DNA of 64,000 nucleotides from Malacoraja senta (Eukaryota), in assembly GCA_038087875.1 (NCBI GenBank), contig CM075977.1, forward strand, positions 312,232,001 through 312,296,000. The letters run 5' to 3'. Positions 1-64,000 of the stretch are shown here, piece by piece. Position numbers and translations under genes: made by a program. The notes below the pieces were generated by a model. That model was not told where the DNA came from. It made no database searches and saw only the letters and a list, made by a program, of their open reading frames with translations. The first letter of the stretch is position 1; every line of letters begins with the position of its first letter.

Positions 1-104
1 GCAACATTAGCATCCTCTGGAAGAACTCAGGGTGGGGCTGTTTGGCTGCATCTGTAGAGGAGAATGGACAGATGATGTTTTGGGTCAGGACCATTCCTCA
101 GACT

Positions 105-400
105 TTTCCCAGGCCACATCCCAAGCATTGAGGGCTTGGCTACTTTCAGACAGCCCGGTGGGATAGGGAACACGGTATCTCGCCTGACTCCAGCTTCTTG
201 AGACACACAATCCCAAATTCTGCCATGCTTAATGTGCAGACGACTCAAGGATGTGCTCAGGGCTTTGACAAGGTGCAACATCTCCACTGGCTTCTGAGAA
301 CCTCTGGCCCATGATCACTCAAAGTGGAGAGAGAGCATATGGAATGGCATAGAGAACCACTGAGCAAACATAAGTTCTGCAAAAGTGACAAAAGGTGCCC
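105..400 (+). mobile_element. Old RTE-like LINE 3' remnant
   Basis: Degenerate similarity to an RTE ORF C-terminus (..RLKDVL..CNI...LAHDxSKWR), with many disruptions. Confidence 0.35.
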
Positions 401-589
401 ACGCCATTTGTGGTTACCACCTTGGCCTCGATATTCCCACCAGATGGGAGTAACATGTCATCCTGGATCCCTCGGGCTGTTTTAAAAGGAGGAAGACGCT
501 ACAGGAAAGGATTGACGGATTCCTGAGCTGTGAGCAGATCTGGGATGCGCTCCGATCTCCCAATCGCACCAGGAAAGCGAACACATGAG

Positions 590-716
590 TCATGACCCTC
601 CCTCTCTCCAAGGGGGCTGTCCCTCCCCCCTCCCCCCCTCTCTCCTCTCTCCAAGGGGACTGACCCCCCCTCTCTCCTCTCTCCAAGGGGACTGACCCCC
701 CCCCCCCCCCCCCCGC
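590..716. repeat. ~30-bp C-rich tandem repeat (about 3 units) at the start of SRD5A3 intron 1
   Basis: Unit CTCTCTCCAAGGGG(G/A)CTG(T/A)CCC.. repeated at ~602, ~645 and ~676, ending in a poly-C run. Confidence 0.7.
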
Positions 717-1105
717 GAACTAAAGTCGGCGGCTGCTGCTTGTACCTTTTCGGGAGATCTCGGCGCTGGAGCCAGAGAGGCCGCTGAAAGAAATGGCGTT
801 TGCTCTTTCCGTAGCGCATGAAGTCCTGAAATAACACGCTACAAATACCCGGACCCGACCACACATTGCGAAATATAACCGAGATCAGAAAAACCGCGGC
901 GAAAGCGAGCCAGGCGGCGGGCAGCGCCCCCAAGCCGGAACCCGCGACCATGTTGGATGAGCGGGTCGGGTCGGGTCGGGGCGAGGCTGGGGAAGAGGAA
1001 GCGCCGGCTGGCGGGGCGGGCGGAAGGAGCGGTTTCCGACCCGACAACTGAGCGCCGCCGCCGCCGCCGGTCTTTCCCCGCCGAGAGACCGCGGTCGGCG
1101 TCAGT
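700..1105 (-). promoter_or_regulatory. CpG island / GC-rich promoter of SRD5A3
   Basis: Very CpG-dense compared with the rest of the window. Contains GC boxes (GGCGGGGCGGG ~1010-1020), an ETS-like CGGAAG (~1021) and a (GCC)n run at ~1053-1068, and overlaps exon 1. Confidence 0.75.
746..951 (-). CDS. SRD5A3: SRD5A3 (polyprenal/polyprenol reductase, steroid 5-alpha-reductase 3) coding exon 1; the rest of the gene lies to the left, outside the window
   Basis: ATG at 951-949 in good Kozak context (AACATGG). Translation MVAGSGLGALPAAWLAFAAVFLISVIF...CSVLFQDFMRYGKSKR...DLPKR has a TM segment plus the FQDxxRYGK...D(V/L)PKR motif I recognise from SRD5A3. It ends after 68 codons + 2 nt at a GT donor (AAAAG|GTACAAG, GT at 745-744). 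Confidence 0.88.
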
Positions 1106-1712
1106 CATAGAGTGATACAGCGTGGAAACAGGCCCTTCGCCCCAACTTGCCCACACCACACCACACCGGCGCCGCAACAATGTCCCAGCAACACTGGCCC
1201 TACCAACTTGCGTTTGGCTCATATCCCTCCAAACCTGTCCAGGTCCCTGTCTAACGGCTTAAACGATGGGATAGTTCCAGCCTCAACTACCTCCTCTGGC
1301 AGCTCGATCCATACACCCACCACCCTTTTACCCTTCAGATTCTTTCCCCTCCTCATCTTAAAATTCACCGCACAGGCCGTTCGGGTGAACGTGCTCCCGA
1401 GGCCCAGGGCTGCAGGCTTTGGGCAGCTTGATACACAGATACATAGACAATAGGTGCAGGAGTAGGCCATTCGGCCCTTCGAGCCAGCACCGCCATTCAA
1501 TGTGATCATGGCTGATCATCTCCAATCAGTACCCTGTTCCTGCCTTCTCCCCATATCCCCTGACTCCGCTAGCCCTTAGAGCTCTATGTAACTTGAATGC
1601 ATCCAGTGAATCGGCCTCCACTGCCTTCTGCGGCAGAGAATTCCACAAATTCACAACTCTGGGTGAAAAATGTTTTTTCTCATCTCAGTTCGAAATGGCC
1701 TACCCGTTTCTT
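1100..1712 (-). mobile_element. Two CR1-type LINE 3'-end fragments
   Basis: Match the 3' ends of the longer CR1 copies in this window (RVVGVW..LPEEVVEAG; gaatggcctactcctgcacctattgtcta tail). Confidence 0.75.
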
Positions 1713-1861
1713 GGGTGGGAGTTGGGGGGCGATCGACTGACAAAAGTGAAGTCCTGAACAGAGTGGCTTTCTACTGGGGGAGAGCATCTGGCCAGCATCT
1801 AGAGAGTAGGGAGAGGCTGGAATTAGGGGTTGGGGAGAGTGCTCTGAGGGAGGGATTAGAC

Positions 1862-2229
1862 CAGGGGTGGGGAACCTTTTCATGTTGGCATGCCGCATTG
1901 TTAGCTGTAATCTAATAAAGCCGCATCCAAGAAACTTCAATTAGCTATACTTCAAAATATACATTATTTTGTTAAAATAGCCCTCATGACTTACTAATAT
2001 TTTATTTGTGTCCGTCAGTCGGGGAGGGTTATTTTGTTGAATCTTCTTTTACTCTTTGGTAATTTAAATACGTTCATTTTAAGATTAAAATTAAAATAAT
2101 AAAAGACGAACAAAAACATTAATAAAAATAAAAGGATTTGTTCTACAGAATTTGGATTCATTCAAAAGGCTGCACTTAATGGCCTAGAAGGCCGCATGCG
2201 GCCTTAAGGTCGCAGGTTCCCCACCCCTG
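1862..2229. mobile_element. hAT (Charlie/SPIN-like) MITE, 368 bp
   Basis: 16-bp TIRs CAGGGGTGGGGAACCT / AGGTTCCCCACCCCTG and a perfect 8-bp TSD GATTAGAC (1854-1861, 2230-2237). One end matches the element starting at 12401. Confidence 0.92.
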
Positions 2230-2292
2230 GATTAGACCCTCTGCATTTCGCAAACAGGAAAAATAAGACAATGGGGGAAGCCATCTCACATT

Positions 2293-2545
2293 CAAAGTCG
2301 GCTTGTTGAGTCATTGTAACTCGTTTTCACCTCGCCCACAGCTAACAATGGCCTGTATCATTGTTACTTTTTTACATATCTTTCATTCATTTGTTCTATA
2401 TCTCCATATCCATTTATTTCTCTCATTTCCCTTTCCCCGACTCAGTTTGAAGAAGGGTCTCGACCCAAAACATCACCTATTCCTTTTCTCCAGAAATATT
2501 GTCTGACCCGCTGAGTTACTTCAGGTTTTTGTACCTATCTTCGCA
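2293..2545 (+). mobile_element. Penelope-like pLTR-derived fragment inserted in an old Rex1-like remnant
   Basis: gaagaagggtctcgaccc...ccgctgagttact..tacctatcttc matches the terminal repeat of the Penelope element at 26389-27313. Confidence 0.6.
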
Positions 2546-3886
2546 TCACATTTAGCCTTGGATCACTGTGATGATAAGAACACCTTCAACAGGAGACTAT
2601 TCCTGACTACAGCTCAGCCTTCAACATTTAATATCAAAGAAGCTCATCTCTAAATTTCTGGATCTTAGCTTTAGGGCTTCCTTTTGCAACTGGCTTTTGG
2701 ACTTGCTGACCGGCAGACCTTAGTAGTCACTTAAAATTGGCTGTAAGGTTTCCACCATCCTTAACTCAATACTGGTGCTTTTCAGGGTTGTGTACTCAGT
2801 CTTTGCTCAACTTCCTGTACCCTATGACTAGTCTGGACATTCCAGCTTTCAAGCTCCTGTATCTTCTCCCAGAAGGCAGAAAAGAGGATGACGGGTATCT
2901 TTTATGATACTTTCAGCCTTCCAGATACAATTTCTTGATTAGTACAGGTTATGGGGAGAAGGCAGGAGAATGGGGTTAGGAGAGATAAATCAGCCATGAT
3001 TGAATGGCAGAGTAGACTTGATGGGTCAAATGGCCGAATTCTACTCCTATCACATATGACAACGCACGGAGATGATGGACTGGATGGAAGGAAGTGATGG
3101 GCCTGTGGTAGACTGGGCTTGTGCACCACTCATGACAGGGTCAGCAGTCAAGAGCTGAGCAATTGCCATACCAGGCTAAGATACATCCTGTCAGAACTTA
3201 TTTTAACACATTTGTAGAAGTTTGAGAGAATCCTTGTGTGTATGCTGAATCTCAGATGCTTAAGAGAGTAAATACTCTAGATCAGCCTGAAGAGACCAGG
3301 TTAGGTTGCTGTTGATATTAATCCACAGGAACTTGAAGCCATCGACCATCTCTACAGCAGCTCCTTCGATGAGAGGGTTGTGTTCACCCCCTTGTTTTCT
3401 CTTGTCAATAACTGACTCTAAACTTGCTGGACTGTCAATATATTTTTGTGATCAAGTCTTTGGAGTGGTCATTGAATCCACAAACTATCTCAGAACCAAT
3501 ATTAAGCCTGAAGTTCTGGACTTGAATTTAATTAATATCTTCTGTGAATAAAATCTCAACCAATGTACTGCTCTGGATTAAGCTGGATGTCTGTGTGTCT
3601 ACAAATGTATCTGGGATGAAACTGGAACTCCCAGGGAAAAACTAGGGGAAGAAAAGATTCAAATGCAATGAAATGAGTTTGCATTTTGTTTAAATGCTAA
3701 TTTCCACCACAGTGGATTTGACAACTATTCGGACCAATGTGTACAAACTCAGTTGGATCATTTTGTGGTCAAGTAAGTAACCTTTCTGAATGGAGACCAA
3801 TGTCACAGTAACATCAGTGTGCAAGCTCTAAAGTCAGATTCCTCCGGTTAATTAAACAAAGCAATCAGATTACAACATTTAGTTAA

Positions 3887-3887
<1 letters not shown>

Positions 3888-3918
<31 letters not shown>

Positions 3919-6900
3919 TTATTTATTAGAAGTACATTACATCACAGCCACATACATTAATACTCGTCATTTATATCTTCTTACAATTAATGTACTCCCT
4001 TTATTTTTTTTTTTACGCTAAAGAAAGAAAAGATTGAAAGAGAGAAGAAAGTGAAGGAAAAAGTGCAAGTGTAGAAAAGTGTAGAAAATGTAACAACAAA
4101 AAAAAAAAAAGGACGAGGACCCTATGAAAGCGAAATTAAAAACAAAAAAAAAAAAGAGTTAAGAAATAGGCCCTAAGAAAAGAAAAGAGAGAGAGAAAAA
4201 AAGAAAAACAAATGTTTTTTTTTTGAGCATCACGTAAATAGGACATACCAACTCTTCAACTATCATCCCCCCTTACCTGACCTCAATTTTTTATTTTTTT
4301 AAAGTACTTTTGCACCCTATGTTTGTAATAATTCTATAAATGCAGACCACGTCAGGTGGAAGTGATCTGGTTTACCTGCTAGGAGGAGTCTTATCTCTTC
4401 AAGGTGTAGTGTTTCAAACATATTTGAAATCCACATATTTATAGTTGGTATTGGAGCCTTCTTCCAAAATTTTAGAATTAGCTTTTTTCCAGTTATTAAC
4501 CCATAATCCATTAATTTCTTTTGAAACACATTTAGTTCTGGATCATCTTCCGTTATTCCGAAGATAATCCATTCTGCTTTGGGTATCAGTCTTGTTTTAA
4601 ATAACTTTGTAAAGATTTCAAAAATTTCATTCCAAAATTTTTGAATTTTTGTACAGAAGACAAATGAGTGCGCTATAGTTGCTTCTTGGGATTGACATTT
4701 ATCACAAATAGATGATACGTTTGGGAAAATTTTATGAATTTTAGTTTTCGAATAATATAATCTATGTAAAATTTTAAATTGTATTAAAGTGTGTCTTACA
4801 TTAATCGAGCATTTATGTACTTTTAATAAGTATTCATTCCAACTTTCCTTTGAAATTTTAATAGCTAACTCTTGTTCCCAGTCTCTTCTGATACCCTCCG
4901 TAGATGGTATTTGTACATTTAAGATAATATTGTACAAATATGATATTAAGTTTGCTGATTCCGCTTTTGTCTGCATTGCCTCGTCCAGTACATCTGCTGG
5001 GTTATTATGATGATCTTTTATATATTTTTTCAAATAGTCGCATATTTGAAAGTATTTAAAATATTGATTATTTCCGAGTTTATATTTTATTTGTAATTGT
5101 TGAAATGAAAGTAATTTTCCAGTTTCATACAAGTCACCAAGCGTTTTAATTCCTAGTCTATCCCATTGTGTATAAGCTTTATCTATAATAGAAGGACTAA
5201 ACGAAGGGTTATTGACTATAGGTAATAAAAGTGATAAGTTTCTTAATTTTAAATTTTGTTTTATTTGTTTCCAAATACGGATTGTACTATGAATAATTGG
5301 GTTCTTATTATAGTTTATGTTATTCAATTTCATTGGAGAGAGGAGGATCGCTCCAATGTTTCTAGAGGAGCAATCCTCTTTCTCCATTACAATCCAGTCT
5401 ACTTGCTGGGCGGAGTTATCCATCAGTTGAATCATGTTTTTAATATTTACTGACCAATAATAATACATAAAATTGGGTAGTGCTAGACCCCCCAATACTT
5501 TAGATTTATTCAGATGGGTTTTTTGTATTCTATGTGATTTATAGTCCCATATAAAATGAGTGATATCTGAGTCGAGTTTTTTTAAAAACTTCTTAGGTAA
5601 GTATATAGGAATTGATTGAAATAGGTATAAAATTTGTGGTAAAAAGATCATTTTTATTGCGTTTATTCGGCCTATTAAAGACATCGGAAGCGTTTTCCAG
5701 AATTTAATTAATGTATTCAGTTTATTAAGTAGGGGGTCAAAATTTGCCCTGAGCATACCTTGATATGCTCTGGTAATTTCGATTCCCAAATATTTAAATT
5801 TTTCTGTAGCTATTTTAAAAGGGAATTTTAAAAGATGTGTTGAATCTTTCGGTTTTATTGACATAATTTCACTTTTATTCCAATTTATTCTATATCCAGA
5901 AAAAGATCCGAAGTCTTCAATTAAATTTAATATATTTGGTATAGTGATTTGAGGTTTTGTAATATACAATAATATATCATCCGCGTATAAAGATATTTTA
6001 TTATATGAGTCTTTAGTATTATATCCATGAATATCAGGGTGTATTCTAATTTTTTCTGCTAGCGGTTCAATAATGAGAGCAAACAGCTGTGGTGATAATG
6101 AGCATCCTTGTCTATTTCCCCTTGATAGTTGAAATTTCGAGGATAATATGTTATTAGTAAGTATTCTAGCTGTAGGTTTGTTATATAGTAACTTAATCCA
6201 TAAAATAAAATTCTCTCCCAGTTGAAATTTTTGTAATACTTTATCCATATAATTCCATTCTACTTGATCAAATGCTTTTTCAGCATCCAGCGAAATAATT
6301 GATAATTCTTGATCTTCAGATTTGTGTGAGTGCATTATGTTGAGTAGACGTCTCATATTATTAGAAGAATATCTCTTAGGGATAAACCCTGTCTGATCTG
6401 GGTTTATTAATTTACTAATGTATTTACTTAATCTTCTGGCTAATGTTTTCGCTAATATTTTTTGATCTGTGTTTAACAATGCTATAGCTCTATATGAGCC
6501 AGGATCTTCTAAATCCTTATTTTTCTTAGGTATTAATGTAATCGTTGATTCCGCTAATGTATCAGGTAGTATTCGTTTTTTAAAAGCGTATTGGTACATT
6601 TTTTGTAATCTTGGTATTATTTTTTCATAAAAGTTTTTATAAAATTCATTAGTAAATCCATCAGGGCCTGGTGTTTTTCCATTTTTTAGTGAGTTTATTG
6701 TATCTTCTAATTCCTTAATTGAGATTTGTGCACCCAGTTCCTCTTGTTCCTTCAGCTCTAACTTTGGAAGATTACAGGTATCCAAGAACTTTGTGATATT
6801 ATTGGAATCAATTATCGTTTTAGATGTATACAAATTCTCGTAAAATTGCGCAAATCTTTTATTAATATCCTTCGGTGTTGTTAATAATTCCCCTTTATCT

Positions 6901-6920
6901 GATTTGATCTTTGGTATAGT
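3888..6920 (-). mobile_element. Young 5'-truncated L1-clade LINE with poly(A) tail and a 98-bp target-site duplication
   Basis: Poly-T on the + strand at ~3887-3912, 3'UTR ~3913-4316, and an identical 98-bp direct repeat at 3790-3887 and 6921-7018. Confidence 0.95.
4317..6920 (-). CDS. L1 ORF2p fragment (Z-domain, reverse transcriptase, C-terminal CCHC); endonuclease lost by truncation
   Basis: The frame stays open upstream of the listed 6833 start up to the truncation point (TIPKIKSDKGELLTTPKDINKRFAQFYENLY). Motifs: KTPGPDGF, YRAIALLN, SLDAEKAFD, GNRQGCSLSP, YADD, FKYLGI, CDKC-x8-H-x4-C. Confidence 0.93.
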   Translation of the reverse strand, partial: TIPKIKSDKGELLTTPKDINKRFAQFYENLYTSKTIIDSNNITKFLDTCNLPKLELKEQEELGAQISIKELEDTINSLKNGKTPGPDGFTNEFYKNFYEKIIPRLQKMYQYAFKKRILPDTLAESTITLIPKKNKDLEDPGSYRAIALLNTDQKILAKTLARRLSKYISKLINPDQTGFIPKRYSSNNMRRLLNIMHSHKSEDQELSIISLDAEKAFDQVEWNYMDKVLQKFQLGENFILWIKLLYNKPTARILTNNILSSKFQLSRGNRQGCSLSPQLFALIIEPLAEKIRIHPDIHGYNTKDSYNKISLYADDILLYITKPQITIPNILNLIEDFGSFSGYRINWNKSEIMSIKPKDSTHLLKFPFKIATEKFKYLGIEITRAYQGMLRANFDPLLNKLNTLIKFWKTLPMSLIGRINAIKMIFLPQILYLFQSIPIYLPKKFLKKLDSDITHFIWDYKSHRIQKTHLNKSKVLGGLALPNFMYYYWSVNIKNMIQLMDNSAQQVDWIVMEKEDCSSRNIGAILLSPMKLNNINYNKNPIIHSTIRIWKQIKQNLKLRNLSLLLPIVNNPSFSPSIIDKAYTQWDRLGIKTLGDLYETGKLLSFQQLQIKYKLGNNQYFKYFQICDYLKKYIKDHHNNPADVLDEAMQTKAESANLISYLYNIILNVQIPSTEGIRRDWEQELAIKISKESWNEYLLKVHKCSINVRHTLIQFKILHRLYYSKTKIHKIFPNVSSICDKCQSQEATIAHSFVFCTKIQKFWNEIFEIFTKLFKTRLIPKAEWIIFGITEDDPELNVFQKKLMDYGLITGKKLILKFWKKAPIPTINMWISNMFETLHLEEIRLLLAGKPDHFHLTWSAFIELLQT

Positions 6921-8602
6921 ATGGAGACCAATGTCACAGTAACATCAGTGTGCAAGCTCTAAAGTCAGATTCCTCCGGTTAATTAAACAAAGCAATCAGA
7001 TTACAACATTTAGTTAATAGTGCAGCCATGCATCTTTATCTGAATAGGTCACCCATAGTGAGCAATAACCCATCATTTCAACATTGGTGCACAGACCTGC
7101 TGCAAAATATAATTTCACATGGGTAATTATCAGACCAATAATATTTTACAGATCAATCTTTATCCAAGATGCATTAACTGCTTTCCAGTTGCATGGCTAT
7201 GCTTAGGAAATCTTTGACTTAAAATAGAATCTTAAAACTATTGAAGTTCCAGGGACTAAAATTGAACTGTTGAAAACCGTGAATCAGGCCTCCCATAAGC
7301 AACTGAACTCAGGACTTTGGCACATGGACTTGGCCTTGCTCATGACCACCTAAATTCAGAACTGCGTGCAAGTGCCCACACTTTGGCGTACCCAGGTGCC
7401 ACTGGAAATCCTATCTGTGAGCACCTGACTTAAAACATGTGAACATATTGTATTGATTCATGTAACCAGTTTATCTGATACATCAAAATTGTTTGCTTCA
7501 TCCTAGCTTTCACCTCCTTTGATTTTATTAGGCAAGAAACAATCAATATGCATAAACTGAGCAACCTGACCAAACGAAAGGACAATATATTTCTACAACT
7601 CTTTCAAGTAATCATTTCAGCCAATTGTGCTATGGTTTTTCGCTCCAACCTTTTGGTTCAGACTTCTTTCTTTAATACTGGACATAACTTAGGCATCTAT
7701 CTATTTGGTTTGTTTCTCCTCCACCAAATTTGACTTAAATGTGATCCAAATGTTTCTATCCATGTCCTATAGAGATGTTGCCTGACCTATTGAGTTACTC
7801 CAGTACATTGTGTTCTTTTTTGTAAACCAGCATTTGCGGTTCCTTGCACTTATAACTGAGTGCAAGGTGTTATAAGTGTCTGTCTTTTCTGTCTTTTAAT
7901 AAACTGTCTTTTAATCTGTCTTTTAATAAACAGTTCAACTGAAATAAGAAATGGGGGTTGTTTCAATGTAAGAAATATTGCCAACATATGATCCAGTGCT
8001 AACTGATGTTTCTATGAACTTAGATCCAGCAATTTGTTTGGTGAGGTTACCTTTAGTAATTTTCACTGCAGTACTTCATTGGTGGTGGGGTGATTTGATG
8101 GAGCTCTGATATATCTGAGCACTATTTCCACTCACAAACTAAATTCTGTGAGCAAAACTGTTACCGAATACAATTTTTCCAGAAGCCCCTATGAAGCAAC
8201 AAATGCTGTAAAACATCCAGTGTTTTACACACGGTTGTTTGATTTTGCAGAAACACTTTTACTTACTTTGAATGGCTGTCCAATTATTCCCTTTTTTAAT
8301 TTGCTAAATCTATGTGGAACCATTGTCATACTCTGACAAAAGCAAACTCCATGTGTACAAGGTATTTCTGGTTCCTTGTGCTCTAATAAAAAGATGTTGA
8401 GGATAGGATCAGACATAGAACATTACAGCACAGGAACAGGCCCTTCGGCCCACAACATCTGTGCCGAAGATGATGTCATGTTAAACTAATCTCAAGAGTG
8501 CTCTAATATCTTGTCCCAAAACAGAAGAATGAAATTCTTACTTGCAGCAGCACAACATGTAAACATTGCACTTACTAGATACCGTAGTAAACCACAAAAA
8601 GA

Positions 8603-8635
8603 TGTGTGTGTGTGTGTGTGTGTGTATATTTCCAG

Positions 8636-8673
<38 letters not shown>

Positions 8674-8680
8674 CTGGAAA
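8603..8680. repeat. (TG)n plus (TA)16 microsatellite; 52-bp perfect palindrome at 8629-8680
   Basis: TTTCCAGAGG-(TA)16-CCTCTGGAAA read directly. Confidence 0.9.
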
Positions 8681-8914
8681 CACATTTCAGCTGCCCACCA
8701 CCTTCTGTGGAAAAAAACCATGGTATTCCTGAATGGTGAAACAGACACTAAGCAACAATTTGCCTATTCTTTCCTGATCATATTTCTTATTTTATTGTGT
8801 GAGTGTTTTGCTTACCACTGGTTTGTCAAGCATAGGTACTTAATTGATGCTAGTTCTGGTTAATCAAGTTTATTAGTTTCTGTTGGGCACACACAAATGT
8901 ATGTATATTGAGAC

Positions 8915-9720
8915 GTGTTGAGACGTCGCCCGTCAATCATTATCTTCTTTCCCCAGGCCTTTTCCAACACCATTTCTTTGGTATTAAACTCCAGGAAATT
9001 TACCACTATGGACCTAGGTGGTGCGTTACGTTCAGGTTTGCGAGCCAAAGCACTGGATCCGTACGTTCGTGTCCGTTGTTATGGCGAGTTCAGTTTTCAA
9101 AAGTTGATCCACAAATTCAGACATGGATTTGCTTTCTTTCTGTTCTGGTACGCCGTAGATGCGAATGTTATTTCGTCTAGGCCGTTCTTCCAAATCAGTC
9201 AGTTTTTCTTGCATGACTTTCGGTTTTTTCATAGATTTAATCAGCACATTTTTCATAGCCATGCTAATTGTCTCAGCCTCTTCGACTTGTGCCTCTGCTT
9301 TGTTTAGTCTAGTTTCGTGGGCGTGGATTTTATTTTTGGAGTTAGCTGAAAGTTTATGGTAAATTTCTTGCTTCAGATCTTTGAGTTCAGCTTTCGTGTC
9401 TTCTTTGAGTCCTTCTTTAAGTTTATGTAAGTCCACTTTATATTCAGCCCTGAAGTCACGTATTTCCTTACTGATATTGTGGAGCATTGAGCGCATGGTT
9501 TCTGCCGAGTCATCGTTTGAGCTTTGAGCTTTGTCCATCTCCGGTGAATTCTTTCTTTCTCATCCGGCACGTTTCTTTTGACTTCTAGTTGTCGCTTCCC
9601 CACTCCTTCCAATACAGAATACTGCGAATTATGTGGCAATTGGTGAATTAAGGGAGGCTAGTTTTAAACTTGTTATCGGGATCTCGAGATTAAGCAGCCA
9701 TCTGCTTGCTTCGCCACCGC
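8915..9720 (-). mobile_element. L1-clade 5' fragment: 5'UTR plus frameshifted ORF1p (coiled coil + RRM)
   Basis: ORF pieces ...LTDLEERPRRNNIRIYGVPE... and ...PPRSIVVNFLEFNTKEMVLEKAW are typical L1 ORF1p motifs. No ORF2 follows. Confidence 0.85.
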
Positions 9721-9799
9721 CACCCATTCCTGCTCTCCAGAGATGCTGCCTGTCCCACTGAGTTACTCCAGCATTTTGTGTCTGCCTTCAATACAACAC

Positions 9800-11355
9800 A
9801 TGATTCTTACAAAACTCCATCCGACATTCTCAGAGGCTATACATACATTCAATACTGTTTCCACAAATTACACCATTTTTCCCCCACACCCTTGCCACTC
9901 ATGTGGCCCACTGGCGTGGAATCCCTTCCCTTATTTTTGAGGGGTGGCTCCACCACACCCTGCCCCCCATGTCCCGCAGGGGAAGGACCCTAGACTGTGG
10001 TCCTCCCCCACAGCATCAAGCTTCAGTGCGTCCCTCAGCATGTACACCTGCAGTCTGCAGTGGGCCAGTCTGCAATATTCCCCAACGGACATCTCGCTCT
10101 GCTGGGAGGTCAACGAAGCTGGGGCAGACCAAAGAACGTCTTTCACTGAGTTGATGACCTTCCAGCAGCACTCAATGTCCGTCTCTGAATGCATCCCTGG
10201 GAACAGTCCGTAAATCACTCTGTCTTCTGTGTTGGAGCTGTTAGGAATAAATCGTGACAGGGACCCTTGCAAACCTCTCCAGACTTTCTTTGCAAATCCA
10301 CACTCTGCGAAGATGTGGGCAACCGTCCTCTCCATAGCAGCCGTCCCGAGGGCAGCATGCGCTGGTAGTGAGGTTCTGACGGTGCAGGAAGGATCTGACT
10401 GGGATGCCTCCCCTCAACCCCAGCCAAGCCAGGTCTTGGTGCTTGTTGGTGATTTTTGGCGACGAGGCATTTTGCCAAACAAGCTGGGCAGTCTACTCTG
10501 GGAACCACGCCACAGGATCCATGGAGTCAGTGCCTGCAGGACGTTCTGTGCTGACCACCGCCTGATGGACTTGTGGTCAAAAGTGTTGTTCCAGAAGAAC
10601 CTTTCCACCAATGACAGATGGTGCGGCAATGACCAGCTGACTGGCACATTGCATGGCATCTGTTCCAGGCCCATTCTTTGCAACACCAGGGACAAGTAGA
10701 ACCTCAGCCGGTCGTGACACTTGGTGCCCACGTGCCTGGTGCAGCCACACACGAAGGTGGCCATCAAGGTGAGGGCGACATTGGGCACGCTTTAACCCCG
10801 TTGTCTGCCGACTTGTGCATTGTGGCCCATCGCACCTGGTCCATCCTCGAACCACAGATGAAGTGTAAGACGGCCCGGGTGATCCCTTTGGTGTAGAAGG
10901 GAGGGACGGGCCACACTTGCACCAAGTACAGCAGCCCAGAGAGCACCTCACACCGGATGACCAACTTTTTCCCCGTTATCGATAAGAGCGCTGCTTCCAC
11001 AGCTCCAGTTTCTTCCCCACCTTGGCTATCCGCTCCAGCCAATTCTTGTCCCACGCCTCAGCCCCCCCCCAAACCAGATCCCCAGCACCTTCAAGGAGTC
11101 AGGCTGGATGGTGAAGGGGACGGAAGATCGGTCGGGCCAGATGCCAAAGAGCATGGGCCCTCTCTTCCTGAGGTTCACTCTGGCTCCTCTGGCCGACTCA
11201 AACTGGTCGCAGACACTGATCAATCTGCGGACCGACCCTGGATCCGAGCAGAAGACGGCGACATTGTCTGTGTTCAGTGAGCTTTTGACTTGAATGCCCC
11301 TACTGCCTGGCAATGTCACTCCTCTTATGCTCACATCCTTCCTGATGGACTCGGT
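9800..11355 (-). mobile_element. Decayed Tx1/L1-clade LINE ORF2 3' portion
   Basis: Frameshifted fragments: SLNTDNVAVF (YADD region), FESARGARVN, LKVLGIWFG, LSITGKKLVI, HIFAECGFAKKVW (zinc knuckle), VIYGLFPG. Confidence 0.8.
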
Positions 11356-11357
11356 AA

Positions 11358-12400
11358 AATAGACAATAGGTGCAGGAGTAGGCCATTCGGCCCTTCGTGC
11401 CAGCACCGCCATTCAATGTGATCATAGCTGATCATCCACAATCAGTACCCCGTTCCTGCCTTCTCCCCATATCTCTTGACTCTGCTATCTTTAAGAGCTC
11501 TGTCTAGCTCTCTCTTGAAAGTATCCAGAGAACCAGCCTCCACCGCCCTCTGAGGCAGAGAATTCCACAGCCTCACAACTCGCTGTGAAAAAGTTTTTCC
11601 TCATCTCCGTTCTAAATGGCTTACCCCTTATTCATAAACTGGCCCCTGGTTCTGGACTCCCCCAACATCGGGAACGTTTCCTGCCTAGCATGTCCAAAAC
11701 CTTAATAATCATATTTCAATAAGATCCCTCTCATCTTTCTAAATTCCAGAGTATACGCCCAGCCGCTCCATTCTATCAACATACGACAGTTCCGCCATCC
11801 CGGGAATTCACCTGGTGAACCCACGCTGCACTCCCTCAATAGCAAGAATGTCCTTCCTCAAATTGGGAGACCAAAACTGCACACAATACTCCAGGTGTGG
11901 TCTCACTATGGCCCTGTACAACTGCAAAGGACCTCTTTGCTCCTATACTCAAATCCTCTTGTTATGAAGGCCAACATGCCATTTGCTTTCTTCACTGCCT
12001 GCTATACCTACATGCTTACTTTAATTGACTGATGAACAAGGACCCCCAGATTCTGAAGAAGGGTTTCGGCCGAAACGTTGCCTATTTCCTTCGCTCCATA
12101 GATGCTGCTGCACCCGCTGAGTTTCTCCAGCCCTTTTGTCTACTCCCAGATCCTGTTGTACTTCCCCTTTTCCCAACTTGACTCCATTTAGATAATAATC
12201 TGCCTTCCTGTTTTTGCCACCAAAGTGGATAATCTCACATGTATCCACATTAAACTGCACCTGCTATGCATCTGCCCACTCCCCCAACCTGTCCAAGTCA
12301 CGCTGCATCCTCAAAGCATCCTCTTCACAGTTCACACTGCCACCCAGCTTGGTGTCATCTGCAAATTTGCTAATGTTACTTTTAATCCCTTCATCTAAAT
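11358..12400 (-). mobile_element. CR1 LINE 3' portion with a nested Penelope-derived insert at 12052-12144
   Basis: KFADDTKL and QFNVDTCEIIHFG motifs plus a CR1 tail at ~11358. The insert is flanked by CCCAGAT repeats (12045-12051, 12145-12151). Confidence 0.85.
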
Positions 12401-13752
12401 CAGGGGTGGGGAGCCTGCGGCATTAAGGCCGCATGCGGCCTTCTAGGCCATTAAGTGCGGCCTTTTGAATGAATCCAAATTTTGTAATTGGCCAAATAAA
12501 AGATGTCACAAAATGGAGAATCTCTGTATTTGCAAAGCCTGCTTGGGCTCTTTCTGTGAAAGTTGCAAGCTGTGAGTCACAGCTTCAAGGAGTCTGGACC
12601 CTAGATGGAAGTTGAGGATAAGGTGAGGTCCAGATGTCCTTCCTTTTGTTAATATGTATGACGGTTTTGCAGAAGAGCTGAGCAGGTTTGCAAATGCATA
12701 ATTAGGATGAATTTGTCCTCAACATAACAGAACAACTTCACGCAATACTCCAAAAGGAAAATATATATTATTCAATCGCTTTGGCTGAATTAACTAATAC
12801 TACTGACTCAGCGCAGGTTTTATACTTCATTCGGGCCATAACAGAAGATTTTCTTTGCTACGAAGAGTTATTCGCTTTGGGCACTCTTACGGGTAGAACA
12901 CGAGGAATAGATTTCTTCAACAACTTTCAAGATAAATGTCGTGAAGTTGGACTGGATTTGGTTGATTTAGTGAGTGTATGTACAGATGGTGCAACCTTCC
13001 ATGACAGGAAAACGTGAAGGGTTTATTGCACAGATAAAAAAGGTATTATCAGATCCAGACGCTCTCATGTCTTTTCATTGTATCTTACATCAGCAAAATC
13101 TCTTTGCTAAATCTACTATTTTAAGTGACACTTTGCAACAAGATTAACTATATTCGTGCAAATGCAACATGGCATCGTCAGTTTCGTAATATGCTAAAGT
13201 TGGACGATGAGGCATTTGTGTGGATTTGCCATATCATTGTAAAGTGCATTGGCTATCGCAGGGACACGTGTTAGCAAAATGTTTATCTTTGCGAGAACAG
13301 ATAGTTAAATTTCATGAAGAAACAGCAATGTGAATTATTGATAGAAGATTTCTATAGTAATACTGCATTTCTGTGATATCATGTCAAAGCAAATGACTTG
13401 AATGATTCTTTGCAAGGTAAAACTAAGTCTATATATATGTGGCAAAAAATTCAAGCATTTCGAAAAAAGCTATATTTTTTCAAAACTCTCTTCTTCAAAA
13501 TGAAATTTCGGATGAACTTTTTCCCCAGTTAGTGAAGGTCATTGATGAGCAGGAGGATTCATGCGAATCATTTGAAGAATACGCAGCTGTTATATACTTA
13601 ATAATTAAAGAATACAATGAAAGGTTCACTGACTTTGAGAATCATGACATCACACTCAAATTAGCATTTCAAACTCATCTAGTTGATGTCTTCAAGGCTC
13701 CTAAAGATGGAATTGATTGAGCTATCAGAAGATGACAATTTAAAGACCTTAT
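12401..13752 (+). mobile_element. hAT DNA transposon remnant (Charlie/SPIN/GTF2IRD2-like transposase pseudogene); right TIR not found
   Basis: Starts with TIR CAGGGGTGGGGAGCCT after ATCTAAAT. Decayed transposase motifs: TTDSAQVLYFIR..EELFAL..RTRGIDFF..SVCTDGA, FHCILHQQNL (CxxH), WLSQG, LQGK, ERFTDF. Confidence 0.85.
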
Positions 13753-14129
13753 TTTAAAGATGGCGGATGTGCAGGAGTGGGCGCCGTTTGTATGGGCACC
13801 TGCCTGCAGTCCGTCCTCTAACTCTTTTAGGGGGGGGGGGGGGGACTGTTTTAACCCCAGTCCTACCTGGTCGGAGATACGGTTTTCCTCCAAATCGCGC
13901 CGAGCTGGATGAGAATGGCTGGCAGTTTTAATGTTCCTGTTTGCTGATGGAATAAAGACTGATCTTTCACTATGTGTGTTCTTGTGGATCAATCATAAAC
14001 ACAGAGGTTATGGGGAGAAGGCAGGAGAATGGGATTAGGAGGGAGAAATAGATCAGCCACGATTGAATGGCGGAGTAGATGATGGGCCGAATGGTCTAAT
14101 TCTACTCCCATTCCTTATGATTTTATGAT

Positions 14130-16570
14130 CTTATAACTTGAGGCAGTCAATGGAAGTGTTTTGAGAGCAGTCAGTGTTACGGTCGAAGAGGTGCTGAAGG
14201 TACTATTGTGTATGAAGGTAGACAAATCTCCAGGGCCTGATCAGATATATCCGAGGACATTGTGGGAATCTAGAGAGTAAATTGCCCGAGCCCTGGTTGA
14301 AATTTATGAGTCGTCTTTAAATACAGGAGAGGTGCCAGAAGACTGAAGGGTGGCAAATGTTGTGCCTCTATTCAAGCAGGGCTGCAGGGAAAATGCTGGG
14401 AACTGTAGGCCAGTGAGTTTAACATCTGTAGTTGGAAAGTTACTAGAGAATTGATACAGGTATTTGGATGGACAAGGGCTGATTAGTGATAATCAGCATG
14501 GTTTTGTACGTGGGCGGTACTGTCTCACAAATATGATAGAATTTTTTGAAGACGTGACCAAAAAGGTTGATGAGGGCAGAGCTGTAGATGTTGTGAACAT
14601 GGATTTCAGTAAGGCATTCCACAAGGTTCCGCATGGTAGGCTGCCCTGGAAGGTTAGATCACATGGGATCCAAGGAGAGATAGCTGAATGGATAGAAAAT
14701 TGGCTTCATGGATGGAAGCAAAGGGTGATGGTGGAAAGTTGCTTCTTGGACTGGAGGCCTGTGACGAATGGTGTGCCTCAGGGTTTGGAGCTGGGCCCGT
14801 TACTGTTTGTCATCCACATCAATGATTTGGATGAGAAAATACATGACAATCACAATCAATCAATCACAATAATACTTTATTAGCCAAATATGTTTGGCAA
14901 CATACGAGGATTTTCATTTGCCAAGTCAGTCATACAAATAAAAAGCAACGGAACATACAAAACACACTTTAACATAAACATCCACCACAGTGACTCCTCC
15001 ACATTCCTCACTGTGATGGAAGGCAAAAAAAAGTTCAAATCTCTTCCCTCCCTCTCTGTTCTGCAGTCGGGGGCCCTCGAGCCCTCCGTTGACGGGACGA
15101 TCTTGACTCCCGGAGCCGGTGGCGTTTTGGCCCTCTGCATCGAGGCGATCAGCTCCTGCATCGGGGGGATACCAGCTCCCCCGCGTCGGCTGGTGGAACC
15201 TTCCGCGACATTGGACCTTCCCGACTAGTCTCTCCCGAGACTGCGAGCCCTTGATGGTAAGTCCGCAGGCCGTGGTTGGAGCGATCCCAGGCAAGGGATC
15301 AGATCCAATTACCATGCCCCGCGGTGGGGCCCAATGTCAGTCCGAGGAGGCCTCCAGCTCCATCGATGGTAGGCCGCAGAGCGACCGGAGAAGGGGATCC
15401 AGCAAATTAATCACATCTCCGGTAAGGTAAGAAACTGAAAAAAAGGTTTCGCCCGATCTCCACCCCGCCACACATAAAACAAACTGGAGAACATTTACAT
15501 GAAGTTTTAACACACACTAAAAATTAAATAAAAAGATGAAAAAACAGACAGACTGTTGGCGGGGGTGGCAATCGTGTGGCGCCCACCTGGTGGTAAGTTT
15601 AGCAAGTTTAGCAAGTTTGCTGATGACACAAAAGGGGGTGGTTTTGCAGATAGTGAAGATGGTTGTGAAAAATAGCATCAGGTTCTTGATCGATTGGCCA
15701 GGTGGGCTGAGGAATTGTTGATGGAATTTAATACAGAGCAATGTGCGTTGTTGCATTTTGGGAAGACTAACATGGGCAGGACCTACACATTGAATGGTAG
15801 AGCTCTGGGGAGTGTTGTAGAGCAGAGAGATCTAGGAGTGCAGGTGCATGGTTCCTAGAATGTCGTGTCGCAGATTGATAAGGTGGCCAAAAATACTTTT
15901 GGAACATTGGCCTTCATCAGTCAGAGTATTGAGTATAGACGTTGGGAAGTCATGTTTCAGTTGTATGAGACGTTGGTGAGACCACTCTAAATACATTTAG
16001 AGTATTGTGTTCCGTTCTGGGCACCATGTTATAGGAAAGATATTGGCAAGCTGGAAAGGGTACAGAGAAGATTTACAAGGATGTTGCCAGGACTAGAGGG
16101 TCTGAGCTATAGGGAGAGGTTGAGTAGGCTGGGACTCTATTCCCTGGAGTGCAGGAGGATGAGGGGTGATCTTATTGAGGTGCATAAAATCATGAAAGGA
16201 ATAGATCCACAGATGCACAGTCTCTTGCCCGGAGGGGTAGATGCACAGAGACTCTTGCCCAGAGAAGGTGAATTGAGGACCAGAGGACATAGGTTTAAGA
16301 TGAAGGGGAAAAGATTTAATAGGAATCTGAAGGGTAACCTTTTCACACAAAGGGTGGTGGGTGTGTGGAAGAAGCTGCCAGAGGAGGTAGTTGAGGCTTG
16401 GACTATCCCAACGTTTAAGAAACAGTTAGACAGGTAAATGGATAAGACAGGTTTGGAGGGATACGGACCAGACGCAGACAAGAGGGACTAATGTAGCTGG
16501 GACATGTTGGCTGGTGTGGGCAAGTTGGGCCGAAGGGCCTGTTTCCACACCGTATCACTCTATGACTCTA
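14130..16570 (+). mobile_element. CR1 LINE ORF2 3' half (decayed), interrupted by the 14845-15598 insert
   Basis: KSPGPD, QHGFV, DFSKAFHKVPH, GVPQG, KFADD, RGDLIEVHK, RTRGHRFK motifs and a CR1 tail ending ~16570. Confidence 0.9.
14845..15598 (-). mobile_element. Non-coding non-LTR (SINE-like or internally deleted Rex1/L2-type) insertion with an (ATTG)n tail
   Basis: Splits the CR1 between DENI and SKFADD. The minus-strand 3' end has AATAAA and (ATTG)n and resembles the tail at ~20130-20180. CpG-rich, with no recognisable protein. Confidence 0.65.
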
Positions 16571-16824
16571 ACATAAACGTGCATTGGGTTGGAATAGTAT
16601 ATTGGCATATAAAGGGCATTGACAACAAACGGAATCATATTAAATTGTTCATTTTTGGATTGGCAAACTGGTGCGGGGCCACAGGCGTTAGTGCTGGTGG
16701 CTCAACTATTTCCAATTCATATTCATAACTTGGATGAAAGGACAATATGCACTGTGGCCAAATATGTTGATACAAAGACCAAACACAGTGCAAATTGTGA
16801 GAAGACCACTGATACCTAATATAT

Positions 16825-16961
16825 GGGGCGGGAGATTGCAACCTTCACGTGGTCCGCCCTGTTTCGACGAATGTAATCAACCTGGTGTGCACAATCAAAT
16901 AAGATCAAATAGCACAAGTTGTCCTACAACTTTAGGCTGTGCATGCCATATGCAAGAAGAA
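16825..16961 (+). mobile_element. 137-bp retroposed insertion with an (AAG)n tail and 14-bp TSD
   Basis: TSD GATACCTAATA(T/C)AT at 16811-16824 and 16962-16975. The empty site is visible in the inverted paralog near 18005-18020. Confidence 0.75.
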
Positions 16962-17141
16962 GATACCTAATACATAGATAGGTTAAGTTCATTGGTAAGG
17001 AGTTGGTGGATGGAGTACAATGTGAGAATATGTGAAGTTATCCATTTTTGGAGGAAGAGTAAGGAAATATAATATTATTAAATAAAGTGAGAGCATAGGA
17101 TATTGCAGTACAAGAGGATCTGGAGGTTAGACGCATGGTCA

Positions 17142-17453
17142 TTAGTTTAGTTTAGTTTAAAGATACAGCACGGAAACAGGCCCTTTCGGCCCACTGGGTC
17201 CGCTCAGACCAGCGATCCCCGTACATTAACACTATCCAATACCCACTAGGGACAACTTTTACATTTACCAAGCCAATTAATCTACATACCTGTACGGCTT
17301 TGGAGTGTGGGAGGAAACTGAACATCTTGGAGAAAACCCACACAGATCACGGGGAGAACCTACAAACTCCATACAGACAGTGTCCATAGTCAGGATCGAA
17401 CCTGGGTCTCTGGAGCTGCATTCGCTGTAAGGCAGCAACTCTACCGTGCCTCC
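17142..17453 (-). mobile_element. HE1-type V-SINE (tRNA-derived head, CR1-like tail)
   Basis: Reverse complement of the 18919-19226 family, with B box GGTTCGATCC and a (TAAAC)n tail. Confidence 0.85.
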
Positions 17454-18918
17454 GTGTATAAAAGAATGAGAAGTGATGTAATGAGATGTAAGAGTTTCTA
17501 TGGGATATGGACAGGGTGGATGCTGAGAAGATGGTTTCCGGATTGAACTCAGGGGACATAAAATAAGTGGCTACCTATTTGCGTTGGAAATGAGGAAGAA
17601 CTTATTTAATGACGATATTCATGAATCTTTGGAAATCTGTATTCCAGTGAGCTGTGAAGGCAGAGTCTTTGAATATCTTCAACAGATTTACAGATATTTT
17701 AACCACAAGAGAATCAAGAGGCAGCGCAGGCTCAAGGGGTTAATTGTCTTTATCTTTTTCCACAAGTCTTATGTTATTTTTTGGGGAATATATTTTCATT
17801 CTCTGAAATATTAATACTGTTTCCCTTCCCACAGATGTGCATAACTTGCTGAATATTTGCAACATGTTCTGCTTTCATTTTCTCAACTTCCCAATCATAT
17901 ATAGAAATAATGTATTTATTTGTTCTTCCTCCCAAAATGGATAACTTCACTTGTTCTCACATTATACTCCATCCACCAACTTTTTACTCATGCACCTAAC
18001 CTATCTACGTATTAAATATCTGTGGTCTTCCCACAATTTGCAATGTGTTTGTTCTTTGTATCAACAAATTTGGCCACAATGCATTTTGTCCCATCATCCA
18101 GGTCATGAATATACATTGCAAATAGTTAAGCCACCAGCACTAATGCCTGTGGCATTATTATTATTATATGTACTGTCTGGAAGTTGGAATAATACATTGA
18201 ATTAAATGACCATGACTGATGTGATAAAATTGTCAATCATTAATGTATTTGACAGAAATGATTCAAGAGTTCACATTTTCTTTCAAGACAATAATTCACA
18301 CCATTCTTATAAATGCCCCAGATGATTCACATGTTCCAGGATAATTTGGCTTCATCTCAGCTGGAATCATGCTTTTACTGTGATAATCTTTTTACTGCGA
18401 TAATCTTTTGCACTTAACAATTAAAAACTAATCTTCTAGATGGGTGCTCAGGAACTCCCTAAATTGTGCATTTCTGTTTCTGGAGTCTCAGCTGGGATTC
18501 TTAATCCAGATACAGTTGGTTGCCCCAGACAAAAAATGCAAAAATATGTGTTACTAGGATACCCAGGTCACGCTCTAGATCTCTGAAAATGAAGCACTCA
18601 CAGTTCTTTTGTGGACAGTTGGATGGGCAAGTTGAAACTTGTATTTCCGAGGTCTTCAGTGAAATGCAAATTCAGAAAGGCCCCAAAATAATAAAATGTC
18701 TGGAGACACAAAAGACTGCAGAAATTTGTCCAACCCTGGAAGCAGGGCATTTTGGAGGACAGGAGAGTTATAATTTTAGATCTAAAGTCAGCAGGTATAC
18801 TGGAAGATGGAGCAAACAAAATAACTGCTGGAGAAACTCAGCAGGGCAGACAGCAGAGGAAGTCCAGCAATCCAGAGGAAATGTCGACTCAAATCGTAGG
18901 GTATCTACATAGGCCATA

Positions 18919-19226
18919 GGATGGCACGGTGGTGCAGCGGTAGAGTTACTGCCTTACAGCGCCAAAGACCCGGGTTCGATCCCGACTACGGGTGCTAACT
19001 GTATGGAGTTTGTATGTTCTCTCCGTGACCACTTGGGTTTTGTCCGATATCTTCGGTTTCCTTCCACACTCCAAAAACGTACAGGTTTGTAGGTTAATTG
19101 ACTTGGTATACGTGTAAATTGTCCCTAGTGTATGTAGGATAATGTTAATGTGCGGGAATTGCTGGTCAGTGGGACTTGGTGGGCCGAATGGCCTGTTTCC
19201 GCGCTGTATCTCTAAACTAAACTAAA
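18919..19226 (+). mobile_element. HE1-type V-SINE, full length, between inverted Penelope-derived arms (~18790-18855 / ~19250-19297)
   Basis: A box TGGTGCAGCGG, B box GGTTCGATCCC, V-domain gagtttgtatgttctc..ggtttccttccacactccaaa, CR1-like tail gggccgaatggcctgtttcc, (TAAAC)n. Confidence 0.9.
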
Positions 19227-20127
19227 TCTATTTCCAACCACACCCCGCCCCCAGATGCTACCTGACCTGTTGAATTCCACCAGCAGTTATTTTTGTACAA
19301 TAAAAGATCTGATTTTGATAATCCCAATATTATCAGAACCATCAACTACAAGCAGATTATTATTTTCTTGTTATTTGCTATTATCTTTTACAATAAAATA
19401 ACTCTAAATATCCACTTTGTGGTTGTCGTAATTCATTAGTGCTTTAAGAAGTTAAATTATAAGGAAGTGTTAAATAAGTTTGTGATCAAATAAACAGGAG
19501 GTTTAAATGGCACCTAACTGAGCTTTTGAAAATCTTCGTCTTTGATGAAGAAGATATGGAAAACTGATTTCCTCTGGTAGAGATTGAACATCAAGGGGCA
19601 TAATCTTAAAATAAAAAAATAAGCATTTAGAAATAAAATCAGGAATAATTTATTCAAATCAAATTGTCATAGAAATCTGGAATTATAACACCCCCATCCC
19701 TGCCCCAGGGACCGAGGATGCTAGGTTAATTAAAATGGACAATTCTAAGATAAATATTTCATTAGAAAAGTGCATAATCATTCTAACTTTTTTCTGAAGA
19801 TATTAACTCCAATGAGGTGGATTTCAATGACAAGCACAATATTCATTGTTCTATCCGAGAACCAGAGCATTTTGGACGATAGGTTATCAATTTAGTGGGT
19901 CTAAAGTCAGCAGGTAGGAATGGCAGACTTTCTTCCCTAAAGGACTTAAGTAAACCAGATAGATTTAATTACAATGTTATGGCTTTGTAGTTACCATTAT
20001 GGCTACCAGCTTTTTGATTGCAGATTTATTGAATTGCATTAACTTAAACTCCCCTGCTGCTAAGGTACAATTTAAATTCCCATTTCCATAGCTTAGCTGT
20101 TCTGCTAAAGTACCATCATAACTCTCT

Positions 20128-20640
20128 TGAATTGAATTGAATAAAATGTTATTAGCCAAGTTCGTATACATACAAGGAATTAGCCTTGGTGCTTTGCTCG
20201 CAAAAGGATAAAATCACCATATTCAGCAGAAAATTAAAAATAAAACATTATAATTTAAACATGTGAAAATAAAGTACCAGAGTAAAAAGAGGCTACAGAC
20301 TTTTGGCTGTTGAGTAGAGCTACTGCTCGTGGATAAAAGCTGTTTTTATGTCTGGCTGTGGCGTCTTTGATAGTCTGGAGTCGCCTCCCAGAGGTAAGTA
20401 CTTCAAAGAGTTTGTGGCCAGGGTGAGAGGGGTCAGAGATGATCTTACCCGCTCGCTGCCTGGCCTTTGCAGTGTACAGTTCATCAATGGGGGAAAAGGA
20501 TGCAACCAACAACCGTCTCGGCTGATCGAACAATGCACTGCAGCCTCCGGATGTCATGCTTGGTGACTGAGCCAAACTAGACCATGATGGAGAAGATGAG
20601 GACAGACCACATGATGGTAGTGTAAAACTGAACCATCATC
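20128..20640 (-). mobile_element. Rex1/Babar-type LINE 3' end
   Basis: RAGKIISDPSHPGHKLFEVLTSGRR..ARHKNSFYPRAVALLN and an (ATTCA)n tail. Confidence 0.85.
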
Positions 20641-22719
20641 TTCAAACATCTTCATGCTTGATTTTATTTTTCTCTATCCATTGCTCAGCCTGGAGTTAAT
20701 GTTATACTACTGCCCCCTTTTAGTCAGTGCGTTGTCAACCATCATTCAGTTTGTAGAGTCTACCGAATCTGTGGGTTTCTGAAATCATTACATGAAATTC
20801 TGCAAAATGACACAAATGAGACTTACATTTGCTGGAAACAAAGTAAAATGCGATTTTATCAAGGTTTTCTAGTTCTTAAAGGGAAAAGGTAGGGAGGATA
20901 GAGAGTAGCTCATTTTGGTTGGTTGGACAATCAAAGACAATGGGCATAGTCTAAGGATTAGAAACTGTCCTTCCCAGTGAAGATATGAGCATTTTCTACT
21001 TCTAAAATGTGCTAAAATGTAATGGATGTTTAGGGCCCTGCTTCCTAATGGCTGATCATCCTTCCCCAGTCCCAGCAGCTATGCTTGCAAAGTCTTTGGG
21101 CCATGCTGAATATATATTGGGAAAGGTAACATTTTTAAAGCTATAATAAAAGAGCATGGTGTAGGTTTTCACAGACAGTTTTTCAGGTATATATATGATG
21201 GCTTAATGGACTCTATTTGTGTACCGAGCTTGAATAAGTCCTTATAAACCATAACATTGTTGGTAGATTTTAATGCACATTTATACTTCCAAAGAAGACT
21301 GGAATAATGCCATTGTGTTAGATGAAAATGTTTTTTAATTGGGTCCTTTCCAGTCTCACTTCATCAAACATTTCGAAAAGTGATTGAGGCTGGTGAATTT
21401 GCAAATCAATGAAGCAATGAGAAGAATTTTCTTCTTTTTTTAAAAACATTTTGATGAACCTACTTCATATGATTTTTTTCATCTTTGCGACAAGTAATAA
21501 ATATTTGAATTTACTTCATTTACTCATGCCTTAGAATTTCTTCTTCTCGTTTAAGATATTCCTCCTGGTCCAAGTCGATTCACTTTAGAATTTGACCTGA
21601 TGCTGTTTTCATGGCTCAGAGTTTCGTTTGACATCATAAACAAAGTGAAAAGTCACAGAGGTCTAATAGTGTAAAACGACACTATCGTCATTGTACAAAG
21701 CAGCAGTATAGTGAAAAAAAACATTATTACAGAATCCATTTATTTTTACTGTTCCCCGTGGGGAAGATTGACTCCTGTTATGTTGATGGAATGAGCAAAG
21801 CTCATGATTTAAATGCCTGGAGTACTTACTTAAAGATGACTGAAATGGGGCCAAAGTGCAGTGCAGTGAAACGTGAATCTAGAATAGTTTTTTATAGTCT
21901 CCTAATTACTGGTTATGGTTACAGGCATCATGCCCTGTCATATCAACAGTACAGCAATTGTTACATTAAAGGCCTACAACAATCTGTTAAGATATGCCAG
22001 AGGTTCGAAGGATTGCGGTGTGTAATGCTTATATTTACCTCTGTTCTACTTAACTGAAAGAAGTCAAACTATATTGACATACTGAAAGCAGATGTATGCT
22101 ACTTACAGAACATGCATTATTCCCAGATGCACAGTATTGAATGCAAAAGTTATACCCAGGGAATACTTGGCAATATGTAGGATTTGCGCTAATTAAGATA
22201 GTGCCTCTTTTGGCATGAGTATGAATATCAGTGATGTTGAGGTACCCAAACATAAAACCCATTTGGGCAAATTGACTGTAATAGCATGCAAAAATATGAG
22301 AAATAGGAACAGGAGGAGGCCACATGGCATAACAGTAGAAAATACCATGGGGACTAAGCTGGTTAGACAGCATGAGTGGAGAAAAAACACAGAGTTAATG
22401 TTCAGCTCAATAGCCCTTAGTCAGAAATGGAAGAGTGAGTTTCATTTACATTTCTGTGAAAGGTAAGTTTTTCTCTCTTTACAGATGCCACCTGACCTGC
22501 TGAATATCTTCAGATTTTCAGTATCTGCAGATTTTTGTTTTCCGCTCTGGTCCTTTTAGGTTTTTGTAGTTTGCTCCACCATTTAAACGGAATTATGCAT
22601 GATCTGATCTTGGCCCCCATTCATTTAGAAAGAAGAAAATCCTACTTACATTGATCTTTATTGGCCTACTCCCATTCATGAGTTCCTGTCCCTAATTCCA
22701 GACTCCCTTGCAGATTAGC

Positions 22720-23640
22720 AGCTTCTTGATTAGTACAGGTGTTAGAGGTTGTGGGGAGAAGGCAGGAGAATGGGGTTAAAAGGGAGAGATAGATCAGCCA
22801 TGATTGAATGGCGGAGTAGACTTGATGAGCCGAATGGCCTAATTCTACTCCTATCACTTATGACCTTATACAGAGAAACATCCTCACAGTATGTAACCGG
22901 TTAAACCATTCAGCATCCTCATAGTTTCATCACATGCATTTCTAAACTCCAAAAATTATAGGACAAATTCACTAAATCTTTCTTCGTGGTGCAAACACCT
23001 TATTCCAGGAATCGCTCTGGTAATCTTTTGCTGCACTTTCTCCAAAGCAGATGTAAACTTCCTGTAATGGAGACCAGATCTCCATGCTGTACTGTAAATA
23101 TAATCTCTACCAACATTAGTAAATTTGGAGAAAGCCTCCTTATTTTTGCATTCCATCTATCAATCTCTCCATCTATCTATCACTCAATCCTCGCAAGATT
23201 CCAATTACTTTCCATATTACTTGCTCTACTGACATGTACTTTCTATATTTCTTGTTAGAGAGGACACACGCATCTCTCCGAGCATCAACATTTTGGAGTC
23301 TCACACCATTCTGCTATTCCCTTCTTCCTTCGTAGGTGGATAATGTCAAAATGAATGTGGTAAAGTATAATATGATGCATGTTAATTAACTGCCAGAGAG
23401 AGGTTTAAGTGGGATCCAGGCATTCACACATATGACACAAAAGCAAGTAAGTTTACATTGAATCTGTATAATGTAGCATCCATTTCTGATCACTACATTT
23501 TAGGAAGGTTTTGGAGGTTCTAAAAGTGCAGAATGTTTCTACTAGAATGGCTCCAGAAATGAAGAAAGCCATCATATCTGTGTTAGCTATGGTGGAGCAA
23601 ACTTTGTGAGAGAGTTAACAGAGGTATACAAAATCATGAC
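22720..23640. mobile_element. Cluster of old CR1 fragments in both orientations
   Basis: CR1 tail at 22720-22870 (+), degenerate LEKVQQKITRAIPG (-), and a further decayed + piece. Confidence 0.6.
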
Positions 23641-24459
23641 TGTGGTAAGACATCTTTATTCTTAGACTTAAATCCAAGTGCCTTGCTATCACATCATATA
23701 TTAACAATCCAGCATGTTTTCAATTATTGATGTCAAGCTAATAGGTTAGTAGTTCTATGAGTTCTTACTTCCTCCTTGTGAGGTCACATTTATTACTCTC
23801 CAATCTGCAGGAACCATTCCAGAGTCTATAGAGTGCTTCTGTGTCATAACATTATACATTTCAATGGTTTCTTCACATGGATAAACCATCTGCCCTGTTT
23901 TTGCTCGGTCAGCACCTAATGCAAAATCTTTTCTAGTCCCTTTATCGCATCTTAGTTTCCCACTTACCTTTCAAAGCAATTGTTACTTTGTTAAGGGTTT
24001 GAGCAAACAGTCTCATTTGACTGAATATTTCTTTCCCCCAGACTACCGTGATGCTGCATTCCTGTAAGAAGTTTTAAAATGATTTGGAAAGTCAATTGAA
24101 GAAAAAAAAGAATATAATTCAAACAGGGAAAAAGACTTTCATTCACAAATACTGCTAGCAAGAAGGATAAACTAGCATGAACTGATTGGTGTTAGAATTT
24201 TCATGGAACTGACTGATGTCCTCAACGACACAAATGAAAGATAGATGATAAATGCTGATGTGGTTGATGATTGGGGCAATATGCTGGAGTCACCTATATC
24301 ACAAAGACAAATAAAGAATGATGAATGAGCAGTGACATCATCAATCACGGGCAGCGTTTTAGGAAAAAGTGTATTCATGTGAAGAAGCAGTGATTGAATA
24401 GAGCCCTGTATAATCATTTAGCTTGTGAGTTTTTTCTAAGACGCTTATTCTCTATTCAC

Positions 24460-24912
24460 GCTGCTATAATTTCACAAATTGAACACAATACTCTAAATGT
24501 GGCCTCACCAATGTTTTATATAGTTGCTGCACCTCCCAACTTCTATACTCAATACTCTGACTCATGCAACACAATGTGCTGAAATACTTTTTGACCACCA
24601 TATTTACCTGTGATGCCACATTCAAGAAACTATGTACCTGCACTCCCAGATCCCTCTGCTCTATAACATTCCCCAGAGCTCTGCCATTTACTGTGCAGGT
24701 TATGCCCATGGTAGACTTTCCAAAATGCAACACCTCACATTCGTCTGTATTAAATTCCATCAACCTTCTACAGCCCACCCACCCACCTGTTATTGGAAAG
24801 TTGTTGTTAAGTTAGAAAGGGTGCAGAGAGGATTTACGAGGATGTTGCCAGGACTCAAGGGCCCGAGCTGCAGGGAGAGGTTGAACAGGCTAGGGCTTTA
24901 CTCCTTGGAGTT
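24460..24912. mobile_element. CR1 fragment with an internal inversion (minus arm 24460-24775, plus arm 24785-24912)
   Basis: The minus arm ends at [10 protein letters not shown] and the plus arm begins at the next codons (PxCYWKVVVKLERVQR). Confidence 0.75.
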
Positions 24913-25184
24913 AAGGTCAAAGTTCAGATTGGTCCCATAACATTTGAAATCTGGAGTTCCACTCCTAGAAGCCCAAAAAACTGTTGGTTTCCCTGCTTGA
25001 TTATCAATAAGGATATCATACGAGTCTCACAGATGGCTGAAATACAACATTGAATATCCTGATTTATGTTTTTTAAGTTGTCCCATTATACAGGGGCAAT
25101 ATCCATCAGCAAAACTGCATTTTTTAGCCACCTCCAGCTGATAGGCCTCCTCAAATGTGCCCATGCTGATGTGGCACCCTCTGA

Positions 25185-26135
25185 ATAGGTGGAAGGGCAG
25201 GTAGAGAAAGCAGGGACTCTGCAGATGGACTTGGACAGATTGGGAGAGTGGGCAGAGAAGTGGCAGATGGAATATAGTGTAGCAAAATGTGGAGTCATGC
25301 ATTTTGGCAGTAGGAATAAATGGGTAGCCTATTTTCTAAATAGGGAGACAATCCAGAAATCTGAGGTGCAAAGGGACTTGGGAGTGCTGGTGCAGGATTC
25401 CCAAAAAGTTAATCTGCAAATCGAATCGGTAGTAAAGAAAGCAAACTCAATGCTAGCATTTATTTAAAGAGGGCTTGTATAGAAAAACAGGGACGTAATG
25501 CTGAGGCTCTATAAGGCGCTGGTCAGGCCGCATTTGGAATATTGTGAGCAATTTTGGGCACCATCTCTGAGGAACGATGTGCTGTCTCTGGAGAGGGTCC
25601 AGAGGAAGTTTACAAGAATGATCCCAGAAATGAGTAGGTTAACCTATGATGAGCATTTGTCAGCACTGGGCCTGAACTCGCTGGAGTTTAAAAGAATGAG
25701 GGGGGACCGCATTGAAACATACAGAATAGTGAAAGGCTTGGATAGAGAGGATGTTTCCATTAGTGGGAGAGTCTAGGACTAGAGGTCATAGCCTCAGAAT
25801 TAAAGGGATTTTTGTTCGGAAGGAGATGAGGAGAAATTTATTTAGTCAGAGTATGGTCAATCTGTGGAATTCTTTGCCACAGAAAGCTGCAGAGGCTAAA
25901 TCAGTGGATATTTTTAAGGCAAAGATAATAGACTCTTGATTAGTACAGGTGTCAGAGGTTATGGGGAGAGGCAGGAGAATGTGGTTAGGAGGGAGAGAGA
26001 TCAGCCATGATTGGATGGCGGAGTAGACATGATAATAGACAATAGACAAAGGTGCAGGAGTAGGCCCTTCGGCCCTTCGATGGGCCGAATGGCCTAATTC
26101 TATTCCTATCACTTATGATCTTATGACCTTATGAC
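25185..26135 (+). mobile_element. CR1 LINE 3' portion
   Basis: [37 protein letters not shown] and the CR1 tail. Confidence 0.9.
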
Positions 26136-26388
26136 CTCTGTTCTTATACTGATTACTTACTTCCTCCTGAACTCGACATCCGAGAGTGAACTTCTCATGG
26201 AATCCGTTCACTCTCGGATGTAAACCTGCAATAAATACTCTGAACTCTACAGGGTATTTTCTCATAAAACTCTTTATTCATCTTTGTTCCATGATACAGA
26301 CCACATTTATTTACAGAAAGATGTTTACAGAAAAATTCGATATCTAGCCCACTACAGTGGCATCACCTGCAAATTGATTATAGATTGA

Positions 26389-27313
26389 AGGTAGACACAA
26401 AATGCAGAAGTAACTCAGCGGGACAGGCAGCATCTCTAGAGAGAAGGAATGGGTGACGTTTCGGGTTGAGACCCTTCTTCAGACTGATGTCAGGGGAGTG
26501 GGTGGGACAGAGATAGAATGTAGTTGGAGACAGTATGACTGGTGGGAGAACTAGGAAGGGGGGGTGGGGGATGGAGAGAGAGGGAAAGCAAGGGCTACTT
26601 GAAATTAGAGAAGTCAATGTTCATACCGCTGGGCTGTAAGCTACCCAAGCGGAATATGAGGTGCTGTTCCTCCTATTTGCGCTGGGCCTCACTCTGGCAA
26701 TGGAGGAGGCCCACGACAGAAAGGTCAGATTGGGAATGGGAGGGGGTGTCGAAGTGCTGAGCAACCGGTAGATCAAGTAGGTTAAGGCGGACTGAGCGGA
26801 GGTGTTCAGCGAAACGATCACTGAACCTGTGCTTGGTCTCGCCGATATACCGGAGTTGACACCTGGAACAGCGGATACAGTAGATGAGGTTGGAGGAGGT
26901 GCAAGTGAACCTCTGCCTCACCTGGAAAGACTGTTGGTGTCCTTGGATGGAGTTGAGGGGGGAGGTAAAGCGACAGGTGTGTTGCAGGGGAAAGTACCTG
27001 TGGAGGGGGTGGTTTGGGTGGGAAGGGACGAGTTGACCAGGGAGTTGCGGAGGGAATGGTCTTTGCGGAAAGCAGAAAGGGGTAGAGATGGGGAAATGTG
27101 GCCAGTAATGGAATCCCGTTGTAGGTGGCGAAAATGTTGGATGTGACAGCTAATGGGGTGGAAGGTGAGGACAAGTGGGACTCTGTCCTTGTTATGAATG
27201 GGGGGGGGAGGGGAGCAAGAGCGGAGCTGTGGGATATCGAACAGACCATAGTGAGAACCTCATCTATAATGGAAGAGGGGAAACCCCGTTCCCTTAAAAA
27301 TGAGGACATCTCC
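26389..27313 (-). mobile_element. Penelope-like retroelement 3' part (GIY-YIG endonuclease plus pLTR) with a 13-bp TSD, inserted in a Rex1 remnant
   Basis: FTCTSSNLIYCIRCSRCQLRYIGETKHRFSDRFAEH..PVAQHF (PLE GIY-YIG) and FLRERGFP. TSD GATTATAGATTGA at 26376-26388 and 27314-27326. Confidence 0.9.
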
Positions 27314-27772
27314 GATTATAGATTGAGTTGGATTGGCATTTGGCAGCATAATCATGAGTGTATAAGGAGTATAATAGGGGGCTGAGAACGCATCCTTGCG
27401 AGGCACCAGTGTTGAGAATTACCATGGAGGATGATTTGTCACCTGTCCTCTGATTGTGGTCTGTGGGCCAGGAAGTTGAGGATTCAGTTGCAGATGTGAT
27501 CATGCAAGCTCCATGATTTTGGAGCTGAGCTTAGTTGAGATAACGGTGTTGAAAGCAGTGACATGGTTGATGAATAGTAGTCTGACAGAGGTGTCCTTTT
27601 TAACCAACTGTTCCAGAGATGAATGTCGGGCCAGGGAGATGGCATCAGCCATGGACCTGTTGTGGCGGTAGGCCAACTGCAGTGGATGAAGGCTGCTTGG
27701 TAGGTTAGAGTTAATGTGTGCCATAATCAGCCTCTCGAAGCACTTCATGATGGTGGACGTCAAGGCCACTCA
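27314..27772 (-). mobile_element. Rex1/Babar RT fragment (continues at ~26345-26388 on the other side of the Penelope insert)
   Basis: [42 protein letters not shown]. Confidence 0.85.
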
Positions 27773-29677
27773 GCTTCATCAGTCCATTTGTTAATGGTGG
27801 CTCTGTTCATCACGTTCTTTTCCTTCCCCTTTAACTACTGACACAGCGATATTTTACCCAACCCAAATTGATCACTTTCAATCTAGAAATTTTCAACTGA
27901 TGCAAATTTCATAGACTTTTTGTGAAAAGTCTCTTCTTGATTTCTCTCCCAATGGGCTGGGTCTAATTTTAAGAACATGACCCATTGTTCTTGATTTTGG
28001 CTACAGAGGAAATGACATCTGTTTTATCGCACATATTTCATACTTTAAATATTCTTGTAAAGGTGTTTCTGTAAGAATGGTCGACATTACTTTATTCACC
28101 AAAGGTACTAAAGTTGTTAGCCTATAAAACTACATCTGAAATTTATGCACGTACCACCAAGGATATGAGTTCCAGATTTCTCACTTTTATTATCCTTTTT
28201 GTTATGTTATTGTTTTAAGATTCTTTTGCTGTCTTAAAACACTCAAAGGATTCCCAAAATGTTTGAACAGGTTGTCAAAACAAAGCTAAATCCGATCCTG
28301 ACAGATGACATTCCAAAACAAGAAAATAGGAATGTTTTGGAAACGTTACTAATGACAATGTTATTAAAATGTTTCTTTTCAGGTCACCAGATTGATGGAT
28401 CCATACCACTTGCAGTCAGCAAAGTGCCCCTTTCAGAATAAAGTAGTTTTCCTATAACCCTTGAAGGTGATAATTTGACAATTGAATGAGCTCTGATAGA
28501 GAAATGTATGTTTTGGACTGGTAGTTGTTTACATGTATAATTGCCAGATTTTCAGTGTTCTGAAGATGGGATGTGTAAGGAGGTCCAATACTTCAAAAGA
28601 AGGTGAAAGGAACAAAATCAAATGTCTGAAACAATCCCACATCTCATTGGAAGTTCAGGAGACTGCTGCTGCTACTTCACAAAGCTTTCACATCCATGAA
28701 GTTGGAAAGTTGCTCAAAAGAGGTATTTGACAATATAGGAGAGCTCATAAGGTAATAAGGAATCGGAGTAGAATTTGGCTATTCGGCCCATCAAGTCTAC
28801 TCCGCCATTCAAACATGGCTGATCTATCTCTTTCTCCTAAGACATGCCCTTCAGCCAAAGAGTTTTCTCCTAAGCTGCTAGAAATGTATGCAGGGACTGA
28901 AAACTTGCTGTTATAAAATGATGAGCTCATGTGCAATGAGCAATGCTATCTCTTCAACATCTTTAGCTTAGCTTAAGGATAGTTTTATCATGAAGATTGG
29001 CAGATAAACTTACACATAATGGTGATTAAGCATCACACTTTTCAAATTTAATTTTTTTTTCTTCTATTAGATTTAAGCAATTTAAGCAATGGTTAGGCAA
29101 TATTGTTGGCCTTGGCAAGTTGATTCATAGGACCTGATATGAAAATATCTTCTCTAGATGCACCTAATAAAGCGCAGACCCCCGGGGCCAACGATTGGGG
29201 GTAATGCGAAACAGTGGAGCACTGGGACTAATCAGGTGGATCTTTCAAATTTGTGTTTGGTTGCCATTTCTAAATGCATATCTGACAAAACACCACGTGT
29301 TGAAGATAATTCCCTTCACAGTTCCACAATGCAGAGGCGACTATAAACAATCGCCGATATTTACACGACTCAAGGTACATATTGCTCCGCATGAATCTAC
29401 GATGATCTTGCTTCAATGTGCACAACAGCAATTTTACAGAGTTATTCCATTCCACCAATCAGCTGCCATATGTAATTTATTTAACGTCAGTGTTGGTCAC
29501 TGAGCATATCATAAGCATGTTGAAGCTTTAGTTATCTGGGAAGATTAGATGGACACTGGAAGGCAGCCCTTTCAGGGTCTTAATGATCTTTGTTTGTTCC
29601 ACTGTAGCTTTAAGAGTTAAAAGAAGAGTTCTGGTGCATAAAGATTTTATCGCGGTTTTGAAGATTATATAGCGATT

Positions 29678-29925
29678 TGGCACAGTGGTGCAGCACCAGA
29701 GACCCAGGTTCAAACCTACAGACTACGGGTGCTCCGTATAGAGTTTGTACGTTCTCCCTGTGACCACGTGGGTTTTCTCTGGGTGCTCTGGTTTCCTCCC
29801 ACATTCCAAGGACATGCAGGTTTGTAGGTTGATTGGCTTCTGGAAATTGTCCCTTCTGTGGACGATAGTGCTAATGTATGGGGATTGCTGGTTAGCGCGT
29901 ATTACGCTCTATCTCTAAAACCTAA
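29678..29925 (+). mobile_element. HE1-type SINE (degenerate)
   Basis: Same head, V-domain and tail as 18919-19226. Confidence 0.8.
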
Positions 29926-30879
29926 AAGTAATGATTATTTTAAAATGAAATAATGCAGAGGTGTTAGGATACGTCAAGATTTTCAATGTTTCTAAATGTC
30001 TTTAATTTTTAATACATTAAAAAAAATTGAAATGAAATAAACACCTTGTTATCCATTTTGGTCTCTGATGAAATCCACACACCCTATGGCACCTTCCTAT
30101 TATTTTCAGATTCATTAAAAAAAAATTAAAAAATGTATCTGTCTTCATTTATGTTAACTCCTAATCTTTTGTGGAATCCCCTCTTTGCTCATGTTTCGTT
30201 TTTCAGTTCTCCTCTGCAATCGTTACACCCATCTTGATTCCCTACAGAATTCAGAAGCCAACATTTTTTCTCAGGCACGGTTTCCTGTTTTAGTTTAATC
30301 TGTAAATCATTAGTTATCTGTTACTGCCACACTTCCTATCCCTTTCCAGCTATCTTCTTTTTACAAGCCTATCACTGCTCACATTCATCTACTTGACAGA
30401 TATTAATGCCAATCCCATTTGGGTCAGAACCCTTTTCTCTGAACTTGGAAACTCGCTGAACATGTCTAGTAGAATAATTTCACATCTGACTAAACCTTGT
30501 TTTTATTTTATAACTGTTCTTGACTTAATTATAGCATAATCACTGTTAATTATAGCGTAAACACATAAATACTCTTTCCTTGAAACATGCTTTACTTGCC
30601 TCTGAATTAGTTACAGATTTGCACACCACAGACAGGGCCTTCATCCCACCACATCCATGTTGACCTTTTTACTCATCTACACTAATCCCACTTGCATGCA
30701 TTTGTGCCGTATCGTCTTGCGTCGTGCCTATTTAAGTGTCTGTCTAAATTATTCTCAAATGTGGTAATTGAATTTGATTGCACCATTTCCTCTACATTCC
30801 TGATATCTACCACAAAGCAAAAAAGGTACCTTAAGATCTCCTTTGAATCTCCTACCTCCCACTTTTAAACGATGTCCTT

Positions 30880-32815
30880 TGTTTTTGACTGTCCTCCCTA
30901 AATTCTATCAACATGTGCAATGCCCCACAAGAGGTAAAAACATACTGGAACATGTTTATAGCAACATCAAACATGGGTACAAAGCATCGCCTCTCCCCCA
31001 GCTGGGCCAATCTGACCACATCTCCCTATTTTTAACTCAAGCATATAGACCACTCATCAATATGGTCAAACCAGCTGCTAGGGACATTCAAGTGTGGCCT
31101 GAGGGAGCTTCTGGGCAATTACAGGACTGCTTTAACTGAAGCGACTGGGACTTGTTTGAGGATGAGGACATTGACACCTACACCTCCATTGTACTCTTTT
31201 ACATAAAAAGCTGTGTAGACAATGTCACTAACATTAAACGCTGCAGGCCCCGATGGCATCTCAGGGCGAGTACTTAAGTCCTGTGCTACGCAGCTAGCTC
31301 CGGTGCTCACTACAATATTCAACCTCTCCCTGGACAAGTCCGTGGTCCCTGCCTGCTTCAAAAAATCCATAATTGTACAGGTACCTGAAAATGCCTCCCC
31401 AGCTTGTCTGAATGACTACCGTCCGGTGGCCCTCCCCTCGGTAGTCATGAAATGCTTTGAGAGGCTGGTGAAACACATCTGCGCCTTCCTCCCTCGCAAC
31501 ATGGACCCGCTACAATTCGCATACCATCCGAACAGATCCACGGACGATGCGGTCTCACAGGTTTTGCACACCGCTCTCTCTCATCTAGACAGCCAGAAGG
31601 GGCGCTATGTGAGGATGCTGTTCATAGACTTCAGTTCAGCCTTCAATACGATGGTCCCCACCAGACTGGCCGAGAAGCTACTGGAATTAGGGCTCAACAC
31701 CCCCCTGTGTGCGTTGGCCCTGGACTCTCTCACCGCCAGTCCCGAGGTAGTCAAGATGGGAGGGAATACATCGAAGTCCCTCACCTTGAGCACAGGATCC
31801 CCCCAGGGTTGCGTCCTCAGCCCCCTACTGTACTCCCTGTACACAAATGACTGTGTGGCCAGGTTCAGCTCCAACTCGATAATCAAGTTTGCTGATGACA
31901 CTGTGATGGTGGGCCTGATCTCAGACAACGATGAGAAGGCCTACCGGGAGGAGGTGGCTGATCTGGCACTCTGGTGTCAGGACAACAGCCTCCTCTTGAA
32001 CATCAAAAAAGCTAAGGAGCTGATCGTGGACTTTAGGAGGGCTCATCATCCGAGGACGTACACACCATTGAAGATAAATGGGGATACTGTGGATAGGGTG
32101 AGCTGCTTTAAATACCTGGGAGTCCACATCTCTGAGGACATGACATGGACATCACACGCTGCTGCACTCGTGAGTAAGGCAAGCAGCGCCTTTACCACCT
32201 CAGGCAATTGAGGAAATTCAGAGTGTTTCCGAGGATCCTCCAGTGCTGTTACTCAGCAGCTGTGGAAAGCATCTTGTCCGGAAATATCACAATCTGGTTT
32301 GGGAATTGCTCTGCCCAGGACAAGAAGGCTCTGCAGAGAGTAATGCGTTCGGCCGAACGCACTATGGGAACTACACTCGCCCCTCTGCAGGAACTATACA
32401 TCAGGAGGTGCAACTCCAGAGCCAATAAGATCATGGGACAACCCTTCCACCGCTGCAACGGACTGTTCCAGCTGCTACGGTCAGGCAAACGCCTCCGTTA
32501 CCATGCTGTGAGAACGGAGAGGTTGAGAAGGAGTTTCTTCCCAGAGGCCATTAGGACTGTAAACTCCTATCTCACCAGGGACTATCTTTACTGGACCATT
32601 CTACTGGGTTTTTTTAATTGCTGTTTTTTTTTCCCTTTTTCCTTCTGCCCACAATATTTAATATGTAAAAGTATGTGATTCTGTTCCATTCTGTTTGTAG
32701 TTTGTTTGTTTGTTTGTTTGTTTGTTTTTTGCACAAAGTCCGCGAGCATTGCCACTTTTTATTTCACTGCACATCTCGTATGTGTATGTGACGAATAAAC
32801 TTGACTTGCCTTGCC
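30880..32815 (+). mobile_element. Rex1/Babar LINE: endonuclease-end fragment (30880-31236) abutting a young RT-to-3' segment (31237-32815)
   Basis: CPTRG..GQSDH (APE end); [43 protein letters not shown]. One frameshift at ~32185. AATAAA and a (CTTGA)n tail. Confidence 0.92.
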
Positions 32816-32849
32816 TGCGGAAGGCATCACACATACTAAAGGTTTAACA

Positions 32850-32972
32850 AGGAACTGCAATGATGGAAAATCGAAGGTAGACAAAAATGCTGGAGAAACT
32901 CAGCGGGTGAGGCAGCATCTATGGAGCGAAGGAAATAGGCAACGTTTCGGGTCGAGACCCTTCTTCAGACTT
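32850..32972 (-). mobile_element. Penelope pLTR-derived repeat with an intact hammerhead-like core
   Basis: The minus strand reads GT-CTGAAGA-A-GGGTCTCGACCC-GAAA-CGTTGCC. Confidence 0.75.
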
Positions 32973-34139
32973 CAGACGCATACGAAAGGACTCATCTCAT
33001 CCCGCACATCACTTGTTTCCCCTTCTGCCCTCAGGAAAGCGTTACAGGTCCATCACATCACACACCACAAGATTAACAAACAGTTTCTACCCCAAGGCCA
33101 TCACCACTCTGAACTCTGCACTGAACACACACCCCCCCCCATAGCCAATATTTTGTACTGCTACAACACTATACTGTGAAATATTACACATTCTGACGAC
33201 TCAATGTTTTTCTTGTCGTTTGTGTTGTTTCCATTGTCGTTATTATTTATCTGATACGTTGGAGCTTCACTCGGGCAGTGCGCCTGAAATTTCGTTATAT
33301 GCATTTACAATGACAATAAAGTGTATTATTGTTATTATTATTGTTGCTTTTGATATTAGATCCGATACCAATATTGAATGTTCAAAATGTGCTGATCAAA
33401 AACGTTTTTTGGTTTACATTTTAGAAAGTCCATTCCCTTCTTTCCTATTCTATATTAACACATATCTAAAAGCCTCACATTATCACTGCTTGAAATTTCT
33501 TATATTTTCTTGCAATTTGTCCAAAAGGTTAATTCCATTTGATGTTCTTAATGTGCATCTAACAACATCATACATCTTCAAGTTTCTTCGTTCAAACCAA
33601 ATATACAGCCTTAAAATTCTCAGGGCCATTCACTTTTTCTTGTGCCCTGGTTGTGAATTTGATCAATACCCATTGTCCTCTTTTCCCTTGTGTGAAAATA
33701 ATATCCAGAAATATTAATATGGTAATGTTTTACCATATTCAGATCAAGGCTTTGTTATTGCTACTCTTGTAATCTCATGGGTTTTAAACCCATCATATAT
33801 CATGCTCTGGCCATTTATGTTCATTCACACTCTCCTTACATGGTATTTCCACCTTTGTTGATCTATTTTATGCTATTGTATCAAAAAGACAGCATTCCAT
33901 TGAGCCAACCTAATCACCAATGTTATCAAAATATAAATCTAAAGATTTCGAGAAACAGGTTGAGTTGTAAAACAAAGGCATTTTTAAAGTGATGCAATCC
34001 AAATGTTTAGAAAGAAAATCAATTTTCTTATAATTCTCTATTTCGTTAATGTGAATTAATAGTTCTAAAACATGGTACTTAAGCGGAGCAACCAATAAGA
34101 AAAGATCACCAAGAAGTGTCACTTTGCAATGGTAACTTT

Positions 34140-34440
34140 ATCCACTGGCATCTGCAGTTCATTTACTGGGTGACTAAGTGCTGATTTTTCCATACTTATC
34201 CAAAAGCCTAAGGAGGAACTGACACAGCATTCCGTCATCTTCTAGCACCTCGTGCAGGTCAGAGGGGTTAGATAAACAACTTCCTGCAGCTGCCGGTACA
34301 TCTGGCACACGACTTGTGGAGATGGAGGGTGTGCAGCCGCAAGATAAACACAATCTGTTGCCTTCAGAGATGCTCCAAGAACTGATAAGTTCAGTTTGAA
34401 CTTGACCTGCCAAAAAAAAAAAAATAAGGTGATAAGAACA
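34140..34440. promoter_or_regulatory. Candidate GATA/FOX/ETS/E-box enhancer (haemato-endothelial type)
   Basis: AGATAAACAACTTCCTGCAGCTG (34270-34292), AGATAAACACAAT (34342-34354), further GATA sites (CTTATC ~34195, TGATAA ~34383 and ~34430) and CATCTG E-boxes in apparently non-repetitive DNA. Motif evidence only. Confidence 0.4.
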
Positions 34441-34792
34441 AGATTATGGATAAAATATCTGCTAACCGATTCTTCTTTGAAGTTCTTTATGTAGTGATAT
34501 AACAGAAATGGTCTGTATTCAAGTTAACCATTTAAAACATCATAGTTTGCTACATTATTATGTACATAAAAATTGGTTAATGATCCATGATTAATGATTG
34601 ATAAATTAAGTAGGCTGTGTTATAGACAATCTCCTTGTCTGTTTCCTCATAGATTAGCCATCTTGAAGAGCAGACTTTGAACAACTATTATTCATTAGTT
34701 GTAAAATCAAAGTGAATTTAGTCCATTCATTTCAGGCTCACGATAAAACAACTGTGAGCTATTACTATTGACATCTTGCTGATAAACCTCAT

Positions 34793-35093
34793 TTTAGTTT
34801 AGTTTAGTTTAAAGAGACAGCATGGAAACAGGCCCTTGGGCCCAACGAGATTGCATCAGCAATCATCCATACATTAGTTCTATCCTACACACTAAGGACA
34901 ATTTACAGAAGCCAATTAACTTACAAACCTGCACGTCTTTGGAATGTGGTAAGAAACTGGAGCACCCTGAGAAAACCCACATGGTCACAGGGAGAAAGTA
35001 CAAACTATATAGTCAGCACATGTGGTCAGGATCAAATGCGGGTCGATGGCGCTGTAAGTCAGCAACTCTACCCGCTGTGCCACTGTGCCGCTC
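34793..35093 (-). mobile_element. HE1-type SINE
   Basis: Reverse complement of the SINE family, with (GTTTA)n on the + strand. Confidence 0.85.
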
Positions 35094-35159
35094 CCAATCT
35101 ACCTATGATTTCTTTCATTGTCTTTATTTCATCTTTTTGAGTTCACACTCATCAACCGG

Positions 35160-35570
35160 AGTTTAGAAGGATGAGAGGATATCTCATTGTTAAGATTGTT
35201 AAGGGTTTGGACACGCTAGAGGCAGGAAACATATTCCCGATGTTGGGAGAGTCCAGAACCAGGGGCCACAGTTTAAGAATAAGGAGTAAGCCATTTAGAA
35301 CGGAGACAAGGAAACACTTTTTCTCACAGAGAGTGGTGAGTCTGTCGAATTCTCTGCCTCAGAGGGCGGTGGAGGCAGGTTCTCTGGATGCTTTCCAAGA
35401 GAGAGCTAGATAGGGCTCTTAAAAATAGCAGAGTCAGGGGATATGGGGAGAAGGCAGGAACGGGGTACTGATTGGGGATGATCAGCCATGATCACATTGA
35501 ATGGCGGTGCTGGCCCGAAGGCCCGAATGGCCTACTCCTGCACCTATTGTCTATTGTCTATTGTCTATAT
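35160..35570 (+). mobile_element. CR1 3' end
   Basis: RTRGHSLRIR..FFSQRVV and the tail. Confidence 0.85.
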
Positions 35571-35904
35571 CTCCTTCCTCCTTAAAACCTGCCTATTTGA
35601 CCATGCTTTGCTTCTGTGTCATAATATAGTATTAGGCTGCCAATTTACTGACCCCTCCGGTGAAGTGGCACACAACGCTGGGCTTAATGATTAGAAACAT
35701 AGATCATGAAAGCAGGGCTTCTCTGCTGAACCTATATAAAATACAGGCCTGACCTCAAATCAAGTACCTCAAACCAATTCTGGTTGGCACATACAGGAGA
35801 ACTGTAAAGACAATAGAGAATGACAAGAATGCTCTCAGATCAAGGGACTACTTTTACAAGGATGCATTAGAGAGGGTATATGGTTACTCTCTTTGGAGAA
35901 GTGA

Positions 35905-37622
35905 AACATAGAAAATAGGTGCAAGAGTAGGCCATTCGGCCCTGAGCCAGGACCGCCATTCAATATGATCGTGGCTGATCATCTCAAATCAGTACCCCAT
36001 TCCGGCTTTTTACCCATATTCCTTGATTCCCTTAGTCCTAAGAGCTAAATCTAACTTTCTCTTGATAACATTCAATGAATTGGACTTCACTGCCTTCTGT
36101 GGCAGAGAATTCCACAGATTCACAACTCTCTGTGTGAAAAAGTTTTTCCTCATCTCAGTCCTAAATGGCCTACCCCTTATTCTTAAACTGTGACCCCTGG
36201 TTCTGGACTCCACCAACAACGGGAACATTTTTCCTGAATCTACCCGGTCCAATCCTCTAAGAATTTTATATGGTTCTATAAGATCCCCTCTCATTCTTCT
36301 AAATTCCAGCGAATACATGCCGTCGACCCATTCTTTCATCAAATGTCAGTCCCGCCATCCCAGGAATTAACCTGGTGAACCTATGCTGCACTCCCTCAAT
36401 GGCAATAATGTCCTTCTTCAAATTAGACCAAAATTGCACACAATAACCAGGTGCTGTCTTACCAGAGTCCTGTAGAACTGCAGAAGGACCTCCTTGCTCC
36501 TAAACTCAAATCCTCTCGCAATGAAGGCTTTCTTCACTACCTGCTGTACCTGCATGCTTACTTTCAGTGACTGATGTAAAACACACCAAGGTCTCGTTGC
36601 ACCTCCCCTTCTCCTAATCCGACACCATTCAGATAATAATCTGCCTTCCTGTTCTTGTCACTAAAGTGGATAACCTCACATTTATTCACATTATACTGCA
36701 TCTGCCATGCTTCTGCCCATCCACTCAACCTATCCAAGTAACCCTGCAGCCTCATAGTATCCTCCTCCCAGCTCACACTGCCATCCAGCTTTGTGTCATC
36801 TGCAAACTTAGGGATGTTACATTTAATTCCCTCGTCTAAATCGTTAATATATATTGTAAACAACTGGGGCCCCAGCACCAATCCTTGCGGCACCCAACTA
36901 GTCACTGCCTGCCATTCTGAAAAGGACACGTTAATTCTTCCTGTCTGCTAACCAGTTCTCTATCCATGTCAATACTCTACCTCCAATACCATGTGCTCTA
37001 ATTTTGCACACTAATCTCTTGTGTGGGACCTTGTCATAGGCTTTTTGAAAGTCCAGATACACCACATCCACTGGCTCTCCCTTATCCATTCTTGTTACAT
37101 CCTCAAAAAATTCCAAAAGATTAGTCAAGCATGAATGCCACTTCATAAATCCATGCTGACTTTGACCAATCCCGTCACTGCTTTCCAAATGTGTTGCTAT
37201 AACATCTTTAATTATTGACTCCAGTGTCTTCCCCACTACTGACGTAAGGCTAATTGGTCTATAATTCTCTGTTTTCTCTCCCTCCTTTCTTATAAAGTGG
37301 GGTTACATTCGCTAGTCTCCAGTCCACAGGAACTGATCCAGAGTCGAGAGAACATTGGAAAATGATCATCAATGCATCCACAATTACTAGGGCCACCTCC
37401 TTGAGTACTCTGGGATGCAGATCATCAGGCCCTGGGGATTTATCCGACTTCAGTCCCAACAGTTTACCGAACACCATTTCTGACATGTGGATTCCCTTCA
37501 GTTCCTCCCTCCCACTAGATCCTCAGTCCCCCAGTAGTTCCGGGAGATTGTTTATGTCTTCCTTAGTGACGACAAAACCAAAGTACTCATTTAACTGTTC
37601 TGCCATTTCCTTGTTTCCCATT
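35905..37622 (-). mobile_element. CR1 ORF2 RT-to-3' end, decayed
   Basis: [33 protein letters not shown] and the tail. Confidence 0.9.
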
Positions 37623-38159
37623 TTAAAGAAGGCTCAGGGAAGATTTTTTTGAAGTATATAAAATGATGTGTGGTATGGACAGATTGGATAGTGAGTGGTT
37701 GCTTCCTTTATTTTATACATACGATGTCTAGCCCTCTGCAAGAGGGCCACATAAAAATTACTGTAGTTAGTGTGCAGAAAAACATATGACCAAGACATTT
37801 GAAATGAAAAGAATAATCTATGAGGAAACAGAAAAGGTGATTATAATGCAACCTAGTAAATTTCTCAGTTGACTGAGCATTCAATGCGGTTCTTTAAGAC
37901 CAAATTAAAGGAGGGAGTGAAGGCTAGAGGTCATAGGTATAAAATAAAGAAAATGTTTAAGAGTGACATGAGGAAAAGCTTTTTAATATAAAGTGTGGAT
38001 GGAATCTGGAATGTACTGCGTACAGATGAGAAGGGGACATCGTAGTCTTCAGAGGGGAATTAAGTAAATATACAGTAGAGAAAAATGTACAATGTTATAT
38101 AAACTGCCAGTGGAATTTATTGTTATTGCCAGTGGAAGAAACCAGAGAGTTGCTCATGA

Positions 38160-39743
38160 GAGAAATAGATTGGGTAGATGCACAGAATTTCTTGCCTAGT
38201 GCAGGTGATTCGAGGACCAGAGGGCATAGGATTAAGGCGAAGGGAAAAAGATTCAATAGGAATCTGAGGGGTAACTTTTTCACAGAGGGTAGTGAGTGTA
38301 TGGAACATGCTGCCAGGGGAGGTAATTGAGGCTGGGACTATCTCAACATTTAAGAAACAGTTTAGACAGGTACATGGATAGGACAGGTTTGGAAGGATAC
38401 AGACCAAATACGGGCTGGTGGGACTAGTGTGGTGGGCTGACAAAGTCAGCATGGATTTATGAAAGGTAAATCATGTCTGACGAATCTTATAGAATTTTTC
38501 GAGGATGTAACTAGTAGAGTGGATTAGGGAGAACCAGTGGATGTGTTATGTCTGGACTTTCAGAAGGCTTTCGACAAGGTCCCACATGAGACATTAGTGT
38601 ACAAATGTAAAGCACACGGTATTGGGGGTTCAGTATTGATGTGGATAGAGAACTGGCTGGCAGACAGGAAGCAAAGAGTAGGAGTAAACGGGTCCTTTTC
38701 AGAATGGCAGGCAGTGGGGTACCGCAAGGCTCAGTGCTGGGACCCCAGCTATTTACAATATATATTAATGATTTGGACGAGGGAATTGAATGCAACATCT
38801 CCAAGTTTGCGGATGACACGAAGCTGGGGGGCAGTATTAGCTGTGAGGAGGATGCTAGGAGGCTGCAAGGTGACTTGGATAGGTTGGGTGAGTGGGCAAA
38901 TGCATGGCAGATGCAGTATAATGTGGATAAATGTGAGGTTATCCACTTTGGTGGCAAAAACAGGAAAGTAGACTATTATCTGAATGGTGGCCGATTAGGA
39001 AAAGGGGAGATGCAACGAGACCTGGGTGTCATGGTACACCAGTCATTGAAAGTAGGCATGCGGGTGCAGCAGGCAGTAAAGAAAGCGAATGGTATGTTAG
39101 CATTCATAGCAAAAGGATTTGAGTATAGAAGCAGGGAGGTTCAACTGCAGTTGTACAGGGTATTGGTGAGACCACACCTGGAGTATTACGTACAGTTTTG
39201 GTCTCCTATTCTGAGGAAAGACATTCTTGCTATAGAGGGAGTGCAGAGAAGGTTCACCAGACTGTTTCCTGGGATGTCAGGACTTTCATATGAAGAAAGA
39301 CTGGATAGACTCGGCTTGTACTCGCTAGAATTTAGAAGATTGAGGGGGGATCTTATAGAAACTTACAAAATTCTTAAGGGGTTGGACAGGCTAGATGCAG
39401 GAAGATTGTTCCCGATGTTGGGGAAGTCCAGAACAAGGGGTCACAGCTTAAGGATAAGGGGGAAGTCTTTTAGGACCGAGATGAGAAAAACATTTTTCAC
39501 ACAGAGAGTGGTGAATCTCTGGAATTCTCTGCCACAGAAGGTGGTTGAGGCCAGTTCATTGGCTATATTTAAGAGGGAGTTAGATGTGGCCCTTGTGGCT
39601 AAAGGGATCAGGGGGTATGGAGAGAAGGCAGGTACGGGATACTGAGTTGGATGATCAGCCATGATCATATTGAATGGCGGTGCAGGCTCGAAGGGCCGAA
39701 TGGCCTACTCCTGCACCTATTTTCTATGTTCTATGTTTCTATG
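38160..39743 (+). mobile_element. CR1 3' fragment (38160-38433) followed by a young CR1 RT-to-3' copy (38434-39743)
   Basis: Long open frame to 39645 with GVPQG, FADD, RPHLEY; one small frameshift at ~38715; (TTCTATG)n tail. Confidence 0.92.
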
Positions 39744-40894
39744 TAACTGTTTTGCTTTTCTCTTGACAGACTCCCCGTTATTTCAAGCTCAGTAAACAGG
39801 ATGAAATAACTCTGTTTGCTTGTATCCTTCGTTAAAATATTTTAAGGTTTGCTAATTTTTTACCTTTTGTGCAATACTTGAAATCTGGTTTTGAATCTTT
39901 ATATCTGGAAAGTGATTGGTATTCCCAAGATTCTATTGAAAATGATTGGTAATTTTGGATTCACGAGAAAGTGAAAACTGAAAATCTCTTAAAAGTTTTT
40001 TTTTTTTAAACACCTGGTTAAATACATAAACAGCACCAAGGTGTCTTGTGCCTTCAATATATAGAGGCACTTGGACATGCGCAGTGGCAACTAAAGCACA
40101 CAGGGAAAGTCTGGTGACACTCCTAATATTTCCATTCATGCATGCATGATGCATCAAGGTCATGGACTATTCACACAGCGGCAGGCCTTTATTCGTGATG
40201 CTGGCCTTACTTTGTCATAAGTTGCTGAGCAGGTCCAAATCCATTAGGTCATTTGAAATTGAGCACAGCTCAGGTCCACTATAACTTTAAAACGTAATCT
40301 GTGTGTTAGATCTGCCTCGAGCACATCAGTACTCTCTAAAGGTGTACCTCTGACATTTTTCACCCTCCACCCCTTCCTATAATCAATCACATCCATAATA
40401 CATCCCCACCATCAAAAAATTGCGACCCCATCTTATACCTCTTTCACTAAGTTCAACACCCCCTGTTCTGACATAATGATGAGCTAGTAGAGAAAGGTTA
40501 CTCTTTTGCATAAAATGCTTTGGGAATTTGAGGTAGCTGGTGTTTGGAAACAGTGTTCATTGACCTGTCACAAACGGCCCGTTTCATCTGCCTTTCCAGA
40601 CACCTGAGAATTTTAAAGAGAGACTACTCTCTCAGCATGTAGCCCCAGCAGTAGCCTGCAGGGGGCACTTGCAGTCTATTTGCAGAATATGAAACACCTC
40701 TCTATTCTGCATCTGAATCTGTTGATCCTTTTTGTGTCATTGTCTGCTCCAGTGCTAATGTGTTAATTTATTGCTTATAAAATTGTAAAAGCTTTTTGTG
40801 AATTTTAACCAGTTCTATTATATACATTGATGGCACGAAAGTAGAGATGGTTGATAGCTTCAAGTCACGAGGAATAAATATCACCAGCAACTTG

Positions 40895-41111
40895 TAATAA
40901 AAAGGAATTGGAGATACTGGTTCATACCAAAGATAGACATAAAATGCTGGAGTAACCCAGCAGGTCAGGCACCATCAATGGAGAAAATAGTTAGGTGACG
41001 TTTCGGTTGGGACTGACTGAAGAAGAAGTGGTCAGAAGAAAGGTCCCGACCCGAAACGTCACTGATCCATTTACTCCGGATCTGCTGAATTACTCCAGCA
41101 TTTTAAGTCTG
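40895..41111. mobile_element. Head-to-head Penelope pLTR-derived unit with a 14-bp TSD, inside a Rex1 remnant
   Basis: Inverted arms (tgctggagtaa..gtgacgtttcgg / ccgaaacgtcac..ttactccagca). TSD TCACCAGC(A/T)ACTTG at 40881-40894 and 41112-41125. Confidence 0.75.
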
Positions 41112-41404
41112 TCACCAGCTACTTGGAGCTTTGGCCATGGAAGCATACCAAAAGTGTGAAAATGCATACCACCAGATTCAGGGGCAGTTTCTTCTTTTGC
41201 TGTTATCAAGCAACTGAATGGTCCTCTGATCAGCCAGAGTGTGGTCCTGACCTCCCATCTACCTCACTGGAGACCCTTGAAGTATCATTAATTGGAATTT
41301 ATCTGACTTCAATGCTGTATCTTGCACTACATGTTGTACCCTGTATCCTTTATCTGTGCACTATGGACAGCTTAATTGTAATCGTGCAATATTTTCTTTG
41401 ACTG

Positions 41405-44400
41405 GATAGACAATAGACAATAGGTGCAGGAGTAGCGCATTCGGCCCTTCGAGCCAGCACCACCATGCTTACATTCAGTGACTGACGTAAAAGGACACCC
41501 AGGTCTCGTTGCACTTCCCCTTTTCCTAATCTGACACCATTCAGATAATAATCTGCTTTCTTGTTCTTGCCACCAAAGTGGATAACCTCACATTTATCCA
41601 CATTATACTGCATCTGCCCACTCACCCAACATATCCAAGTAACCCTGCATCCCCATAGCATCCTCTTCACAGTTCACACTGCCACCCAGCTTTGTGACAT
41701 CTGCAAATTTGCTAATGTTACTTTTAATTCCTTCATCTAAATCATTAATATATATTGTGAATAGCTGCGGTCCCAGCACCAAGCCTTGCGGCACCCCACT
41801 AATCACTGCCTGCCATTCTGAAAGAGAACCGTTAATTCCTACTCTTTGTTTCCTATCTGCCAACCAATTTTCTAACCATGTCAATACCCTACCCGCAATA
41901 CAATGTGCTCTAATTTTGCCCACTAATCTCCTGTGTTGGACCTTATCAAAGGCTTTCTGAAAGTCCAGATACACTACATCCACTGGCTCTCCCTTATCCA
42001 TTTTATTTGGTACATCCTCAAAAAATTCCAGAAGATTAGTCAAGCAAGATTTCCCCTTCGTAAATCCCTGCTGACTTGGCCCGATCCTGTTACTGCCATC
42101 CAAATGCGCCACTATTACATCCTTGACAATTAACTCCAGCATCTTCCCCATCAATGATGTCAGGCTAACTTGTCCATAATTCCCTGCTTTCTCTCCCTCC
42201 TTTCTTAAAAAATGGGATAACATTAGCTACCCTCCAATCCACAGGAACTGATCCAGAATCTTTAGAACATTGGAAAATGATCACCAATGCATCCACAATT
42301 TCTAGAGCCACCTCCTTGAGTACCCTGGGATGCAGACCATCAGGCCCTGGGGATTTATCAGCCTTCTGTTCCATCAGTCTACCCAACACCATTTCCTGAC
42401 ATGTGAATTTCCTTCATTTCCTCCGTCACCCTAGATACTCTGTCCCCTAGTACATCTGGGAGATTGTTTGTGTCTTCCAACCAAAGTAACTGTTCAACTC
42501 GTCTGCCATTTCCATGTTCCCCATAATAAATTCACCTGTTTCTGTCTTCAAGGGACCCACATTTGTCCTAACTAATCTTTTCCTTTTCACATACCTAAAT
42601 AAGCTTTTATTATCCTTCTTTATATTCTTGGCTAGCTTACCTTCATACTTTATCTTTTCTCCCCATATTGCCTTTTTAGTTACCTTCTGTTGTTCTTTAA
42701 ACATTTTCCCAATCCTCTGACTTCCCGCTCATCTTTCCTATGTTATACATCTTCTCTTTTATTTTTATACTGTCCTTGACTTCCCTTGTCAGCCATGGTC
42801 GCCTCTTACTCCCCTTAGAATCTTTTCTCCTCTTTGGAATGAAATGATCCTGCATCTTCTGGATTATTCCCAGAAATTCCTGCCATTGCTGTTCCACCGT
42901 CATCCCTGCTACAGTCCCTTTCCAGTCAACTTTGGGCAGCTCCTCCCTCATGCCTCGATAGTCCCCTTTGTTCAACAGCAATACTGACACTTCTGATTTT
43001 ACCATCTCCCTCTCAAATTGCAGATTGAAACATCATATTATGGTCACCACCTCCTAATGGTTCCTTTATCTTGAGTTCCCTTATCAAATCTGGTTCATTG
43101 CACAACATTAAATCCAGAATTGCCTTCTCCCTGGTAGGCTCCAGTACAAGCTGCTCTAAGAATCCATCTTGGAGGCACTCCATAAACTCCCTTCTTGGGG
43201 TCCAGTACAAACCTGATTTTCCCAGTCTACCTGCATGTTGAAATCTCCCATAACCACCGTAGCATTACCTTTGTTACATGCCAATATTAACTCCTGATGC
43301 AACCTGCACCCTACTGTGTATCCAGGCTACTGTTGGGGGCCTATAGATAACTCCCATTAGGGCCTTTTTGTCCTTACAATTTCTCAGTTCTATCCACAAT
43401 GACTCTACATTTTCTGATTCTATGTCACCCCTCGCAAAGGACTGAATTTCATTCCTTACCAACAGAGGTACCCCACCCCCTGGGCCCACCTGTCTGTCTT
43501 TTTGATAGGAAACATAACTCTGAATATTCAGGGTTCAGCCATGTCTCTGTAATTCCCACAACATCATACCTACCAATCTCTAACTGAGCTCATCCACTTT
43601 ATTTCTTATACTTCGCGCATTTATATATAACACTTTTAATTCGTTCACTTCCCCCCTCACACCGGTTCCTATTTCACCTGATCTGACTCTCTTATCCCTT
43701 CTTGAACTTTCCATCTCATTAATTTGGGTGACTTTCGTAACTTTACCTGTATTCCCTTTCCCTTTAACTCCATCCTTATACTTCCAATTTGTCGACCCCT
43801 CCCTATTAGTTTAAACCCACCCGTGTAGCACTAGCAAACCTGCCTGCCAGAATGTTGGTCCCCTCCAGTTAAGGTGCAACCCGTCCCTTTTGTACAGGTC
43901 ACCCCTACCCCAGAAGAGATCCCAGTGGTCTATGTCGAAATCCCTGCCCCCTGCAGCAGCCCCTCATCCACACATTCAGATACCCTATCTCCCTGTTCCT
44001 GCCCTTACCAGCACGAGGTACTGGAAGCAATCCAGAGATAACCACCCTATAGGTCCTGCTTTTCAGTCTTCTTCCTAACTCTCTAAACTCACGTTGCAGA
44101 ACCTAATTCCTCTTCTTCCCGACGTCGTTTGTGCCGACATTCACAACCACTTCCGGCTGCTCCCCTTCCCCCTTGAGCATGCTCACCAATCGGTCCGAGA
44201 CATCTTGGACCCTGGCACCAGGGAGGCAACACACCATCCTCGAATCTCGCCTGTTGCCACAGAATCTCCTGTCCGTACCTCTCACTATTGAGTCACCCAC
44301 CACTATGGCGTTACCTGACGTAGGTCTCTCCGGTTGAGCCTCAGCGCCAGGATTTGATTAAAAGACCTGTCCGCCGCTCAGACTGGAAGTGTCGTCCGTC

Positions 44401-44510
44401 CCGACAGCTTCCAAGAGGGTGTACCTGTACAGCCACCGGGGTCTCCTGCACTCCATGCTTACTTCCCTTCCTCATCGTCACCCACCTTCTGGTATCCTTG
44501 GTGTAACAAC
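41405..44510 (-). mobile_element. Long decayed CR1: ORF1 SGNH esterase, APE endonuclease and RT, with an internal deletion joining RT to the tail
   Basis: VGDSIVRG..CCLPGARVQD..VVVNVGTNDV (CR1 ORF1 esterase); GVIYRPP, PTREKAILDL, GDHN (APE); DFQKAFDK and KFAD (RT). Confidence 0.9.
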
Positions 44511-44513
44511 AAA

Positions 44514-44772
44514 CGTGAGAGGGCAAAGATTTAATAGGAACCTGAGGGGCAACTTTCTCACCAGGGTGGTGGGTAAATGGAATGAGCTGACAGAGGACGT
44601 AGATGAGGCAGGTACTATAACAACAATTAAAAGACATTGAACAGGTACATGGATAGGAAAGGTTTAGAGGGATATGTGCCAAACACAGAGAGGTGTATCT
44701 AGTGTATATGAGGCATCTTTTTCAGCATGGTCAAAGGGCTGTTTCCATGCTAGATGACTCAATAACTCTATG
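44514..44772 (+). mobile_element. CR1 3' fragment
   Basis: RFNRNLRGNFLTRVVGKWNEL and the tail. Confidence 0.75.
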
Positions 44773-45499
44773 GCTCCATTTACATTACTGTATGAAGCAA
44801 GGAAACTCAAAAATCCAGATGAGCTGAAAACCTTTCCAATCCTTTGATGATGCCATTGCACATACTGGTTTCATATTTCTCACCCCATTAGACATAGTGC
44901 AGATTGACAAGGCTACATACCCGCCGTTCACAGCTACATTTCATTATGTAACAGACAAATGAGAATCTTCCAGCCGGATACAATGGAGAGGAAACAGAGC
45001 AACTGAATGTGAACATAAACAATGTTGAAAAATCAGGCTCCTTTGAATCTGTTCCAAATTTTCTTTTCCTGCAAATTAATGTGAAGTGAGTTCCAGTTCA
45101 ATTTTGAAATTTGTGTTTATTATTTCCACTTTACAAAATTAGTTGAACCAGATTCTAGTCAGTGATACCAGGTATAAAAACAATTAAAGCTCTAAGACCC
45201 TTCAGTTACATCAGAAAAATATAATGATTTTATCAGTTCTAACTCAGTTGAATGTCATCGTATTGAGAACTTGAAGGTTAGGTGTTGCCATGAATAGAGT
45301 TACAAAATCCAAAGTTTGTGAATTAGTTGCCATCGCATTGCAGTTTCCTACCATTTCAAAAACTCCAGGATAGACTCGATCTCCCTGGCTCTGCACATCG
45401 CCAGAACAGCTGGATAACAAGGACATGTCCATCAGACTGTAGGAACAAGGAACTGCAGATGCTGATTTACCTAGGAAAGACACAAGATGTTGGAGTAAC

Positions 45500-45845
45500 T
45501 CAGTGTAACTGGATTTGTGACTTCCTGACTCATAGACCACAATTAGTGAGGACAGGCGACAAAACATCCTCCACGATAATACTCAACACCGAAGCCCCAC
45601 AAGGCTGCATTCTCAGCATCTTACTATATTCTCTGTATACTCATAACTGTGCAGCCAAAACTGCCATGACTCAATTTACAAGTTTTCAGAATGCCACCAC
45701 TGCAGTGGGTTGAATCTTGAACAAAGACAAGATGGAGTACAGGAAGGATATGGAGAATCTACTAACATGGCGTCAAGGCAACAATCTTTCCCTCAATGTC
45801 AGCAAGATGAAAGTGCTAGTTATTGACTTTAGGATGCAAGGGGCT
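45500..45845 (+). mobile_element. Rex1/Babar RT fragment
   Basis: CNWICDFLTHRPQ, APQGCILS, LNVSKMKVLVIDFR. Confidence 0.8.
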
Positions 45846-45979
45846 GATCAGCATATAAACAAAGCTTTTCACTGTGTCTCAGTGCACATGACAATATTAA
45901 ACCAATACCAATATTTTTATTCATATGTGATTCATAAATTTAGAACATCACCTAATAACTAATTTCAATATCACCTATT

Positions 45980-46199
45980 GTGTAGGAAGGAACTGCAGAT
46001 GCTGGTTTACATTGAAGATAGACACAAAATGCTGGAGTAACTCAGCGAGACAGGCAGCATCTCTGGATAAAAGGAATGGGTGACATTCTGGGTCAGGTCA
46101 AGTCTGAAGAAGGGTCTCGACCCAAAACGTCACCCATTCCTTCTATCCAGAGATGCTGCCTGTCCCGCTGAGTTAGTCCAGCATTTTGTGTCTATCTTT
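45980..46199. mobile_element. Head-to-head Penelope pLTR-derived unit with a 13-bp TSD
   Basis: ~80-bp inverted arms (~46013-46095 vs ~46118-46199). TSD AATATCACCTATT at 45967-45979 and 46200-46212. Confidence 0.85.
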
Positions 46200-46671
46200 A
46201 ATATCACCTATTACCTATGTGCCCTGTATTTGTAGACCTGTTATTCTGCTGCAAGTAAGAATTTCATTGGTCTGTTTCAGCACAAATGACAATTAAACAA
46301 TCCTGACTCTCTTGACTAATATTGGAGAAAAACATTGTGAGGTATAATTCTTTCTGTTAGGAAGTGCTGGGAAAGTTAGGTTATCCACCACTTCCGGTTA
46401 ACAAGATGTGGATCCGGGCACTCCCTCCTTGCTGTCCTGATGTAGGGCTGTGTACTTCCTCAGGGCTGCCCTGGTGTCTGCCCAGGTGCTCCTTCAGCGC
46501 TGCTCTGATGTCAGCACTGCTCTGATGTTGGCCACGGTGATTCCTTGGCAGTGCTGCTCAGACGCACAGGTCACTCACTAGAGAGTGCCTGTTAGTGAAG
46601 TGTCAGATAACTGTGTTTTTATGGTATTCATAACACATACAAACCTGCATGTTCACTGTCTTCTTTGTCTT

Positions 46672-47160
46672 CAAATCAAATCAAATCAAAAACTTTATTT
46701 GCCATTTGTGCTTACACACATAGGAATTCTTGTGCGGTTGTTCAGAGAGTCAAGTCAAGTCAAGTTAAAAAGACACACAGAAACACACATAATCTATAAA
46801 CTATAAACACATATACTATGATATGTTATGAGGTGGGTCAGGACATCAGTTCATTTTGTTTTGGCCAAGAGTCTCACTGTGGCAGGGAAGAAGCTCTTGA
46901 AAAAGCGTGTTCTGTTTGTGGCGATGCTGTCCGCTCGTCTGTGCCTGAGGTTGTATGTGCAGTTTTTGTGTTTGAGCAGGGAGTGAGCTGGATGTAGTGT
47001 GTCTCTGATGATTCTCTCTGCTCTTTTTTGACAGCGCTGTGTGTAGATTGTTTCCATGGAGGGAAGTTCCGTTCTGATAATCCTCTCTGCAGTCTTTATG
47101 ACTCTTTGCAGAGCCTTCCTCTCTGTCTGTGTGGTGTTTCCATACCACACCGTGATGCCT
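46672..47160 (-). mobile_element. Rex1/Babar 3' end
   Basis: VWYGNTT..RKALQRVIKTAERII..HPAH..FKSFFPATVRLL and a (TTTGA)n tail. Confidence 0.85.
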
Positions 47161-47726
47161 GTGTCTTCTTTGTGAATACACTTTGCTACAATCAGAAAAG
47201 GGAGTCAAATCTCACCCTATATTTTTGAAATATTATTGCAATCAATACTGCAATATTACATTTTATGCTAACTCTAATTTTGGTGTAATTAACCTGCTGT
47301 TAGTTAGTTCCAAGCCCAAAGTACTATCATGTAAGGATTGAAACATAAATTAAAATTGTATTAACAAGAAAAATTAATCGTTAACCAATTTCTATATATT
47401 TTTCTATAAATTAAAAAAGCTTATAAAATTTTAATTATAAAAATATTTGCACTTAATAACACCTCAGATAAGACAAATAGTGTACTCTGCTGCATTATAA
47501 ACTATGTTTTATCATATAATTTGGAATTATTCTTACCATTACAGAGGAATTTTACGGCTGAATTTTAATGCTGGTTGTGGGTTTTGCTTCTGGAGGGTAA
47601 TTAAAATGGGCAAAGAAACAAGTGTCTGAAAACCAACGTCAACGCATCCACTTGTGGGTTTAAAAGGGTGTGTTTCATTGCATCCACAGATGCCCCTCGG
47701 GAGAGATAAGTTATTGCTTATCTTGT

Positions 47727-49575
47727 TTAGGCCCAGAGGATAAATCCCCTGGGCCTGATGGATTACATCCAAGGGTCTTGAGGGAGATAGCGGTGGGGAT
47801 TGTGGATGCATTGGTGATAATTTTCCAAAACTCCCTGGAGGCAGGAACGGTCCCAGTGGATTGGAAAATGGCCAATGTAACACCTATATTTAAAAAAGGA
47901 AGTAAACAGAAGGCGGGTAACTATAGACCGGTTAGTCTAACATCGGTGGTGGGTAAAATGTTAGAGACAATTATTAAAGAAACACTAACGGGGCACTTGG
48001 ATAAACATGACTTCATCGGACAGAACCAGCATGGTTTTCTGAAGGGGAAGTCCTGTTTAACGAATCTGCTCGAATTCTTTGAGGAAGTAACAACCCGGGT
48101 GGATAAAGGGGAACCGGTGGATGTGGTATACTTGGACTTCCAAAAGGCTTTTGACAAGGTGCCACATAAGAGACTATTGCTAAAAATAAAAAATTATGGG
48201 ATTGGGGGTAATATATTAGCATGGGTAGAGGATTGGCTAACAAATAGGAAGCAGAGAGTGGGGATAAATGGTTCATACTCGGGATGGCAACCGGTAACTA
48301 GCGGGGTTCCGCAAGGGTCGGTGCTGGGACCCCAGTTGTTCACAATTTATATAAATGATTTGGAGGAGGGAACCAAGTGTAATATATCAAAATTTGCGGA
48401 CGATACAAAAATGGGAGGAAAAGTAGGGGATGAGGAGGATAGGAAGAGTCTGCAAAAGGATATAGATAAGCTAGGTGAGTGGGCAACAACTTGGCAGATG
48501 ACATTTAATACTAATAAATGTGAAGTCATTCACTTTGGGAAAAAAAATGATAGGGCAAGTTATTTTCTAAATGAGGTGGAGCTGCGTTGTAATGCAACGC
48601 AAAGGGATCTAGGGGTAGTAGTACATGAATCACTAAAAGTTAGTATGCAGGTGCAGCAAGCAATCAGGAAGGCCAATGGAGTTTTGGCCTTTATTGCTAG
48701 GGGGATTGAGTATAAAAACACGGAGGTCTTGCTGCAGCTGTACACAGTATTAGTGAGACCACATTTGGAATACTGTGTACAGTTCTGGGGTCCATACTTA
48801 AGAAAGGATGTACTGGCCCTGGAGGCAGTGCAGCGATGGTTTACAAGATTAATTCCTGCAATGAGGGGATTGACATATGAGGAAAGGTTAAGTAGGCTGG
48901 AACTCTACTCTTTGGAGTTTAGAAGAATGAGAGGCGATCTCATTGAAACATATAAGATCGTGAGGGGCCTTGATCGGGTGGATGCACCGAGGATGTTCCC
49001 AATGATCGGGGAAACTAGAACTAGGGGACATAGTTGTAGAATAAGGGGGGGCTCTTTTAAAACTGAGATGAGGAAGAACTTCTTCACCCAGAGGGTGGTT
49101 AATTTATGGAATTCACTGCCCCAGGGAGCAGTGGAAGCAGAAACATTAAATATATTTAAGTCTAAAATAGATGGTTTTTTAGCTGCCAAGGGGATAAGGG
49201 GCTACGGGGAGAGGGCAGGGATATGGACCTAGGTATGGTTAGTATAGTAAGACCTGAGTGATCTCCTGGACAAGTGTCGATCGCCTGGATTGGGGTCGGA
49301 GAGGAATTTCCCGGATTTTTTTCCCGAATTGGACCTGGGTTTTTATCCGTTTTTTTGCCTCCCCCAGGAGATCACGCGGTTCTTGGGGTGGAGAGGGGTG
49401 ATAGCGGTATAAAGGGGAGGGTAGTGTCTTGTGTTCTGTGTCTTGTGTCTACTGTTTGTGGGTAAGGGTGTCTGTTTAGTGTTCAGCCATGAGCGAATGG
49501 CGGTGCGGGCTCGATGGGCCTGGTGGTCTACTCTCGCACCTACTTTCTATGTTTCTATGTTTCTATGTCTATGTT
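47727..49575 (+). mobile_element. Young 5'-truncated CR1 with an uninterrupted ~500-aa ORF2 RT/C-terminus and an extended 3'UTR
   Basis: Open frame to the stop at 49232 (KSPGPDG, NYRPVSL, DFQKAFDK, GVPQG, FADD); (TTTCTATG)n tail at ~49543-49575. Confidence 0.95.
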
Positions 49576-50854
49576 TAAAAGGATTTCTGATTATATTTTG
49601 AATAGCTGTTTGTGACCCATCTTCATAAGATTACTGGTTTCCTGAAACCTGTGAGTGAGAAGGTTGCATAATTTGTTATGAGGCAAATTAAAAGGAAGGA
49701 AAATGGACATGAATAAACGGCCAGTGCTCACAGCTACGTTGCTGCCACATTACTGGGGAAATGGTGCATTGAGGGGATTACATGAAGTGATGTAAAGATC
49801 AAGATGAATAGCATTATGGTTTTTGGATTGGACTTCAGTTCTGAGCCCATTAGGTCACTTGAAATTTAGCCTTGGTAATGACATTGTCACTATTTTTTTT
49901 TTAATGTCTATTTCTAGTTCACTAAGGTGATGGATCCAAGCCATCTGCAGCCAACAAGCTATCGCTTTGAGATGAAAGTAGTTTCCCTTTATGCTCTTTC
50001 CACAAAGGTGAATGCATGGCAGATAAATGAACAAGCACCTGTCAAGAAATGTATGTTTTTTGGAATGGTAGTTGTTTACATCAATAGCTGACACATTTTC
50101 ACTTCCAAAGGTGTTAAAAATTAAAATGACTCTTTGCAGCAGTGATATTTGAGGTGAAAATGTGAAGTGTTCATCAGAGGGGGCGTAGCGCAGAGTGGAG
50201 CAACTATATTGCAGAGCCCCATGTGGTACAGCACTAAGCTGTGGCAGAGAAAGGAATGGCAGAGAGGGGAGGGGGTAAATGCATCAAGCTCACAAGCAGC
50301 ATTATCTGACAAAGAGGGGGTACAGGCTGAATTTTGTGTTTTATAATCTCATATTTAGTTGTATGCAAGCATCTGTAGCTATTGCTGTGTCTGCTGAGTC
50401 TGGTAGCTGTGAAAGTTGCCTGGTGACCTAATTTTTCTTGTCCAGAGATACTTCCTGGATGTTATTGGTTATTATCTGGGATCTGCACATAAATGCATGA
50501 GGCAGGACAATGACTGATGAGCATTTTTCCAGAGACAGCATTTAAGTGTACTTAACCAGCACAAGTTGGTTTTCAGACTTGTTTTACCAATTGACTTCTC
50601 AGAGATGCAGAGCGTGATCAACTACACACTTGTGGCAATCTGTGTCCTCACAGATCAAGGGTATCTGCTAATATTCAATTTTATTAATGTGCACCTTGGA
50701 AGAATTCGTTTTTGCAAGTGTCTACCAATCGGAGGGGAGTGCCACAATATTCACATCCTGCAATAGTCCAGGACCTCTAATCGATTTTGATCTGAAAGCA
50801 GATTTTAAAAGTGGCTAAAATGACCCAAAGAATGCACTCTTCAAATGTCAACTA

Positions 50855-51130
50855 CTAGAGGACAGAGCTTTTAGGTGAGAGGGGAAAGTTTCAAGGAGAT
50901 ATGTGGGGCAAGTGTTTTACACAGAGGGTGGGGAGTGCCTGGAACGCATTGCAATGGGTGATAGTGGAGGCAAATATGTTGTGACAAATTGGATAGGTGC
51001 ATGGATATGCAGGGAATGGAAGGGTATGGATTATATGTGGGCCAATAAGAGTTGATCTTGGCGTCATGTTCGTCATAGATAATGTGGGTGGAGGATCCCG
51101 TAGCTGAGCTGTACTACTCTATGTTTATGT
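50855..51130 (+). mobile_element. CR1 3' fragment (old)
   Basis: actagagga..tttaggtgagagggg..cacagagggtg and the tail. Confidence 0.7.
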
Positions 51131-51204
51131 CTCACTACTCCTGTGTGGAACCCCATCAATATTGCCTAACACTGTGCAATAAAATCATTGTGAACACAAC
51201 ATTA

Positions 51205-51748
51205 ATGGCTCTGTCCCACGGGCAGGCGGTTACTGGCGGTGAAGCGCGGCGTCCTCGGAAGCGGGGACCGCGCGGCTACCGCGGGAGCGCCGCGCGTATG
51301 CCGCGGGAGCGCCGCGCAGATGCATCCCATGAGCATGCGGTAAGTTCAACCTTACCGGAAGCTGTTGCCGCGCGTATTACGGGTGTTCACCGCACGGCCC
51401 GTCCTACGGGCCGACTGCGAATGGACGTCGCGCGGCATTGGGTGATGACATCATCGCGCAACGCAACGCGCTACGCGATGACGTCGAGACGGCTCACGGC
51501 GTACAGGCGGTGCTCACGGCATACAGGCGGTGCTCGCGGCGGCGGCTGGGCGGCAGGCTGACATTTTTGGACAGTGTCAGTTTTTCTGAGCAACTACATA
51601 CGGTTCCGGCAATCTGCGTGGGACCGACCCTGTGGGCCATGCGCGGTCTCTGGCGGTCCACGCGCAGTCCCAACTTCCTGCGCAGTCCCAACTTCCTGCT
51701 ACACTGCCAGTAACCGCCAGTAACCGCCTGCCCGTGGGACAGGGGCAT
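51205..51748. mobile_element. CpG-rich non-autonomous DNA transposon (MITE; PIF/Harbinger-like TIR start, superfamily uncertain)
   Basis: ~36-bp TIRs ATGGCTCTGTCCCACGGGCAGGCGGTTACTGGCGGT / ACCGCCAGTAACCGCCTGCCCGTGGGACAGGGGCAT, flanked by TA (TTAA left, TTA right), with internal short tandem repeats. Confidence 0.85.
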
Positions 51749-51887
51749 TAGTCTGCACTGCAATGTGGCACTGATACAGTACTGTACCTCCATTTTTTGG
51801 ATGAACCATGAAACCTATCTCCTTCTTCAGGTGGATGGAGAAGACCTTGTAGCATTATTTCAAAGAGGAGCAGTGATATTTGTCCTG

Positions 51888-52595
51888 CCTCCTTGCTCCT
51901 AACCCCATTCTCCTTCTTTCTCCCCATAACCCCTGACACCTGTACTAATCAAGAATATATCTATCTCTGCCTTAAAAATATTCAGACTTGGCCTCCACAG
52001 CCTCACATTGCCGTCAAACGCTCATCATATGCTAACCCACTCATTCCTAGGATCATTCTTGTAAACCTCCCCCGATCTTCTCCAGGATCAGCACATCCTT
52101 CCTCAGATATGGTGCTTAAAATTGCTCACAATATTCCCAATGCGGCCTGGCCAGCGCCTTATAGAGCCTCAGCATTATATTCCTGTTTTTGTATAATATC
52201 CCTCTTGAAATAAATGCTAGCATTGCATTTGCCTTCTTTACTACCGATTCAACTTGCAGATTAACTTTTTGGGAATCCTGCACCAGCACTCCCAAGTTCC
52301 TTTGCACCCGATTTCTGGATTCTCTTCCCATTTAGAAAAGAGTCTACGCCTTTATTCCTACTACCAAAATGCATGACTCCACACTTTGCTACACTATATT
52401 CCATCTGCCACTTCTCTGCCCATCTCCCAACCTATCCAAGTCCTTCTGCAGAGTCCCTGCTTTCTCTGCACTATCTGCCGTTCCACCTATTTTTGTGCCA
52501 TCCGCAAATGTGGCCTTCGATCCCCTCATCCAAATTATTAATATAAAAAGTGAAGAGTAGAACCAGAAAAAGCCCCCTTTATTGCCATTCTTTGC
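51888..52595 (-). mobile_element. CR1 3' portion with internal deletions
   Basis: FADGTKIGG, LQKDLDRL, RPHWEYCEQF. Confidence 0.8.
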
Positions 52596-53379
52596 CATAA
52601 ACTCAAAATGTTTATGTAAGTCAGCAAATGAGAATGGGCAACAGGAAACTGAAACAGAATATCAGTTTCAGTGATAATTTTTACTACAATACTGTAAGTA
52701 TTGTAACATTATCAACATAAGATTTGTTAAACACCTATGTCTGTAGCAGATTCAGCCACAGAGCTTTGCTTTGTCTTTTTCTCCCATTTGCTCAGATCCC
52801 TTTTTTGAACATTGAGCTCTCTAACAATGGAGATCATGGGTGTCCCACTAATGAATGTTTCCCCTGCACCGATGCAGGGGTAGACTTGGCTGTTAGAAGA
52901 GAAAAAAAAAAGTTGGGGGATAAAAGATATGAGATCCTTGGGTGTGCTCTGCCTGGAATTCCCACGCTCCTGTCCTTTCTCACCAATATCCATCTATGCA
53001 CCAAAAGAAAATGCCTCCAATTATATTACATAGATTGCATTTCTTTTAGGATATCCAAAACCCGATGAATTTTTTTTGTGCACAGTCACTGTTGTAATGT
53101 GAAACAGAGCAGTCAATCTGTGCATAGCAACCTCACCAACCAGCTACTTGATGGGGACCAGTTAAACTGTTTTTAATGTCATTGGCTGAAGGCTAAATAA
53201 ACTATAACATTGCAAGGATAACTGCAGCTCTTCTTCAAGATAGTGCCATGGGATCTTTTACATTTGAGAGAACAGACAGGTCTTCAATTTAATGTCTCAT
53301 CGGAAAGGTGATACGCATGCCTCAGTTTGGACAGTTTGGTCATAATTCTAAGAGTATGAAGAATGTTAAATAAAAACAA

Positions 53380-53830
53380 GCATGATGACTTTATGTCAAC
53401 ACACAGAATATTTGGAATAAAGTAGATGAATTAATCAAAGAAATAGAAGCAAACCAATACAATATAACTGTGATTACGGAGACGTGACCAAAGAGGGGCA
53501 ATTGTTTATTCATGCCAACACAAAAATAAAACTAGACAGATAATTCATCTGTGGCTAATACAGTGAATGAGGGATAGAGGATGGTTCAAGGAGGAGCATA
53601 TACATTGGCTTGAAAAGTAACAAACTGGAGGATTGGGAACAGTTTAAAACTCAGCAGAGGAGGACCAAGGGATTAATTAAGATGGGAAAAAATATATGAA
53701 AGTAAGCTTGCAGGGAACAGAAACAATGACTGTAAAAATTCTATTGATATGTGAACAGTAAAAAGATTAGAAAAAGACAAAAGATGTTCCCTGACAGTCA
53801 GAAACTGGGGAAGTTATAATGGATAGTGAA
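53380..53830 (+). mobile_element. Old CR1 ORF2 N-terminal remnants
   Basis: Degenerate YVNTQNIWNKVDEL..YNITVITET (APE start) and the linker region. Confidence 0.55.
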
Positions 53831-54314
53831 TAATTTACTCATGAATAGTTTCTTCCCCTCTGATATCAAGCTCCTGAACGGTTCTTCTAGAGTACTGCCC
53901 GATTCACCTCTACCTCATGGCAAACATTGAACTTTGTCGGTGGAACTGGCATGCTACAATGTTGAGATCTATGGTCTGCACTCAGTTTTTTTCTTTTGTC
54001 AACATATCATTGAGTTTGGCTTGATTGTTATCGGATTTAGATTTACACCTAAGAGGTACAGCACAGAAGCAGGCCCTTCGGCCCACTGAGTCCACGCCAA
54101 CCAGCGATCGCCACATACACTTACTCTTGACTCTTAATTTTCCATCAAATCAGGATTAGTTTCAACCAATCTCTTGCAAGGTAGCTCTGGCAAATATCAT
54201 TTGAAAAGAAGTGAGTGAATGTGATTTGTTAATGAGCAAAAAGTTGAGTCTGGTGAAATAATTAATCTTTAAGGATAAATATATATAGGTATGTGAGAAA
54301 ACACATGAAAAGAC

Positions 54315-54730
54315 TATTCCTTGAAATGCAGGAGGATGAGGGTTGATCTTATAGAGGATCTTATAGGATTATGAGAGGAATAGATCTGGTAGATGCACAG
54401 AGTCTCTTGCCCAGAGTAGGTGAATCGATGACCAGAGGACATAGGTTTAAGGTGATGGGGAAAAGATGTCATAGGAATCTGAGGGGTAACTTTTTCACAC
54501 AAAGGGTGGAGGATGTATGGAGCAAGCTGCCAGAGGAGGTAGTTGAGGCAGGGACTATCCCAACATTTAAGAAGCATTTAGACAGGTACATGGATAGGAC
54601 AGGTTTGGAGGGATATGGACCAAATGCTGGCAGGTGAGATTAGTGTAGCTGGGACATGTTGGCCGGTGTGGGCAAGTTGGGCCGAAGGGCCTGTTTCCAC
54701 ACTGTATCACTCTATGACTATGAGTCTATA
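54315..54730 (+). mobile_element. CR1 3' end
   Basis: Nearly identical to 16140-16570. Confidence 0.85.
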
Positions 54731-56099
54731 ACTGAGAGAAGTACAAGAGGAAAGGGAAACAATATAACTACATGGAAAAGTAATAAAGGAAAAATGGGAA
54801 AATGTACAAACAAGAAATAATGATGGAAGGAACAGAGGACAGAGAGAAAAAAATATTAATAAAAACCTATGAGAATGGGAAAGTGCTACCAATATTGCTG
54901 CCTCAGAAGATGTTATGGAGAGCTTGTAATTCTACATGAGGTGACTTCCTGATGTTGACTGTGTCATGGAAAAGAAGATAAATAGATATCCATTTCCACC
55001 CAGCAGGATGGAGAACTTTCAAGCTACGACATCCACCACTTAAGAGAATATAGTCCTCAATATGCAAATTTAAACAACTTTCCAGATATCCTCCAGCTTC
55101 CGAAGTAAAGGACACTCTTTATTTTTATCCCATATAATTTCAAAGTATTTTTAAAATGTTAATATGTATATAATTGCAGCTTGTGCATTCTGACGGAAAG
55201 TTAAAGCCACTCTGGAAACAAATGTGTGAAAGCAACTTGGTTTATTGTCGCTAAAAATAAATGAGGGTAGTGATAAATCTGATTTACAATTGATTTCCAT
55301 TGAAGCCATAAATGATCTCATTGCTTTAGCACCAAATGAAGCCCTTTACTCAATGGAGCAGAGAGATTGAAGTCATACTGAACTGATATCATCAGTCTCC
55401 CCATATGTTTAAGGAGATAATTTAGATACCAGTAAATACAATGATTGCAAGTTCTTAGGCTTAATCTTAATTTATGTTCCTTCTGTTTGCATTAGATACT
55501 TAAAAGGGTCAACAGGAATTTGAGCTTCAGAAATAGATATGGATTAATTAGATGCAATGATAAGAACATCACAGTGGATTGTGATTTTCATTTTATGAAA
55601 AACCTGAAGGCACTATAGTAAAAAGCTAAATAATGCACATGCAGGATATTGAAACAATAATAAAAATGCAAATAAAAACACAACAGTTTAGCCAATTATC
55701 TGTGGAGAAAACAGGCAAGTTAATATTTTGGGTGCAGACTTTTCTTAAAATAAACATCTATACCTAAAAAATTAACATCCATTCTCTTCATGGATGCTGA
55801 ATGAACTGCTGTGCTTCTCAAGATTTTTCTAATATAGCTTATTTAGAGTAAGAGTTTGTGTGCATTGTTTAATGTGCAGATAAAGCCTGTCATTCATATT
55901 TCATGACTATCATTTTTTTAGGGTGAGGGTGCAAGGGTAAATAGGAGGAATAATTCAAAATAATCTTGTCCACTTAGATTACCACATAGATATTGTCCAC
56001 AAATAATCCTGTCCTACAATTCCTATTATATCAAGCAGTACATTTTGATTATACTTAGTTTATCTGGTGTTAATCTAGCAATTGAAAGAAAGACATGCC

Positions 56100-56285
56100 A
56101 GTCTGGATAACTGTCAGTGCAATGTGTAAGGCAGGAAAGAGCCTTCCAGCACCTGATAACAGGGAGCCTTGACATATTGCTGCTCAGCAGAGACCGAATC
56201 CATTCCGATAAACAATAAGATCGTTCAGTCTCAGTGCTTGCTGGGACGGAACAATCTGTAAGTTTCCAAATTATCTCTTCAAGAC
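56100..56285. promoter_or_regulatory. Second candidate GATA/FOX/SOX/ETS motif cluster
   Basis: CAGGAAA, CACCTGATAA, CATTCC, GATAAACAAT (56207-56216), GAACAAT, TTATCT within ~180 bp. Motif evidence only. Confidence 0.3.
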
Positions 56286-57549
56286 ATCAAAGGAGAGTGG
56301 CAGACTACTGTTTTGTACATCCTTTGGGTCTGGTGATTTAAAGAGTTTTATTTATGGGAGGCACGGCTGGATGACTTTAGATTACTGATAGACCACATGA
56401 TACATGAATGGTGGTCCCGTCACCTTGGGTGCTTGTTAAACAGTAAAACTTCAAGATTGAATCAGTTCTGAAAACAAAATGTAAACTCTGGAGATATCTG
56501 ATCTCAGATTGGCTTCATTTTATTTAGAGCCTTATTGAAGCCTTGTAAGAATGGAAACCATGATTAACTAATTGATGTCAAGGTTTTTGTTTAATTCTAC
56601 CTTTCATTTTTTTTTCATGCATTGCCAACTAAATCCAGACACTGTTTAAAGTCAGCAATGATTCCTAATGTGGAAAACAATGAAACTTAATCTAAGGGCA
56701 AACCTTTTCCTGTTAGACTTCTATCTGGGTCTCATTTCTGCACTATGGCACATATGTGACTAGCAAAATATTGATAGAAGACTGGATAGGCCAGGGCAGG
56801 GAGACCCAGAGCAGCAAGCAAACACATCCAAAAGCAACGGATCAGGTATCTTAAAACTAACACTCACACAAACAAAGGCTTTGCACTGCCTGGTCGTACT
56901 GATCTTATTGCTTTCTTTAGATGCCCTATTGAACCAGGATATAATTCCATGAGGTATTTTACCAGATTGTGTGAGTTTGCCAGGTCTTGTGTCACTTTCG
57001 TTACAGCTTAGAAGCATGCCTGAAGACACATATAGCTGGTCCCCAAAGGGATAACAACACTAAGCTTTGGATGTTTTGTATAATTTAACATAGCTTTTTT
57101 TTCTAGAATAAATTTTGATTATCTTTGTTTTGTAAGTTACTTTTAGCCTTAACTATTATTTTTGGTTGACTTTATTATGACAGATAATCAAAACACATAA
57201 CTAAAGTGCATTGAGCTTTATCCTTATAAAGAAATGATGTGGGAGAATGTGTTAAGGTGCTTCACAGGTGTGAGTAAGATGGAACTTTTTCAAGGCCGAT
57301 GAAGAGGGAAGGAATGACAAAATTAATTTTAAATGAAAGTTGGAGAGATAGAGGGAAAGAAAGAAATTCTAGTAAATGGTTTCACTGAAAAGTCAAGTTG
57401 GTGGAGATGTTGGGGACCAGAAGCTCATGTGGGGCAAGAAAGAGAGGAAAAGTTCACCAACAGAATATGATACTGTCTGTAGACGTTTACATAAATTGAC
57501 GTTTAAGTAGGTTGGAGGATATTGGAGAACAACTATGGTGAAATAGGGG

Positions 57550-57815
57550 TGGAACAGTGGAACAGTGGTAGAGTTTCTGCCTTACAGCGCAAGAGACCCG
57601 GTTTCGATCCTGACTACGGGTGCTGTCTGTACGGAGTTTGTACATTCTCCCTGTGACCGCGTGAGTTTTCTCCAGGTCCTCCAGTTTTCTCCCATATTCC
57701 AAAGAAGTGGAAACAGGCTCTTTGGCCCAACCTGCCCACGCCAACCAACAAGCCCCATCTACATTAGTCCCATCTGTCCGCGCTTGTTAGGCAGAACCTC
57801 TACCACTGTGCCACC
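57550..57815. mobile_element. HE1-type SINE head/body (+) joined to inverted tail and head pieces (-)
   Basis: B box GTTTCGATCC and V-domain, followed by reverse-complement tail and head segments. Confidence 0.75.
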
Positions 57816-57852
57816 TGTAGTTGTTCTCCAATATCCTCCATCCTACATAAAA

Positions 57853-60800
57853 GGATTCTCTTGAACTTCTACAGGTGTACAGTAGAGAGCATATTGACTG
57901 GTTGTATCATCGCCTGGTTTGGCAACTTGAACGTCCAGGAGCGGAAAAGACTGCAAAAAGTTATGAACACTGCCCAGTCCATCACTGGCTCTGATCTCCT
58001 CACCATCGAATGAATTTATCGGAGTCGCTGCCTCAAAAAGGCAGCCAGTATCATCAGAGACCCACACCATCCTGGCCACACATTCATTTCACCACTGCCA
58101 TTAGGAAGAAGGTACAGGAGCCTGAAAACTGTAACGTCCAGGTTGAGGAACAGCTTCTTCCCTACAGCCATCAGGCTATTTTACTTCGGAGTCACGTGAG
58201 TGACTACGTGAAGAACCCCGCCAGTGCGCCTGCGCGTCATTACGTCAGACGCATTGGCGCAAACGGACGCGAGGAGCAGAGCTCCTCTAGTAGAATTGTA
58301 GTTTTCAACTACAAGATAAGTATAAACTTTTTTGGAAGTATTTCCGTGTCCGTTTACTGTGGGTCTGTGGGGATTTTTTCCACAGGCATCATGGAAAAAA
58401 TGGGCAGGGGGAGGAGGCGAGCGGCACAGCCGATAGAGAGTCGTGAGATTGCGGTCGGCGACCAGCCACCTCTGACCACGGTACAGTCGCCAGCAGAAAG
58501 CATAGCGACTGTGGATATTGGGGCTGAAGTGAATTTAGTCAGCACCAGTGGGGCAATGGAAAGCCGATAAAAAGCTGCGGGAATGCGGTCGGTAAAGGAC
58601 TGCCTCATACCCTACAACAGTCGCCGGCTGGGAGCGGGGCGACTGTGGACTTGTGTATTAAAGAAAAGAACGGCACCAGCGTCAGTTGGGTGCTAGGCAA
58701 CATACAAGTCAGGGCCATGGAGCAAGAGTCAGTTTGGGATTCACCTCCAAGGCTGGATACCACTTTCAGAGTGGATATTCCAAATGGAGAACCTGTACAC
58801 AGGTTGCTCCAACAAAACATACTCCAGGAGGAGTGATGTCAGAACCAGGCTCCAGAAGCCAGGTCAGCAGCACCTAGTAAAGGGCTGCTTGATAGCACCC
58901 TCATTGATGAGGCGCATGCACAGGGTCAGCAGAGTTTCCAAAACAAGTGAAGACGGCAGCTGCCAGATGGGGTATTCCTGGCAGTACGATTTGCTGCTCT
59001 GTGAGAGTTCTGACCCTGAGTCTAACGGTGAGGCCGATACAAGCGATGACGGCAGCTGCCAGATGTTTTACTCCTGGCAGTACGATTCGCTGCCCCGTCA
59101 GAGTCAGGAGAGCCATTTGGAAATGAAGTGGCCTCTGTGATCAACTATTGTGTCTGCCATCAGCTCTAGTAGCTTACGATGGATGAAAATGCCAAAAAAG
59201 CACGAGATCCCAAGGAACTGCGTATTGCTGAAAGTACTAGCAGTGAACCAAGATATAAGGGGTCAGATGGGCGAAGGCATGTAAGCCTAAGGAAAGTAAA
59301 CTGCAGAGAATATTGAAGCTGCTGGGTTGATGAACAACTGCAATTTGCAAAACAATGGATGGAGGCCATGGATGGAGATGCATCAAGTGGCACTAAGGTT
59401 GCTATGTAGCGCCCACTTCAAGATGAATTGTTTCAGGAAGTATGCCATTCGGTCCACCATCAACCCAAAGTTGCAGCAACTCTGTAAAGCCCAGCAATGT
59501 GCAGTCATTCAACTTATTCTTCAGAGAAAAAAACTCATGAATCATGGGAAAGAGTTGGATAATGAGGCAAAAACAGCAAAGTTGATCACAACATCAATGG
59601 TCGTCAAGTCTGCAAAGAGGATGTATCCTTTCAGACATCATACAAAATCCTGGACCGACATCAGGATCAAATCGACCATTGAAGCAGGTACGCAGTTGAT
59701 GCCCTGCAGCAGGAAAACGAAAAAGCGTGGGTTTTGCCTGCCAGGAGCCAGAGACCACAGGTTACTCAGATGACAAAGGAGGTAGGTGGACCTGGTTCTT
59801 ATGGGAACATATTAAGGCAAAAACAGCCAAATATTGGAAGCAAATTACTTCAATTATTATTCTGAGTATTATAGAAAGGTTTCGAATTGATTCGATTCAA
59901 ATACTGGTTTGCCATCCAGCATGTTCCAAGCAGAACACTCCAAATTCACATAAAAATATTTGATGGAGGTTCAAGCTGAATTGAAAACTTGTTTATAAAC
60001 AAGTAATTGAAAGGTCGGTTTATCAAAACCACCAAATTGTGTTTACAATTTCTCAACCTAAAAAGGTGAGGAGTATTTTAGATCTGACAAGTCTTTAAAA
60101 TTTTGTGAAGTATAGACACTTCAAAATGGAGACTTTGAGACTGCCAAACAATTTATTTCAAAAAAGATGTTTTATGGCACATAGATCTGAAAGATGTATA
60201 TTACTTAGTGTTTGTTCATTTATAAGATAAAATTATCTGAAGGAACAATTATGGCAATTCAAAGTTCTGTCTAACGGGTTAACTTCAGTTCCTAGAATTT
60301 CACTAAACTGGTAAAACCAATTTTGGGGCTAATTAGAGTCCAAGGACAGATGTGGATGGCTTAACTGGATGATGTCCTAATTAGGACGAACAAGAGAATT
60401 AGTGAGTTATCTCTCTCAAATTATTCAAACCACTTTTGAAAGTTGGGTTTAATTCACCCAGAGAGAAATTAAGTTTAACGATACTTACAACAATTGATTA
60501 TTTGATTCAATTGAAAGGGTAGTAATTTACCAAGGGTAAAGGGTAAAGCTAATTGATGGTTGTATTAAGCAGTTGGAAAAGCAACAATCTTCAATTAAGA
60601 CAGGTGGCCAGCTTGTTAGGAGAATTAGTGTTATTTCCAGCAATACATTATGGGCCATTGTACTACCAGCAGCTGCAGACTGCAAAAAGAAAAAACACTA
60701 AGATGCATGATGGCCATTTTTTGATAGGCCATGCAATTAAACAACAAATGCTGCTTCTGATTGCAGTAGTGGATTTAACATGTCTTCAGTAGTTCAAGCA

Positions 60801-63035
60801 AGATACGGATTGAACAGCCTTCCATGGTCTTAACAGACTGATATCAGTGTATTAGGATTGGTGCCACTGAAAAGGTATCCATCTGTGGACAGATGGAATA
60901 TGGAAGAAGTATTATTTTACAGACATGGAGAATCAACATTTTAAAGTCTATTGGAAGGCTTATGAGCTACAAGCTTGTTGTTAAATACAACTAATCTGCA
61001 TGTTCAGTTTCAAATTAACAACACTACATCAATGGCATGTATTAATTGTATGCGTGGAATTTCCATGATAACAAAGAATGGATGTTTAACCTTAAGATTT
61101 TTTTAATGATATAATAGTCAGATTTGGGAAGCCAGATATGACTTGTTTCCATCCAGACTCAATCACCAGTTACAGAGATATGTGTTATGGGACTACATCG
61201 GGAGACAGTAGCGATGGATGTTTCTCGCTATATTAGGATGGTATGTTGTTATATGTATTTTAATTCATCCTGTCTCATAAATCGGTGTCTGCTTAAAACG
61301 AAGCAGTATGCTGCCTCTGGGGTATTCGTGGTACCAGACGGGTCTATGCAGCCATGGTTCCCTTTGATATTGGAATTTATGACACAGTTTCTGATAAATG
61401 TTCCCAAAAGAAGGAAGTTACTGGTGTATTCGATAATTGGAGAGTAACATCCGTCATATGCCTGTATGGATGCAGGTTTAAAAAAAGAGGATTGTCTGGG
61501 CATGCTGTGGACATGCTTACAGCAGTCTGGCGGAAGAGTACTCAAAAGCAGTACATTTGTGAATCTGAGTTGTGACTCTGTGAATACTGCTTTCCCATTA
61601 TGTAAAGAATGAGGGGAAAAAATTTCTGCGTATAAAAGAATATGGAATGTTGTACGGCACATGTCTCAAATATCTTGGATTGACCTCTATTTAAGGGGTT
61701 GAGGTATAGTGCGATTTATTCACACAGAAGTATATTATTCCTCGTTTTTATTTGATGAGGTTGGAAAGACATCCTGTTGAGTCTCGTTCTTTTATTTCCA
61801 GATTAATGAAAGGAATTTTAATTCCAGACCTTCTAAACCTAGGAGGGAATCTGGAATATAGAATTGTTTTAAGCTACTTCATCAATGGAGTCTTGGTACG
61901 ATTCTGATTTGGCCAAGTTCAGCATGAAGGTAGTCATGTTTATGGCACTTGTAACATTACAAAGTTACAGATACACAGAAGTACCTCAGGATTATGTTAT
62001 GTTTTACATTTTATGAACTACTCAAATGAAGTAGGATCAGGTGTGACAGGATTCAAGATTGTTTTATTAACATATTCTATGGATCCATGTCTATATGTTA
62101 AGACATATTTATTGCAAAAAATTGAGGCTACAAAGATCTTATGAAATATGAAAACAAGATTGTTTATCATTCACAAAAAACCATACAAGATAGTGTCAGT
62201 TTAGACTATTTTAAGATGGTTAAAAACAAGTTTTAGTTGCTGCACGTGTGAACATTGATGGTTTTACATTCCATTCAGTTTAGCAGCAACATTGACGACC
62301 AGGGCGAAGGAAGTCCCGTCGATCATATTCTCACAGCCGCCAGGTGATCTAATAAATTGGTGTTTCAACACTTTTACCATCGGGCTATTGCCAATACGGG
62401 GCTGTTTGCAGATACTATATTAAGTTCTGCTTAATTTTCCCTGGGATAAAGGGGATACTATTAATTCTTTTATTCAAATAAATGAATTACTGCATTTGTG
62501 GTACAAATGTTATTATTAATGCATTATTGAATATTCTCGTTCCGAGTCAATCAATGCAGTGAGAAGCCGGGATTTGTCTGCGGCATGAAATCACAAAGCT
62601 TTAAAATCTTCACGTAGTCACTCACGTGACTCCGAAGTAAAATAGTAAGATTAAACGAGAACTTACCAAGTTTGAAGTTTGATCTTTATTTTATGAGGAG
62701 TTACGTTGGTGATTACATGCCCACCACGGCCCAACCCTCTATCATAAAGGTCAGATGGAAGTTCTTGTATTACTCGTTTTATTATGTTACTATAGTACTT
62801 CGTTTGTTGTTGTTTGTGATTTCACACCGCTGCTTCGAAGATTGACGCGCAGGCGCACTGGCGGGGTTCTTCACGTAATCACCAACGTAACTCCTCATAA
62901 AATAAAGATCAAACTTCAAACTTGGTAAGTTCTCGTTTAATCTTACTATTAAACACTTCAACCTCAAATAAGCTCTGAACTGCAATAGACTATTATTATT
63001 ACTATTATTATTGCATTACTATTGTTTGTTTTTTG

Positions 63036-63090
<55 letters not shown>

Positions 63091-63279
63091 AAATATGTGT
63101 AAATATATATATACAGTATGTGTGTACTTGTGAGTATGTGTATACATACAGACTACTTTTTTCTCTCTCGTTTATCATATTGTTTACAGTGTACCATGTT
63201 TACATATTCTGTTGTGCTGCAACAAGTACGAATTTCATTGTTCTATCTGGGACATATTACAATAAAACACTCTTGACTC
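57853..63279 (+). mobile_element. Rex1/Babar 3' end (57853-58180 and 62951-63279) split by the DIRS insertion
   Basis: NFYRCTVESILTGCIIAWFGN..RKRLQKV..SFFPTAIRL on the left. The sequence resumes ctatt|aaacac on the right, followed by a 3'UTR with (TA)n and an aataaa..cttgactc tail. Confidence 0.85.
58176..62950 (+). mobile_element. DIRS1-like tyrosine-recombinase retrotransposon: intact ITRs and ICR, decayed gag / RT-RNaseH / methyltransferase / YR
   Basis: ITR 58205-58239 = revcomp 62843-62877. ICR 62607-62716 is complementary to both termini. Remnant motifs: RHFKMET (~60114), IDLKDVYY (~60181), LSNGLTSVPRI, LDDVLI (~60365), QTDxS, QINNTT (RNase H), DLFxSRLNHQL..VVPDxSMQPWFP (MT, ~61124-61365), WRKSTQKQY, LMKGIFNSRPSKPR, HKKPY..ILRWLK, FHS, ILTAAR..FQHFYHR (YR, ~61528-62385). 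Confidence 0.93.
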
Positions 63280-64000
63280 AATCGTCATTACAAAATTCAA
63301 AACAAAGGATGGATATGGCATACCACATCACTTTAACTATGATGTTGATCAGCATTATGAGGAGATAGAGATCTGTTCTGTGGGATTCGAGGATGAAATA
63401 ACAGGTAGAATAAACATGGAGCCAGGGGGCTAAAAAAGTAAAAAAGGATGTTGGCAATGTGGTAGGAAATGAAAGATTGAGTGTATGTAGATATTTTGTG
63501 AGGAGATTTAAAGGGAGGAAGACAAACTGTGAAAGAGACAACAATTTAGAAAGTCAATTGGCATTGGGCTAATATGGTCAGAAGTTTGGTGGGAAATGGT
63601 AATGAGGGAGCAAGAAGTGGACTTCATGACCAAGTGACATTTGGTGTAGAGGGTGAGAGGTGGATGGGAAACCAGAAAGTGCTTCAATACAAGAGTGAAA
63701 GGAAATCAAAGTAGCTTTTTGGCTTGGTGAAGATGGAAAAGAGGAAGCAGCTGAGGCAGAGCACGGTCTCTGTGTTGGCAAAGGATGGAAAGAATCCCCT
63801 AATTGTTAGAGGTGATGGGAAAGAATGGGAAATAAGCCAGAAATTAGTTAACATTGCAGTTTGCTGTGATCAAGATTTGTTGAGGTCATCCAGTATTTAT
63901 GGATGCACTAAGGATTTAGTGGGGAGACATTTAAGTATTTGAGAATGCGAACAAAACACGATGTGCTGGTGGAACTCTGCGGCAGGCAACATCTAGTGAG

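What the first reader, a model, noticed from the sequence alone, without database searches (positions are those of the whole stretch)
58176..62950. DIRS1-type retrotransposon whose circle-junction recombination can be read from the sequence (CTATT core)
Seen: the left terminus 58176-58214 is the exact reverse complement of ICR part 62607-62645. The right terminus 62875-62950 (76 nt) is the exact reverse complement of ICR part 62641-62716. A 35-bp ITR pair (58205-58239 / 62843-62877) also matches. The ICR predicts a circle junction ...CTTA-CTATT-TTACTT..., and the reconstructed empty Rex1 target is ...CAGG-CTATT-AAACAC. The two flanks are the reciprocal crossovers AGG-CTATT-TTAC and TTA-CTATT-AAAC. 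Established: DIRS1 elements use ITRs plus an ICR to form a circular DNA that a tyrosine recombinase integrates through short identity, without a classical TSD. Inference: this family recombines at a core within CTATT and may prefer the Rex1 3' sequence.
Basis: partly seen in the sequence, partly recalled or inferred. Interest (0 to 1): 0.75.

Follow-up and report, generated by a model that had tools for sequence, protein, structure and literature searches.

The report
Ordinary dead DIRS jumping gene insertion
This is a structurally complete but gene-dead copy of a known type of jumping gene (DIRS1-like). It sits inside an older LINE element and was inserted in the published way, through a short shared ATT, so it is a clean textbook example rather than a new mechanism.

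Summary
The left end is 39/39 complementary to the ICR, and the right end is 76/76 exact (78/79 over 79 nt). A 35-bp exact ITR is also there. The two ICR halves overlap on AATAG, so CTATT sits at both borders.

Intact DIRS1-like proteins fetched from metagenomes align colinearly along the interior as RT, RNase H, Dam-like MT and tyrosine recombinase. Every domain is broken by stops and frame changes.

The flanks join with exactly one CTATT into a LINE ORF end (..SFFPTAIRLLNTS..*), which matches paralogous LINE copies in the window. This is recombination through shared bases, not a target duplication.

That is the published DIRS1 model: a 3-bp circular junction, most often ATT. The 5-bp identity is real. 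However, 4 of 25 other DIRS1-like insertions also show two or more extra identical bases. Two 8-nt matches to the junction, about 50-70 bp downstream, were not used. A CTATT-wide core and a Rex1 preference therefore rest on one copy and are unsupported.

This scan has reported the same kind of DIRS junction several times elsewhere in this genome.

The parts
57876..58175 (+). Left flank: C-terminal part of a LINE ORF2 (..CTVESILTGC..IYRSRCLKKAASIIRDPHHPGH..SRLRNSFFPTAIR), with one in-frame stop at 58011
   Evidence: Translation. tblastn finds homologous LINE C-termini at 32262-32555, 32980-33102, 47156-46872 and 20479-20321 in the same window.
58176..58180 (+). Left copy of CTATT. ATT (58178-58180) is the class-wide junction trinucleotide. 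CT (58176-58177) is most likely target-derived and happens to match the junction.
   Evidence: literature PMC3266345.
58176..58239 (+). Left terminus. 58176-58214 is complementary to the left ICR half. 58188-58204 is the divergent ITR part. 58205-58239 is the conserved ITR part (35/35).
58240..59984 (+). Leader and presumed gag region. GC is about 0.5 and the reading frames are broken. No homology to gag was found. It holds an internal 71-nt direct repeat (58938-59008 / 59034-59104, 83%).
   Evidence: the L059 gag ORF gave no tblastn hit.
59985..60762 (+). Reverse transcriptase remnant. It spans three frames and has in-frame stops. The motif-C position reads A*LDDVLI at 60359-60382.
   Evidence: tblastn of the L061 and L059 pol ORFs gives E 5e-15 and 5e-10. 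Those ORFs carry Pfam RVT_1. Reading of the frames.
60972..61190 (+). RNase H remnant, with a gap of about 45 residues against the intact relative
   Evidence: L061 pol residues 375-489; P0075.
61058..61471 (+). Dam-like methyltransferase (MT) domain remnant (..DLFPSRLNHQ.., ..VVPDGSMQPWFP..), with frame changes near 61190 and 61453
   Evidence: phmmer hits P0002-P0005. Their relatives carry PF05869 Dam, PF17917 and PF13495. tblastn E down to 6e-15.
61477..62422 (+). Tyrosine recombinase remnant. The N-terminal SAM-like part is at 61477-61554, the core at 61764-62243, and the C-terminal box at 62267-62422 (HSIQ.. ..HFYHR). It has in-frame stops and frame changes.
   Evidence: tblastn of the L061 and L059 YR ORFs gives E 3e-10 and 1e-5. 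Those ORFs carry Pfam Phage_integrase and Phage_int_SAM. P0031 hits.
62580..62830 (+). 18-nt inverted repeat (62580-62597 / 62813-62830, 89%) that encloses the ICR
62607..62719 (+). Internal complementary region. The left half is 62607-62645 and the right half is 62641-62719. They overlap on AATAG at 62641-62645.
62843..62950 (+). Right terminus. 62843-62877 is the conserved ITR part, 62878-62894 the divergent ITR part, and 62895-62950 the right extension (rE). It ends in CTATT (62946-62950).
   Evidence: The rE block aligns with 15 other DIRS1-like families.
62951..63036 (+). Right flank. It holds the end of the same LINE ORF (..LNTSTSNKL, stop at 62976-62978) and its tail of short ATT-rich repeats. 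The tail carries three further CTATT (62990, 63002, 63019), two of them within TTACTATT.

Best explanation
A 4,775-bp DIRS1-like tyrosine-recombinase retrotransposon lies in sense orientation inside the 3' end of a LINE ORF2. Its cis-elements are intact: inverted terminal repeats, a right extension, and an internal complementary region that is the exact complement of both ends. All its coding domains (RT, RNase H, Dam-like MT, YR) are broken. It was most likely integrated by the published DIRS route. In that route, the ICR templates the joining of the cDNA ends into a circle junction (..CTTA-CT-ATT-TTAC..). A DIRS tyrosine recombinase, supplied in trans because this copy's own gene is dead, then recombines that junction with a genomic site that shares the junction trinucleotide ATT. 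The product has ATT at both borders and no target-site duplication. Here the target read ..AGG-CT-ATT-AAAC.., so identity happens to extend two bases further, giving CTATT. Shown: the anatomy, the domain remnants, the single-CTATT empty site and the absence of a TSD. Inferred: the circular intermediate, the action of the recombinase, supply in trans, and that ATT rather than CTATT is the required core.
For: Repeat anatomy is exact and not expected by chance. Domain order RT-RH-MT-YR is colinear with intact elements L059 and L061, whose ORFs carry RVT_1, RNase H, Dam and Phage_integrase. The flanks joined with one CTATT read ..SFFPTAIRLLNTSTSNKL*. This is colinear with paralogous LINE ends in the window (..AIRTVNS....AITTLNS....TVRLLAK..). 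Zero or two copies of CTATT would break the frame. The 5 nt between the ICR halves equal the border repeat. For a plain TSD this would need a coincidence of about 0.0015. The literature describes a 3-bp circular junction, with NTT in 23 of 28 families and ATT most frequent, and integration by recombination with an identical genomic trinucleotide without TSD (PMC3266345; PMC7192593). The ICR is experimentally required (PMC7192593). Control set loci: ATT is kept at 23 of 25 left junctions, and 4 of 25 have two or more extra identical bases. ICR and termini differ at 0-1 of 118 positions, so the insertion is young relative to the decay of its genes.
Against: Only one copy could be examined, so the crossover cannot be placed within the 5 nt. 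The chance of the two extra bases matching is about 0.06 by composition. It is lower if the purine preference at position -1 seen in other families (23/26) also holds here. A wider homology requirement in this family is therefore not excluded. No circular DNA, reads or sister copies were seen here. Supply in trans is inferred only from the contrast between broken genes and exact cis-elements.
Confidence: 0.85

Rival explanations
1. This family's recombination core is wider than ATT. Identity over CTATT, or at least extra bases 5' of ATT, is required or strongly favoured. CTATT-bearing sequences such as this LINE end and CTATT-type simple repeats would then be preferred landing sites.
For: The identity is exactly 5 nt and has mismatches on both sides, with P about 0.06 for the extra CT. 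In other DIRS1-like families, identity with the junction at position -1 is enriched (16/26 against a background of 0.31, p about 1e-3).
Against: The enrichment at -1 is confounded with a general purine preference. In the family with T at -1 of the junction, none of 4 flanks has T. 10 of 26 insertions share ATT or less. Two 8-nt matches (TTACTATT at 62999 and 63016) lie next to the insertion and were not used. The follow-up to s1-206926 states that sister copies share only ATT (not checked here). All 28 families in PMC3266345 were described with a 3-bp junction.
Confidence: 0.12
2. The element targets the conserved 3' end of this LINE family (called Rex1 by the reader) as such, through recognition of more than the short core.
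For: The insertion lies in the conserved ..AIRLLN.. codons.
Against: This rests on n = 1 here. LINE 3' ends are very abundant and AT-rich, so hits at ATT within them are expected. Other earlier notes place copies in L1, a SINE, a microsatellite and ordinary DNA. The clade of this LINE was not established here.
Confidence: 0.05
3. CTATT is an ordinary 5-bp target-site duplication made by a staggered cut, and the element ends are TTACTT.. and ..TCTTA.
For: A 5-nt direct repeat does flank the element.
Against: The same 5 nt sit between the two ICR halves inside the element, a coincidence of about 0.0015. No integrase or endonuclease remnant was found, only a tyrosine recombinase. Other DIRS1-like copies show the same arrangement with ATT.
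Confidence: 0.01

Closest known systems
DIRS1-like retrotransposons with ATT termini (for example AcaDIRS1/2 of Aplysia and SkoDIRS1 of Saccoglossus, in Table 3 of Piednoel et al. 2011, PMC3266345)
   Same: They share the ITRs with a conserved and a divergent part, the right extension, and two ICR halves that overlap on the complement of the terminal trinucleotide (AAT/ATT). They also share the lack of TSD, the RT-RH-MT plus YR coding set, and similar sizes for the repeat parts (ours: lICR 39, rICR 79, conserved ITR 35, rE 56).
   Different: This copy has no intact ORF. The apparent ICR overlap is 5 nt in this insertion. The host is a cartilaginous fish (a skate, according to earlier notes of this scan; not verified here).
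DIRS-1 of Dictyostelium discoideum (Cappello model, tested by Malicki et al. 2020, PMC7192593)
   Same: The ICR is complementary to both ends and is used to restore them. Integration is by a tyrosine recombinase. The element ends up flanked by the junction trinucleotide.
   Different: The Dictyostelium element has much longer ITRs, inserts mainly into other DIRS-1 copies at centromeres, and is active. The circular double-stranded form has not been demonstrated even there.
Ngaro and PAT elements (other YR retrotransposons)
   Same: They also combine a tyrosine recombinase with RT and RNase H.
   Different: They carry split direct repeats rather than ITRs plus an ICR, and Ngaro lacks the MT domain. 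This element has inverted termini and an MT remnant.

Membership tests
DIRS1-like superfamily (order DIRS) | Inverted terminal repeats | tested here: met
   58188-58239 / 62843-62894 is 52 nt at 92%, with a 35/35 exact core.
DIRS1-like superfamily (order DIRS) | Internal complementary region made of two adjacent or overlapping halves that are complementary to the left and right ends | tested here: met
   62607-62645 against 58176-58214 (39/39). 62641-62719 against 62872-62950 (78/79)..
DIRS1-like superfamily (order DIRS) | Tyrosine recombinase instead of a DDE integrase | tested here: met
   A remnant only. tblastn of the L061 and L059 YR ORFs (Pfam Phage_integrase) hits 61477-62422 at E 3e-10 and 1e-5. 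It is broken by stops.
DIRS1-like superfamily (order DIRS) | Ty3-like RT and RNase H | tested here: met
   RT at 59985-60762 with E 5e-15; RNase H at 60972-61190. Pfam on the short stop-free pieces alone was blank.
DIRS1-like superfamily (order DIRS) | Dam-like methyltransferase domain downstream of RNase H (separates DIRS1/PAT from Ngaro/VIPER) | tested here: met
   61058-61471. phmmer E 9e-6 to 8e-4, tblastn E 6e-15. Relatives carry PF05869.
DIRS1-like superfamily (order DIRS) | No target-site duplication; the element is bordered by the junction trinucleotide, once from the element and once from the target | tested here: met
   ATT lies within CTATT at both borders. One copy restores the LINE reading frame.
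DIRS1-like superfamily (order DIRS) | gag ORF upstream of pol | tested here: inconclusive
   58240-59984 has broken frames and no detectable similarity to the gag ORF of L059.
Autonomous (coding-competent) DIRS element | Uninterrupted pol and YR reading frames | tested here: not met
   The longest stop-free stretch on the sense strand is 157 codons. Stops and frame changes occur in every domain.
Ngaro / PAT | Split direct repeats (A1..B1A2B2) | tested here: not met
   The terminal repeats are inverted. The only direct repeat near the ends is a 27-nt, 85% match between ICR and right ITR that follows from the ITR/ICR design (D3).
   Only a roughly 330-bp 3' fragment is present. Word searches with its peptide were blank. 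It shares its C-terminal motif with four other LINE copies in the window.

The most novel reading that the evidence does not exclude
DIRS1-like recombinases may not use a bare 3-bp core. Integration may be biased by an asymmetric, slightly longer match to the circle junction (extra identity or a purine 5' of ATT, never 3' of it). The roughly 50-nt right-extension block, conserved from this fish element to invertebrate families, would be the recombinase's attachment site. In this family that would make CTATT-bearing LINE tails and CTATT repeats favoured targets.
Probability: 0.15. Interest if true: 0.5.

Novelty: new member of a known kind. Interest (0 to 1): 0.2.

Why it matters
This is a clean single-locus illustration of the DIRS integration model. 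The donor junction (from the ICR), the empty target (from the LINE reading frame) and both recombinant borders can all be read from one sequence. It adds nothing new to the mechanism. Its practical value is as a seed for a genome-wide census of this family's flanks. Such a census could settle how much identity a DIRS recombinase needs, a property that has not been measured experimentally (PMC7192593 says the YR's specificity has not been investigated).

Tried and rejected
- **Read laying:** No read or contig evidence on sister copies, empty alleles or circle junctions was obtained. No letters of 63078-63121 were sent to any search tool afterwards. One local self-comparison script still read the window up to 64000. 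Later scripts were cut at 63070, and nothing from those places was used.
- **Runs:** The look-up of sequencing runs listed two runs holding about 55% of the stretch's words and 16 with 5-8%.
- **Pfam:** a scan of ten stop-free pieces of the interior was blank.
- **Word searches:** searches with the MT/YR piece and with the LINE C-terminal piece were blank. One call failed on a stop codon in the coordinates.
- **Terminal 21-mer scans:** exact scans of metagenome and viral contigs were blank.
- **Exact-sequence look-up:** seven ORFs of the element are not in the protein collection.
- **P0001:** this phmmer hit is a repetitive, unrelated protein and was ignored.
- **Second LINE copy:** the copy at 2829-3242 is truncated before the motif and gave no empty-site comparison.
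- **Rows left out of the control-set counts:** L002, L003 and L005 (same left flank as L001, non-canonical ICR). L012 and L045 (contig ends). L044 and L048 (termini at or below 91% identity). L027 and L074 (a mismatch inside the terminus; both read AATT by eye). Duplicates L019, L023, L024, L056 and L075.
- **Paper search:** a search for the conserved rE motif as a string found nothing.
Full report
**Observation.**
- The left end 58176-58214 is the exact reverse complement of 62607-62645 (39/39).
- The right end 62875-62950 is the exact reverse complement of 62641-62716 (76/76). The match extends to 79 nt with one mismatch.
- The inner ITR 58205-58239 / 62843-62877 is exact (35/35). It lies within a 52-nt, 92% inverted repeat.
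- The terminal 29-34-mers occur only at the terminus and in the ICR. None is expected in 100 shuffles.
- The two ICR halves overlap on AATAG (62641-62645), so the reverse complement of the ICR spells ..AATCTTA-CTATT-TTACTTCGG..
- The genomic borders read ..CATCAGG|CTATT|TTAC.. and ..CTTA|CTATT|AAACAC..
- Identity between the target and the predicted junction is exactly five bases, with a mismatch on each side.

**What the element is.**
The interior has no sense-strand stretch longer than 157 codons without a stop. Pfam found nothing in ten stop-free pieces, and word-based protein searches were blank.

A full HMMER search with the piece 61142-61444 found four short relatives, with E from 9e-6 to 8e-4. 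The relatives of one of these carry Dam (PF05869), RT_RNaseH (PF17917) and Phage_int_SAM_4 (PF13495).

An alignment of these proteins (A1) was then used to fetch 80 metagenome loci. Two of them, L059 and L061, hold intact elements. Their pol ORFs carry RVT_1, RNase H and Dam. Their third ORFs carry Phage_integrase with the SAM-like N-terminal domain.

Their proteins align colinearly along the window element:
- RT at 59985-60762 (E 5e-15)
- RNase H at 60972-61190
- MT at 61058-61471 (E down to 6e-15 with P0002)
- YR at 61477-62422 (E 3e-10)

All of these alignments cross in-frame stops and change frame. The RT motif-C position reads A*LDDVLI. The RNase H alignment has a gap of about 45 residues. 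No gag similarity was detected.

The element therefore meets every structural criterion of the DIRS1-like superfamily, but it is coding-dead. The ICR and the termini differ at 0-1 of 118 positions. The insertion is thus young relative to the decay of its genes. That points to copying from an already dead template, with the enzymes supplied in trans. This last step is an inference, because shared defects among sister copies could not be checked.

**The target.**
The left flank is the C-terminal part of a LINE ORF2 (..SRLRNSFFPTAIR). Joined to the right flank with one CTATT, the frame continues as ..AIRLLNTSTSNKL and then a stop at 62976-62978. A short ATT-rich repeat tail follows.

Four other LINE copies in the window have homologous C-termini. 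Where readable, they continue ..AIRTVNS....AITTLNS.. and ..TVRLLAK... The reconstructed ..AIRLLNTS.. is colinear with them. Zero or two copies of CTATT would shift the frame.

I did not establish that this LINE belongs to the Rex1 clade. A plain 5-bp target duplication is very unlikely, because the same five bases sit between the ICR halves inside the element (chance about 0.0015).

**Comparison with what is known.**
Piednoel et al. 2011 (PMC3266345) describe exactly this design.
- The two ICRs overlap on a 3-bp circular junction.
- 23 of 28 annotated elements begin and end with NTT, most often ATT.
- Integration is by recombination between the junction and an identical genomic trinucleotide, without TSD.
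- The ITRs have a conserved and a divergent part, plus a right extension.

Malicki et al. 2020 (PMC7192593) showed that the ICR is required. They also restate the trinucleotide model. They note that the recombinase's specificity has not been tested and that circle junctions could not be amplified. Xenopus families use TTT (PMC9210276).

The window element is an ATT-type member. Its part sizes (lICR 39, rICR 79, conserved ITR 35, rE 56) fall in the published ranges.

**Is the core CTATT?**
Sister copies of this family could not be reached, for the reasons under limits below. As a calibration, I read the left junctions of 25 independent insertions of other DIRS1-like families in the fetched loci. 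Each was compared with its own ICR-predicted junction.
- ATT is kept in 23 of 25. Two have GTT.
- Extra identity 5' of ATT across all 26 insertions (the 25 plus the window copy): 0 nt in 10, 1 nt in 11, 2 nt in 3 (one being the window copy) and 3 nt in 2.
- So 4 of 25 others have a match of 5 nt or more.
- Where the right border is present (7 cases including the window), the first flank base never matches the junction.

A single 5-nt match therefore does not show a 5-bp core.

In the window itself, the LINE tail holds three more CTATT (62990, 63002, 63019). Two of them lie within TTACTATT, an 8-nt match to the junction, yet they were not used. Unchecked earlier notes of this scan report other DIRS copies in this genome with the shared stretch given as ATT, AAATA, ATTTTA or CTATT. 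One follow-up states that sister copies of a CTATT-junction element share only ATT. These notes are leads only.

Two points keep a wider homology requirement open:
- In the control set, identity at -1 is enriched (16/26 against 0.31, p about 1e-3).
- The flank base at -1 is a purine in 23 of 26 (p about 2e-4).

These two effects are confounded, because most junctions have A at -1.

**Verdict.**
The mechanism is the published one. The family-specific claims (a CTATT core, a Rex1 preference) are unsupported extrapolations from one copy. This scan has already found the same kind of readable DIRS junction on other DNA of this genome. Interest is low.

- The public collections on hand hold no copy of this element.
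- As a result, no sister copy, empty allele or circle junction was examined.

Noticed in passing
window 62901-62950 (and its complement 62641-62690); alignment A2 of loci: The last roughly 50 nt of the right extension align with 15 other DIRS1-like families whose proteins are only 35-50% identical. There are 17 invariant columns, including a GGTAAGT..CGTTTAA block a few bases before the terminal ATT. The block contains a small palindrome (ACTTAC..GTAAGT; AACTT..AAGTT in the window). On the sense strand it matches the consensus 5' splice-site sequence. It may be a conserved cis-element such as a recombinase site. No paper holding the motif string was found.
   Followed up: partly
loci L001-L080; Across 26 DIRS1-like left junctions, the target base just before ATT is a purine in 23 (p about 2e-4). 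In 7 right junctions, the first flank base is A in 6 and never matches the junction. This hints at a target preference wider than the published trinucleotide, roughly R-ATT-A.
   Followed up: partly
L073:1553-10418: Two head-to-tail DIRS1-like copies share one junction at about 6113. The predicted circle-junction sequence therefore exists there as genomic DNA, either as a tandem or through integration into a resident copy.
   Followed up: no
window 62580-62597 / 62813-62830: An 18-nt inverted repeat (89%) encloses the ICR and the spacer before the right ITR.
   Followed up: no
window 58938-59008 / 59034-59104: A 71-nt direct repeat (83%) lies in the presumed gag region. It duplicates a ..DGSCQM.YSWQYD.. 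peptide.
   Followed up: no
window 57502-57851: Two nested inverted-repeat pairs of SINE-like sequence (57502-57535 / 57818-57851 and 57557-57586 / 57785-57814) lie just upstream of the LINE fragment. Related SINE copies are at 17298-19075, 29691-29812 and 34932-35089.
   Followed up: no
window 4317-6833 (-), 31222-32678 (+), 38641-39645 (+), 41603-42223 (-), 47670-49232 (+): Several LINE-type reverse-transcriptase ORFs (Pfam RVT_1, E 8e-40 to 5e-12) show that the window is a dense patchwork of retroelements.
   Followed up: partly
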